Part shown: in pieces, positions 1 through 42,979 of the stretch | Numbering within the stretch: the first letter of the stretch is position 1 | How the letters are laid out: each line of letters begins with the position of its first letter | From: Perkinsus olseni | Lineage: Eukaryota | Direction: 5' to 3' | Length of the DNA stretch: 42,979 nt | NCBI GenBank assembly: GCA_013115125.1 | Contig: JABANN010000283.1 | Span: 1-42,979 of the forward strand | The notes under the pieces: model-generated | The model's input: the letters and a program-made list of their open reading frames with translations, nothing else | What the model was told of the DNA's origin: nothing | Databases searched by the model: none | Position numbers and translations under genes: made by a program

Positions 1-854
1 CTGAGTGGTTGTAGCGAGAGGCCAGTCATGTTAGACGAGAATCTGGCATCGCGATATGTGTACTTCATGAAATCGTTATTGTTGACGAACTCCGTTGGCC
101 GCGAGGAAGCGGTAGTGAGAATGAGTTCTGCTTGCCTCTGGTCGATGGCAGTCTGCGAAATAACCACGTAAATATCGTCTTCTTTCTGGCCGCTCTCCAC
201 AAGAGGACCAGGCCTTGGTAGGATCAAGCTGCTCATCGGCGGAGTATTTTGATTCTCGCTTGCTGGGACGCTCGAGGTTGGAGGAGGAGTTGGGCTCTGT
301 CTCGTTGGATGCGTTGAATTAGAATACTCAAGTGGGACTGCCTTCAGTAAATTCGCTCGGCGCGTACCTCTGGCTGATTCTCTAACCATATAAGCTATCC
401 ATCTTCCCTCAACGAAGCAGAGAGTAACACTCCTGGACATTGCCACTCGCTTCTGCAGAGGGATTTGGAGTTGATAATACATGCTCACGATCGTGGTTAC
501 GAACCGGCTGTCTTTGGTGCGACCGTGCCCAGCGAAGTTAAGACAATTCCGAGAGGGTATGAATTGAGGCCCGTAAAGCGAATACTTCGCCCATAGACTG
601 TTGAGCTCAAAGTAGTCACTCATCGTCGATACCAGGTCGTAGTCGGGGAAGGACCCAGAAGTCGTCAGTCTCGCTTCCATCTTGTTTTGCGTCTTAGCAT
701 CCCTCACATTCAGCTCGATCGCCCTCAATTTACCGAGGCCTTCAATCGGGCCTAGGTTCCTGTAAATTCCAGCGCTAAGCTTCACACAATGTACACTTGT
801 TGATATCGACAGGCAGAGCAGGAAGCGCCCCAAGGCCACTGGCGCTCGTAGCAT
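1..854 (-). CDS. Secreted-type hypothetical protein, 3'-truncated by the window edge
   Basis: ATG at 854 opens a stop-free frame to position 1: MLRAPVALGRFLLCLSISTSVHCVKLSAGIYRNLGPIEG...SPTPPPTSSVPASENQNTPP... The N-terminus resembles a signal peptide and there is a Pro/Ser/Thr linker. It is absent from the ORF track because no stop lies in the window. Confidence 0.75.
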   Translation of the reverse strand, partial: MLRAPVALGRFLLCLSISTSVHCVKLSAGIYRNLGPIEGLGKLRAIELNVRDAKTQNKMEARLTTSGSFPDYDLVSTMSDYFELNSLWAKYSLYGPQFIPSRNCLNFAGHGRTKDSRFVTTIVSMYYQLQIPLQKRVAMSRSVTLCFVEGRWIAYMVRESARGTRRANLLKAVPLEYSNSTHPTRQSPTPPPTSSVPASENQNTPPMSSLILPRPGPLVESGQKEDDIYVVISQTAIDQRQAELILTTASSRPTEFVNNNDFMKYTYRDARFSSNMTGLSLQPL

Positions 855-1449
855 TCCGTTGAGGACTGTGGGGAAAATCTAGAGACTGGGTTACCGAATG
901 CGCTCGAGCGACTCCATTGCGCTCGCCTCAGGAGTCTGGAATTCGAGCTCGAGAGTCGCTTCCGCTGACGGCTCGTGCACTAACTGAGTGCCACTCACCT
1001 GACGTTGAGCTGCACTGTCACTTGGGGTCTGGTCTCAGTAGAGTGATAGCGTTAGAAGGAGGCTATGGAATGGCAAGCTCGGCTCGGTAATCAGGCTCGA
1101 CAGTGTCGAATCAGCTCTCTCGAGCTCCCTAAATATTGTCGTATTTCTGTGGGGGTGGCATAGAATCGTTGTCGTTTTGTGGTGGTCCGTTGTGATGGTC
1201 GACAGTATCGTACGCTGTGTGCCCTCTCCACCAGTAGCTGAATCTTTTCCGGCCATCACGTATCAGATCAGTACGTTAGTCTCAGAGTACTCCCTCTGTA
1301 CATCAATGAAACGCCAGACTCATGTCGCAACTCAACTTTCTACTCAAGATTGTCTATGCCCGCTCACGGCTCAAGCGGCTTGCCAGATTCTTGCTGATCT
1401 CGGCTAAATCCACCTTCTCTTCGCTCGGACGACAGGCGGAGGGTGTGTT

Positions 1450-2250
1450 TTGCAGGCTCTGACGTCGAGAACGCGAGAGATGAATCGACTAATAGTCGAG
1501 ATCCTAAGCTTTGAGCGCAACAATTGTTATTTTCGTGGGGATATCGAGATAGTCGCAACCTACTGAGGAGCTTCTGCTCCACCGAGGCTTCCGAATAGTA
1601 TCCTTAACACGATAATGACCCTCCCTTTGGTACCCCTCATGAGCTTCGGACAAGAAAGATCGACTCGATCTGACGCACTTCGATCGAGCAGAGTTAGTGA
1701 GGTTGATCTCCTGCCACCTCGGTATCGACCTCGGCAGGCAGCCATAGAGAAACGACAGGTGACCATTCAGGGACCTCAAATCGTATGCCGGAGATGGATC
1801 ACGAGCATGGCGCAGTCAGCATAGGCCATGTTCTTTACTATATGCGCCCCGTAGCCGTTGAAAATGCTGAGTGGCTTTAGCTTTATCTATAAGCCGAGAT
1901 TGCTATATTGATACCCTGAATCGGGTAAAGTAGTTTGCCGCGCTTAACTCCTGCCATGTGGTCCACTTCATCTCGCTGTCCCAGATGAGTCGATGTATGT
2001 GCCCCCCTACCTCACTCAGGCCGAGCGTCGGTCTGGCTGGAACGATAGATTCTACCTCGGCAAGATACCCGAGTACGACCCTCTGCGAGACTCTAGCTGT
2101 GCCGCCTATCGTGCGATGCTGCGGAGGAAAAGGGAGAGGACTACCAAAGGAAAGGCATCGTTCAAAGTCTCGTAGGATCTTGCGCACACTTGCATCGTCA
2201 GTCTTCAACGTGCGGTGCTTCCACCGTATCCTTGTGGGCTTAGTACATGG
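1450..2250 (-). mobile_element. Degenerate Ty3/gypsy-like integrase relic
   Basis: Frameshifted fragments lie in integrase order: IVP..GGHIH..W (H2C2-like region), KPLSIF, MLVIH, FLYGCLPRSI (FGxPxxI-like), EGYQREGHYRVKDTIR (GxxERxHxxIK-like), W..., PHE. Motifs are eroded and were recognised by eye only. Confidence 0.4.
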
Positions 2251-3399
2251 AAACAGAGCAGCCGTATGGGAATTATATTAGTGTGATCTGAATACTACTT
2301 CATGGAGAGATCATCGGCAGGAGAGTCTCCCTGAGTAGTTCCCATGGCGTCTCGGCGGCCACCAAAGGGCGCCGTCGTGCTCCCGCGGTCGGAAGGCAGC
2401 AGCCTGGCCCGAAGCCTCCCGACAGCGCCCTCCAACGCGAGCAGCTGGTCTCACAACTGATACACCACATACGCCAATGCTGGCGGAGCTTCGGAATACC
2501 GGAGAGCCATCAGAGGTCTCTTGTTCTGTCTCGGTCGGATCACTCGGTAGCTATGATCCAGGCACTACGCCGAAGCATTCTTCCACTCCCGGACCAAGCC
2601 CAACTTTCTGCTGGCCGAGGCTGATCAACTGGCTAGAGACGCGGCTCCCGTACAGTGCGTTATCAAAGCGGTTCTGCGCAGGGAATCAACAATACAAAAA
2701 CTAGGTGGGGGTACATTTTTTGGAGCAACGATTGATCAGGAGGCTTCGTTCAACTTATTCCAGACCAAATCGATAAGGTCGTGAGTGAACAACCTAGCGC
2801 CCTGGACTCTGCGTCGCTCCGCTCAGAACTTGTTATGAATTTACTGGCTCTGAGAGAAGTGAGGTTACTCGGAGTGGCTCGAGAATTCTTGAGTATTCCG
2901 ACTACCAGGCATCGATTCGATGCGTCGAGGCCGTAGTGAAGTGGAGGGAGTCGCTGATTCCACGGGCGGATGCCCCATCCAGTGGCAGTACCGTAGAAGG
3001 TAGGTTATTGTGGTAGGGAGCTGTGAAGCAACCTCCAGGTACGAATACTGGTCTGCCGCCGTTGTGGACCGATGCAAACTCCAATGTCAACTACCTGATA
3101 AAAATGAAAACGGACACACTGTGGCTGGCGGACGCGAGCTTTCACAGGCTCTTCGCCTTTAGCTCTAGGAGGTGGGGACATTCACGCAGCACACTCCCTT
3201 ACTCTCAGACTAATGCCTATCATTTCCTGCGCCCAAGGCCTCTGAATCGCCAAGCCTCACGCTACCTCACAACGGAACCTCCCCTCAGCGACCCCTTCCT
3301 CGTGAGCCCTAGTGTTGCCCCTACGACCAATCGTGCAAGAGTACCCGAGCCATCATCTGAGCGTGTAGGGGCAGCCCCGAGGAGGGCGCCAGGGCGTAC

Positions 3400-6300
3400 T
3401 GTACACCTGCCTCTTCACAAGAACCAGATAGGTCGAATGCTCGCTACCTCCGCCGGAAGAACTTCGTTCTGAACCTTCAGCTCGCATACAGGAGTGCGAG
3501 ATGGCGTTGTTACAAGAAGCGGTGCTCGATCTCGCCCAGGAGCAGGCGTTGGTATCGACGGAGGCCGTCACGATGGACGCCTCTCGCGACGTGCCGCCGG
3601 CTAGCAACTCAGAGTGGGATGACCGTCGTACAGTGATGATGAAGATGCCCTTGCTGAACAGTTCCGGGGAGTCCTCTGCCCGACGCGTCGATGTGCGTGA
3701 GACTTCGGACCTCTCAAAGAGTACCAACTTGGACAATATTACCCGGATGATCGAGCTGGCATCGATCAGGTGGAGATGATGAACAGATCCATGCTAGCTC
3801 AGAGGGAGTCACCACGCACGCAGAAGTCACCTACTCGCCTGCACGATGTTCCAACGACGTCATGCGTGCCGAATTCGAGAACTATGTTACGACTGAAGCC
3901 CATCCGGTGTCAATATCGTCAACGAGAGGGACATGGGAACTGGTGGAGGCTGCTGTGTATGGGCGGGGAAGGACCACAACCCGAGGCGGCCCGAGCCAGG
4001 TACACCAGCCTCTTGGCCCTCCGCCAGTCGCGGTTCAACCGGGAGCCCCGGCTGTCGCAGACGCCTTATGCCCCTCGGAACGTCTTTTTCTCGATACAAC
4101 AACGAGGCCGTAGTTTGCTGATGCCCGATTGGGCTCCCCCTTCAGGCTTCCTGGTGGTGGGTTCTCGGTGAAGACGGCAAGAGGATCGGCCTCGTCGTCT
4201 ATCACCTCAAGACTCATCTCGCCCCACAAATACATATTGTACATATCTCCGTGAAGGACCTCTCTTTCATGGACATGGTGAGAAGTGTGCTTCGTGCTCC
4301 CACGGCCGCCGCTATTGCAAACGTCGAATGAAATGGGCGTAGGTTGTTACGAGCTTGCGTGGTCACATCTTCGGAAGGTATCCCGAGGTTACCACAATCA
4401 GAGCAACGTTGTGGTACGTAGGACCATGCGAAGGCCGTTTGGCATGCTGTGTAGGAAGGTACATGGAGAATCCAATGGCTGAGGAAGGCTCGAAGGAGAG
4501 ATACTCCTTAGACAAGGAGATCGAGGCATCGTAGGCTCGCCATATATACTCTTCTCCTAGGCGAGAGACAAAGCACCGCTCTCGTCCGGCAGACGGCCCT
4601 CGGCCAACCATCGTCCAAATGGGAACGTTTCATGCAACTAGGCTCTGCTTCACGATCGGCAGGCCCGCCACGCAGGCGCAGCGAGGGAACTAACTTCAAT
4701 TTCGGCTTCCGCTTTTTCGGGCTTTTTTCGCTCGTACCATCCACAGATTCCAACGGGCGCATTTCCGATGGTACCAACTAACGCAGGAAGCTGATGGTCG
4801 GCGAGGCCAAGTAGTGGAGTCTCAGCTTCTCCTGCTGTCCCACGCCTAGGTTCTAGGTCATGAACTCTAGACGTAATACCGAAGAGCTCGGTGACCCCGT
4901 CGGCCTGGCTGATGGCGACGTTACTGTGGCAAACGATGGAACTCTGCAGCTTCAGACGTGCACTCTGGTGAGCGCCGGCACTTCATCCCTGCCGATGTAC
5001 GCCGCGTCTTGAGAATCGCCGTGCTGGACGAGGATCCGACCACACTGCTACGGTTTCAGAGCCCTATGACAGTGGGTAATATAACCTCGGACCATGACTC
5101 TGTCTGTGGCGCTGTCAACCCGATAGCCCTCGCCGGCGCGCTCGTGAATGCCGGGATAGTTCCTGATGACCTCCCTACGGATATGTGAGTCGCACTGAAC
5201 GAGATGCTGTTGATGATGAGGCGTGTTGCCTTGAAGGCCTTCGAGATGTTCAGCCCTCTTGCGGAGACTGATGGAGGAAATGCTCAACGGCGACGTAGGT
5301 TTGTACATGCCTGGTCTTACCCATTACGGTGACAGACAACCTCGGCCCTACCCGAATCGCTCACCAATAGCCGAATCTTGCCGTGGAATATTGAGACAGT
5401 GCTGCAATGGGTGACAGAGAGGTACGGCTTGCAGCGAACAGCTCACGCTCGGACAGGGCACCCACAGTTGTTGGTACGACTTCACTACCGACAGATGGAG
5501 CAAGGCGTTATCAGCATTTGTGCAGAGCATAGAAGATGTAGCGATGGTGCTAAACCGCCATATCTTAATCCTTGGCCGCCGATGCATGTCACGGACATGA
5601 TGTCAGGCCTCAAGTGCTCCAGTGTCCGCCGTTTTCGGCATTACCGTCAGCGTGTCTGTACAAGTGAGTACAGCCGTAGTATCGGCGCTGCGAGTTACGA
5701 GGTCTACTAGGTACCTTACCTCGTGTGCGATGAAAAGCTGCTTGCTGAAGAGGGGCAAGGGTATCTGCTGCCGGTGCAGTTCATAGCTCGCAGCGACAAG
5801 GGTTCGCCGTCTACGGTGAGCGGTATAGAGCGCTCTCGTGATGAGGGGGTCCGCTCGAGGTAGATTTTTTTCATCCCAACTTCGGACGAGGAAGTGCTCT
5901 TGGCTATAATGCCGAATGCCGGAGATACATCTCAAGGAGACATCCTTCACGTTGCAGCGGAGGTAGGTATCCGCGTTTTACTCTGCCAGCTCCTCATGCA
6001 AGGCACTGAGCGGCGCCTCCCGTTTGGACAGTCCAGCGTATACCCATATTGTCGTGCCACACTTCCTAGAGGAGAAGATGTCGACGTCGAATGCTCTCAC
6101 AGGTCGGAAGGCTGCATCTTCAAGGATCGGCGCTACGGCTATGAGTCGGTCCTTCTTTCATATCACATAATTTACGGCCGAGCATATTGCTTGAGTATTG
6201 TTCAGGTATTGAAATTCCGCCCTCTACTCCCGATGGCGAATCTCCAACGGCGGCTGACCGGCGGTGCAAGATTTCGGGCTCGGTAGAGTTCACACGCTTG

Positions 6301-6560
6301 AGCATGATAGCTGCATGCTCAAAGGATCGTAGCCTTGGATTCCTGCGTGAATCTGTGGTGAGTGGGCCTGTCTCAGTCTCAATCGGACAGCTGCGCCTAG
6401 ACCGATTCCGTTGCATGTTCCATCAGGAACCATCCAAAGTAGCACGAATATGTTCTGAGGAGCCGTTCATCGTCGCCGTTTGCCATGCATCTCTAGACGA
6501 CCTTGACATCCCCTTGCATTCTTCGCTTGTGTGTCCCGAACGGTTGCAGGCTTCATGAAC
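3400..6560 (+). mobile_element. Degenerate LTR-retrotransposon gag/protease/RT-like relic
   Basis: No long ORF and no evident intron structure. Fragments in pol order: PVGLADG (protease-like, about 4895), QPRPYP (about 5337), RRLPFG (RT MPFG-like, about 6010), LGFLR (about 6335). The catalytic YxDD is not recognisable. Confidence 0.35.
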
Positions 6561-6850
6561 AGTTAACTATTCGGCATATTTCTTGTGTCTTCTTCTGTGT
6601 TGCGCTCGAGTCCGGCAAAGTGTTCGTCAGCTAGTTTATACTAACATTCCGAATCAAGTGCCTCAAATCAGAGGAATGTATCTGACCAGCTTAGCTGAGT
6701 TAAGGGTGCAACTACGACTGTTAATGCGGACGACGTAGAGGCAGTTACAGTGACCAGTCAACTCATGGGAAACAAAACGCCACCATTCCCCTTTTATCCA
6801 GAAATGTTACAGCGCTTAAGTGCAAGTTGGCCTTTCAGTAGTTTACCTCT

Positions 6851-7319
6851 CGGCAGACCTCTTCAATGGGCTCATTCTTGTCAGTACGCGTAGAGTTACG
6901 TCACAAGGACAAAGGGGGTGCGTACGCTACACAATGTACGCACACGCTCTACGCGCAGCACATAAGATACTCACTTGCAGATGCCGAACGCACGCACAGG
7001 ATTCACTGCTTCAACTTGGACAATAATAGCAGGATACGCATAGTGGTCACTGTGGCTCCCACAAGGGCTGCGGTATATCCATTGGTGTGAAAGATGAACT
7101 CTTCCCTCCCAGCCCGGGAGATGTGTGCGAGCGGTGAGACGTCTTAGCACAGCCGCTAAGCGTAATCAATCCCCGCACACATACATCTCTCTGTGCAAAG
7201 CTGGTAGCCGCTTCGGCCACAGCTATCACACAGAGTGATGCCAATCCCACACTCCCGTGTTGGCCGACTTTCATCACTAGTATAACAATTACCTCCGTGC
7301 CATGTCGTTTTCTTCGCAC
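6851..7319 (-). pseudogene. Split 3' remnant of the 11-TM gene family (copy 0)
   Basis: KKTTWHGGNCYTS is encoded at about 7275-7319 and NEPIEEVC at about 6853-6876, with the family stop TGA read as CGA. About 390 bp of unrelated sequence separates them. Confidence 0.7.
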
Positions 7320-7470
7320 CTGAACTAACGCAACAACACGGAGCTATTGACCCTCGGAGAACGAATGCCAACACAGTGGTGTGCTGAGTCACGTAGATAC
7401 CAAGCCTTGCATATTACGACAAGCAATGTTACAAGATTTAGTTCTGGTCTAGGGTAGCATGGTTGGCCTC

Positions 7471-10014
7471 TCAGCAGACCTCCTCGATGGTCTCATACCC
7501 GGTAGTATAGCAGTTACCACCGTGCCATGTTGTGCTCTTATAACCTATCCACTTGAAGTCGAACGAGAAGGACATACCAGAATTAGAGTACTGAACGGCT
7601 ATGTAGTACGTCATCAATGAGACTTGCAATGCGGCAAAAGGCCAGGAGAAGTGATACCCAAGACGTAAACCGATCGATGTTACAGACTCGTTGAACCACC
7701 GCTTCATGGCGATAATGAGTATTATGAAAAGCGATGCTTCGGCCACGATTTCGATCAACAGCCTCCAGATCCCTTGCCAGAATTCTTCGTCTGTCATATC
7801 CCAGAAGGTGTCGTGAAGTTTGGGGTTGAAGGTACGTAGGACCAACGAGCAAATTAGATAATGCATGGGAGCGACGACTTCCACCACTTCTTTGCAGATG
7901 GCAACAGCCAATATAGAGAATGAACTGTTGAAGCTTCCATCTCTCGTGGATATCTGCTCGTTGTTCGCCTCAATACTCGATTCTGCAATTTTCTCCGGTG
8001 AACCGCTCCTACGATAAGGGAACGGGAACTCATCAGAGGAACTACTCACGGGCCTTTCGGGAATTGAATTAGTTCCGAGCAGGCTTGTGAAAGAAGACAA
8101 AGTGCTCATGCTAGAGCGTCGTCTGGCTATCCCTCCACCGGAACGAGAGAAATCGTCTCTGATGCGCTGCTTTCCGCCTGGATTGGTCGCAGTTATAGTG
8201 AGTTCAGCATTCACAGCAGGGCTTTCGTGAGATAAGGGCATGGCCGGCGAAAAGTCGGAACGCTCATCTCTGGCCAGCTCAGCCGCGGCGAGGGCGCTGC
8301 AGCGGCCGCTTCGACTTTTATGGTGCTCATCCGCATCGAATTGACCGAGACAGTCCATCGAATTTGCCAGTCTTGCATTGAGAGCCGCTCCGTTGATACC
8401 GCACGTGAGCGCATTGCTCCGTTTATCCGATCCATTAAGATGAAAATCCGAATCCAGCACAGGCAACTGCGCATTTTCAGGCTCCTTCCTTGCAGTTTCA
8501 TAATTCTCACTCACTTCTGTCATATTTCGAGAGCCGTTCGCGGGATGCTCAGCGTTAGTGTTAGACCTTGGCGCAGGCTCCGCACAACCTCGCTGATCTC
8601 GGTTGCAGCCAACCTCCCCCTGCGGATTGGATTTTCGACTATCAGGAGGGGCTGGGCTAATACCGTTTCGCGAAGGGACCGGATATGCCGCTTTGTAAAT
8701 ACAGTAGATGTAGTAGAGGTTCTCCAGAAGGTCTAGTGAAATCAGGAGCATGGCCAACCAGACTTCGGTGACGCCAGTAATGACGGAGGATATGAAGAAC
8801 TCATAGGCGTACATCGCGAGGAGCACTATCATAGGGTAGCAGTCGACACAATACAATCTCGCGTAGTGCTTAGCGAATTTCTCGAAAACGACCCGTAAAA
8901 CGAAGAAAGCCAAGCAGATCCAGAACCTTAAGAATCGATTCTGCTTGAGGGCGAGAAAGTAGAGCACTGGGTAAGCTAAACCGAAAACGCTGATAGCGCT
9001 GCACAAAGTGATTGGCACCATCGCGAATCTGCTCCTGGGACCAAGTGAAGGCCCATCTTGAGGAAGGTTATAGTAGATCATACCGACTACTGCTGAGGCC
9101 GGCACACCACTACACACGGGCATCCACGGCAGGGGCCAATAAGGAGTAAAGGCCGGAACGACACCGAGCCAGAAAAGCTGCCAGACCCCAGCCATGAGAC
9201 CAATCTTGAAGTACTTCGACACTCGGCGGTCGCCCCAGACATCGGAGAGTAGACTGTTAGTCCACGGGGCGAGCATGAATGAACACTGAGAGGAGATGAT
9301 GAATAGGACTGGCAGCCACTGCCATGCAGACACACCAATAGGGCCGGGGATAGGTACGACGAACACGATCACCGAGGCAAGCGGGGCGATGCAGACAATG
9401 ATAGCCGTCCTACAGAGCTGGATGCGAGGCACCTGGAGTGAAAAGCGGAAAGCAGGATGAGACTCCCCCGTCGAGATTAAGAAGCCGCCACGCCCACCAT
9501 GTCTCTTCGCAGGAATTCAGTGAGCTCCTATGAGAACTCGGGGAAGCCTATGAGGCGTTCGCGGGCCATAATCAGGGCTGCAGTCATTTTCTCCCAGTTG
9601 TTCCTGGAGTCACTCGCTGCGAAAGGGCAAGGGCTCTCCTGAGAACGATTGGGACTCACTCGGTAACTGAGCGGCACCGGCGTATTTTTGAGTACATCTA
9701 TGAGTTGTTAATAGCATAGATTCGAAAAAGGCACGAATCTCGTGCCACGACAGCTAAGTCGCTCACATTCATCCCTGTCGCAGTGAGAAACTGAAGATTG
9801 AATAGCGAGGACCTCTTCACGGATGACGCTGACCTCCGACCGGCTGCAAGACCGGAGCGAGTTCGTGACGCTACCCTGAGGCGAATGCTTGACGGTGGCA
9901 TGAGAGATGCAGAACGCAGAACAACGTGCCGCCAATCGGCGAGGCCTACCCTTACTGAGTCGCAGATAAGCCAGTGCCCTGCTCGGCGGAGATGGCTGGA
10001 TCGTTGAAGTTCAT
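7471..10014 (-). CDS. 11-TM membrane protein family, copy 1 (nonsense codon in exon 3; possibly N-truncated or a pseudogene)
   Basis: Main exon 9432-7471 (653 codons); intron 9433-9497. Upstream exons are homologous to the other copies (MNFNDPAISAEQG... from 10014; ...NWEKMTAALIMARERLIGFPEFS*ELTEFLRRDM). There is an in-frame TAG at 9528-9530. Confidence 0.8.
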
Positions 10015-10178
10015 ACGAGACGTCAAGAGCAACCCTAATGGAGCGAAAGTATTCATTTCAGCAGCGGAAAACGCATTCACTCGAAATTCACTTCGTCTCC
10101 AAAAGTTTTCGCGTTAAGGAGTGACAAAAACTCACAAGTTGTTAAAGAAGCTCCGCAACACCCTTTATACCTCAGAGA

Positions 10179-10560
10179 TTGAGCCTCCGAGACACAACAG
10201 GCCACGTAATGAAGCAGCTGTACCCGGAAGAGTCTATTCGTCGACATCGAGCCACCTTCAAGGCCAGCAATGCTTCACCGGGCGTTCAAGTGCACCCACA
10301 CCTGGCCGTTTCGTTGTGGAGGGCAAAGTTCTGAACCGCCTCAAGAAAGGAGAAGCCCCGCGGTTGCCCGACTGCGACACCACCATGGCCGAAGCTGGAA
10401 AACCCCAGAAGCTAGAGCTCGACATCGGTACCGGCAGAGTTGGCAGGCAACAATCCGAACAGCCCCAGGCCACCCGCCCTGTGCGAGGCAGCCCAGGGCG
10501 GTTTGCGCCAGAGGAAAAGCTGAAGTCTCCAGAGGCTCTGGGAGAGCTGCTCTTCATGGC
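10179..10560 (+). repeat. Inter-gene repeat, copy A (decayed coding-like relic)
   Basis: Aligns by eye with 13468-13780. The shared translation is PTPGRFVVEGKVLNR(L/I)KKGEAPRL, with shared DNA ccagaagctagagctcgac and gctgctcttcatggcc. Confidence 0.85.
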
Positions 10561-10759
10561 CAAAGTGAGACACGTTTTTCAAAGTTTTACTCCCAGAAGG
10601 AACGCAACTACATATAGTTATTGACAAGCCATGCGGAATGAGGATATTCGCTGTGACTTAATGATTCATGGGAAACGGCAAGACTCAATCTATCTCGACC
10701 AGCAATGCTACAGGGCCTGTATTCCGGGACTACTAGTCTCGGCTAGCCTGGTTGGAGCC

Positions 10760-13424
10760 TCAGCAGACCTCGTCGACAATCTCACTCCCACGAGTATAAC
10801 AGTTACCGCCGTGCCATGTCACATTCTTTTCACCAACCCATATAAAGTCGCCCGAGAAAGTCATGCCAGCGTTCGAGTACTGGAGGAGAATATAATACGT
10901 CATCAGAGAAACTTGCACGGTGAGAAATGGCCAGAGGAAATGATATCCGAGGCGTAGAGCGATGAATACGATCGATTCGTCGAACCGTCGCTTCATGGCG
11001 ATAATAAATAGTATGAAAAGGCATGCTTCGGCCACGATGTCGATCAAGAGCCTGCGGATGCTGCGTGCAAACTCCTTGTCTGTCATATCCCAGAAGGTGT
11101 CGTGCAGTTTGGGGTTGAAGGTACGCAGGACACGCGAGGATATTAGGAAATGCAGGGGAGCGAGGATCTCAACCATTTCTTCGCAAATGGCAATAGCCAT
11201 CACAGAAAGTGAGCGCTTGGAGCATTTCTCGGCTAACTTTCCTTTGCTTCTGCCAATTATTACTTCTGTGATAATCTCAAGCACGCTACTTCTACGCGAG
11301 GGCAGCGAGCCTTCATGGGATGCGCGTCGAACTATAGTCTGAGCGCCATCAATGGGGAAGGGGCCCTTGACCAGACCGTTTCCATCAGAAGCCAGCGATA
11401 CCCCATCTAAGGTACCTTCTACTAGTCCCTGACGAGCATAGCCAATCGTATGTTTCAGCAGGCTAGTGAATGAAGAGAGCGTGCTCATACTAGAGCCTCG
11501 TCTATCTATCCCCCTGCGCGCGTTAAAATAAGAGAGCCTGGCCGCGATCTCTCGCTTCCGGCCAGCTGTAGCACTGCCGTGGTCCGAATTCACAGTAGCG
11601 CTCCCGTCTATCGATGGCATAATCCGCAAGAAGTCGGAACACTGGGCATCACTGGACGACTCGAGAGTATTGAGATGGCTGCCTCCCCTACCGTATAGCA
11701 CATCCGGTTCGATTCGACCAGGGCATTGCAGCGCATCAAGATGTGTTTTCGCGGAGTTCGCCCCTCTGTCAGCAGTGGCTCCACCACTTCGTTTATCAGG
11801 GGCACTCAGCCGAAAACCGGTTTCCAAGGCAGGGGACTGCGGCAATGGCGGCTCTATCTCCCCATTCGGATGACTGTCGCTCGTCTGCGAGTCATTGGCG
11901 GGATGCTCGTGATCAGTAGGCGGCAATGGTGCCGGGGCTGTTTCATCGGGCTGCCCTTCATTATCGCCTTCCACTCTTTGCGAATCGGGCTTCGGATCTT
12001 GGAGTGAAACTCGGCTTACACCGCCGAGGGATGAGCTCGGGTCTCCAGCTCGATAGATACAGTAGATGTGAAAGAAGTTTTCCGCGAGGTCCAAGGCGAT
12101 TAAGAGCATGGCCAACCAGACCTCGGGGACATCACTAATGGCGGAGGATATGAAGAACTCATAGGCGTACATCCCGAAGAGGACTATCATAGGGTAGCAG
12201 TCAATGCAAAACATCCTTGCATAGTGCTTAGCTACGTTCTCAAAAACTTTGCGGAACACGTAAAAGACGAGAAAAAAGCATATCTTCAATAATCCATTGA
12301 GCTCAAGGGAAAGGTAATATAGGACGGGGTAGCTTATGCCGAAAACGGCAACACCACCGCCAAGTGTGACGAACACCATCGCTATCTTCTTTCTGCACGC
12401 AGCTGAGCGCTTGTCACGAGGCACGTTATAGTAGGTCATACCGAACGCAGGTGACATTGTCGCACCAGCGATGATGGGCATCCATGGTAGAGGCCAATAA
12501 GGGGTGAATGCCGGGGCGACACCGAGGCAGATGACCTGCCAGGCACCCGCCATGAGACCGACCTTGAAGTAAATCGCTATACGCTCGTCTCCCCAAACGT
12601 CGGAAAGGAAGCTGTTACTCCACGGAGCGAGCATAAAGGTACACTGAAAGGCGATGATGAATAGTACTGGCAGCCACTGCCATACAGACACATGGATTGG
12701 GCCCGGGATCGGTATAGCGAACACGATGAGCGAGGCGAGTGGGCCAAAGCAGACAATCAGTGCTGCCCGATAGAGCTCTAGGTGAGGTACCTCGCGTAGA
12801 AAGATGCTATCCACTTGGTAGCTAGAGGTCAGCCTCACTCACCGTGTCTCTCTGAAGACATTCACTGAGCTCCGCCGAAAGCTCGGGGGAGTCTGCGAGG
12901 CACATGAGTGCGGCATCCAGGACTCCAGTCAGTTTCTCCCAGCCGGCTTTGGTAGATGAGCGGAGATACTTCAGTGTAATAGAAAAGTGACGCCTCTCCT
13001 GAGAAACGCTGGGACTCAGTTCGTCATCGAGTCGTATGGGCATCACCATTGAATCATATGAAAAGCAAATCGATCCTCATTGTGCCTGCTGCGAATTCAT
13101 AGACATCACTACACGCGGTCTATGATGCGGACTTGAACGAACTCGAAGGGTTGAAGTACTCACACTCTTCTGTGATGCCGCGGGGGTCTTCGCAATAACT
13201 GGCAACGGGGCTCGCACGGGAGCCGCTGCCCCTGTGCCACCGGCAGCACCGCCATTAGGCGGTAAGTCTGCCTTGAGGCGATAACTCGTCGGTGAAGCGG
13301 AACGGCTGAGACGAAGAGGATAAGCATGCGGCGGAGCGGTGAGGTGGGAAAATGTTACTCCGTACGGAGTCAGGCATAGGCCACCACCTCGCTCGGTAGC
13401 AACTGCCTGTTTATTGGAGTCCAT
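10760..13424 (-). CDS. 11-TM membrane protein family, copy 2 (apparently intact)
   Basis: Exons 13424-13366, 13305-13164, 12998-12843 and 12790-10760. Introns of 60, 165 and 52 nt are all GT-AG and the spliced frame is open. The protein ends WHGGNCYTRGSEIVDEVC. Confidence 0.85.
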
Positions 13425-13467
13425 ATAGCACGTCCAAAAATAGGGCTGAGATTGGACTCCGATCATC

Positions 13468-13780
13468 GGAGATTGAGCTCCCGAGACACCTTCAAGGCCA
13501 GGAATGCTCTGCCCACACCTGGCCGCTTCGTTGTGGAGGGCAAAGTTCTGAACCGCATCAAGAAAGGAGAAGCTCCGAGACTACTTGACTGGCAGTCGGC
13601 GACTGTGACACCGCCATGGCCGGAGCTGGCAAACGCCAGAAGCTAGAGCTCGACGTCGGATTCGGCAGAGTCGGCTGACAACAACCCGACAGCCCTAGAC
13701 CACCTGCCCAGTGTGAGGCAGGTGTTCGGTTTGAGCCTCATCCCCCTTTCTCTGTGGAGGCGCTGCTCTTCATGGCCCTA
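13468..13780 (+). repeat. Inter-gene repeat, copy B
   Basis: Homologous to 10179-10560 with indels; it marks the edge of the copy 2/copy 3 duplication unit. Confidence 0.85.
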
Positions 13781-14429
13781 TTTTACGAAGTTGGCGAAAT
13801 GTCGTCCCTAGGTAACATGAGAGCTCTGGAGTACGCTATGCGCATCCAGGCATTTCGTGCCAACAGGCGACAATGAGCCTTCCAGCGTTTAGGTGACGAC
13901 GAAAGGTGGTTCTTGTGCGTATCGGTCGCACATGCTAAGCTCAGTGCATTGCGGGTACGGTTGCGGGCAAGGGCGAAATTCGCGCCGCGCGAGTGGCATA
14001 CAGTAGGGGCGTGAATCGCCTTCCCCTCGGACCCACGCGTCTGGAGCGGGAGGATCGAGATTATTCTTCATACGTAGAAGCCATCTAATTCGAATCAAAT
14101 GAGCGGACGCCTGCATGTGAAATTATCTAGTGACCTGTCGCTCATCACCGTGGTAAGCGATACGATGTGATAATATCACATCGTCTAGCCTTGGGAATGG
14201 AATTATGAGTCTTCGGGCTTTGCCGTAGCGATTACACACGTTTTCAATGTTTCACCCCCTGAGGCAACCTGACGCAACCACACATAAATACTGACAAGCC
14301 ATGCGGGACGAGAATATTCACGGTGACTGGTTGATTCATGGGAAACAATAAGTGTCCATCTATCTCGACCAGCAATGCTACAGGGCCTGTATTCCGGGAC
14401 TACTAGTCTCGGCTAGCCTGGTTGGAGTC

Positions 14430-17047
14430 TCAGCAGACCTCGTCGACAATCTCACTCCCACTAGTATAACAGTTACCGCCGTGCCATGTCACATTCTTTT
14501 CACCAACCCACATAAAGTCGCCCGAGAAAATCATGCCAGCGTTTGAGTACTGGAGGAGAATATAATATGACATCATAGAAAATTGCACGGTGAGAAATGG
14601 CCAGAGGAAATGATATCCGAGGCGTAGAGCAATGAATACGATCGATTCGTCGAACCGTCGCTTCATGGCGATAATAAATAGTATGAGAAGGCATGCTTCG
14701 GCCACGATGTCGATCAAGAGCCTGCGGATGCTGCGTGCAAACTCTTCGTCTGTCATATTCCAGAAGGTGTCATGAAGCTTGGGGTTGAAGGTACGCAGGA
14801 CACACGAGCATATCAGGAAATGCAGGGGAGCGAGGATCTCAACCATTTCTTCGCAAATGGCAATGGTCATCACAGCAAGAGAACGCTCGGAAAGTTTCTC
14901 GGCTGACTTTCCTTTGCTTCGGCCAATTATTACTTCTGTGATAATCTTAAGCACGCTACTTCTACGCGAGGGCAGCGAGCCTCTATGGGACGTGCGTCGA
15001 ACTATAGTCTGAGCACCATCAATAGGGAAGGGGCCCTCGACCAGACCGTTTCCACCAGGGGACGGCGATCCTTTACCCAAGTTAGCTCTCACTGGCTTTT
15101 GAAGAGCAGAGCCTTTCATATGTTTCAGCATGCTAGTGAATGAGGGCAGGGTGCTCATACTAGAGCCTCGTCTAGCTATCCCCCATCGCTCGGTAGTATT
15201 AGATACCTTGGCGACGACCTCTCGCTTCCGGCCGACAGAAGCAATGCCGTGGTCCGAACTCTCAGCGACCCTTCCGTTCATCGACGGCATAATTGGTGAA
15301 AATGCGGAACACTGGGCGCCACTGGACGAGATGCAATTTTTGGGATGGCCGCTTCCCGTGCCGCACACGCCATCCGACTCGACTTGACCAGGGTACTGCA
15401 CCGCATGAAGGGACGCTTTCATGGAGGCTTCTCCGTCTTCTCCCCGCGAGGACCCGCCACGTTTACCAGAGGCACTCAGCTGGGAACCGAGTTCTGAGAC
15501 GGCCGACTGCGGCAGTGGCGGCTCCATCTCAGCATTGTGGTAACTGGCGCTCTTCTGCGGAATTTCTCGCGAATAGTCCGCGGGATGCTCGAGATCAGAA
15601 GGCGATAATAGATTCGGCTGATCTTCATCGTTTCCGTCTCTCTGTAGATCGTGCTCCGTGTCTCCGAGTGCAACTCGACTCGTATTGCCAAGGGACAAGC
15701 TCGGGTCTCCACTGGAGACTCTCCAGCTCGATAGATGCAGTAGATGTGAAAGAAGTTTTCCGCGAGGTCCAAGGCGATTAAGAGCAAGGCCAACCAGACC
15801 TCGGGGACATCACTAATGGCGGAGGATATGAAGAACTCATAGGCGTACATCCCGAAGAGGACTATCATAGGGTAGCAGTCAATGCAAAACATCCTTGCAT
15901 AGTGCTTAGCAACATTCTCAAAAACTTTGCGGAACACGTAAAAGCCGAGAAAAAAGCATATCTTCAATAATCCATTGAGCTCAAGGGAAATATGGTAAAG
16001 GATAGGGTAGCTTATGCCGAAAACGGCTTCTCCACCGCCAAGTGTGACGAACACCATCGCTATCTTCTTTCTGCACGCAGCCGAGCGCTTATCACGGGGC
16101 ACGTTATAGTAGATCATACCGAACACAGCCGAGAGAGTCGCACCAGCGATCAACGGCATCCATGGTAGAGGCCAATAAGGGGTGAAGGCCGGGACGACAC
16201 CGAGCCAGAATGCCTGCCAGGCACCCGCCATGAGACCGATCTTGAAGTACTTCGCCACACGCTCGTCACCCCAGACGTCCGAAAGGAAGCTGTTACTCCA
16301 AGGAGCGAGCATAAAGGTGCTTTGGAAGAAAATGATGAATAGTACTGGCAGCCACTGCCATACAGACACATGGATTGGGCCCGGGATCGGTATAGCGAAC
16401 ACGATGAGCGAGGCGAGTGGGCCAAAGCAGACAATCAGTGCTGCCCGATAGAGCTCTAGGTGAGGTACCTCGCGTAGAAAGATGCTATCCACTTGGTAGC
16501 CAGAGGTCAACCTCACTCACCGTGTCTCTCTGAAGACATTCACTGAGCTCCGCCGAAAGCTCGGGGAAGTCTGCGAGGCACATGAGTGCGGCATCTAGGA
16601 CTCCAGTCAGTTTCTCCCAGCCGGCTTTAAAAGATGAGCGGAGAGATTCCAGAGCCATAAGAAAGTATCGTCTCTCCTGAGAAACGCTGGGACTCAGTTC
16701 GTCATCGAATCATATGGGCATCACCGCTTTATCGTGGGGAAAGCACTACAACGGTTTAGAACGGACTGCAGTTAACTCGGAGGGCCGAAGTACTCACACT
16801 CTTCCGTGATGCCGCAGAGGACTCTGCAATGAGTGGTAATGGGGCTGGTGCGGGAGCCGCTGACCTTGGCCTCCTCGGAACACCGCCACTGGGCGGTGAA
16901 TCCGCCTTAAGGCGATGGCTCGTCGATGAAGCGGAACGACTGAAGAAGAGGGTCAGGCGAGCAATGGAGTGGTGAGGCCCATTCGTACGGAGTCAGGCAC
17001 AGGCCTCCACCTCCCTCGGAAAGACTCGCCCGATTGTTGGAGTCCAT
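14430..17047 (-). pseudogene. 11-TM membrane protein family, copy 3 (frameshifted)
   Basis: Near-identical to copy 2 in the TM regions, but split into ORFs 15476-16516 and 14430-15698 by a 14-bp insertion at 15712-15725. ATG is at 17047. Confidence 0.8.
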
Positions 17048-18074
17048 ATAGCACGTCAGAAGGAAGGCTGGCAAAGGGATGGCAGCGGAGGGCGTCGCGT
17101 AAACGCCAGGGAACTGCACGTAAACGGATCCCCCAGACTGTCCCGTTAACGACTCACTCCTCCTACGTCATTGGTAGAAGCTTGTAATGAGTCATGGTGA
17201 TACATCCACAATGACAGCATAGGTAAGATGTTGGAGGGAAACAGAGGAACACTCTTTCGAGAGGGAGCGAGTTGATACCTTGAGTATTAGCAGAATAAAG
17301 CCATTGGTCGACGCCGTCGACTCGACGGCCGGTCAGCAGGTCGTGAAGCAACCTGAGTTGGCCGACTCAGCGGCGTCCTCCGGTCTCAGGAGATTAAGCT
17401 GTGCAATCGCTGCCCGCGTCTGTGCTGCGCTCACCACAGAGACACCCTGTCACTCGGAGTGATCGCTCCGTTGACCCCTTTCAGAGGCAGCTACCAATAG
17501 TTGCTTGGAGGAATCATGAGCACAACATGAGGAGGCGAGTAGTCTCCAGATTGAGGATGAAGGCAACGGTTTACAGCGCAATAATCAGGGACGGGAAGAC
17601 ACCGTCGAGTGGTGACATTCGTGCTGCGAAAAGCTTGTCTACAAGATATGAGACAAGAACTTGACAACAGCTCAATGCAGATCGTGGGTAAATCCCAATC
17701 CGCAATCAGCTTACGTTGAGTTCGAGTACGACAGCTTGTCTTCGCGATCCAACCTCAAGGTGGACAAGGTATTGGAGACTCGAAAACCTCGGGTAATTTG
17801 ATGGCCTGCCTTGGCTCTGACTATCACACCGGGAAGCTCCACGATCGAAATTAAGGCACGGGCTTAGGGCCGGTGATCACACAAGATTACTGAAGTCTGA
17901 AGGAGGAGACCCACTACAGCAACGCGACAACACGTGTTTAGCGCCCTACAAAACGCAGGACATCATAGAGGCTCGTTTTTCGATGAAAAACAACATTTCT
18001 CATGATATCTGAACAAGCAATGGTACAAAAACTGTATCCGCGGACTGCCGATCCAGGTTAATCTGTTTGCTCTC

Positions 18075-20680
18075 TCAGCAGACGTCTTCAATGGTCTCAT
18101 TCCCGGTAGTGTAACAGTTACCACCGTGCCATGTTGTATTCTTCTCACCAATCCATTTAAAGTCGAACGAAAAGGTCATACCGGCATTGGAATACTGAAG
18201 ATCTATATAGTGCGTCATGAGGCAGACCTGCATAGCCAAGAATGGCCAGAAAAACTGATAGCCAAGCCGCAGAGCGATGAAAATGACCGACTCGTTCAGC
18301 CACCGCTTGATGACAACAATCAGTAGGACGAAAAGACACGTTTCGGCAGCGATGTCTATCAAAAGCCTCCGGATGCCACGCACAAACTCTTCGTCTGTCA
18401 TGTCCCAGAATGTATCATGAAGCTTGGGGTTGAAAGTACGTAGGACCAACGAGCATATCAGATATTGTATGGGTGCCAGGACTTCAACGACCTCTTTGCA
18501 GATAGCAACGGTCATGATGGAAAGAGCACGCTTGGAACCGCCGTCTCTCATCCCGGCCATGGTCTCCATGTTCACACCCGTGACCAGGTCCGCGAGGATC
18601 TCGAATACACTACCCCTACGAGAAGAGCGCCAGCTGCCATCAGAACAGCGTCCTGCGCTTGTACGCCGATCATCGATCACAAAGTTGTCCCTCAGTACAC
18701 TATCTTCACAGAGATTCAGCGCGCTCCGATCCGTGTCTCCTCTCAGGGGCCCTCGACTGCCACAGCCCACTGAGCTTGCGAGCGGGCTAGGAGAAGGAGA
18801 TGGTGGGCATTCACTAGAGTCTCTCCTGAGTGTCCCATCATTTCGGCCAGTAGCGAAGGGCTCGGCTGTGGTGTGCTGCTCCCGACCAGGACTGTGCGGA
18901 ATGCTAGCGTGTTCTAGAGCCCCAGTACCACCCTCGTTGGTCAGCGACGTATCTCCGACAGAATCGGAGGGCCTGCCCACGACACTTGCACCGGTACCGG
19001 CAATATCGGGAATGCTGTTCTGTTGACCGAGGGTTACATTGGATTCGGGTGGGCCAGAGCCGAGAATCATATTTGACAGCGCCTCTGCATTCGAGGACTG
19101 TGTTTCGTTGTTCGATGTAGCCAGAGGCGATTCGGCCACCGCTGCTTCAACCTCGGCATCATCATCATTTTCTGTCGTTTTCGCAGCTCGTCGCGAGCCG
19201 ACGCCGGGGTGCGCAGCGCCATTCGGTAGCCCCTCATTGCCATTTCTCTGTGGATCGTTTTTTCGAATCTCTGGTGGAGCCATGTTGAACACGTTGCCCG
19301 GTGGGCGTCGCACTTGATAACTACAATAGATGTAGTAAAGGTTCTCCATAAGGTCGAGAGAAATCAGGAGAATCGCTAGCCAGACTTCCGTTACGGCGCT
19401 AATGACGGAGGATATGAAGAACTCATAGGCGTACATCGCGAAGAGGACTATCATAGGGTAGCAGTCGATACAATACAATCTCGCGTAGTGCTTAGCAACC
19501 TTCTCGAAAACTATTCGGAATACGTAGAAAGAGAGGCAGATCCAGAATCTCAAGAATCCATTGAGCTTTAGGGCGAAATAGTATAACATGGGGTAGCTTA
19601 TACCGAAGACAGCGACACAACTTCCGATAGAGACCAATACCATGGCGATTTTCTTTCTGGACCCCAGTGACCGCTTGCCCTCCGGCAAGTTATAGTAGAT
19701 CATACCGACTATAGCCAACAGTGTTACACAACCAATCACAGGCATCCACGGTAGAGGGAAATAAGAAGTAAAGGCCGGGACGACACCGAGCCAGAGGAGC
19801 TGCCAGGTACCCGCCAGGAGACCGATCTTGAAGTACTTCGATACACGCTCGTCTCCCCAAACGTCGGAAAGGAAACTGTTACTCCACGGGGCGAACATAA
19901 AAGAACACTGGAAACCGAGGAGGAATAATACTGGCAACCACTGCCATGCCGACACATCAGTAGGACCCGAGATAGGTACGATGAAAGCAACCAGCGAAAT
20001 AAGCGGAGCGAAGCAGACGATGAGCGCAGTCTGATAGAGTTGAGGGTGAGGTACCTAACACACGAATCGGAAACATGTGGTGAGATTCTTCACTCAGGAA
20101 TTGGAGAGTGAGACACAGTCCCTCGCCAGCAACGCTGTGCTGAATTTAAATTGTTTGGATATGCCAGAAGAAGCGAAGGTTTCTCTTATACAACGCTGTA
20201 TCATCGAAGCTCACCGTGTTCCTCTGAAGAGCTTCAGTGAGATCCAATGAAAACTCTGGGAAATCTGTCAGGCGGTCGCGGGCAGCTTCCAGAGCTTCGA
20301 CGACTCTCTCCCAGCCTGCCATCATAGCTGCGAGGATGACTTCTGCCCCTGTGAGCAAGCGGCGTCTCCCCTGAGGAGCATACTCGATCAGCGAAGTGCT
20401 CCAGATCATCGAAGATGTACATGCAGGGCGGTACCCAGAGCGGACGCCTGTCATCAGAGCTCACCCTCTTTGGTGAACTCGGAAGAGGCTCTTGTACGAG
20501 TGGCAGCAAGTCTCGCGCTGGAGATTCCGAAGTTCGACCGGTCGCGACGCTAACACGAGCCAGCGGAGGTTCTCTGATGGAGAGAACAGATTCGACTGGA
20601 AGCGGTACAGCATTCTCGTACGCAGTGCGGGTTTGGCCAGCATCTTGTCCGGTAGCAATGGCCTCATCGCAGGAATTCAT
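18075..20680 (-). CDS. 11-TM membrane protein family, copy 4 (apparently intact)
   Basis: Starts MNSCDEAIATGQD at 20680 with the same 4-exon layout; the last intron is 20055-20214. The main exon runs VPHPQLYQTALIVC... to WHGGNCYTTGNETIEDVC. Confidence 0.85.
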
Positions 20681-21101
20681 ATAGTATCGCAAGAGCAAGA
20701 CTCAAAGCAAAGTATCTCGAAATAAAAGGACAGCAGCCCGCTGTGCCAGCTGCATTTCGCACATTCTCAACAGGAAGTTGAGCTTCACAGGACCGAACGA
20801 GACGCCTCTCTGCCATAACGTCCTGCTTCTCATGCTACCCATGACAAACGCCGCAAAAAGTCTCAGTCCTCCATCAATTCGCCAGGTTCCATCTCGTCCT
20901 ATTTGAATGACTGCACGGCTCCATGGAAGTGGTGTCCACTGTAACACAACAGTGCATGGCCCTTGATGAGCTCCGCGATACGGAGACAACCAACATGGCT
21001 CGTCAGGTTATCAGAGATATCATGTCTTCATCTTTTCCTACGAGCAATGCTACGGGATCTGTAGCCTCGGACTGCTAGCCCAAGCTAGTCTGGCTGACAG
21101 C

Positions 21102-23643
21102 TCAGCAGACCTCCTCGATAGTCTCATTCCCGGCAGTGTAACAGTTACCACCGTGCCATGTTGTGTTCTTCTCACCAATCCACTTCACGTCAAGCGAGAA
21201 GGTCATACCGGCATTAGAATACTGGAGAACGATATAGTACGTCATCATAGACAGTTGCACAGTGAAAAATGGCCAAAGGAAGTGATGACCAAGCCGCAGA
21301 GCGATGGATATGACCGACTCGCTCAACCTTCGCTTAATGACAAAAATGAGTAGCATGAAAAGACACGCTTCGGCCACGATATCTATCACCAGCCTCCGGA
21401 TGCCACGCAGAAATTCTTCGTCTGCCATATCCCAGAATGTATCATGAAGCTTGGGGTTCGAAGACCGCAGGACAATAAAGCAGATTAGGTATTGTACGGG
21501 TGCCAGGACCTCAACCAGCTCTTTGCAGATAGCAATGGTCATGATTGAGAGAGCACGCTGAGAGATCTCGTCTCCGTCGCCCATCTCCCTGGTATTCCTA
21601 CCGGTAACTAGATCTGTGATGACCTCAAGTACACTGCTCCTACGAGATGACATGGAGCTGCCCTCGCGGCTGAGACCAGGCGATGTTCGTTTGCCCTCAA
21701 TAACGGAAGGATTCTTCGCCAGGGTCGAGAAGGAAGCCAGCGTGCTCATACTAGACCCTCGTCTCGCTATCCTCGTGGGCGCGCCAGAAACGGCCTCTTT
21801 CGCTTTAATTCGTTGCTGCTTGCCGGAATTACTCGGAGTGATGCGATGATCGGGGTTCTCATCTGCGCTTGCGTTCATCGATGGCATAACCCGCGAAAAG
21901 TTAGAACCTCTACCTTTGAATCTTCCGACCTTCGTGGAGATTTTGGAATGACTGTTCAGCTCTCTGTTGAGCGCATCGGAATCTGTTCGACGATTGCAAC
22001 GCCATGAAGTGAACAGAGCACCCTTGGGAGCTCTCCCTTCCCCATCCCTAAGGTTTCCAGTCACCCGTTCACCAGAGCCGCGCAGCCAAGACTTCAATTC
22101 CGAGACGGGAGGGTGTGGTGTTACTTCGACCTTTCTGGAGCAGTGATCATAGCCACTCGTCTCATCTGCTTGTGACAAGTCACCGGCGGGATTCGGAGCG
22201 CGAGTTGGAGGAAGTGGCGCCAGATCGGCACTACTTCGCCGAGCTACTTCTTCGACAACGTCTCTCTGTCGGTCGAGGCTTCTGCTCTGGGATGGGTTCG
22301 AACTCATAGAGTGATGCAACAGGATGGGGTTCCTAGCTTGGTGAATACAATAGATGTAGTAGAGGTTCTCCAGAAGGTCCAGGGAAATCAGGAGCATGGC
22401 CAACCAAACTTCGGTGACGGCGCTGATGACGGAGGATACAAAGAACTCATAGGCGTACATCGCGAAGAGCACTATCATAGGGTAGCAGTCGATAGAGTGT
22501 AGCCTTGCGTAGTGCTTAGACACTCTCTCGGAAACTTTTCGGAACACGAAGAAAAAGATGAAAATCAATACTTTCAAGAATCCGTGGAGCTCGAGTGATA
22601 AGTAGTACAGAAAGGGGTAGCCTAAGGCGAAAACAGTTACACCACTGCCGACAGTCATGAACAGCATCGCCAGCTTTCTTCTAGACCTCAATGAGCGTTT
22701 GTCACGTGGCACGTTATAGTAGATCATAACGATCGTAGCTAAAAGTGTTACACCACCGATCATGGGCATCCACGGTAGAGGAAAATAAGGAGTAAAGGCC
22801 GGGACGACACCGAGGCAGATGACCTGCCAGGCACCCGCCATGAGACCGATCTTGAAATACTTCGATACACGGTTGTCGCCCCAAACGTCGGAAAGGAAGC
22901 TGTTACTCCACGGAGCGAGCAGAAACGCACACTGAAAGGCGATGAGGAATAGTACTGGCAGCCACTGCCATACGGGGACATCGATAGGGCCGGAGATAGG
23001 AATGGTGAATACGGCCAGCGCAATGAGCGGAGCGAAGCAGACGATTATTGCTGCCCAGTAGAGTTGAAGGTGAGGTACCTGAGGCACAGAGCAAGGCTCT
23101 TCGTCCCTGGAAAGGATGCTCAGTACACTTACCGTGTCTTTCTGCAGGAATTCGATGAGTTCTGGAGAGAGCTCTGGGAAGTCTGTGAGGAGCTCATGTA
23201 CTGCATCCAGGGCGCCAGCCAGTTTCGCCCAGCAGGCTTTGGTAGATGAGCGAAGAATTTCCAGTGTTATACAATAGCGGGCTCTCTCCTGAGTAGCAAC
23301 GGAACTTAGTTTGCCACTGAACGGTCTGATGAATATTCTAATACGCGGTATAAAACGCGGAATTCAGCGAGCTCGGAGGGTCGAAGTACTCACGCTTTCC
23401 CGTGATGCCGCAGAGGACTCTGCAATGAGTGGTAATGGGGCTGTCACGGTAGCCACTGACCTTGTCCTCCTCGGAACACCGCCACTGGGCGGTGAATCTG
23501 CCTTGAGGCGATGACTCGTCGATGAAGCGGAACGACTGGAGAAGAGGGTCAGGCGAGCAATCGAGTGGTGAGGCCCATTCGTACGGAGTCAGGCACAGGC
23601 CTCCACCTCCCTCGGCAAGACTCGCCCGATTGTTGGAGTCCAT
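21102..23643 (-). CDS. 11-TM membrane protein family, copy 5 (apparently intact)
   Basis: Starts MDSNNRASLAEGGGG at 23643; intron 1 is 23536-23584 (49 nt) and the last intron is 23079-23132 (54 nt). The main exon ends WHGGNCYTAGNETIEEVC. Confidence 0.85.
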
Positions 23644-24595
23644 ATAGCACGTCAGAAAGAAGGCTGGCAGAATGAAGGCAGCGCAAATTCCAAATTCAAG
23701 AAGGGCGGCGTTCCGGAAATGGAGAAATGCCCTTTGAACTCCAGGGAATGCGCAATGTTGACGAGTGGCGGCCTTCCTTCGAATCCGCAGCTCTTTTGCG
23801 GCAACAATGCGGTGAGTTCGCTTGTAGAACTGTCTAGGGATGGCCAGTCAGTTAGCCGGACTGTTGGCTCATGGCGTTTACGAAGCAATCGAAACTCCGC
23901 GTGGAGGTACGCAACATCAGACTCGGGACATGATCTCTACGACGTTATCGGAGGTAACACACAATCAGACTGTTACACGAGCAGAGCTATATACTGCCCA
24001 TGTATGCCACCTTCCATGTGGAACCCCGATATGCAGCACCGCGTCTGGGATGCGAAGTACTCAAAGGGAGGCCTCTTCAAGTTGAAGGTCACGTCGCGAT
24101 CAATTCCGCAGGTAGGATGAACAATCCCGTTAAAGAGCCTTGAAGTCATTCGACGCCAAGAAAGACGCTCTCACTGAAGATGGAATACGTATTTGAAGGA
24201 TGTGACGGAAACCTACACACCAGTTCGGCTGAAATCAACCTAACCGCGAAAGGGAGCGCGGAGGCCCAAACTCGATCCATTGCCGATGAGGGTATCTAAT
24301 GATCTTCGGCGATCGCTCAACACTGGATTGTCCACTACCAACTGGATGACAGCAGCGTAACAGCTCAACACACTCTCTATAGATCACGATGACGCTTAGG
24401 ACGATGACGATGTTAAAAATAGGAGAGGATATCAAATGGAGAACAGGAGTAGACTCTGGGGTACGGCGTCCCATCGTATTTCAAAACGTTCATTCACTAC
24501 ATGACCTATCTGATAAGAAATAAAAATAATAATCGAGAAATCACAGTAGATATCATGAGAGGCACTATCACATTAGGAAACACTACTCATAGAAG

Positions 24596-26848
24596 TCAAT
24601 CATCCTTCGCCATGTCCAGAATGGAGTGGAACTCGTCATGAGCATTAGGTCTGAGGGCCTTCACTCTACCTTTGATCTCATCGAGGAAGTTCCAGGCCAA
24701 GACCACCACAATTAGATCAGATTTCTCATTCTGCAGGGCGGCCTTCGGTTCATAGACCATCAGACCCTTGATGCCGGGGACTTGAAGGCCGGCCTTCCTC
24801 GGGTTATCATCAACAACATAAGCCAATTCATTACTGACACCGGCAAAGTTGAGGAGGACAACTGCCTTAGCCGCTGCACCATAAGCGACAACCTTACGGC
24901 CCTCCATCCACCACTCACGAAGGCGCCGGAGGAAGCTCGTCGCCCGAGTTTTGGCAAAATCAGCGAAGTGCTCGTAGGCACCAATGCTGTAGATGCCTCT
25001 ACCCTCCTCTTCAGTGAGTTCACTCTTGACCGAGTCCTCGACGAGTTCCATCCGGACACCTTTCCTCAGGCAGAAGATATAGGAAGTACCATGGATGCTG
25101 GGCTTGGTGACACGTACCACAGTAAAGCCGCACCTCTCAGACAAGACGACCATGGACTTGGTAGAGAAGAAGGACTGATGCTCATGATAAATCGTGTCGA
25201 ACTCCCCTTTGGCAACTATGTCGGCCTGACTGGTCTGTATGTAGAGCCTCGACTCATCGCTCATCACCTCCGAGCAGGCTTGCAGGAACTCCGCTGGCTT
25301 TGCAACGTGAGCGAAAACATTCTGAGCGGTCAAAGCATCGACGACACCAATCTGTCGAGCAACTTGAGGGGACCAATAATCACAGATAGCGCGATGGCCT
25401 TTCTTGATGGTGACTTCACTCATCAGATTCACAGCAGGATCGACACCAACAGTCTTCCATCCGCGCTGTTTGAAGTAGTCCAACAGAGTGCCGTCATTAC
25501 ACCCGACATCAAGGACAATACCATCCGACTTCCCAACATCCTTCGTTACCATATCAGCGAACCAGGCCGAATATTTGGCCAAAGTTGTCGAAGTACCCGA
25601 CACGTACACATAGTCGCGGAAGAGGATATCCGGGTTGACAACATGAGCCAATTGCAGATGCCAGCAATGCTCACAAATCTTCACTTGAAGAGGGAACGAC
25701 TTGACATCCTCAGAATTAACGGGATGGAAGCTGTTAGCGGGCGGTTGAGTACCCAAGTCAAGGACCAGTTTGAGATCAGCTTGACCGCAACAGCGGCACT
25801 CCTTGACTTTAGTACACTCGAATGCCTTGGCATCCCTAATCTCGGTGTATCGGTCGGCGAGCCGAGGTCCAGCCAGAATGATGTCATCCCAATTGTCTCT
25901 GATCTCCTTGCAGATACTCTCAGCCGTGCCAATAAACTTGAAGGAGGGTATGGCTTTGAGGAACTTATCAGTCGAGACGCAAAAGTCGTAGGTCGTCTTG
26001 GTGAACTTCTCGTTACCCTGAGTACCGGGGACTAGCTGTTCGCGTACCAAAGGGACATTGAAGAAGTCCGACACCCTCTTGCCGAATTCATAGACCGTAT
26101 GCTGAACGCTCGCGAGATTGTACAAACCCGGCTCGGGCTGATGCTCGATTATAGCGCCAACAGCCCGGCATAGGTCCTCAAGGGCAAGAACTGGTCGATG
26201 CACATGTTCCACAAAGATACCAACTTTCTTCCGAGTGAGGGCCGAGTAAGCCATAGCATTGACCATAACATCACTACGCAGGTTCAATGACCATCCACAT
26301 ACTGTACCCATGCGCACACCATATATCTTATCCTTGGAACCTCTATGAGAGATATAATACTGAGAAACAAGATCCATAGACTTCTTGCATATATCATAAT
26401 AATTGTGGCCTCTGTACTCGCTGTAATCCTCGTCGACCATACCAGTAGTATCACCATAGACGCTGGAGCTGCTCGCGTAAATTACGACTTGCCCTTCTGG
26501 ACGCTTAGCGCTCAGGAAGCGCGACAGATTATAGACACTATTAGAGATAGCACCAAAAGCAGTAGTGCAGGAACGAACAGAAGGGTTGCCAGCCATCAAG
26601 ATAGCGACATCCTTGTCCGCACACTGTTTCTCGTAGTCACAATCATCTCGATTCGTGTACTCAATCTCCTCAATACCAGCTCTCTTTAGCGCGAGCAAAA
26701 TCTGAGAGTTATCATGATCCACAACAGTGACATGACACCCTTGATGATGCAGGTAAAGAGCGAGACGGCTCCCAATGAAGCCGCCACCACCATAGATAAT
26801 AACACGGAGATTTTTGGGAGAACCGGGGTAAGAGAGAGCGGCTAGCAT
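24596..26848 (-). CDS. NAD-dependent sugar epimerase/dehydratase fused to SAM-dependent NDP-hexose C-methyltransferase, copy A (750 aa)
   Basis: Extended-SDR motifs: GGGGFIG, YASSSSVYG, YDICK (YxxxK). C-methyltransferase motifs: Zn-site CRCC...CEHC, LGTQPPANSF, DVGCNDGTLL (SAM), NVFAHV, FDTIYHEH, IHGTS, AYGAAAKA, VDDNPRKAG, as in TcaB9/TylC3/EryBIII-type enzymes. No coding introns. Confidence 0.9.
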   Translation of the reverse strand: MLAALSYPGSPKNLRVIIYGGGGFIGSRLALYLHHQGCHVTVVDHDNSQILLALKRAGIEEIEYTNRDDCDYEKQCADKDVAILMAGNPSVRSCTTAFGAISNSVYNLSRFLSAKRPEGQVVIYASSSSVYGDTTGMVDEDYSEYRGHNYYDICKKSMDLVSQYYISHRGSKDKIYGVRMGTVCGWSLNLRSDVMVNAMAYSALTRKKVGIFVEHVHRPVLALEDLCRAVGAIIEHQPEPGLYNLASVQHTVYEFGKRVSDFFNVPLVREQLVPGTQGNEKFTKTTYDFCVSTDKFLKAIPSFKFIGTAESICKEIRDNWDDIILAGPRLADRYTEIRDAKAFECTKVKECRCCGQADLKLVLDLGTQPPANSFHPVNSEDVKSFPLQVKICEHCWHLQLAHVVNPDILFRDYVYVSGTSTTLAKYSAWFADMVTKDVGKSDGIVLDVGCNDGTLLDYFKQRGWKTVGVDPAVNLMSEVTIKKGHRAICDYWSPQVARQIGVVDALTAQNVFAHVAKPAEFLQACSEVMSDESRLYIQTSQADIVAKGEFDTIYHEHQSFFSTKSMVVLSERCGFTVVRVTKPSIHGTSYIFCLRKGVRMELVEDSVKSELTEEEGRGIYSIGAYEHFADFAKTRATSFLRRLREWWMEGRKVVAYGAAAKAVVLLNFAGVSNELAYVVDDNPRKAGLQVPGIKGLMVYEPKAALQNEKSDLIVVVLAWNFLDEIKGRVKALRPNAHDEFHSILDMAKDD

Positions 26849-27610
26849 TTCCCAGAGACCTCAAAACTGGTAGGAAACTGAAATAACAACCACGATAGTA
26901 CAAGAAACACGGGACGCGACTATCTTGCTCAGACCCCCGGGAATGAGGTCTCATCTTCTTATAAAACCCGAAGAAGGCCTCGACTAGTGAGTGGACCTGA
27001 CTGCGTCGCATCACCCGTTCCCCGAACCCTACTGAACAAGCACGCACTCCCTAACTTCGTGACAAAATCTCCACGCTAGAAATACTAGAGCGATTCGATG
27101 ATGCGCACACAATGAGCACTAACGCTAGACGGGTTTCATTCAACTGGTCTAGCTTGTTTATATCGAAATGATCACCGCGTATGTACGCAACTCACAAACG
27201 GATTCTGTTGCGTTCAATAAGTCTTAGAGGTGCTCAGCGAGACTCCTCATTCGCCTCTTAGAGAAGCATCTGAACGTGGGAAGGGATCCCTAGCTCTGCG
27301 TTGAGAAGGGAAAATGGAGCACATATTCCGCGTCAGGCAATGAATCGGCTCACAAAATCTAGACTGTCTCCACGCGCTCACGGGAAGACATACACGCCTC
27401 GATGGTTGAACCTCAGGCACGCTTCTAAGATGCGTTGGGGAGTGAGAAGCGATGAGAGCTCCAACCTTCGCTCAATCTACGTCATTCATCTCATCGATTA
27501 CTACAAACGGTAAAAGTGCACCCCGGTCTACTTGGGCGATTACTAACGCAAGAAACACGGTTTTGGATTGACACAACACACTAGCTTCGAGTACTCGTCA
27601 TGAGAATCAA

Positions 27611-28728
27611 TCATGAGAACAACTTTCTGCCCAAACCAGCGTTCCACGCTTTGGGCGGCGGTCTACCGGCTACTATACTATCCCTGCGGCAGAGGGGGCT
27701 GCGGTGGCAGCGAAGATTAGTGGGAGTGAAGTCTCTCATTGAAGCGCTGCAAGCCCTCGTCCGTGTGTGCGATGTTTCTACCGACGGCTGCATCGCCGAC
27801 CTGTCGCTGCCCAGCGCCTCAAGCAGCTCATGGCTGCTGCCCAGGGCTCTGCTTCTGTACGTCCGTGGTGTCGACGCTATAGACCGCGGCGATCCAATTT
27901 CACTGCTACCACCGCGATCGCCGATGGGAATGCGAGAGATGCGATCTCGATCGCGGAAGGACTTCACTACGGAAGATCCACGAACACTCCTTGGGGTATC
28001 GCTCTGAGTTGCCGCGGCCGATCCAGTCCACTTTTCTAAACTTGATCTGAAAGTCCTAGCTGCATACCGGACAGGAGATTCGCCTCTGACTTTTAACGGG
28101 ATAAGGGTGTCCTGGTCTGGGCGAACCACAGTGGAGTCCTCATGCCTGCCTCTAGCGCTCATGCTTCTACCAGTAGGCGACCAACCGATATCAGCAATGC
28201 TTGCCACCTTTGGCACATGCTCACAACGAGGCATTGAGTGCAGCATCTCCTGACGCGCCGAGTCCGCGCTAACAAATCGTCGGCGGGACGACGTCACACG
28301 GCGTTGTGTGCCGGGGTCGGTCAGATGTCTCCTTCCCCCACGATGCAAGCTATCGCGTCCATCGACCCTTGCGCTGACACAAGGCGTGGAATTAGACGTG
28401 CTCGAGCAAATGGAAGGGGTTCCTTCTTTGAAGGTTAGAAGTTGCTTAGCAACTCGGCTGCTCATTTGCTCTGAGTAACTACACATTGTGAGCATCAGTG
28501 ACCGGCCCAAGGCCGAGGGAGGAGAGGGACCTACACTTCCCGAGAGACGTTGCGCACGTCAAGGGGGGGGACCCTAGGACGCACTGCTGCAGGGCGATTC
28601 CTCGTCTCCTGACCGATCTTGCTAGCGACAATTTCAGGCTTCGAGTCCATGTGGGTCATGAAGATGGATGAGCTCATCATGGAGCGACGGTAATACTCCC
28701 GACTTGGAGTTGAGCCGTCCATGACCAT
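27611..28728 (-). CDS. Hypothetical Ser/Arg-rich, probably disordered protein (2 exons)
   Basis: ORF 28728-28535 joins 28478-27611 in frame through a 56-nt GT-AG intron (28479-28534). No domain was recognised. Confidence 0.6.
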
Positions 28729-28953
28729 TTCTTAGGGAGAGAAATTCACTACCGATAAAGTGTAGCGTGGATAAAAGCCGCCGAGACTAGTCGTGGAGGA
28801 CTGGCACCAGGCTTCGCCGGGGTCTCGGGTTGTCATCAAGACGACAGGAGACAAGGAACACAACACTGCCACATCGACTATTCACGCAATGATGAAACGC
28901 GATTTGAGGTTGACGCAATGCTACGCCTGGGAACTAAACAACAGACACGGTCA

Positions 28954-31233
28954 TCACAGCTTGCTTCGAGGAGGGGTCTGCTTCGGCCTAGCCATGTCCA
29001 AGATAGAGTGGAACTCGTCATGAGCATTAGGTCTGAGGGCCTTCACTCTGCCTTTGATCTCATCGAGGAAGTTCCAGGCCAAGACCACCACAATTAGATC
29101 AGATTTTTCATTCTGAAGGGCGGCCTTCGGTTCATAGACCATCAGACCCTTGATGCCGGGGACTTGAAGGCCGGCCTTCCTCGGGTTATCATCAACAACA
29201 TAAGCCAGTTCATTACTGACACCGGCAAAGTTGAGAAGGACAACTGCCTTAGCCGCTGCACCATAAGCGACAACCTTACGGCCCTCCATCCACCACTCAC
29301 GAAGGCGCCGGAGGAAGCTCGTCGCCCGAGTTTTGGCAAAATCAGCGAAGTGCTCGTAGGCACCAATGCCGTAGATGCCTCTACCCTCCTCTTTAGTGAG
29401 TTCACTCCTGACCGAGTCCTCGACGATCTCCATCCGGACACCTTTCCTCAGGCAGAAAATATAGGAAGTACCATGGATGCTGGGCTTGGTGACACGTACC
29501 ACAGTAAAGCCGCACCTCTCAGACAAAACGACCATGGACTTGGTAGAGAAGAAGGACTGATGCTCATGATAAATCGTGTCGAACTCCCCTTTGGCAACTA
29601 TGTCGGCCTGACTGGTCTGTATGTAGAGCCTCGACTCATCGCTCATCACCTCCGAGCAGGCTTGCAGGAACTCCGCTGGCTTTGCAACGTGAGCGAAAAC
29701 ATTCTGAGCGGTCACAGCATCGACCAAACCAATCTGTCGAGCAACTTGAGGGGACCAATAATCACAGATAGCGCGATGGCCTTTCTTGATGGTGACTTCA
29801 CTCATCAGATTCACAGCAGGATCGACACCAACAGTCTTCCATCCGCGCTGTTTGAAGTAGTCCAACAGAGTGCCATCATTACACCCGACATCAAGGACAA
29901 TACCATCCGACTTCCCAACATCCTTCGTTACCATATCAGCGAACCAGGCCGAATATTTGGCCAAAGTTGTCGAAGTACCCGACACGTACACATAGTCGCG
30001 GAAGAGGATATCCGGGTTGACAACATGAGCCAATTGCAGATGCCAGCAATGCTCACAAATCTTCACTTGAAGAGGGAACGACTTGACATCCTCAGAATTA
30101 ACGGGATGGAAGCTGTTAGCGGGCGGTTGAGTACCCAAGTCAAGGACCAGTTTGAGATCAGCTTGACCGCAACAGCGGCACTCCTTGACCTCGGTACACT
30201 CGAATGCCTTAGCATCCCTTATCTCAGTGTATCGGTCGGCGAGCCGAGGTCCAGCCAGAATAATATCATCCCAGTTGTCTCTGATCTCCTTACAGATACT
30301 CTCAGCAGTGCCAATGAACTTGAAGGAGGGGATGGCTGTGAGGAACTTATCAGTCGAGACGCAAAAGTCGTAGGTCGTCTTGGTGAACTTCTCGTTACCC
30401 TGAGTACCGGGGACTAGCTGTTCGCGTACCAAAGGGACATCAAAGAAGTCCGACACCCTCTTGCCGAATTCATAGACGGTCTTCTGGACACTGGCTAGGT
30501 TGTAAACACCCCCTTGCGGCCTATACATCATAAGCGCCTCGACAGCTCGGCAAAGGTCCTCAAGGGCAAGAACTGGTCGATGCACATGTTCCACAAAGAT
30601 ACCAACTTTCTTCCGAGTGAGGGCCGAGTAAGCCATAGCATTGACCATAACATCACTACGCAGGTTCAATGACCATCCACATACTGTACCAAAGCGTAGT
30701 CCGTAGACCTTCTCAGTGCCGCCACTCTCTCTGATGTAGTGCTCTGCGATCAGATCCATGGACTTCTTAGATATATCATAGTAGTTGTGGCCCTTATACT
30801 TGCAGTACTCCTCGTCAACGACATTATCACTGGTGTCACCGTACACGCTCGAGCTGCTGGCGTAGATCAAGACTTGACCCTTCGGCCGCTTGCAGGCGAG
30901 GAACCGAGACAAGTTCCCGACAGTATTTCCCATTGTGCCACGGACACTGCTGCACGAGCGTACTGAAGGCATTCCTGCCATCATTATCACTACGTCCTTG
31001 TCCTTCACGTCAGCCTCGAAATCACACTCCTCCTTGCTGGCGTACTTTATCACCTGTATACCCGCCTGTTTGAGTGCGATCAGTATTTGTGAGTTGTCGT
31101 GGTCTACCGCTGTGACGTGACAGCCCTTATGATGGAGGTAGAGGGCTAGTCTGCTGCCGATGAAACCAGCACCACCGTAAATGATGACCCTCGGCGTTCT
31201 CGCAGGAGTAACAGCGGAGAGACTCGACAGCAT
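28954..31233 (-). CDS. Epimerase/dehydratase - C-methyltransferase fusion, copy B (759 aa, C-terminal SKL)
   Basis: Same motifs as copy A (GGAGFIG, YDISK, CRCC, DVGCNDG, IYHEH). It ends RPKQTPPRSKL-stop. Confidence 0.9.
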   Translation of the reverse strand: MLSSLSAVTPARTPRVIIYGGAGFIGSRLALYLHHKGCHVTAVDHDNSQILIALKQAGIQVIKYASKEECDFEADVKDKDVVIMMAGMPSVRSCSSVRGTMGNTVGNLSRFLACKRPKGQVLIYASSSSVYGDTSDNVVDEEYCKYKGHNYYDISKKSMDLIAEHYIRESGGTEKVYGLRFGTVCGWSLNLRSDVMVNAMAYSALTRKKVGIFVEHVHRPVLALEDLCRAVEALMMYRPQGGVYNLASVQKTVYEFGKRVSDFFDVPLVREQLVPGTQGNEKFTKTTYDFCVSTDKFLTAIPSFKFIGTAESICKEIRDNWDDIILAGPRLADRYTEIRDAKAFECTEVKECRCCGQADLKLVLDLGTQPPANSFHPVNSEDVKSFPLQVKICEHCWHLQLAHVVNPDILFRDYVYVSGTSTTLAKYSAWFADMVTKDVGKSDGIVLDVGCNDGTLLDYFKQRGWKTVGVDPAVNLMSEVTIKKGHRAICDYWSPQVARQIGLVDAVTAQNVFAHVAKPAEFLQACSEVMSDESRLYIQTSQADIVAKGEFDTIYHEHQSFFSTKSMVVLSERCGFTVVRVTKPSIHGTSYIFCLRKGVRMEIVEDSVRSELTKEEGRGIYGIGAYEHFADFAKTRATSFLRRLREWWMEGRKVVAYGAAAKAVVLLNFAGVSNELAYVVDDNPRKAGLQVPGIKGLMVYEPKAALQNEKSDLIVVVLAWNFLDEIKGRVKALRPNAHDEFHSILDMARPKQTPPRSKL

Positions 31234-31237
31234 TAGA

Positions 31238-31284
31238 CTGGACGATCACAAAAGTGACAAGATGCTAGATCGTGGAAGACTCAC
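31238..31284 (-). other. Probable 47-nt 5'-UTR intron of fusion copy B
   Basis: GTGAGT...cttgtcacttttgtgatcgtcCAG ends 4 nt upstream of the ATG; the size matches local introns. Confidence 0.55.
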
Positions 31285-31552
31285 CCAAACCCAACATACA
31301 GCAAGAATTCTTCATCCGAGAATCACAACCGAAAACAGACAGCGATCGGACAACGCTGAAAACCACAACGCACCTCGCTTGACTCAGGCTATGCTCCGTG
31401 GTATGGCCTGCACTGATACCGTCGGGGCGATGGAGATGGTGTTATCAAGATTTCTCTGTCCAACAAAGTGCCCCCTTGCATCACCACTTCCCCTCTCTAA
31501 GTACAACAATAAGGGGTGGTGGAAAAATCAAGTTATAACCTATTGTACTACG

Positions 31553-34044
31553 TCACGCAAAAACATCTTCCCGAGCAGCATCATTACTAGTGTGGGCATT
31601 CTCACACTTATCCTGCTTCTCTTCTTCTTTACCCCCGGCCTTCTCCTCCTCTGAAGGGGGCGTCGTGGCTGGCTGTGCTTCCTTCACTTCTGCTATCGCT
31701 AGACTATTCAATAATGTCGCCTTCACGTCGTCCAGCGCTCCCCGTCCCAATGGCTCCTCCATCCGGGCTATGCACCTCACCACAAGATCCCTCCCGTTGT
31801 TCGCCTGTACGCCGTAGTGCAGGAGGATCTCACCAAAGTTGGATATGCTGACCATGTAGGGCTCGTCAGCAGGATCACCCTCTGGCCAACCAGCCCGTTT
31901 CTTCTGTTCATCCATGCAGCTGTTAGCGATGGCCCAGAGGAGTATGTCCTCCCAGATCATTACCCGACTCCATATCGGATGGTAGTACAGTTCTTGCATG
32001 AGACTGTGCCTCTTACCATCCTCCTTCACTGCAGATATCCTCAGACTGACTCCGGCGATCTGGCCAGCGGTCTCGCCGTCCATCTGCTGGTCGGCCAAGT
32101 CCAGAGCCACTCCACAGGTCTTTGCCAGAGCCAGCAGCGACGTCATACCTCCCTCTAGCACGGCCTTCCGGTGAGCCTTCGACCGAAGCTTCTTACAAAA
32201 CTCCATACGAACCGTGTAGTCTCGGAGACCATCCACCAGCTCCTTCGAGTCGTCGGGCGCTGCCGCTCCGGTCCATACAGATTCTATAAACTCATCGCAC
32301 TGTGACACGGTCGCTGCTCGCGACTCCTCGCCAGCAGATCCATTGGACTCCTCCGGTGGATCGGGCCGTTCCTTAGATGGATGCAAGCTCTGCTGCAACC
32401 GCAACCACGGCAGCACTTCGACTTTTTCAAGCAGCGTCGCGCGCCCTACTCCGCCCTTGATAGCCTGAGCTCGCTTGGCATACCTATCCCGAGCGAACTG
32501 GCCCGTGTCCCCTTCAGGATCCACTGCCTCCGCGCCCGGTATTGCCTGGTTTAAATCATACTCAACATTACGGATCCACGCCGCGTCGTAGACAAGAGTC
32601 TTCCTCAGCGCATCCTTAAAACAGCGCTCACGCTTCACCTCCATGTCTTGCAACGCGTCCATAATGATATCCATGTGGACCACGAACCTCTGCCGCTCAG
32701 TATTCACCTTATGGACGGCCTTTCTGTAGTCCTCCTCGCAGCCCGAAGCGAGCCTAGCAGCCTCAGCCGCAGTCACAGCGAGTCTCAGCCTGCTACTGGG
32801 ATCGTGAGTAGTATCAGCTGCCAGATCCCTCATGAGATGGTCCGCTCTCTGGGCAGCATCATCATACCTCAGTACCGTCTCGTCATGGAGCCTATACTGT
32901 TCTTGCAGGCTGGCCGCCAGTTTCATACCGTCCACTCGAATACGCTGGTACACCTGTCCGTGCTGCTTCAGCGTCCCTCCCAACGAGGGCACCACCTCCC
33001 CTGCCAGATCACCGGCCAGCTGCCTCGACTGCTCGGCCCTATGCATGACGCTGCCAATGTACCCTTCAAAAGCACTCGAGGCCGTCTCTGAGCCAGGAAT
33101 TGCGGCGTTAGGAGTCACGACGGCCTCCTTGGCCTTCCGTGCTAGTCGTTCCAAGCTGGCAGCATAGCTCCTCTCCACGTTCGCCCTCTCCTCAAGCTGA
33201 AACGTAACGGTTACACCACGAGGGGATGCACAGTGACTTGTACTACCATTATCCGGAGCCTGTCACATAGCCTGTGACTCTGCTCCAGCCGTTCGCATAC
33301 TCCGGGGAAGTCATCGATAAGAAGGTCCTTGAACTTACTGCCAGTAGTCGAGAGTTGCTTGTCATCACCATTCATTGAGGCAGCTGAAGACAAGGAGAAA
33401 CTTCCCTCGCGGGTTGCTGCCCAGAGTGGCGAAGGCCGATCGCCTATTGTATCCCACAGGCCTCCCTCGGCCAACGGCTGCTGGCCCATAAAGCAGAGAG
33501 CAGCACTACTTTGGTTATCGCCAGCGGTCGCTTGGTCATCGGTGTTCTCGGACGGCTTATCGGCAGTGCTTTCGTCTCTGTTGTCAGCGTGAACATCGGC
33601 AACTGAACGGTGCAACAGTTCAGGATGGTAACGGGTAATGATTTTTCAAGTGCTGATAATACGAAACTATGGCCTGGTGAGTGGTACTGTTCACGTCCCA
33701 GTGCTCACCATCGCCCACCAGGCTACCCTGGGAACTAACAGGGACTGCTGTCGCCACTGCTTCCGCCAGATTCTCATGTGCGCCTTTAGTCTGTGTCGGA
33801 GCCTCTGAACACGACGCTTTAGTCCCTGTCCAAAGTCATTCAAGTACCTTCCGACTCAACCTCTGCATTCGTCTCCTCTCCTTGGGCCATCACCGTTGGC
33901 ACCTCTGCAGGTTGCGTGACGGGCCAGCCGAGAGCAGCTGCCAGGTCGGAGTCTAACACACTTGATTGAGAGAAGGCACCCACCGATGACATCACTTCCT
34001 CCCGCCTTCATTTCTGCAGTACCAGTTGGCGGCGAGTCAGCCAT
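31553..34044 (-). CDS. F-BAR (FCH) domain protein, multi-exon
   Basis: LEERANVERSYAASLERLARK (FCH signature) follows the acceptor at 33197. It has long coiled coils, LQDMEVKRERCFKDAL and C-terminal HPIWSRVMIWE. The 5' exons from MADSPPTGTAEM (34044) are approximate. Confidence 0.8.
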
Positions 34045-34513
34045 TGACTAGGTCACTGACGTAAACTGAGAGGAATGCCGTTACGTATTCCCAGAAGCTC
34101 TCAGCCACGCGGACTTGACACCACCCTTTTTTTTGAGTGGAAACGAGATTATACACGTCTGACATGGTAGATTATACGGATCACAAGTGAAACGTTTATC
34201 AACAGCCTTAACCAGCCAAACAGACAGACAAACGCCCGCACCACCCTTGAACTTTGCGATCATCACCGGAAAAGTGCAAATCCAAACTTGCGCTTTGAGC
34301 GGAGCGATGCACTGAAATGCCGTGCAAGTCCAACCGTCTGTGTCCATTCAAGCATTCCTCCAGCGATGGTCGCTCCTCTATTCCTCATAGCAGCGATCGG
34401 TTTCAGTTCGGCTAGGACTAACGTACTACTCTAACGGCAAAGGTGGTGTTTTCCGCATAAAACAGGAAGACCTGCAGCTTGCCGGATGATCGTCGGACTT
34501 GACCCAATCCCCC
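34045..34513. promoter_or_regulatory. Divergent intergenic region (putative bidirectional promoter)
   Basis: About 470 bp between the head-to-head F-BAR and RRP45 start codons; positional evidence only. Confidence 0.35.
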
Positions 34514-36205
34514 ATGGCCGCCCTTACTCTCTCCGATGAAGATTTCTTAACCCAAAGCCTATTCCACACAGGCCTGCGAGCTGACGGCAGGAGGTCTGCA
34601 GAATTTCGAAAATTGGACATCCGATTGGGCCCAGGTCTCGGCCAGGCCGAGTGCTCTATCGGCAAGACACGGACAAGGGCCGTTGTCACTGGTAGGTAGT
34701 ACCCTCTCAACCTTCTATGGACGCAACAGCACTCAGGGGCGCTGACGAAGCCACCGCCAAACCGTCCTAGAGAGGGCCGGCTGAGTGTTAACGTCGAGGC
34801 GGGCCCTATGGCTGCCCCGGCCACACTCCCCAGTGGTAACCCCACGGGACTGGTAGGGAGCAGCCAAACTCCTGAGGGAGTGTCCCTGTGTAATCAGCTT
34901 GAACGAATGCTGAAGGGTTTAAAGTGGGTCAAAGCAGCGTTTAATGAAGGGAGGTGATGCCGCCCTTCAGCGCGGTGGACGTGGAGGCCCTCTGCGTTCA
35001 GAGCGGCGCCCTGGTATGGGAACTGCGGCTAGACGTACATGTGCTGTGTGACTGTGTGAGTGAAGGACCATGAACTACAGGGTGAATCTCTCTAATCATC
35101 AGGGCAACGTCGGGGACTCGGCCGCCATAGCAAGCATTGTAGCACTGCGACACTACCGGCAGGCGGAAGTGTCGGTGGAAAACGGAGACATCATCTACAG
35201 CCCTCATGTACGTCCGCTGGGAGCCGTGATAACCTTCTATGGCCGTCCTTGCACCAGTTAGATCCGGTGCCTCTGTCGGTGCATCACATGCCGATCCCCG
35301 TCACCTTCGCTGCGATACCATCAGGCCTCGGTGAGGACCCGATGCTCCTAGCCGACCCCAGCAACCTAGAGGAGCAATTTCAAGGAGATGGCGGCCAACT
35401 AGTGGTAGTAGGAGTTGCTTTCCTTGTTCCGACTGCTCAACTCGATGAGCCTAGTCGTTATAGGTGGTGATGAACCAGTACGGGGAGCTGTGCAGCGTGC
35501 TCAAGTCTGGAGGGGCGTCACTACTGCTCGACCGCGACCTCATGCCAGCCGTTCGTCTGACAACTGCCCGAGTGAAGGCAGTCATTGCCCTTGTCGACGA
35601 CAAGGTGGGGTTTTCTACCGCCAATAAACACGCCATCTCTGCCACTTCAGTTGGCCGAGGACGAGCATACTCGCTTTGACGTACACAAGGCCGACATTCA
35701 TCACAAGTACGCTGCTTCTGGGCTATCGATAGAGAACGGCGACGCCATCCTCCCGCTCCAGAGGGACCAACGTAAACGGAGGCTGGCTCATTTGGAAGTA
35801 AGGGCATTGTGTATTGCGACTGGAAATTGTGTCGCTCGAAAGGTACCGCAACCCATGCAGTTGGATAAGTCCGCAGATGAACAGCCAAGCAACCCCCGCA
35901 AGAGTGATTCCGGCGGAGCAGAGGTGCTCCCCGACCAACTGTCGCTGGTAGTCGCACGTCGACGTTCATCCGATCAGGATCCCCTACCGGAGCCGACCGA
36001 GCCGGGAGCTGTTTCCCCCGCTGAGACCATGTATAGTGTCAAGCATGTGGACAACGAAGGCCCTGCAGCTGCTAGAGCATCGCCGCCAGCGCCTACCGTC
36101 TCGGAGCCGGCGACGGTGGACAACTTGGATGACGATGACCTGGACGACCTGTCCGCTGCTGTACTAGTGAAGCCCAAGAAGAAGAAGCGTCGACCTCGAA
36201 AGTGA
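34514..36205 (+). CDS. RRP45: Exosome complex component RRP45/EXOSC9 (RNase PH-like), multi-exon
   Basis: GLRADGRRSAEFRKLDI, IGKTR, PPPNRPREGRL, AVDVEALCVQSGALVWELRLDVHVL, GNVGDSAAIASIVALRHYR, PVPLSVHHMPIPVTF, LADPSNLEE, MNQYGELC..KSGG. The tail is acidic and then basic (KPKKKKRRPRK, NLS-like). Confidence 0.9.
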
Positions 36206-36832
36206 TGCCAACCACCGGACTAAGAACCCCTCCAAGGACAAGATGAGCAGCAAGGAGTGTTCAGGAATCTACGAGTCGGCGCCGAGGGTAGCGAATTAAT
36301 TTCTATAGCAGCGCTCCACAGATTTGTGTTGAAAGATGTGGTACCCCGCAGATCCGGCCAAGCTCCTAATCACGTGGACGGGGACTTAGCTCCCGATAGC
36401 AATGAGGTCGCTAGCCTTGTTCTCGGCTCGAACAGGCGTATGGTCGGGACTAGCTGGGAAGATGATCTGATTTCTGTCCGGCGGCCACCCGAGTACTCGA
36501 CAGGGACGCCAATCACTTAAGTGTTGAGCTTACGGTAGGACAACAGCTCAACATAAGCTATACCTATGTTATACAGTATAGAACGAGGACCATAGTGTTA
36601 ACCACGGCTCGTCGCCATGAATCGAGATGATATTGCCATGATGGCTCGATCGCCATCGATCCTTAACAAATTGAGCAGTTCACGGCACGGTTTGTCAATA
36701 AACTAATCTGTCCGAGCACACCCTTCAAAATACTTCCGCCAACCTGAGTAACGCAAAACTCACACGGACAAAAAAATGATAACGATGTACAGAACTTGTA
36801 AAAAATCCCGACTACAAACGATGGCTCTGCCT

Positions 36833-38301
36833 TCAGGCCGACTCCTTGGCCGCATCGAGCCGCTTCTTCTCCTTCCACGCATTCTTGAGGTTAACCTGAC
36901 ACACGCCGGTGCCAGCTCGAAATGGTGGCAGTGAGAGCATTCAGCAGGAAAATCATCAACGCCATCGGAGAAGTCGTGATTGACTCCTCCAGTTGCGTCC
37001 TTCGGGATGACACTGTTTAGCAAAGCTCGCTCTAACTCTACTTCGGACTCAATCAGTAGCTCACGCTGCGAATGGCACTAGCAAATACCGGGACTCCCAC
37101 TGAAGACGAGGCTCTTCTAACGTAGTAGCAGTAATAAGTGTATAAGGAAATAACCCGTGACGCTTCAGTGCGTATCACCGGGGCTTCAGAAATAGCGGAT
37201 ATTCTGTTAGTATGGCAGTCGTAATTCTTACGTAATTGGCGGCATTATACTTGATCATCTCCTTCTCGCTATCGCTCAGGTCTCTCAACCTCCTCGCCGG
37301 ATTGCCTATCCACAGTCCAGGAGTTGCTACTTTCCCAGGCGGTAATACACAACCTGCGCCCATAATGGTGCCCTCTTGCACCTGACCGCGCCAACGTTAA
37401 AAGCAGTTGAGAGCGATGTACACAGGGATACAACAAGAAGAAACACCTAGCAGCCGCCGGAGACTCAGTGCATGCCGCAGCTCCTCCAATACTATCGTGG
37501 CTGAGCATTCGGTTTTGTCGTAATGGTGACTATCACGCTCGTGAGTTCCATAGAAGTGCCGACCACGATGAATATGAAGCCCCTTCCTCACCACAGCCCC
37601 ATCCAGGATGATCGAGCCTATGCCTATCAGAGTGCCCGGCTCTATGCGACAAGCGTGGAGCGTGACAGCATGACCTAACGGTAGAGTAGGCGGGAGTCGG
37701 AGAGATGCCGTAGCTCTACCAATGCTGACATCCTCGCCAATTATGAGCTGCATTCCTTCTTGCCGGCCGTAAAACTCCCCTCGAACATGCAGTACACAGC
37801 CGTCCTGAAGCAAGGCAGAAAGTCGCAAGCGTAAGCTACCAGTGATGAAGATCGAAGACAATTAGGATGATTCACTCGCAACAAACAGGCAGGAGCTTCG
37901 TCGAAGCTCTATCAATCGGTCAGACCACTTCCCAGCAAAAGATACAGCACGAAATGCTATTGAGATCGGCGTGATTTGATAACACAAGTTCGGGCGACTA
38001 CCACTATCACCTGAATATTGCTGCGGTCACCGATGACTATGGTATCAACATCAGCTCGTATTACTGCCATCGGCCAGATCGATACGTCCTGTCCGACTCG
38101 AACCTGCTGCCAGCAGGCTGCTGGATCGCATTAAGTTTAAAGAAGCGCACGAGCACCTACGTCGCCCTCAACTACTGCTGCCGGATGAATGAATGCCGAG
38201 TCGGGCACTACCGGACGTTTAAAGACGTGCGGGAAGGCGGAAAACTGGGGGCTCACAATGGAGCTGAAGCGTCTAAGGGCCTTAGAGGACAATGCCAACA
38301 T
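36833..38301 (-). CDS. Gamma carbonic anhydrase-like hexapeptide-repeat protein with mitochondrial-type presequence, multi-exon
   Basis: MLALSSKALRRFSS presequence; SAFIHPAAVVEGDV, WPMAVIRADVDTIVIGDRSNIQ|DGCVLHV, IG|HAVTLHAC, LIGIGSIILDGA, LWIGNPARRLRDL. The last exon VNLKNAWKEKKRLDAAKESA* is approximate. Confidence 0.85.
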
Positions 38302-38503
38302 CAAAGGCTGCGGAGAGGGTGAAACTGCGATAGCAACATCGTCGTGGTAAACGGGGAGAAAATAATTCCAAATTTTTCCCGGAAAATCTCTGCTGGGAGA
38401 ATCACAGTAATGGTGAGCGTAGTCTCGAGTCGCCATTCAATTGAAGAAGACAACAGGCGTGATCCAAAGGAAATGTGAATATGAATAGGACAGGCAGGGG
38501 CTC

Positions 38504-39718
38504 CTAGATGAGGAGGATTATCCACGCGATTGTTGCATAAAATAGCCACACAGGGAATCTGAGGAAGCCACATATGCGCACAGCGAAGGATTCAGCGGAG
38601 GTATCTTACACTCCCAGAGCACGACGATCTGCGGGAACCAGCTCAGACATGAACCCTACGGAGGCGCCAGTGGACCAAACAAAGCCAGCTAGTACCACTA
38701 GCAACTGAAAGGGGGCAAAAATGGAAGTCATTCCGGAAACAGCGGCGCACCTTTACTATCCGATAGTTCTTTACAAAGAAGCAGACGATTGCTGATATGA
38801 CGAGAGGGAACACGCAGTAGCCCAAGACGCACACGGACTGGAAGAAGGATATCTAACAAGGCAGCAGCGGGGTGGCCGGGTTGAGGTCCCCTACTAGAGG
38901 AGCCATTGTCGTCCCCAGAGCGACGAGGCTACAGTGGAGATAGGCCCTTAATACAGTAGCTTAGTACCTTTCCCTTTATTAAAACGCCGTTGACGGTGAC
39001 TACTGCTGAGCCTAACCATACTATGACGAATATCATAGAGAAAACATAGCCCTTCTGAGTGTCCGGCGCCTGCAATGCCAGTATCTGCAACGATCGTGCT
39101 GCCAGGAGTAGAACTCGAACGGGGAGCATTCGCACCACCGAGAGCGCCATGCACAGTATCAGAGGGCCCCACAGGTCCCAGTTGCGAAGGCCAGCACCGC
39201 CCTCTACACGGGCCCGCGGTAACATAACGTATCTGCGAACAGGCGTTAATTCGATAATCTACACTCTCACTATGGCTTGAGCGGGTAGTTCGCGCATTGC
39301 TACCCAGGAACGCTACATAGTTGTCCCTAATGGGTGGCACTTGCAATGGTGTCAACGTCACTTGAGAGAGTAACGGCGCAGATCCTTAAGTTCGTAATTC
39401 ACGCAAACTTCTGACCCCGCCACAAGATGAATAAGAGTCAGAAACGGACCTTAAATGGCCAGGCTCAGCCAGCAGTGAGCTGAGCCTCCTACAACCACTA
39501 CTACTAGGAAACCGTGTAGAGGATGTTTACTTCAGTTTCTGCGCAACAGCCGTGACGTCCCGCATTATAGTAACTCTGATGGGCTCATCCAGCGTTGAGT
39601 CTGAACCAGTGGCACTGGGTCATCCATCAGCAGTACCGTTGATCAGAATCATACCCGGAGTATCTGCTGTCCGCTCCATCATGCCTGTGGGGGACCCTCC
39701 TTCGAGATCTCTACTCAT
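38504..39718 (-). CDS. Yip1-domain Golgi membrane protein (YIPF6/Yip4-like), multi-exon
   Basis: STLDEPIRVTIMRDV, LRNWDLWGPLILC, ISFFQSVCVLGYCVFPL, VWSTGASVGF, RRALGV|FPVWLFY..IAWIILLI*. Confidence 0.9.
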
Positions 39719-39861
39719 TGAGGTGGTATCAACGAACTGACTGATCGACGTGGTTCACAACACGCTCGGAGAGCCCAGCCTTCCACCTTCCAAAACTGTA
39801 ACGAAACTACAGTAGCAAAGTTTGAAAAACAATACAATCGCTCGACATACATTGATCGCTT

Positions 39862-42585
39862 TCACTGTGTCGGGAATCCTGGGAGGTAGGTATGGGCTCT
39901 GGCACCCGTCGTTAGACTCGCCCCGGTAGTAGTAGCAGCAGCTGCGGCTGTACTAGAGGCTGCTGAGGGCGAGCTGACTCCTCCGTGGTGCATAGGAGTG
40001 GCGAAGGGATCTGATAGGGACAACGATAACACGAGAACGTCAAGAGCTGAAGAAAGATCTCCCCAGTATAACCCACAGGATCCGGCGACCACGGTTATGT
40101 ATTCCACCAACTATAGCCAAGAGTCGATGCTCAGAGCAAAAACTGCCAGACCGATGATGAGCAAGTACGCTCGAAATTTTTTTCAATCCAAAATTCCTTC
40201 GACGCTGTGGTCTACTTATGGAGGTTCCCAAAACTGCGATCAGCCCAGAATACTTTACTACTACTAATCCACGTGGAAAAAGCACTTTCCTGGTCAGTTC
40301 TATTACCAGTAGTTCCTAGTATCTGCTTAGGTTTGGCGCGCTTATGCATATGAGATGGCAGTGCCCTCCTAGGCCTCGTTGGGTGCCCGAAAGCTGCATG
40401 ACCACCACCTTTGCCTGGACGAGGCGATGCAACAGCAGGGGCGCCAGTAGACCGGACTGCGGGCGGAGGTGCAGCAACTGAGTGAACCAGCAGCCTAATT
40501 CAATACAAAGCCTACCTGGCGGCGCTCGAGCTGAACTTATTTCACTGCGCCATGAAATTCCCTTCCTACTAGACTTGCAAGCGCTCACTCCCCTCACCTG
40601 TTGCGGCGGGCTTGACGGCCTGTTGCGCCTCTACAGGGGATGCCTGAGGACTGCTCACAGCGGAGTGGATCTCAGATGACCCAGCCGTCCTGTTGTAGCT
40701 GTATGCACTATGAACTTGGGAGGGTGCCACGGAGGGCGCAGGAACCGGGGATGGTGCCACGGAGGGCGCAGGAACCGGGGACGCTGCCGGCTCCTCAGTT
40801 TTTCCAGCAACGCGGGGATTGGCCGCATTGTAGGCGATCCTCTGACCTTGAGAATCGCTAGCTTCGTTAGAGCTGGCCATGCCCGAGTCGGTACTGTAAC
40901 CTAGCGGCACGCGTGGTGCCTCTTCAGGAGCAGCAGGCGCAGGTGGAGAGTTTTGTGGCGCGGTGACACTGTTGAAGGGATTGGTTCGCGGTTCTTCCTT
41001 GGTCGGAGCGAACGGAGCCAAGTCGCTCATAACCGCCGTGGAGCCCACCGTGGCCGCAGCAGAGCTTCCCGCGCGCCCTCGGACGTCCGTAGTGATCTCC
41101 GAAGAGCTCACGTCTGCTACGCCACCATCGTTCTCTGAGCTGCTCACATCAGCTGCTGCGGCTGGTGTCGGCACTTCAGGGAGCTTGATAAAGGGGGAAG
41201 AGCCTGAGAGGGAGTCATTCCAACTGACAACTTTCCGTGCTGGATGGCGTGACCCATTATAGCCAGAGCGGGCTTCACTGTCATGAATAAACTGGTAGCA
41301 AGACTAGAAATAAATCCTTCCACCAATCGGAGAGAACTGAACTATTACAGATTAGCACAAGATTTTTGGTTGCTTCCCAATACAGCGCTGTGACCCTACT
41401 ACCACCAACACTCTTCCTAGTAGAGTTAGCAATATCCCCTTCGATGGGAGTATCGTCTAATGGTGGCAGAGTGGCTCTGGTCTCCTCGTCCAGTTGAGGT
41501 AGCTTCTTAACAGCTAAATGCTCGATCATCTGAGGCAGCAGGCCACTGTGGTGGTACAGCACGACACAGATACACAAGATTCGCTATGAATATTTTCCGC
41601 GTTAGACACATGCGCAGCGGAATAGGTTTCTTAAGTGATCTTCGCTAACCAGCAATGCTCGAGTCGAGGCCGGGAAAATGAGACATTCACAATGGAAGGC
41701 GTATAAAATCCCGTCATCTTTCTCTAGGCGACTCCAATCGAATCCTTGGCAGCGAAAAAGAACGGCAAGCCGAGTATGACCTGCTGGCTGGACGTGAGGA
41801 GCTCGTAATCAGCCTCATCACGCTCCGCCTTCAGCTGTGATACACCGGAATCCAGCGAGTTGAATTGATTCTGAGGGAGGATTGCTGCCGTGCAAGGCAG
41901 CGCACAAGCGTTGGCAGTACCTGGGTCTCAGATATAAGACTTTGAAGTACACTATTCTGGTGACTCGCCATTTGGACGAGATAATTTACCTGATGCATGC
42001 AGCGAGTCAAGATACGCAGCAGGAAAAAGCTTCTTCCAAGTCCACGAGAGGACTCGAAGGGGATCGTCCCCAAAGACCACAACCATAACTAAGTTGATAT
42101 AGGTAGAATAGACATTATAACGTCTATTCATCTAGGGTGACCACAACAGTGATTATTCACCTGCGTACTCGCGCTAGAGATGTCAGAAAATTACGGTGTC
42201 CCTCCGTCACTACCTGCTCCATAATACTCTTTACTTTCTCTGTGTCGAATGATCCAGCAGTCTGTTGCCCTTGCGCAGTCGGTTCTTCTAACTGCTGCGC
42301 TTTCCTAGACTGGACATATCTCAGCAAGCAATCCCCTTCCCGTGCCTTCGCCGGACTTCTCCAAAAAAGCTTCTTAGTGATGACGAAGGTGACCAGCAAC
42401 ACCAAGACGGTTATTATCTCGGGCACTGGAGAGGGGTATCCTGCAGTCTGTAGGAGCCTCTGGTGTGACGGCGCGACATAATCGTTCCAAGCCTTCCCCG
42501 CTAGGGCCTTAGACGTCTCTATGTGAGCGCTGAGATCAGCCATCGAGACGTTCAGTAAAGGCGATGTCGCTTCACTGCCATTCAT
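39862..42585 (-). CDS. Hypothetical multi-exon protein with one N-terminal TM helix and a low-complexity Pro/Ser/Ala C-terminal half
   Basis: Exon-like ORFs at 42157-42594 (IITVLVLLVTFVIT), about 41930-42000, about 41400-41530, 40569-41174 and about 39862-40000 are separated by GT-AG-bounded segments. The exact joins are unresolved. Confidence 0.55.
40723..40781. repeat. 30-bp tandem duplication (SPVPAPSVAP x2)
   Basis: ggtgccacggagggcgcaggaaccgggga occurs at 40723 and 40753. Confidence 0.95.
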
Positions 42586-42764
42586 AACGAACAAAACTAC
42601 TTCACGTCAGACGCTGTGTTCAGCAAAGTAATTCGGAAACTCAGAATCGATTCTGGGATTGATTTTTACTCCTAAAATGCGGCTCCGGAACCAGTTTATC
42701 GAGCAGCCCCTAAGTTGTAGTGCTGGCATTGCTGAGGGCATGGCGCTCAGTGGATTGGCAAACG

Positions 42765-42979
42765 TTAATGATCCTCAACGCCAATGTCCGACCATCTGTT
42801 ACGAACCGAATCAAGTTGGAAGGGTAGGAGAGCATCATCGCTCCACTCGATGCCAAATGAAGATTGTGTCACGTATGGACATGTCAAGAAAAAGCCCAAA
42901 GTTGTATAAGTCACTCTGGACACTTTGACGTGTCCAGAAGACACCGGAGGGAAATCCATTGACACGCATGTCCAGGCGC
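42765..42979 (-). CDS. Possible 3' end of a gene entering from the right edge
   Basis: Open frame from the window edge to TAA at 42765; no recognisable motif. Confidence 0.25.
   Translation of the reverse strand, partial: AWTCVSMDFPPVSSGHVKVSRVTYTTLGFFLTCPYVTQSSFGIEWSDDALLPFQLDSVRNRWSDIGVEDH

Follow-up and report, generated by a model that had tools for sequence, protein, structure and literature searches.

What does the tandem array on a contig of the bivalve parasite Perkinsus olseni encode, and are its members still working genes? Perkinsus is a genus of major clam and oyster parasites at the base of the dinoflagellate/apicomplexan lineage; its ion channels and lipid scramblases are, to our knowledge, almost entirely uncharacterised. 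The window analysed here is the whole stretch of 42,979 nucleotides of contig JABANN010000283.1 (assembly GCA_013115125.1). The original prediction placed a five-copy array of membrane protein genes at positions 7471-23643, and five paralogous copies were indeed found there by reading frames and self-BLASTN. They are 71-83% identical in their 5' and 3' cores, a similarity far beyond chance.

All five genes are located on the minus strand, are of a four-exon type, follow each other at a spacing of 3.0-3.7 kb, and each encode a protein of about 770 aa. The long open reading frames (7471-9516, 10760-12838, 14430-16516 in two overlapping frames, 18075-20054 and 21102-23363) correspond to the last exon only, and are preceded by three short exons. 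Start codons were mapped for copies 2, 3, 4 and 5 at positions 13424, 17047, 20680 and 23643, respectively; the last of these shows that the originally predicted array end is the start codon of copy 5. Copy 4 (18075-20680, stop at 18075, 767 aa) is the best supported gene model of the array: it is backed by spliced contigs from a single public run (X1), which match the assembly with 100% identity, show no differences over 17972-20052 and contain three joints. Its introns (20574-20621, 20371-20464 and 20055-20214) are all of the GT..AG type, and its spliced contigs provide a template four-exon model for annotation. Copy 2 (10760-13424, stop at 10760) has four exons and appears intact; by analogy with copy 3, its last intron would be a 52-nt GT..AG candidate at 12791-12842. 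Copy 5 (21102-23643, stop at 21102) is intact in the database model FOZ61_005071 (P0005, 771 aa), and a total of 96 uninterrupted four-exon readings were found for it. The first exons differ among the public models of the array genes. The array is adjoined by two copies of a gene encoding a sugar epimerase/C-methyltransferase fusion.

The two remaining copies are damaged in this assembly, such that the array apparently consists of three intact and two damaged genes. In copy 3 (14430-17047), a 14-nt palindromic insertion at 15712-15725 causes a frameshift after ..IYCIYRAG. In copy 1 (7471-9614), the large exon at 7471-9516 is open, but the exon 3 remnant (around 9495-9614) contains an in-frame TAG at 9528-9530, exons 1 and 2 were looked for and not found, and the database model (P0007) begins at an internal Met. 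Next to copy 1, at about 7279-7305 on the minus strand, alignment of the DNA with the five tails and translation of the reading frame revealed the relic of a sixth tail, which codes for ..TTWHGGNCYT.. and of which only some 60 nt can be aligned. These lesions could mean that the array is mostly decaying, with one or two working copies and the rest being pseudogenes left by unequal crossing-over, in which case the expansion would be functionally almost meaningless. The tree also fits this explanation in one respect: copies 1, 3 and 4 each pair with P. olseni proteins of other assemblies, and the branches joining copy 1 and P0013 (0.15 + 0.20) are longer than those joining copies 3 and 4 to their counterparts (<0.06 each). 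However, P0010, the counterpart of copy 3 in another assembly, reads through without interruption, so that the disruption of copy 3 could be allelic or stem from an error in the assembly, and a contig of run X1 bridges the last intron of copy 3 (16469-16520). Moreover, dN/dS of the cores is 0.10-0.35 in all ten copy pairs, including those with copies 1 and 3 (median 0.23 for helices 1-8, and 0.19 for helices 9-11 plus the tail). The cores are under purifying selection, and any decay must thus be recent; we consider it unlikely that the array is largely decaying. The proposed lineage expansion is borne out by the tree, in which one P. chesapeaki sequence is basal to all window copies. Because dS is 0.5-1.8 for most copy pairs, the duplications are old; copies 2 and 3 form a more recent pair (dS 0.11-0.41), and theirs is the only loop DNA that can be aligned by self-BLASTN (83% over 2,902 nt).

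The encoded proteins consist of about 110 N-terminal residues, eight membrane helices, a disordered loop, three further helices and a tail with two Cys residues. This arrangement of eight plus three helices around the loop had been predicted, and Kyte-Doolittle peaks and DSSP assignments of both AF2 models agree with it. The predicted helix bundle is confident, and helix 11 is kinked at residue 601 in the AF2 models. The mean number of K+R per loop alternates along the first part of the protein (0.63, 1.81, 0.07, 3.83, 0.41, 2.00, 0.41 and 11.1; 38-73 family members), which agrees with the predicted topology for the first eight helices with the N-terminus inside. The C-terminal end of that topology has less support: the TM9-TM10 loop, with a mean K+R of 2.1, fits the alternation poorly, and the counts for the last loops are ambiguous. 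C2 domains are cytosolic, and in one relative (P0034) the TM8-TM9 loop harbours such a domain at residues 706-810, flanked by motifs at 664 and 885; together with the K+R pattern, this corroborates the predicted cytosolic location of the long loop. Since three further spans follow the cytosolic loop and the tail contains sequons, we infer that the tail faces the lumen or the outside. The tail itself is largely as described: all five copies have the two Cys and the ..TWHGGNCYT..(E/D)EVC end, but the NxT sequon is present in four of the five, copy 1 having none. Across the family, sequons occur in 28 of 61 members (just before the conserved Trp in 23 of the 61). As to the disulfide proposed for the tail, the terminal Cys lacks conservation beyond Perkinsus. 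Median lengths of the outer loops are only 4-12 residues.

The loop between helices 8 and 9 is 259-282 aa long in the window copies. In copy 4, the disordered insertion comprises residues ~247-505 of the last exon (about 18840-19320, minus strand), and pLDDT is below 50 for residues 274-480. The loop had been called hypervariable, and its median dN/dS is 0.51, yet it is not uniformly so: two RRxS islands are kept in at least seven of nine Perkinsus sequences. The sites are RRDS, RRTS and RRGS in copy 4, and the other copies contain the islands RRGSSMSTLSSF and SSRRSSVLE at the same loop position; each of the nine sequences has one to four R[RK]x[ST] sites in the loop. Since N238 and E521 are separated by at most 127 residues in 61 of 73 relatives, the long loop is a Perkinsus insertion. 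The RRxS sites, the K+R pattern and the C2 domain found at the same position suggest that the loop is regulatory in character.

The family was defined by a sequence profile, to which members match significantly in two blocks, helices 3-8 and helices 9-11 plus the tail. A search with this profile retrieved 82 proteins at E<=0.001, of which 33 reach E<=1e-10 and nine E<=1e-30, and the distant full-length relatives match in two stretches (profile positions ~98-255 and 508-655). The four open window copies are 51-57% identical to P0005 or copy 4; copy 3 aligns in two frames. Named relatives come from Perkinsus, two dinoflagellates and Platysulcus. A link to oomycetes and other stramenopiles had been suspected, and the stramenopile part holds by HMM through Platysulcus tardus, but oomycetes appeared in no sequence search, and no oomycete name was present among the 30 relatives whose cluster records were looked up. 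In the ESM Atlas, the nearest look-alikes of P0005 and of the short-loop paralogue P0018 are unnamed oomycete protein clusters of 444-604 aa; this likeness is one of language-model features (0.92-0.93) and predicted structure (TM 0.66-0.73), with no alignment or E-value, and the clusters are themselves unannotated. Large N-terminal soluble domains are found in distant relatives; of 75 members, six have weak PDZ-like matches (best E 0.0086) and two a C2 domain. The N-terminal modules of free-living relatives carry a conserved block, SHAW..HPDP..FFDF.SISQRPF, which is reminiscent of HET/TIR-type death-signalling domains.

Conservation is strongest within the membrane, not in the tail or the loop. 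The acidic motifs noted originally (YAYEFF, LDLxEN, E(V/M/L)VE and (D/E)IxAE) show little or no variation among 11 Perkinsus sequences and persist in distant relatives. Among 39 sequences (7 from Perkinsus and 32 distant; residue numbers are those of copy 4), helix 8 has D234 (36/39), E237 (36/39) and N238 (37/39), helix 9 has E521 (36/39) and E524 (33/39, plus three with D), and helix 10 has D567 (29/39) and E571 (35/39). E211 is found in helix 7 (31/39), D197 (36/39) lies at the cytosolic end of that helix, and E184 (33/39, plus three with D) at the cytosolic end of helix 6. D234, E237 and E521 remain at least 90% conserved across 75 sequences. E211, D234-x2-E237-N238, E521-x2-E524, D567-x3-E571, G625 and W634 are present in all five copies, and in 29-38 of the 39 sequences. 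On helices 8, 9 and 10 (residues 224-249, 506-541 and 554-586 in the confident model), the conserved residues are spaced i/i+3/i+4, i/i+3 and i/i+4, respectively. Counted from the cytosolic end of helix 8, E237 lies 12 residues up, and E521 lies 15 residues up from the start of helix 9; counted from the top, D567 and E571 lie 13-17 residues down helix 10, and E524 lies 17 down helix 9. Judged from the model, the acidic residues would lie at about one depth and form one site.

Sequence searches gave no known family. Pfam Anoctamin, RSN1_7TM and TMC had no match to the four window proteins at E<=1, to 24 relatives at E<=0.001 or to seven proteins at E<=5, and they were absent among the matches listed (25 of 40 families) for 75 members at E<=10. 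Profile searches of the PDB returned nothing better than a designed peptide (E 0.025), and Foldseek gave no PDB match for the predicted model (best E 3.5, TM <=0.28). We assign the array proteins to a eukaryotic membrane protein family that is as yet undescribed. In the VIA-align fold search of 48,161 chains, of which the best 50 rows were considered, six rows contain natural membrane proteins. All six are members of a single superfamily, and each of their alignments covers the model from end to end: 5nl2_A (mTMEM16A; VIA-align values 7.5, 5.2 and 215), 5oc9_A (TMEM16K; 6.6, 6.1 and 230), 8ehw_A (TMEM63A; 6.5, 5.7 and 215), 7usw_A (TMC-1; 6.3, 6.6 and 226), 6dz7_B (afTMEM16; 5.7, 6.3 and 222) and 8u53_A (OSCA3.1; 5.3, 5.8 and 223). 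Because these proteins are related to one another, the six matches amount to about one observation. It should be noted that the idea of a TMEM16-like Ca2+ site came from the residue spacing, ahead of any fold search.

Proteins of the TMEM16-type superfamily bind Ca2+ through pairs of N/D/E residues carried by three successive helices, which opens a groove across the membrane. Dimeric assembly and ion or lipid permeation gated by Ca2+ or tension are characteristic of this superfamily. TMEM16 and TMC proteins have 10 helices with both ends in the cytosol, and proteins of the OSCA/TMEM63 group (CSC family, Pfam RSN1_7TM) have 11 helices, a C-terminus in the cytosol and a long cytosolic insertion. 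The array family resembles TMEM16 (Ca2+-activated channels and scramblases; Pfam Anoctamin; TCDB 1.A.17.1) in its large helical membrane domain and in the cytosolic linker ahead of the 'E..E' helix. It differs from TMEM16 and TMC in having 11 helices and a tail predicted to be outside, and from TMEM16 also in its long helices 9 and 10 (36 and 33 residues), in contrast to the short TMS7-8 pair, and in lacking a Pfam or PDB sequence match; likewise, it has no sequence match to OSCA/TMEM63 or TMC. In OSCA, the insertion folds into a domain and separates TM2 from TM3, whereas the disordered insertion of the array family separates helix 8 from helix 9. According to the sections of PMC5868767 drawn on here, the Ca2+ ligands of nhTMEM16 are N448/E452 (TMS6), D503/E506 (TMS7) and E535/D539 (TMS8); compared by spacing only, this arrangement of paired N/D/E at i/i+3 or i/i+4 on three consecutive helices is like that of the array family. 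The same sections describe the acidic site as poorly conserved in CSC and TMC, unlike in the array family, where it is strongly conserved. They also describe families rich in protists, oomycetes and algae, of unknown function and with 8-10 hydrophobic peaks (Table 1), and an ANO-L group without the last helix; those families were recognised via Pfam Anoctamin, TMC or PHM7, none of which is among the matches listed for the array family. The phylum table of that paper lists neither Perkinsozoa nor dinoflagellates, and the words 'Perkinsus' and 'Alveolata' do not appear in its text.

Together, the fold search and the acidic pattern favour a channel or scramblase over a receptor among the functions first proposed (transporter, channel or receptor). 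Our preferred reading, tentative and somewhat short of probable, is that the array proteins are cation-binding and channel/scramblase-like, with a TMEM16 / OSCA-TMEM63 / TMC build. An acidic/amide belt on helices 7-10 (E211; D234, E237 and N238; E521 and E524; D567 and E571), joined by D197 of helix 7 and E184 of helix 6 on the cytosolic side, would form a cation site, most likely for Ca2+, and the protein would be a cation-gated ion channel or lipid scramblase. In Perkinsus, a disordered cytosolic segment would have been inserted between two of the site-forming helices (8 and 9), its RRxS islands could let basophilic kinases tune gating, and the short, Cys-containing and often N-glycosylated tail would face the lumen or the outside.

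The same conserved belt could instead be the alternating-access substrate site of a cation transporter or exchanger (e.g. for Ca2+, Mg2+, metal or H+) with a fold of its own that is unrelated to TMEM16. The lack of a sequence link to any channel family in Pfam or PDB profiles, and of a known fold in Foldseek, would agree with this. However, many secondary carriers are built from inverted repeats, and hhalign detected no internal repeat between the helix blocks (probabilities <=2%); neither is there a carrier fold in the best 50 VIA-align rows, and we regard a transporter as improbable. A receptor or sensor without transport, whose tail or outer loops bind a ligand, whose phospho-site loop relays the signal and whose expansion diversifies outputs, would account for the conserved tail with its two Cys and sequons in four of five copies, for a loop that varies between copies and has RRxS sites, and for the soluble N-terminal domains, PDZ-like matches and C2 of distant relatives; it seems quite improbable given that conservation peaks inside the membrane, that most relatives lack the long loop, and that the outer loops are so short. 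Least likely is a membrane-embedded enzyme, such as a glycosyl-, acyl- or lipid-modifying transferase, with catalytic or metal-binding Asp/Glu/Asn: a helix number of 8-13 and conserved acidic residues are common among polytopic transferases, and the fusion gene adjoins the array, but no transferase was matched in Pfam, PDB sequences or fold searches, the acidic residues are mid-helix on four helices and not in an outer loop, and gene neighbourhood weighs little in eukaryotes.

A bolder version of the channel/scramblase reading, which we consider rather doubtful, is that the family is an unrecognised eighth branch of the TMEM16/OSCA/TMC superfamily across alveolates and stramenopiles that escapes all profiles, with a TMEM16-type Ca2+ site, 11 helices and an outward tail. 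In free-living relatives, the core, fused to large N-terminal signalling modules, would act at the end of a regulated stress or cell-death pathway by permeabilising the membrane; Perkinsus would have exchanged the module for the phospho-regulated disordered loop and amplified the gene in tandem.

A conserved family that is recognised by no Pfam model, and in which all but a small minority of members share almost invariant buried acidic residues, would offer a new way into Ca2+ signalling or membrane remodelling, in alveolates as well as in stramenopiles. Should the TMEM16-type reading be true, a medically important superfamily would be widened well past the reach of sequence profiles, and the array proteins, with 11 helices and a long insertion between two site-forming helices, would be a natural variant with which to probe how the Ca2+ site is coupled to gating. 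Without the fold link, the family would still present a confidently predicted membrane fold that lacks a solved counterpart, and this too would be worth a structure.

The array on the minus strand at 7471-23643 consists of five long, clearly paralogous open frames, located at 7471-9516 (copy 1), 10760-12838 (copy 2), 14430-16516 (copy 3, in two overlapping frames), 18075-20054 (copy 4) and 21102-23363 (copy 5), with a copy-to-copy spacing of 3.0-3.7 kb. Self-BLASTN gives 71-83% identity between copies in the regions coding for the N- and C-terminal membrane blocks, and the middle parts can be aligned only for copies 2 and 3 (83% over 2,902 nt); the five-copy tandem array of the original prediction is thus borne out. 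The best database match is the hypothetical protein FOZ61_005071 of Perkinsus olseni. Directly downstream of copy 1, about 60 nt align with the tail-coding ends of the genes (core 7279-7305, encoding ..TTWHGGNCYT..), a stretch that is the relic of a sixth copy. The adjoining 247-nt piece (7020-7266) is matched with 21 differences by a 2,004-nt contig of X1, a single public sequencing run whose 'RNA?' label is a guess; this contig has the highest depth seen (27.6), contig depths not being a basis for ranking copies. Both of its ends diverge from the window, which suggests that an expressed paralogous sequence elsewhere has the same piece.

Because the long frames lack a start codon, they represent last exons. 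X1 contigs are identical to the window across 17972-20052, and four of their joints skip 52, 160, 94 and 48 nt, all corresponding to GT..AG introns on the minus strand. According to these joints, copy 4 starts at the ATG at 20680, has introns at 20574-20621, 20371-20464 and 20055-20214 and stops at 18075, giving four exons and 767 aa; the fourth joint falls in copy 3, as its last intron (16469-16520). The X1 contigs leave copies 1, 2 and 5 largely uncovered, which has no bearing on the expression of these copies. In tblastn with the N-termini of database models, copies 2, 3 and 5 show this exon pattern as well; their ATGs lie at 13424, 17047 and 23643, respectively. It should be noted that exons 1 and 2 are read differently among public models (P0005, the model of copy 5, versus P0010, the counterpart of copy 3 in another P. 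olseni assembly), that the P0010 layout is the one supported for copy 4, and that 96 open spliced readings were found for copy 5. A 334-nt X1 contig matches 10214-10546, between the copy 2 stop and the large exon of copy 1, with 0 differences, and 10248-10491 shares 77% identity with 13482-13721, a stretch immediately 5' of the copy 2 ATG; the segment may belong to copy 2 as its 3' UTR or to copy 1 as a 5' exon or 5' UTR.

Copies 1 and 3 are interrupted in this assembly. Compared with copy 2, copy 3 contains a 14-nt palindromic insertion at 15712-15725, right after ..IYCIYRAG, that shifts the frame, and its counterpart P0010 is uninterrupted. Together with its flank, the insertion forms a perfect 7+7 palindrome about a central base (CTGGAGA-G-TCTCCAG), suggesting a mutation of the template-switch or hairpin type and not a homopolymer slip of sequencing. 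Exon 3 of copy 1 carries a TAG at 9528-9530 (TTG in copy 4) plus a small deletion, the tblastn searches with database-model N-termini found no recognisable exons 1 and 2, and the database model P0007 begins at an internal Met. Damage of this kind would be expected if much of the array were decaying, a view that is compatible with any reading of function and that we consider rather unlikely. Copies 2, 4 and 5 look intact. Selection was analysed over ten copy pairs by the Nei-Gojobori method, as the original prediction had proposed. The median dN/dS is 0.23 for helices 1-8 and 0.19 for helices 9-11 plus the tail, indicating that the cores are under purifying selection, and 0.51 for the loop, whose alignment is uncertain, suggesting that the loop is relaxed and not positively selected. 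Since dS is 0.5-1.8 for all pairs but copies 2 and 3 (0.11-0.41), most of the duplications are old.

The window also harbors a second tandem pair on the minus strand (24596-26848 and 28954-31233; 89.8% identity over 2.2 kb). Each member is a single ORF of 750-759 aa in which an NAD-dependent epimerase/dehydratase is fused to a sugar C-methyltransferase (Pfam: Epimerase 5e-20, Methyltransf_13 6e-19, Methyltransf_23 5e-17, Methyltransf_14 8.5e-26). Such a combination of domains typifies deoxysugar pathways of bacteria, and an old gene transfer is therefore possible. The antisense ORFs over the pair (417-439 aa) look spurious. A further 569-aa open frame, at 31553-33262 on the minus strand, shows an FCH/F-BAR match below threshold (E 1.1e-4; 22.8 bits versus a cut-off of 27.8).

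Hydrophobicity and both AF2 models agree on the protein layout, in keeping with the 8 + 3 helices originally proposed: a soluble N-terminal part of about 110 residues, in which a conserved helix ends in ..DFPEFS.., is followed by eight membrane helices, a long loop, three helices, the last of them kinked at residue 601, and a short β-hairpin tail. The loop had been described as hypervariable and disordered. It is indeed long (259-282 aa in the window copies, with 19-21% Ser+Thr and 18-21% hydrophobic residues), and pLDDT is below 50 at residues 274-480 of copy 4, but it is not uniformly variable: alignment columns R552, R553, S555 and S556 (RRGSSMSTLSSF) and S591, R592, R593 and E598 (SSRRSSVLE) form two RRxS islands, with identity in 7 or more of the 9 Perkinsus sequences, and R[RK]x[ST] sites occur inside the loop of all nine, between one and four in each. 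The two-Cys tail, ..TWHGGNCYT..(E/D)EVC, is present in all five copies and, as foreseen, most of them (4/5, copy 1 being the exception) have NxT sequons there; the tail disulfide is a putative one, and the last Cys is Perkinsus-specific.

The proteins are already public as 'hypothetical', and the family to which they belong is not limited to Perkinsus. A word-indexed search returned nine proteins at E<=0.001, including the window's own and seven with Perkinsus names (P. olseni from three other assemblies, P. marinus and P. chesapeaki); further searches of this type added no taxa, giving only Perkinsus proteins or, with A7 as the query, Platysulcus paralogues. The taxonomic range proposed for checking was widened by an exhaustive HMM search, in which an 11-sequence profile matched 82 of 1.84 billion representatives at E<=0.001; 33 of these pass E<=1e-10, and 9 pass E<=1e-30. 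The full-length matches outside Perkinsus fall into two blocks, at profile positions 98-255 (helices 3-8) and 508-655 (helices 9-11 plus tail). Cluster records were consulted for 30 of the 82 matches; they name a second, short-loop paralogue family of P. chesapeaki (P0018), Polarella glacialis, Gymnodinium smaydae (two clusters), Platysulcus tardus (eight members in one 90% cluster, EukProt) and MMETSP transcripts, the remaining clusters being metagenome or run assemblies. The range of the family thus takes in Perkinsozoa, dinoflagellates and one stramenopile or more. P. tardus has three further paralogue clusters that are 39-43% identical (P0078, P0107-P0113 and P0116-P0118 in all), showing that lineage-specific expansion is not peculiar to Perkinsus. 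The suggested likeness to oomycete and stramenopile families is partly borne out, by the stramenopile P. tardus; oomycetes appear only as the nearest unnamed ESM Atlas clusters (features 0.92-0.93, predicted structure TM by row 0.66-0.73), a lead and not a demonstrated relationship. Another ESM Atlas lead is PF28488 (SPCC553_12c), which makes up 14% of one cluster (score 0.89).

In a tree of the Perkinsus members, the P. chesapeaki sequence is basal, and copy 4 pairs with FOZ62_003566, copy 1 with FOZ63_033751 and copy 3 with FOZ63_033752 (support 99-100% each). These pairings with proteins of other isolates uphold the lineage expansion and imply that it is older than the split between the P. 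olseni isolates sampled. P0010, P0012 and P0013, from the other P. olseni assembly, have consecutive locus tags (FOZ63_033750 to 033752, contigs of ~10 kb) that, in this order, correspond by tree to a copy-2/3-type gene, copy 1 and copy 3, so array order and content may differ between isolates.

Even with the threshold relaxed to E<=1, the window proteins had no Pfam match, and the family core gave nothing either; sub-threshold single matches such as DAC, Nucleos_tra2_N, MscS_TM and Gaa1, seen in 1 of 75 members apiece, were set aside. The best matches in PDB sequence searches, archaerhodopsin (E 1.1) and a designed GPCR modulator (E 0.025), were taken as noise, P0031 had 0 matches at E<=5, and hhalign probabilities for internal repeats between helix blocks were 2% or less. 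No description of the family was found in the literature at the level of listings and abstracts, and it has no Pfam model. Many distant members have a soluble N-terminal region of 400-700 aa with a conserved 'SHAW..HPDP..FFDF.SISQRPF' block, which in P0021, P0026, P0031, P0032 and P0034, all outside the window, continues as '..M.NMYFYAD'. The block resembles HET/TIR-type domains, but no HET or TIR family was among those listed by hmmscan (E<=5), and a PDB search gave no support. Weak PDZ-like matches occur in 6 of 75 members (best E 0.0086).

The conserved intramembrane acidic residues of the original prediction are a signature of this wider family, because they are kept in sets of 39 and 75 sequences. 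Among 39 sequences (7 Perkinsus and 32 distant; copy 4 last-exon numbering), the counts are E184 33 (+3 D), D197 36, E211 31, D234 36, E237 36, N238 37, E521 36, E524 33 (+3 D), D567 29 and E571 35, alongside P102 38, R128 35, P528 35, G625 38 and W634 36; D234, E237, E521 and G625 reach at least 90% across 75 sequences. The long loop, in contrast, does not characterise the family: 61 of 73 members have N238 and E521 only 26-127 residues apart. A distance of 210-299 occurs only in ten Perkinsus proteins and in two isoforms (P0034 and P0095) with a C2 domain there (706-810, the flanking motifs lying at 664 and 885; C2 in 2/75).

Family-wide, the mean K+R of the loops between the first eight helices alternates (0.63, 1.81, 0.07, 3.83, 0.41, 2.00, 0.41) and reaches 11.1 in the TM8-TM9 loop. 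Together with the C2 insertion and the RRxS islands, this fits the predicted cytosolic N-terminus and loop. The signal is weaker past the loop (a mean of 2.1 in the 25 residues of TM9-TM10, 1.3 in the 7 of TM10-TM11 and 1.7 in the tail), and the predicted orientation is accordingly less firm there; three spans after the loop would place the tail outside, which is supported by sequons in the tail (at least one in 28 of 61 members, just before the conserved Trp in 23).

AF2 with 11 sequences failed (pLDDT 39.2, pTM 0.33; left out of the fold searches), and with 75 sequences it gave a copy 4 model with mean pLDDT 72.8, pTM 0.69 and 355 residues at >=90, essentially all low-confidence residues lying in the loop. 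The structural search suggested originally gave no Foldseek match at E<=0.001 among 350,542 PDB chains (best E 3.5, TM at most 0.28). In VIA-align against 48,161 chains, the named natural membrane proteins of the top 50 were six members of one superfamily, mTMEM16A (5nl2_A, 7.5), TMEM16K (5oc9_A, 6.6), TMEM63A (8ehw_A, 6.5), TMC-1 (7usw_A, 6.3), afTMEM16 (6dz7_B, 5.7) and OSCA3.1 (8u53_A, 5.3), with about half of the core aligned at an rmsd of 5-6.6 Å; a second VIA comparison was limited to Foldseek's 69 chains, among which TMEM16 could not appear. The likeness of D..EN / E..E / D...E to the TMEM16 Ca2+ site had been noted before the fold searches. On three consecutive helices, these motifs have the same i/i+4, i/i+3 and i/i+4 spacings as the nhTMEM16 ligands listed in PMC5868767, N448/E452 (TMS6), D503/E506 (TMS7) and E535/D539 (TMS8). 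From the model limits of helices 8, 9 and 10 (224-249, 506-541 and 554-586 in copy 4), simple arithmetic, not measured distance, would put their acidic residues 12-18 residues from the cytosolic helix ends and 13-17 below the outer ends, and, with E211 of helix 7, at about one depth. Eight to ten carboxylates or amides inside the membrane need counter-ions; the simplest reading is a site for Ca2+ or another cation.

In the manner of TMEM16 channels and scramblases, such a site would gate a permeation path or form one, and the disordered Perkinsus loop with its kinase sites, sitting exactly between two site-forming helices, would be a natural place for regulation. We tentatively favor, at somewhat less than even odds, a cation-binding channel or scramblase of the TMEM16 type. 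Pfam and PDB sequence searches gave no sequence-level support for it, and the family differs from TMEM16 in helix number, tail orientation and the length of helices 9-10; PMC5868767 describes seven families in the Anoctamin superfamily, all linked through Pfam domains, which the window family lacks. An unrelated cation carrier, which would equally account for the site, we regard as rather unlikely. The evidence leans to a cation-binding channel or scramblase over a receptor, a reading to which we give a low probability; a membrane enzyme is more improbable still. The transporter, channel or receptor proposed originally was thus reasonable, but too broad in function and, for a family extending beyond Perkinsus, too cautious in range. 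If the fold link is true, the family would be a new branch of a well-known superfamily, invisible to sequence; if it fails, the family would represent a membrane fold that is predicted with confidence but has no solved counterpart.

Follow-up and report, generated by a model that had tools for sequence, protein, structure and literature searches.

Enzymes of the TylC3/TcaB9/MtmC type methylate the carbon beside the 4-keto group of an NDP-sugar, normally C3. Another branched sugar is made by UDP-apiose/UDP-xylose synthase, in which NAD+, held tightly by the enzyme, takes up the electrons from C4 and afterwards returns them to the rearranged product, the whole being redox-neutral. The routes proposed for virenose run from a dehydratase through a 3-C-methyltransferase to a 4-ketoreductase or an epimerase/reductase (relevant passages of PMC3539893), and in S. 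meliloti ddhA, ddhB and an 'NDP-hexose 3-C-methyltransferase' gene are consecutive (excerpt of PMC4053727). The C4-dehydrogenase Cj1427 is described, in part of PMC10680097, as releasing free GDP-4-keto-heptose, without 6-deoxygenation.

Here we describe two neighbouring genes in a Perkinsus olseni contig (the window, 42,979 nucleotides in all), each of which joins an extended SDR to a C-methyltransferase. In our preferred reading, held with about as much doubt as belief, they encode, in two functional tandem copies, a bifunctional nucleotide-sugar enzyme that was acquired horizontally and would oxidise C4, methylate C3 and then re-reduce C4. The fusion suggests that Perkinsus, a parasite of shellfish, makes a methyl-branched sugar.

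Gene structure and domain architecture

An earlier note on this DNA had proposed two ORFs of about 750 aa without coding introns, duplicated in tandem, each fusing an extended SDR to a Zn/SAM C-methyltransferase of the TylC3/TcaB9 kind. Domain, sequence and fold matches bear this out, though they give no confirmation of the note's further remark that the region is otherwise intron-rich, and the proposed boundaries on the minus strand are exact. Copy A (24596..26848) is a complete single-exon CDS of 750 aa ending in ...MAKDD, without a PTS1-like tail; copy B (28954..31233, 759 aa) is likewise complete, single-exon and of the same architecture. The neighbouring copies are identical at 663 of 749 positions (89%). 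No coding intron is needed in either, because homology to full-length prokaryotic relatives spans 94-100% of the ORF. For copy A, the P. olseni gene models in GenBank (P0123, P0124) have other N-termini in place of residues 1-49, and so lose the NAD-binding motif. We consider the uninterrupted ORF the better model, because the P. marinus orthologue has the N-terminus of this ORF. Existing annotation calls the copies only hypothetical or putative.

The same four Pfam domains were found in both copies by HMM scan, all above the curated cut-offs, so that the assignment is far beyond chance: Epimerase (PF01370, residues 16-247; E 5e-20 and 6.8e-22, 72.4 and 78.5 bits in A and B, cut-off 20.9), the Methyltransf_13 Zn domain (PF08421; E 6e-19, 68.4 bits in both, cut-off 31.3), Methyltransf_23 (PF13489; E 5e-17 and 5e-18, 62.5 and 65.7 bits) and Methyltransf_14 (PF08484; E 8.5e-26 and 6.6e-26, 91.1 and 91.5 bits). 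The extended-SDR domain occupies residues 1-335 of each copy, with GGGGFIG, an Asp at the end of beta-2, YASSSSVYG and YDICK in copy A (25844..26848, minus strand) and G20-G21-x-G23-x-x-G26, D44, S126/S127, Y152 and K156 in copy B (30229..31233, minus strand). The C-methyltransferase module follows, as Zn, SAM and C-terminal domains, at residues 345-750 of copy A (24599..25816, minus strand) and residues 346-748 of copy B (28990..30198, minus strand), where it contains the Cys352/355/393/396 Zn site, the SAM motif VLDVGCNDG, Y414, H515 and Y555-H-E557-H558. Relative to prokaryotic cassette relatives, the Perkinsus proteins have a 12-residue insert of low pLDDT at about residues 274-285.

The spacer between the copies (26849..28953) has no homology to the flanks of the other copy, and the present-day repeat unit is therefore the CDS alone. 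The spacer ORF (27611-28510, minus strand, 299 aa, Ser/Arg-rich) has no Pfam match, nor do the six further ORFs (422-692 aa) that the window has on this strand, and no glycosyltransferase, nucleotidyltransferase or transporter partner was found in the 43-kb window.

The methyltransferase half

In sequence searches the methyltransferase half hit MtmC (E 3.8e-54), TcaB9 and KijD1, with a profile E of 1.3e-87. In a Foldseek comparison using an AF2 model (pLDDT 85), it matched 4rv9, 3ndi and 5t67 with E 1e-33 to 1e-38, target TM 0.88-0.91 and rmsd 2.0-2.4. All 31 fused homologues have C352, C355, C393 and C396, which line up with the two CxxC pairs of TcaB9. Likewise invariant in the 31 are Y414, H515, Y555, E557 and H558, which correspond to TcaB9 Tyr76, His181, Tyr222, Glu224 and His225 when counted by hand on the HMMER alignment, the residue list being taken from the entries for TcaB9 mutants. 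With every tested catalytic residue present, this half is, by sequence and model, a complete Zn/SAM C-methyltransferase of the TylC3/TcaB9/MtmC type, and is predicted to transfer methyl to C3 (or C5) of an NDP-4-keto sugar.

The SDR half

GxxGxxG and the Ser/Thr-Tyr-Lys triad are present in the SDR half; G21, G23, S126, S127, Y152 and K156 are invariant in the 31 fused homologues, and 27 of them have an Asp at position 44, where beta-2 ends. An Asp at this position is typical of SDRs that bind NAD rather than NADPH. The closest solved sequence relative is Cj1427 (6vo6), at 96.6 bits by profile (E 1.1e-26) against 75.3 for the next; by single sequence the match is 49.9 bits (E 2.6e-12), at an identity of only 22-23%. 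Both share YxxxK and R-x-x-T-V-x-G-x-S-x-x-x-R-x-D-x-x-V-N. The sequence matches that follow are HldD, RmlB and GalE, enzymes that oxidise transiently, and the reductase 2pk3 reaches only 24.8-27.2 bits. By fold, Cj1427 (target TM 0.81) ranks just below GalE (8rdg), with dehydratases, decarboxylases and 2pk3 close behind.

No NCBIfam equivalog was reached, the best being heptose_epim at 62-74 bits (cut-off 274.6), and rmlD (TIGR01214) scored 18.4 bits against a cut-off of 224. Nor does this half match the NDP-hexose 4,6-dehydratases of the RmlB/GMD kind: dTDP_gluc_dehyt gave 20.5 and 32.8 bits in copies A and B (cut-off 365.1). Such dehydratases have an Asp-Glu pair directly after the catalytic Thr; the SDR family has YASS(S/A)SVYG, as against YFSTDEIFG in RmlB-like SDRs of Pelagibacteraceae (L006, L010). 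To judge from these motifs and matches, the SDR half belongs to an uncharacterised subfamily of extended SDRs and binds NAD.

Relatives and origin of the fusion

SDRs of this subfamily, recognised by at least 140 bits to the family HMM, were found in 10 of 80 prokaryotic loci; in nine the SDR gene immediately precedes that of the methyltransferase, and in one the two are fused. In the gene pairs the stop and start codons overlap. The fused locus is that of Paenibacillus zeirhizosphaerae (L009), where the gene stands alone among riboflavin, regulator and chitinase genes; WP_375357346 of P. enshidis is another fused member, and the fusion also occurs in more than 100 metagenomic proteins. A conserved GT2-like gene of 257-318 aa follows the pair in four of the 10 loci, and SDR-methyltransferase-glycosyltransferase triple fusions exist, with a glycosyltransferase match of 23 bits, below the cut-off of 27.5. 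In prokaryotes, SDRs of this kind almost always immediately precede this methyltransferase or form one protein with it, and a small GT2-like glycosyltransferase gene frequently comes next. Among the scanned ORFs of at least 90 aa in the 10 cassette loci, whose flanks extended to at most 10 kb and were much shorter in L001 and L004, there was no NTP_transferase and no strong 4,6-dehydratase; the latter could lie elsewhere in these genomes.

Klosneuvirus KNV1 encodes a full-length fused homologue (A0A1V0SJ68; 744 aligned columns, 29% identity, E 1.6e-63), and Perkinsus was the only named eukaryote with the fusion among the protein-search matches. The earlier suggestion of horizontal transfer is therefore supported as to foreign origin; its other element, novelty in a protist, is not, since the fusion arrived ready-made. 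The Perkinsus sequences group together within the cassette family in each of three trees (SDR, methyltransferase and concatenated), and the donor may have been either a bacterium or a virus. Horizontal acquisition of a pre-made fusion is well supported. With 1.0-1.4 changes per site, the stem of the Perkinsus clade is very long, which leaves room for changed function.

Divergence of the two copies

Both A and B have orthologues in P. marinus, and P. chesapeaki has a partial one, in independent assemblies. The duplication is older than the P. olseni/P. marinus split. Between A and B, dS is 1.6 upstream, 0.25 over codons 251-350 and 0.05 over codons 351-748. The drop marks a gene-conversion tract at codons about 253-742 of copy B (29008..30477, minus strand), matched by 24626..26095 (minus strand) in copy A. 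Gene conversion has homogenised the methyltransferase halves, while the SDR halves remain diverged (dS 1.63, dN/dS 0.126), with 42 type-specific positions; the methyltransferase halves are interchangeable between types. The diverged SDR halves are under purifying selection, and dN/dS is 0.09-0.14 in every segment.

The last three codons of copy B (28957..28965, minus strand) encode Ser-Lys-Leu, a candidate PTS1 tail. Both P. marinus B-type proteins (P0002, P0121) also end in -SKL, and the A-type proteins do not. Essential peroxins are reported for P. olseni in an excerpt of PMC5755239; copy B is a candidate peroxisomal matrix protein, for which Pex5 would be the import receptor. Since SDR halves and tails are distinct and the methyltransferase half is shared, the two copies suggest two variants of the reaction or two compartments.

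Possible reaction routes

In the route that we favour, the SDR would oxidise C4 of a common NDP-hexose, as the related Cj1427 does, the methyltransferase half would methylate C3 of the 4-keto intermediate, and NADH kept on the SDR would reduce C4 again. No separate 4,6-dehydratase or reductase would be needed, and the resulting NDP-3-C-methyl-hexose would be used by a glycosyltransferase encoded elsewhere. We prefer this route because Cj1427 is the nearest solved sequence relative of the SDR, because the dehydratase motif is missing from the SDR, and because no strong 4,6-dehydratase was found among the scanned ORFs of the prokaryotic cassettes. The 'one-gene pathway' of the earlier note would depend on the SDR first supplying and then removing the 4-keto group.

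A strong rival, which we rate as possible though less probable, is the classical order, in which a 4,6-dehydratase encoded elsewhere provides an NDP-4-keto-6-deoxyhexose, C3 is methylated, and the fused SDR acts last, as a 4-ketoreductase that sets C4 stereochemistry; this order would yield a 6-deoxy-3-C-methyl hexose such as those of the mycarose/virenose/evalose type. This logic is established for every characterised member of the methyltransferase family, and is followed by the proposed virenose routes and the S. meliloti gene row, as far as the cited passages go (PMC3539893, PMC4053727). A true dehydratase-like SDR takes the position upstream of related methyltransferases in Pelagibacteraceae, which argues that 6-deoxy substrates are acceptable to the methyltransferase clade taken as a whole. 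The methyltransferase is also fused to an RmlD-like reductase (P0060, named 'dTDP-4-dehydrorhamnose reductase/SAM-dependent methyltransferase' in its source), and therefore 'methylate, then reduce' occurs in fused form too. The RmlD_sub_bind matches (PF04321, cut-off 27) are weak, at 20.1 bits in copy B, none in copy A and 36-57 bits in prokaryotic members, but such low scores are compatible with reductase chemistry, and the 42 type-specific SDR positions would fit two reductases giving two C4 epimers. Against the classical order stand the lack, in all 10 cassette loci, of any scanned ORF that is a strong dehydratase or a nucleotidyltransferase, the Paenibacillus fused gene without partners, the ranking of an oxidising C4-dehydrogenase, followed by HldD, RmlB and GalE, far above 2pk3, and the NAD-type Asp.

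That the SDR is a plain epimerase, acting at C4, or at C3/C5 through a transient keto group, is improbable. It would alter only the configuration of the substrate or product, without handing over a keto group, and other enzymes would provide the keto substrate and the final reduction. The Pfam name, the GalE fold match, the best NCBIfam names (GalE and heptose 6-epimerase, far below cut-off) and a serine-rich catalytic motif resembling that of GalE/HldD are in keeping with such a role; however, three further enzymes would be needed, none of which is seen in the cassettes, and strict SDR-then-methyltransferase adjacency, overlapping stop and start codons and repeated fusion argue for consecutive steps on one intermediate.

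Finally, the absence of partner genes from the window and the uninformative annotation might suggest decaying or functionless passengers, from assembly contamination or a recent unused insertion, but this is very improbable given intact ORFs with all catalytic residues, low dN/dS throughout, orthologues in independent assemblies, GC and GC3 (0.56-0.60) like those of neighbouring ORFs (GC3 0.56-0.64), and a surrounding 43-kb contig in which no other ORF matches a prokaryotic family.

Comparison with known systems

Cj1427, which the Perkinsus SDR resembles in sequence and fold, is an oxidising C4-dehydrogenase whose NADH is recycled by alpha-ketoglutarate; it has no methyltransferase, and its keto sugar passes to separate epimerases and NADPH reductases. 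UDP-apiose/UDP-xylose synthase resembles the favoured model as an SDR that forms a branched sugar redox-neutrally through a 4-keto intermediate, but its branch arises by ring contraction, without a SAM domain, whereas methyl transfer is proposed for Perkinsus; no specific sequence relation was seen.

With the NDP-hexose 3-C-methyltransferases TcaB9, KijD1, MtmC, TylC3 and EryBIII, the Perkinsus module shares the three-domain build, four-Cys zinc site, SAM motif and five active-site residues, at 26-29% identity. The known TcaB9/TylC3-type enzymes, encoded in antibiotic clusters of actinomycetes, are separate proteins of about 410 aa, acting on dehydratase-made dTDP-4-keto-2,6-dideoxy or 6-deoxy sugars, whereas the Perkinsus module is SDR-fused and eukaryotic, with no dehydratase partner in sight. 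The proteins of the prokaryotic SDR-methyltransferase(-GT2) cassette and its fused forms, that of Klosneuvirus KNV1 included, belong to the family itself, both domains being collinear with the full-length Perkinsus proteins, at 29-40% identity and with the same invariant residues; in most named prokaryotes the two are adjacent genes, many with a GT2-like gene beside them, whereas Perkinsus has the fusion, in two paralogues, one with a PTS1-like tail.

The gene pair and its surroundings

The two open reading frames (ORFs) described in the earlier note were recovered at the positions assigned to them, on the minus strand at 24596..26848 (copy A, 750 aa) and 28954..31233 (copy B, 759 aa), and their products are identical at 663/749 positions (89%). 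An HMM scan confirmed the epimerase and C-methyltransferase domains proposed for both copies. Each has an Epimerase (extended SDR) match at residues 16-247, followed by the Methyltransf_13 zinc domain, a class I SAM domain and Methyltransf_14, with all domains exceeding the curated Pfam cut-offs. No NCBIfam equivalog was reached, the top match being ADP-heptose 6-epimerase, whose 62-74 bits fall short of the cut-off of 274.6. Alignments to prokaryotic relatives span 94-100% of the ORF, so no intron is required, in agreement with the claim that the ORFs lack coding introns.

Copy A is annotated as 'hypothetical protein', and the P. marinus A-type (XP_002765482, 749 aa) and B-type (XP_002784708 and XP_002776567, 759 aa) proteins bear the name 'nad dependent epimerase/dehydratase, putative'; in P. 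chesapeaki a partial copy occurs. The 749- and 729-aa models that GenBank gives for P. olseni copy A start differently, with N-termini unrelated to the ORF, and follow it only from residue 50; they lack its first 49 residues (window 26702-26848) and hence the GxxGxxG NAD motif. Because the plain ORF is backed by the P. marinus orthologue and by every prokaryotic relative, we favour it for copy A, and the 5' exon of the GenBank models is probably mis-predicted. Contamination was ruled out by the comparison with the P. marinus orthologue and by third-position GC content (GC3), which resembles that of neighbouring ORFs. The gene pair is real, intact and duplicated.

In window 1-42979, whose GC content is even (0.48-0.58), the surroundings of the pair show no further sugar-pathway gene. 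Six further ORFs of 422-692 aa lie on the same strand and match no Pfam family. A Pfam scan of 11 window ORFs gave no family at all, and all ten long ORFs tested besides the pair (154-692 aa) are without one. A tblastn search of the window with seven proteins encoded beside the prokaryotic relatives gave a best E of 0.12, and no homologue of their GT2-like glycosyltransferase was found in it. Between the copies lies an ORF at 27611-28510 (-), a possible gene, encoding a Ser/Arg-rich product of 299 aa with no Pfam match. Opposite-strand ORFs of 417 aa are mirrored in both copies, at 24782-26035 (+) and 29164-30417 (+), and are most likely a by-product of coding-strand composition.

Gene conversion has acted on one part of the duplicated genes

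Nucleotide homology between the copies is limited to the coding sequence (90.2% over 2214 nt), with none detected in the flanks, and is distributed very unevenly. Codons 1-250 contain 216 nucleotide differences (dS 1.63, dN/dS 0.126), codons 251-350 contain 19 (dS 0.25, dN/dS 0.086) and codons 351-748 about 20 (dS 0.052, dN/dS 0.136). Only 13 differences fall within codons 351-700, and the 104 consecutive codons 349-452 are identical. We assign the gene-conversion tracts to 24626-26095 in copy A and 29008-30477 in copy B, where the dS of 0.05 between the methyltransferase (MT) halves contrasts with saturation (dS 1.6) between the SDR halves.

Comparison with P. marinus places these events in order. 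Over the SDR part, the P. marinus A-type protein shares 89.6% identity with copy A and a B-type one shares 90.4% with copy B, as against 71% between A and B. In the MT part, A and B are 97.8% identical in the P. olseni genome and 87.5% identical in P. marinus. Correspondingly, A-type sequences part from B-type sequences across species in the SDR tree, and the P. olseni copies group together in the MT tree. From these contrasts the duplication is older than the split between P. olseni and P. marinus, with gene conversion having later evened out the 3' two-thirds. All 42 internal type-specific positions lie within residues 1-260 and none within 261-748; four more lie in the C-terminal tail. The intermediate dS of codons 251-350 suggests that conversion occurred more than once. 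In the partial P. chesapeaki protein, the SDR half is B-like overall (81% vs 72%), with an A-like stretch at about residues 133-146, which suggests that conversion between paralogues has occurred in that species as well.

The conversion tract ends just upstream of the C-terminal tails, so that these stay distinct. Copy B ends in Ser-Lys-Leu (28957-28965), a PTS1-like tripeptide that is shared by the two B-type proteins of P. marinus. Copy A ends in KDD (24599-24607) and its P. marinus orthologue in EAC, neither having Ser-Lys-Leu. Essential peroxins are present in P. olseni (PMC5755239), which makes a peroxisomal location of copy B a reasonable lead, no more. The locus is a clean case of domain-wise concerted evolution, in which one half has been evened out and the other half, like a candidate targeting tail, has stayed apart.

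Both halves retain predicted active sites

The MT half matched the NDP-hexose 3-C-methyltransferases MtmC (4rv9, E 3.8e-54), TcaB9 and KijD1 in sequence searches, with a profile E of 1.3e-87, and its AlphaFold model (pLDDT 85, pTM 0.60) superimposed on their structures with a target TM of 0.88-0.91. The four zinc cysteines do not vary among 31 aligned fused homologues, and neither do Y414, H515, Y555, E557 and H558. By HMMER alignment the latter five correspond to TcaB9 Y76, H181, Y222, E224 and H225, residues taken from those named in mutant structures among the fold matches. On every feature examined, the MT half belongs to the TcaB9/MtmC/KijD1-type family.

In the SDR half of the same 31 sequences, GxxGxxG, Ser126/127, Tyr152 and Lys156 are invariant, and an Asp is found at the end of beta-2 in 27. 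The nearest solved SDR is the NDP-sugar C4-dehydrogenase Cj1427 (6vo6/6vo8), with a profile score of 96.6 bits vs 75.3 for HldD and about 70 for RmlB, and a single-sequence E of 2.6e-12. GalE (8rdg) and Cj1427 headed the fold ranking. The Perkinsus-type SDR family carries YASS(S/A)SVYG, where RmlB-like SDRs instead have YFSTDEIFG; the Asp-Glu pair is the signature of dehydratases. These residues and the dN/dS values show both predicted active sites to be intact and maintained by purifying selection.

Prokaryotic and viral relatives

A scan of prokaryotic genome contigs gave 545 relatives, from which 80 loci were kept. In 10 of the 80, an SDR of this subfamily (at least 140 bits to an HMM of the SDR half) lies directly upstream of the MT gene or is fused to it. 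Nine of them (L001-L005, L014, L015, L017 and L050) have a separate SDR gene, often overlapping the MT gene, and L009, from Paenibacillus zeirhizosphaerae, encodes a fusion. Their hosts are Acidobacteriota, Planctomycetota, Alpha- and Gammaproteobacteria, Thermodesulfobacteriota, Bacillota and a Promethearchaeota MAG. Metagenomic polypeptides with both domains numbered 71 in the first set and 153 once a third search was added, and when 8000 candidates were scored with one family member (P0006), 2206 reached E <= 1e-30. The SDR-MT family is large.

A Pfam scan covered 109 + 42 neighbouring ORFs. Directly downstream of SDR-MT, four loci from two phyla have a conserved GT2-like gene (257-318 aa, Glyco_tranf_2_4; 40-72% mutual identity), at 2353-3309 in L001, 3703-4476 in L003, 12173-12946 in L015 and 12142-12912 in L017. 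SDR-MT-GT triple proteins (P0013 and P0055; the metagenomic ones about 940-970 aa) have a glycosyltransferase match of 23 bits, below the cut-off of 27.5. GT41 (OGT-like) TPR glycosyltransferases are encoded near the MT in L014 (3908-9814), L015 (7393-10026) and L017 (5876-9814), as well as in L022 (12217-18357). In L022 these proteins adjoin flagellin and FlgK genes, which hints that some bacteria may use the methylated sugar in protein (flagellin) glycosylation. Other neighbours are flippases and further glycosyltransferases (L002), an ABC-2 exporter (L004) and a DegT aminotransferase (L005). Neither an NTP_transferase nor a strong 4,6-dehydratase was found among the scanned cassette-neighbour ORFs, and the sole other extended SDR in the scanned loci, in L050, reached 86.6 bits where the cut-off is 365.1. 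By this gene order, the predicted SDR and MT activities show genetic coupling in many lineages and an association with glycosyltransferases.

Pelagibacteraceae single-cell genomes differ in having an RmlB-like 4,6-dehydratase (242 bits) before the MT in place of the short SDR (L006 9995-12195, L008 and L010-L013). In L006, the one such locus with neighbours scanned, a GT2 gene follows the MT on the opposite strand. This arrangement is another form of the cassette, the classical one. RmlD-like/MT fusions were also found (for example, P0060).

Among viruses, a Foldseek search of BFVD gave a full-length match to the Klosneuvirus KNV1 'Methyltransferase' A0A1V0SJ68 (743 aa; 744 aligned columns, 29% identity, E 1.6e-63). 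Atlas clusters of the same architecture are labelled mostly Nucleocytoviricota (one with 481 members), Bacteria or Uroviricota; these labels derive from few members and we treat them as a lead only. The fused form was not found in the phage genome collection by tblastn, which gave six records, none covering 80% of the query and all matching the MT half only.

Origin of the Perkinsus genes

The earlier note proposed that the fusion had been acquired horizontally from a bacterium or giant virus. Perkinsus is the only named eukaryote among the matches listed (the best 120 of 136 in the full-length search and the best 120 of 3459 in the MT-only search). In SDR, MT and concatenated (LG+C20) trees, none of which contains labelled giant-virus sequences, the Perkinsus proteins form one clade inside the cassette family, on a long stem of 1.0-1.4 changes per site. 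The concatenated tree places them beside named bacteria, outside a 56-row metagenomic clade (97*). Because of long-branch warnings we draw no donor from these trees. The single clade, the sole named eukaryote and the matching GC3 support the view that the Perkinsus lineage acquired the gene horizontally long ago, when it was already fused; between a bacterium and a giant virus as donor the trees do not decide.

Discussion

Enzymes of this methyltransferase family require a carbonyl adjoining the carbon that is methylated, and the question is how the SDR half relates to it. We favour a reaction in which the SDR, acting like Cj1427, would remove a hydride from C4 of an ordinary NDP-hexose to give a transient 4-keto sugar, the tethered MT would methylate C3 of this intermediate, and the same NADH would then give the hydride back to C4. 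The reaction would be redox-neutral overall and would yield a non-deoxy 3-C-methyl hexose nucleotide from a single polypeptide. We infer this because no strong dehydratase turned up among the ORFs scanned around the cassettes, the motif typical of dehydratases is missing from the SDR, and its nearest relative of solved structure is a C4-dehydrogenase.

Nearly as likely is the classical order, in which the SDR would be a terminal 4-ketoreductase acting on a 4-keto-6-deoxy sugar produced elsewhere. Proposed virenose routes follow this order (PMC3539893), and it accounts equally well for the paralogues keeping different SDR halves; the lack of a strong dehydratase among the scanned ORFs and the kinship with Cj1427 favour the first scheme. 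That the SDR is itself a 4,6-dehydratase was rejected on its YASS(S/A)SVYG motif, in which the dehydratase motif is absent, and on NCBIfam scores far under cut-off.

Combining oxidation, methylation and re-reduction at one polypeptide with the other results gives a broader picture that we put forward tentatively, as possible though doubtful in its entirety. A redox-neutral branched-sugar synthase making a non-deoxy 3-C-methyl hexose, widespread in uncultured bacteria and giant viruses, would have been captured by Perkinsus, possibly from a giant virus, and kept in two forms that differ in the SDR half, with one form in peroxisomes, to place C-methyl-branched sugars on the surface.

Perkinsus is a serious parasite of oysters and clams, and a sugar of bacterial or viral type that the host does not have would be worth considering as a surface marker and as a target for drugs. 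Should the SDR both supply and remove the keto group, the family would offer a new compact route to branched sugars, useful for glycoengineering.

In the openly accessible literature searched, we found no paper on the SDR-MT fusion family, nor on such an MT in Perkinsus, any eukaryotic cell or a giant virus. A 2022 review of giant-virus glycans contains no occurrence of 'C-methyl', 'TylC3' or 'Klosneuvirus'. As far as this literature goes, C-methyl-branched sugars have not so far been reported from eukaryotic cells. Sugar C-methyltransferases of the TylC3/TcaB9 family have been described from bacterial antibiotic and O-antigen pathways. The kind of enzyme is thus already known; what is new is its eukaryotic member and its variant context, within a large, uncharacterised SDR-MT family. 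For the SDR, the closest parallel among known systems is Cj1427, which shares with it both YxxxK and the motif R-x-x-T-V-x-G-x-S-x-x-x-R-x-D-x-x-V-N, and which is a C4-dehydrogenase that sets GDP-4-keto-heptose free in a reaction containing alpha-ketoglutarate (PMC10680097).

What the first reader, a model, noticed from the sequence alone, without database searches (positions are those of the whole stretch)
28954..28990. Only copy B carries a canonical PTS1 (-SKL): paralogs possibly split between peroxisome and cytosol
Seen: the proteins are identical up to HSILDMA; copy A then ends KDD* and copy B ends RPKQTPPRSKL*. Established: C-terminal SKL preceded by a basic, flexible linker is the canonical Pex5 ligand. 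Inference: the duplication gave dual localisation, and peroxisomal nucleotide-sugar C-methylation would be highly unusual.
Basis: partly seen in the sequence, partly recalled or inferred. Interest (0 to 1): 0.8.

Follow-up and report, generated by a model that had tools for sequence, protein, structure and literature searches.

The report
Conserved peroxisome tag on one paralog
In a Perkinsus (shellfish parasite) contig, two neighbouring copies of a bacterial-type sugar-modifying enzyme differ mainly in that one ends in the peroxisome import signal -SKL, which is kept in a sister species, so the two copies probably work in different cell compartments.

Summary
The tails are real. Copy B (28954-31233, minus strand, 759 aa) ends ...HSILDMARPKQTPPRSKL, followed by two stop codons. 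Copy A (24596-26848, minus strand, 750 aa) ends ...HSILDMAKDD. The two proteins are not "identical up to HSILDMA". They are 89% identical overall: 66% over residues 1-190 and 98% over residues 251-748, a gene-conversion mosaic that stops exactly at the tail.

The window matches Perkinsus olseni. All 6 complete B-type sequences (P. olseni and P. marinus) end in -SKL, although the 8-residue linker before it has diverged (1 of 8 identical). None of 5 A-type sequences and none of 116 non-Perkinsus homologs has such an end. The first 200 residues group by type, not by species, so the duplication and the tail difference predate the species split.

A published P. olseni transcriptome study reports the essential peroxins, including Pex5. 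An AlphaFold model leaves the tail disordered.

Each protein is an intronless fusion of a GalE/Cj1427-like SDR with a TcaB9/MtmC-type sugar C-methyltransferase. Its relatives are bacterial or metagenomic.

The peroxisome/cytosol split is well supported in silico but has not been shown by localisation. Sugar-nucleotide synthesis in trypanosome glycosomes is a partial precedent.

The parts
28954..31233 (-). Copy B: intronless ORF of 759 aa (P0001). It fuses an extended-SDR domain with a TcaB9/MtmC-type sugar C-methyltransferase and ends in -SKL.
   Evidence: Translation. Pfam PF01370 at residues 16-247, PF08421 at 352-411, PF13489 at 435-580, PF08484 at 586-734. PDB match 4rv9 (MtmC), E 3.8e-54. 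Foldseek target-normalised TM-score 0.89-0.91 to MtmC, TcaB9 and KijD1.
28954..28989 (-). B-specific tail RPKQTPPRSKL plus the stop codon. The SKL codons lie at 28957-28965. A second in-frame TGA lies at 28951-28953. This is the putative PTS1 with its basic, proline-rich linker.
   Evidence: In the AlphaFold2 model, residues 752-759 have pLDDT below 50 and the last block averages 38. -SKL is conserved in 6 of 6 complete B-type sequences.
24596..26848 (-). Copy A: intronless ORF of 750 aa (P0002) with the same domain fusion. It ends ...DMAKDD and has no PTS1-like tripeptide.
   Evidence: Translation, Pfam. A-type ends are KDD, KGD or EAC in 5 of 5 complete sequences.
24596..24607 (-). Copy A tail: KDD plus TGA. 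Reading through the stop would give only two leucines and then another stop, so there is no hidden PTS1.
28991..30482 (-). Homogenised tract of copy B (codons about 251-748). It is 93-100% identical at nucleotide level to 24609-26100 of copy A. The tract ends at the tail.
   Evidence: Per-90-nt identity of 84-90 of 90. Ks 0.087 and Ka 0.010, against saturated synonymous change in codons 1-190 (pS 0.79). In the C-methyltransferase tree the two window copies are sisters, SH-aLRT 99.
24609..26100 (-). The matching homogenised tract of copy A.
30664..31233 (-). Old, diverged 5' part of copy B (codons 1-190, most of the SDR domain). It is 66% identical to copy A in protein and 89% identical to P. 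marinus B.
30574..30663 (-). An isolated 90-nt patch (codons 191-220) that is 100% identical between the copies. It is a second, short conversion tract inside the diverged region.
   Evidence: 90 of 90 identical; 0 differences.

Best explanation
The window matches Perkinsus olseni nuclear DNA. It carries two tandem, intronless paralogs, 4.4 kb apart, of a bifunctional enzyme. The N-terminal half is a GalE/Cj1427-like NAD-dependent SDR. The C-terminal half is a zinc-containing, SAM-dependent sugar C-methyltransferase of the TcaB9/MtmC/KijD1 type. The gene's relatives are bacterial or metagenomic, so it was probably acquired by horizontal transfer (inferred).

After an old duplication, copy B carries an 11-residue, disordered C-terminal extension ending in -SKL. 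I read this as a PTS1 that Pex5 binds, so that folded copy B is imported into the peroxisome matrix. Copy A, which ends KDD, stays in the cytosol.

Gene conversion keeps the methyltransferase halves of the two P. olseni copies almost identical. It stops at the tail, so the same catalytic module is available in two compartments. The SDR halves have diverged.

Shown: the sequences, the domain homology, the conservation of SKL, the mosaic pattern and the predicted disorder of the tail.

Inferred: binding to Pex5, import into the peroxisome, cytosolic residence of copy A, and the chemistry. For the chemistry I propose that the SDR domain makes or reduces a 4-keto NDP-sugar that the methyltransferase C-methylates.
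For: 1. The tail fits both the general PTS1 consensus (S/A/C)-(K/R/H)-(L/M) and the alveolate consensus (S/A/G)-(R/K/N)-(L/M/A) quoted in PMC5755239 (passages).
2. All 6 complete B-type sequences end in -SKL: window P0001; P0122, a second gene model with an identical tail that may be the same locus; P0124 and P0125 of P. olseni; P0003 and P0127 of P. marinus. The 8 linker residues are 1 of 8 identical between the species. The linker also carries a K/E polymorphism within P. olseni.
3. None of 5 complete A-type sequences has such an end. Nor does any of 116 non-Perkinsus homologs. The outgroups shown in the alignment end near the position of 'HSIL'.
4. The first 190 residues are more alike within a type than between types: A-A 88%, B-B 89%, A-B 66%. 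In the tree of the first 200 residues, A of P. olseni joins A of P. marinus with support 90/89. The duplication and the tail difference therefore predate the split of P. olseni and P. marinus.
5. Both copies are under purifying selection. In codons 251-748 Ka/Ks is 0.115. In codons 1-190 pN is 0.205 against pS 0.789. The catalytic Ser, Tyr and Lys, the four zinc cysteines and the Y-x-E-H motif are invariant across the 44 aligned sequences.
6. The AlphaFold2 model has mean pLDDT 85, with the tail residues 752-759 below 50, so the C-terminus is predicted to be free.
7. [quoted passage not shown] The core set named in the paper includes Pex5 (PMC5755239, passages).
Against: - There are no localisation, proteomic or RNA data for either copy.
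- No PTS1 predictor could be run.
- The comparison rests on only two species. The P. chesapeaki record (P0005) is cut off before the C-terminus.
- That conversion stops at the tail may only reflect the end of homology, not selection.
- A peroxisomal nucleotide-sugar C-methyltransferase would need an NDP-sugar and SAM inside the organelle. No transporter or partner enzyme with a PTS1 was looked for, because no Perkinsus proteome was at hand.
- The supplement tables of PMC5755239, which list the PTS1 tripeptides actually used by P. olseni enzymes, are not held. Only the figure PDF is held, and it has 0 occurrences of 'SKL'.
- In P. marinus the C-terminal halves of A and B are only 88.9% identical, so the picture of one shared catalytic module holds strictly for P. 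olseni only.
Confidence: 0.55

Rival explanations
1. The -SKL end is not a working import signal. Copy B would be cytosolic like copy A, and the tripeptide persists for another reason, or because the two species are too close for it to have decayed.
For: Only two species could be compared. No predictor or experiment was available. Some proteins ending in PTS1-like tripeptides are not imported (general knowledge, recalled). A bacterial-type sugar C-methyltransferase has no known peroxisomal role, and searches found none.
Against: The linker directly before SKL changed at 7 of 8 positions between the species, while SKL, the tail length and the reading frame were kept. At the linker's rate, keeping three residues by chance is unlikely: about 0.002 at 1/8 identity per site (my arithmetic). 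The tail is an add-on beyond the conserved fold and is predicted to be disordered. Peroxins are present in P. olseni (PMC5755239).
Confidence: 0.2
2. Both paralogs reach the peroxisome. A and B would form mixed oligomers, and copy A would ride in on copy B's PTS1 (piggyback import). The pair would then not be cleanly split between compartments.
For: Peroxisomes import folded oligomers, and piggyback import of a sugar-nucleotide enzyme is reported for trypanosome glycosomes (PMC8262884, title and abstract start in the listing). The methyltransferase halves of A and B are 98% identical in P. olseni, so any interface there would be shared. A KijD1 entry titled 'converted to monomeric form' implies that this relative is oligomeric.
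Against: No evidence was obtained that these proteins oligomerise. If piggybacking sufficed, there would be less reason to keep two distinct tails since before the species split. In P. marinus the two types lie on different contigs and their C-terminal halves are 88.9% identical.
Confidence: 0.15
3. The tail is an annotation or reading artefact. The true 3' end would be spliced or would terminate elsewhere, so no SKL end is made.
For: No transcript data were available. Public gene models of these two genes disagree with each other at their 5' ends.
Against: The plain ORF runs uninterrupted into the tail and ends in two stop codons. All six B-type sequences that reach the 3' end include the tail. 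Length, frame and SKL are conserved in P. marinus despite linker divergence, which is not expected of untranslated sequence.
Confidence: 0.05

Closest known systems
MtmC, TcaB9 and KijD1: dTDP-4-keto-sugar C-3-methyltransferases of actinomycete antibiotic pathways (PDB 4rv9, 3ndi, 5t64)
   Same: The C-terminal half (residues about 349-748) has the same three-part build: a Cys4 zinc domain, a SAM methyltransferase fold and the C-methyltransferase C-terminal domain. phmmer gives E 3.8e-54 to 4rv9 and 3e-41 to 3ndi. Foldseek gives target-normalised TM-scores of 0.89-0.91. The 'IYHEH' stretch aligns with TcaB9 'IYDEH'. Mutants Y222F, E224Q and H225N of that stretch are among the PDB entries.
   Different: Sequence identity is only 26-29%. 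Here the domain is fused to an N-terminal SDR, sits in a eukaryote, and in copy B carries a PTS1-type tail. The substrate and the carbon that is methylated are unknown.
Cj1427 (GDP-heptose C4 dehydrogenase, PDB 6vo6/6vo8) and GalE-type NDP-sugar 4-epimerases
   Same: The N-terminal half (residues 14-247) matches 6vo6 best by sequence (E 2.6e-12) and matches it and GalE-type 4-epimerases by fold (target-normalised TM-score 0.72-0.80). It has GxxGxxG and invariant Ser126/127, Tyr152 and Lys156.
   Different: Identity is low (about 20%). The motif at the catalytic serine is SSSSVYG, not the Thr-Asp-Glu of RmlB-type 4,6-dehydratases (the dehydratase motif is recalled, not taken from a call). Which reaction it performs (oxidation, reduction or epimerisation at C4) was not determined.
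Bacterial SDR plus C-methyltransferase gene pairs and fusions
   Same: The same two modules lie side by side as separate genes in the two loci examined. In L003 the ORFs overlap by 4 nt. In L009 they lie 4 nt apart inside a flagellin-glycosylation-like island. They are fused in Paenibacillus sp. P96 (P0012, 693 aa) and in many metagenomic proteins.
   Different: Identity is 32-40% over the aligned proteins. None of 116 homologs has a PTS1-like end. The Perkinsus clade sits on a long branch, with a path of about 1.5 changes per site to its nearest neighbours, and no donor is resolved.
Sugar-nucleotide enzymes of trypanosomatid glycosomes (peroxisome-related organelles)
   Same: These are nucleotide-sugar enzymes carrying putative peroxisome targeting sequences and located in a peroxisome-derived organelle. 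One enzyme enters by piggybacking (PMC7909634 and PMC8262884, listing and abstract starts only).
   Different: The lineage is unrelated (Kinetoplastea versus Perkinsozoa). [quoted passage not shown] Localisation is experimentally shown there and only predicted here.
Paralog pairs separated by presence or absence of a PTS1, such as peroxisomal and cytosolic isoenzymes of yeasts and plants (recalled, not taken from a call)
   Same: A duplication is followed by gain or loss of a C-terminal tripeptide, placing the same activity in two compartments.
   Different: Here the duplicates are still being homogenised by gene conversion right up to the signal. The cargo is a horizontally acquired bifunctional sugar enzyme.

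Membership tests
PTS1 cargo of Pex5 (peroxisomal matrix protein) | Extreme C-terminal tripeptide fitting (S/A/C)-(K/R/H)-(L/M) | tested here: met
   Copy B ends -SKL followed by TGA TGA. The consensus is as quoted in PMC5755239. Copy A ends -KDD and does not meet it.
PTS1 cargo of Pex5 (peroxisomal matrix protein) | Signal sits on an accessible, flexible C-terminal extension | tested here: met
   This is a prediction only. In the AlphaFold2 model residues 752-759 have pLDDT below 50, against a mean of 85. The tail extends beyond the ends of the three outgroup homologs shown in the alignment.
PTS1 cargo of Pex5 (peroxisomal matrix protein) | Signal conserved in orthologs | tested here: met
   6 of 6 complete B-type sequences from P. 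olseni and P. marinus keep -SKL (one of the six, P0122, may be the window locus itself). The linker is 1 of 8 identical between the species. Only two species could be compared.
PTS1 cargo of Pex5 (peroxisomal matrix protein) | Host has Pex5 and the import machinery | not testable with these tools
   No Perkinsus genome or proteome could be searched. [quoted passage not shown]
PTS1 cargo of Pex5 (peroxisomal matrix protein) | Protein is actually found in the peroxisome matrix | not testable with these tools
   This needs localisation or organelle proteomics.
TylC3/TcaB9/MtmC-type NDP-sugar C-methyltransferase | Three-part architecture: zinc-binding domain (PF08421), SAM methyltransferase fold, C-methyltransferase C-terminal domain (PF08484) | tested here: met
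   All three score above the Pfam cut-offs in both copies. Foldseek target-normalised TM-score is 0.89-0.91.
TylC3/TcaB9/MtmC-type NDP-sugar C-methyltransferase | Four zinc-binding cysteines and the catalytic Tyr-x-Glu-His stretch | tested here: met
   C352, C355, C393, C396, Y555, E557 and H558 are invariant in the 44 aligned sequences. The stretch aligns with TcaB9 'YDEH'.
TylC3/TcaB9/MtmC-type NDP-sugar C-methyltransferase | Methylates a carbon next to the 4-keto group of an NDP-sugar | not testable with these tools
   This needs an enzyme assay.
Extended SDR, NDP-sugar epimerase/dehydrogenase type | Rossmann GxxGxxG motif and the Ser-Tyr-Lys catalytic triad | tested here: met
   GGAGFIGS in copy B and GGGGFIGS in copy A. 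S126/S127, Y152 and K156 are invariant. PF01370, E 6.8e-22.
RmlB-type NDP-sugar 4,6-dehydratase | Asp-Glu acid/base pair directly after the catalytic Thr (the motif is recalled, not taken from a call) | tested here: not met
   Both copies read YASSSSVYG at that site. NCBIfam TIGR01181 scores 32.8 bits against a cut-off of 365. They are not filed as dehydratases.

The most novel reading that the evidence does not exclude
Perkinsus peroxisomes would house a branch of nucleotide-sugar metabolism: synthesis of a C-methyl branched-chain sugar by a horizontally acquired SDR/C-methyltransferase fusion. This would be a second, independent case, beside kinetoplastid glycosomes, of sugar-nucleotide chemistry moved into a peroxisome, and the first for a branched-chain sugar. 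The targeting signal would be protected from ongoing gene conversion between the peroxisomal and cytosolic copies.
Probability: 0.3. Interest if true: 0.65.

Novelty: new member of a known kind. Interest (0 to 1): 0.5.

Why it matters
If copy B is imported, Perkinsus peroxisomes do something not on the usual list of beta-oxidation, the glyoxylate cycle and ROS handling. A bacterial-type sugar-tailoring enzyme would have been fitted with a eukaryotic address tag after transfer. That would give a concrete example of how a transferred gene is wired into organelles. It would also give an independent parallel to glycosomal sugar-nucleotide metabolism, and point to a parasite-specific branched-chain sugar pathway absent from the mollusc host. 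The locus is also a clean natural case in which gene conversion homogenises two paralogs up to, but not into, the few codons that set their location. If copy B is not imported, the finding is an ordinary paralog pair with a misleading tripeptide.

Tried and rejected
1. Complex prediction on the SDR halves of B (residues 1-345) and A (1-344), to weigh the piggyback rival. It returned 'no answer' (score 0.02). I do not use it for or against binding.
2. A search for further Perkinsus C-terminal fragments (region 560-759, shorter proteins). It gave 8 hits, all 27-41% identical, and no further orthologous tail.
3. PTS2. The regex [RK][LVI]x5[HQ][LA] matches only internal sites (residues 391 and 535 in B), inside folded domains and in both copies. 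I reject these as signals.
4. Stop-codon readthrough of copy A. It would add two leucines and then another stop, so there is no cryptic PTS1.
5. A pathway neighbour in the window. In total 81 frames were scanned against Pfam, with some frames scanned in more than one call. Only sub-threshold hits appeared: FCH, Hexapep and Yip1. No partner enzyme was found.
6. The supplement tables of PMC5755239, for the PTS1 tripeptides used in P. olseni. Only a figure PDF is held, and 'SKL' occurs 0 times in it.
7. A donor of the gene. In the C-methyltransferase tree of 137 rows (77 of the 79 loci that gave a blastp hit were kept, 2 were dropped because under 300 residues aligned, plus 60 proteins), Perkinsus sits on a long branch among unnamed metagenomic fusions. 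No donor is resolved.
8. A giant-virus origin, suggested by the odd context of L003 (inteins, LAGLIDADG). Its GC content of 0.54 is uninformative. I did not pursue it.
9. The closed collections (metagenome contigs, viral contigs) and any eukaryotic genome collection stayed unchecked. P. marinus DNA could therefore not be compared at codon level.
Full report
**What is at the coordinates**

On the minus strand, the ORF 28954-31233 encodes 759 residues (P0001, copy B). It ends ...NAHDEFHSILDMARPKQTPPRSKL and is followed by two in-frame TGA codons. The ORF 24596-26848 encodes 750 residues (P0002, copy A) and ends ...NAHDEFHSILDMAKDD. The finding's span, 28954-28990, is the stop codon, the 11 tail codons and one further base.

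The statement that the proteins are "identical up to HSILDMA" is not correct. BLASTP gives 663 of 749 identities (89%). Identity is 66% over residues 1-190, 85% over residues 191-250 and 98% over residues 251-748.

**Organism and relatives**

The closest proteins are annotated as Perkinsus.
- P. marinus ATCC 50983 has a 759-aa form (P0003, 88% identical) and a 749-aa form (P0004, 84%).
- P. chesapeaki has a truncated 618-aa record (P0005, 83%).
- Cluster members at 90% identity or more are named P. olseni.
- The next hit is only 40% identical and has no source name. Among the listed hits, the only organism names beyond Perkinsus are Paenibacillus sp. P96 and a Mycobacterium MAG.

I therefore treat the window as Perkinsus olseni-like nuclear DNA. 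In this database the gene is confined to Perkinsus among named eukaryotes.

**What the proteins are**

Both copies carry an N-terminal NAD-dependent epimerase/dehydratase (extended SDR) domain at residues 16-247. This is followed by the three Pfam modules of sugar C-methyltransferases: the PF08421 zinc domain, a SAM methyltransferase fold and the PF08484 C-terminal domain.
- The C-terminal half matches the D-mycarose 3-C-methyltransferase MtmC (4rv9, E 3.8e-54), TcaB9 and KijD1 by sequence.
- It also matches them by predicted fold, with target-normalised TM-scores of 0.89-0.91.
- The N-terminal half is nearest to Cj1427, a GDP-heptose dehydrogenase (6vo6, E 2.6e-12), and to GalE-type 4-epimerases.
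- Across 44 aligned fusion proteins, the SDR residues Ser126/127, Tyr152 and Lys156, the four cysteines 352, 355, 393 and 396, and Tyr555, Glu557 and His558 are invariant. The last three align with the TcaB9 'YDEH' stretch.
- At the catalytic serine both copies read SSSSVYG, not the Thr-Asp-Glu that I recall for RmlB-type 4,6-dehydratases. I do not file the SDR half as a dehydratase.

In the two bacterial loci I examined, the two modules are adjacent separate genes. In L003 they overlap by 4 nt, next to a GT17 glycosyltransferase. In L009 they lie inside a block with flagellin, FlgK, a GT41/TPR protein, a PhyH dioxygenase and a GHMP kinase. In Paenibacillus P0012 and many metagenomic proteins the two modules are fused.

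The likely chemistry is inferred, not shown. The SDR half would generate or reduce a 4-keto NDP-sugar, and the methyltransferase half would C-methylate it, giving a branched-chain sugar for a glycan.

Both Perkinsus genes are uninterrupted ORFs, and their relatives are bacterial or metagenomic. That fits horizontal acquisition. The C-methyltransferase tree of 137 rows puts the four Perkinsus sequences on a long branch and resolves no donor.

**History of the two copies**

Nucleotide homology between the copies is confined to the coding regions (24609-26803 against 28991-31188), and the flanks are unrelated. Identity along the gene is a mosaic:

| CDS position (nt) | Identical per 90-nt window |
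|---|---|
| about 32-568 | 54-69 of 90 |
| 569-658 | 90 of 90 |
| 659-748 | 63 of 90 |
| 749 to about 2188 | 84-90 of 90 |
| at and beyond the tail | falls to random |

Synonymous divergence tells the same story.
- Codons 1-190: saturated (pS 0.79, pN 0.205).
- Codons 191-220: no differences.
- Codons 251-748: Ks 0.087 and Ka 0.010.

The first 190 residues are more alike within a type than between types: A-A 88%, B-B 89%, A-B 66%. In a tree of the first 200 residues, A of P. olseni joins A of P. marinus with support 90/89. The B sequences are not resolved as one clade, but they lie 0.12 apart by path against 0.6-0.7 to A. In the methyltransferase tree the two window copies are sisters (SH-aLRT 99).

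So the duplication is older than the split of P. olseni and P. marinus, and in P. olseni the 3' two-thirds have recently been homogenised by gene conversion. In P. marinus the two types were seen on different contigs, and their C-terminal halves are 88.9% identical. In this window the copies sit 4.4 kb apart. That would explain the stronger homogenisation here (inference).

**Is the SKL end a signal?**

Evidence for:
- Six of six complete B-type sequences end in -SKL. These are window P0001; P0122, a second gene model with an identical tail that may be the same locus; P0124 and P0125 (RPEQTPPRSKL); and P. marinus P0003 and P0127 (KSSQGTIVSKL).
- None of five complete A-type sequences does. They end KDD three times, KGD once and EAC once.
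- Three records (P0005, P0126, P0128) lack the C-terminus and say nothing either way.
- Between the species the 8 linker residues are 1 of 8 identical, while SKL, the tail length and the reading frame are kept. At the linker's rate, three conserved residues are improbable by chance (about 0.002 by my arithmetic).
- None of 116 non-Perkinsus homologs ends in [SAC][KRH][LM]. Two fit the looser alveolate pattern (GRL, GNL). The outgroups shown in the alignment end near the 'HSIL' position, so the tail is a Perkinsus addition beyond the fold.
- In the window, 1 of 90 frames of at least 100 aa ends in such a tripeptide, and it is copy B.
- The AlphaFold2 model (mean pLDDT 85) leaves residues 752-759 below 50, as expected for an exposed signal.
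[quoted passage not shown] It names a diagnostic core set including Pex5 and Pex7, and an alveolate PTS1 consensus of (S/A/G)-(R/K/N)-(L/M/A). SKL fits that consensus.

Evidence against, or missing:
- There are no RNA, proteomic or localisation data.
- No PTS1 predictor was available.
- Only two species could be compared.
- The paper's supplement tables are not held.
- That conversion stops at the tail can be explained mechanically, by the end of homology. On its own it does not show selection.
- A peroxisomal role needs NDP-sugar and SAM in the organelle, and I could not look for partners.

**Rivals**

- A non-functional tripeptide (0.2).
- Piggyback import of copy A on copy B, so that the split is not clean (0.15). 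The one complex prediction I ran gave no verdict, and I do not use it as evidence.
- An untranslated tail (0.05).

PTS2-like matches are internal and shared by both copies. Readthrough of copy A's stop gives no PTS1.

**Comparison with what is known**

Separating duplicates by gain or loss of a PTS1 is a known evolutionary route (recalled). Sugar-nucleotide synthesis inside peroxisome-related glycosomes is established for trypanosomes (PMC7909634 and PMC8262884, listing and abstract starts only).

New here would be the cargo, the lineage and the gene conversion running up to the signal. The cargo is a transferred SDR/C-methyltransferase fusion for a branched-chain sugar.

I found nothing in print on this:

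| Search terms | Result |
|---|---|
| 'perkinsus' + 'c-methyltransferase' | 2 papers, unrelated by title |
| 'perkinsus' + 'nucleotide sugar' | 11 papers; none of the 10 listed on this by title |
| 'perkinsus' + 'peroxisome' + 'pts1' | 2 papers |
| 'peroxisomal' + 'methyltransferase' + 'pts1' + 's-adenosylmethionine' | 11 papers; none of the 10 listed on a sugar C-methyltransferase by title |

**Verdict**

It passed every in-silico test available, but localisation is unshown.
- I rate it a new member of a known kind, with interest 0.5.
- The boldest reading not excluded is a peroxisomal branched-chain sugar pathway in Perkinsus. I give it probability about 0.3.

Noticed in passing
window 7444-23683, minus strand: Five tandem paralogs of a predicted membrane protein of 620-690 aa, 71-83% identical at nucleotide level, with no Pfam match. 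They share the C-terminal motif WHGGNCYT..E..E[ED]VC. The copy at 14430-16516 is split into two overlapping ORFs, which looks like a frameshift. The nearest ESM Atlas clusters are eukaryotic hypothetical proteins (commonest phylum Oomycota), score 0.93, with a low recognition value.
   Followed up: partly
window 24596-26848 and 28954-31233; proteins P0122, P0125, P0129, P0130: Public gene models of these two genes differ from the plain ORFs. P0122 drops 18 residues (DHDNSQ...IQV) that are conserved in P. marinus. P0125 drops 19 residues. P0129 and P0130 replace copy A's first ~50 residues, including the GxxGxxG NAD motif, with upstream exons. P0130's start lies about 150 nt downstream of copy B's stop. 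These look like false introns in intronless genes.
   Followed up: partly
L003 1-18015 (MAG titled Chloracidobacterium sp.): Among the loci, this one has the highest best-segment identity to the query (42%). Its SDR and C-methyltransferase pair lies among two LAGLIDADG endonucleases, an intein-bearing dCMP deaminase, a macro domain, an ADP-ribosylglycohydrolase, a GT17 and an LRR protein. That is an odd context for that phylum. GC content is 0.54. A mobile element or mis-binned contig is possible.
   Followed up: no
window 37397-37861, minus strand: An open frame with a weak, sub-threshold hexapeptide-repeat (PF00132) match, E 0.002 and 18 bits against a cut-off of 27. If real, it could be an exon of an acyl- or nucleotidyl-transferase. 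No neighbouring exon gave a match.
   Followed up: partly
window 31553-33262, minus strand: The long frame directly upstream of copy B has a sub-threshold FCH/F-BAR match, E 1e-4 and 22.8 bits against a cut-off of 27.8.
   Followed up: no
whole window: All 10 ORFs of at least 250 aa lie on the minus strand, apart from two 417-aa frames antisense to the two enzyme genes. Of 50 further frames scanned, 3 gave any Pfam match, all below the curated cut-offs.
   Followed up: no
P0123 (P. olseni A-type fragment) compared with window copy A: Another P. olseni A-type allele ends KGD and carries B-like residues inside the methyltransferase half, for example ECTEVKE and GLVDAVT. This suggests that conversion between the copies is ongoing and differs between haplotypes.
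   Followed up: no
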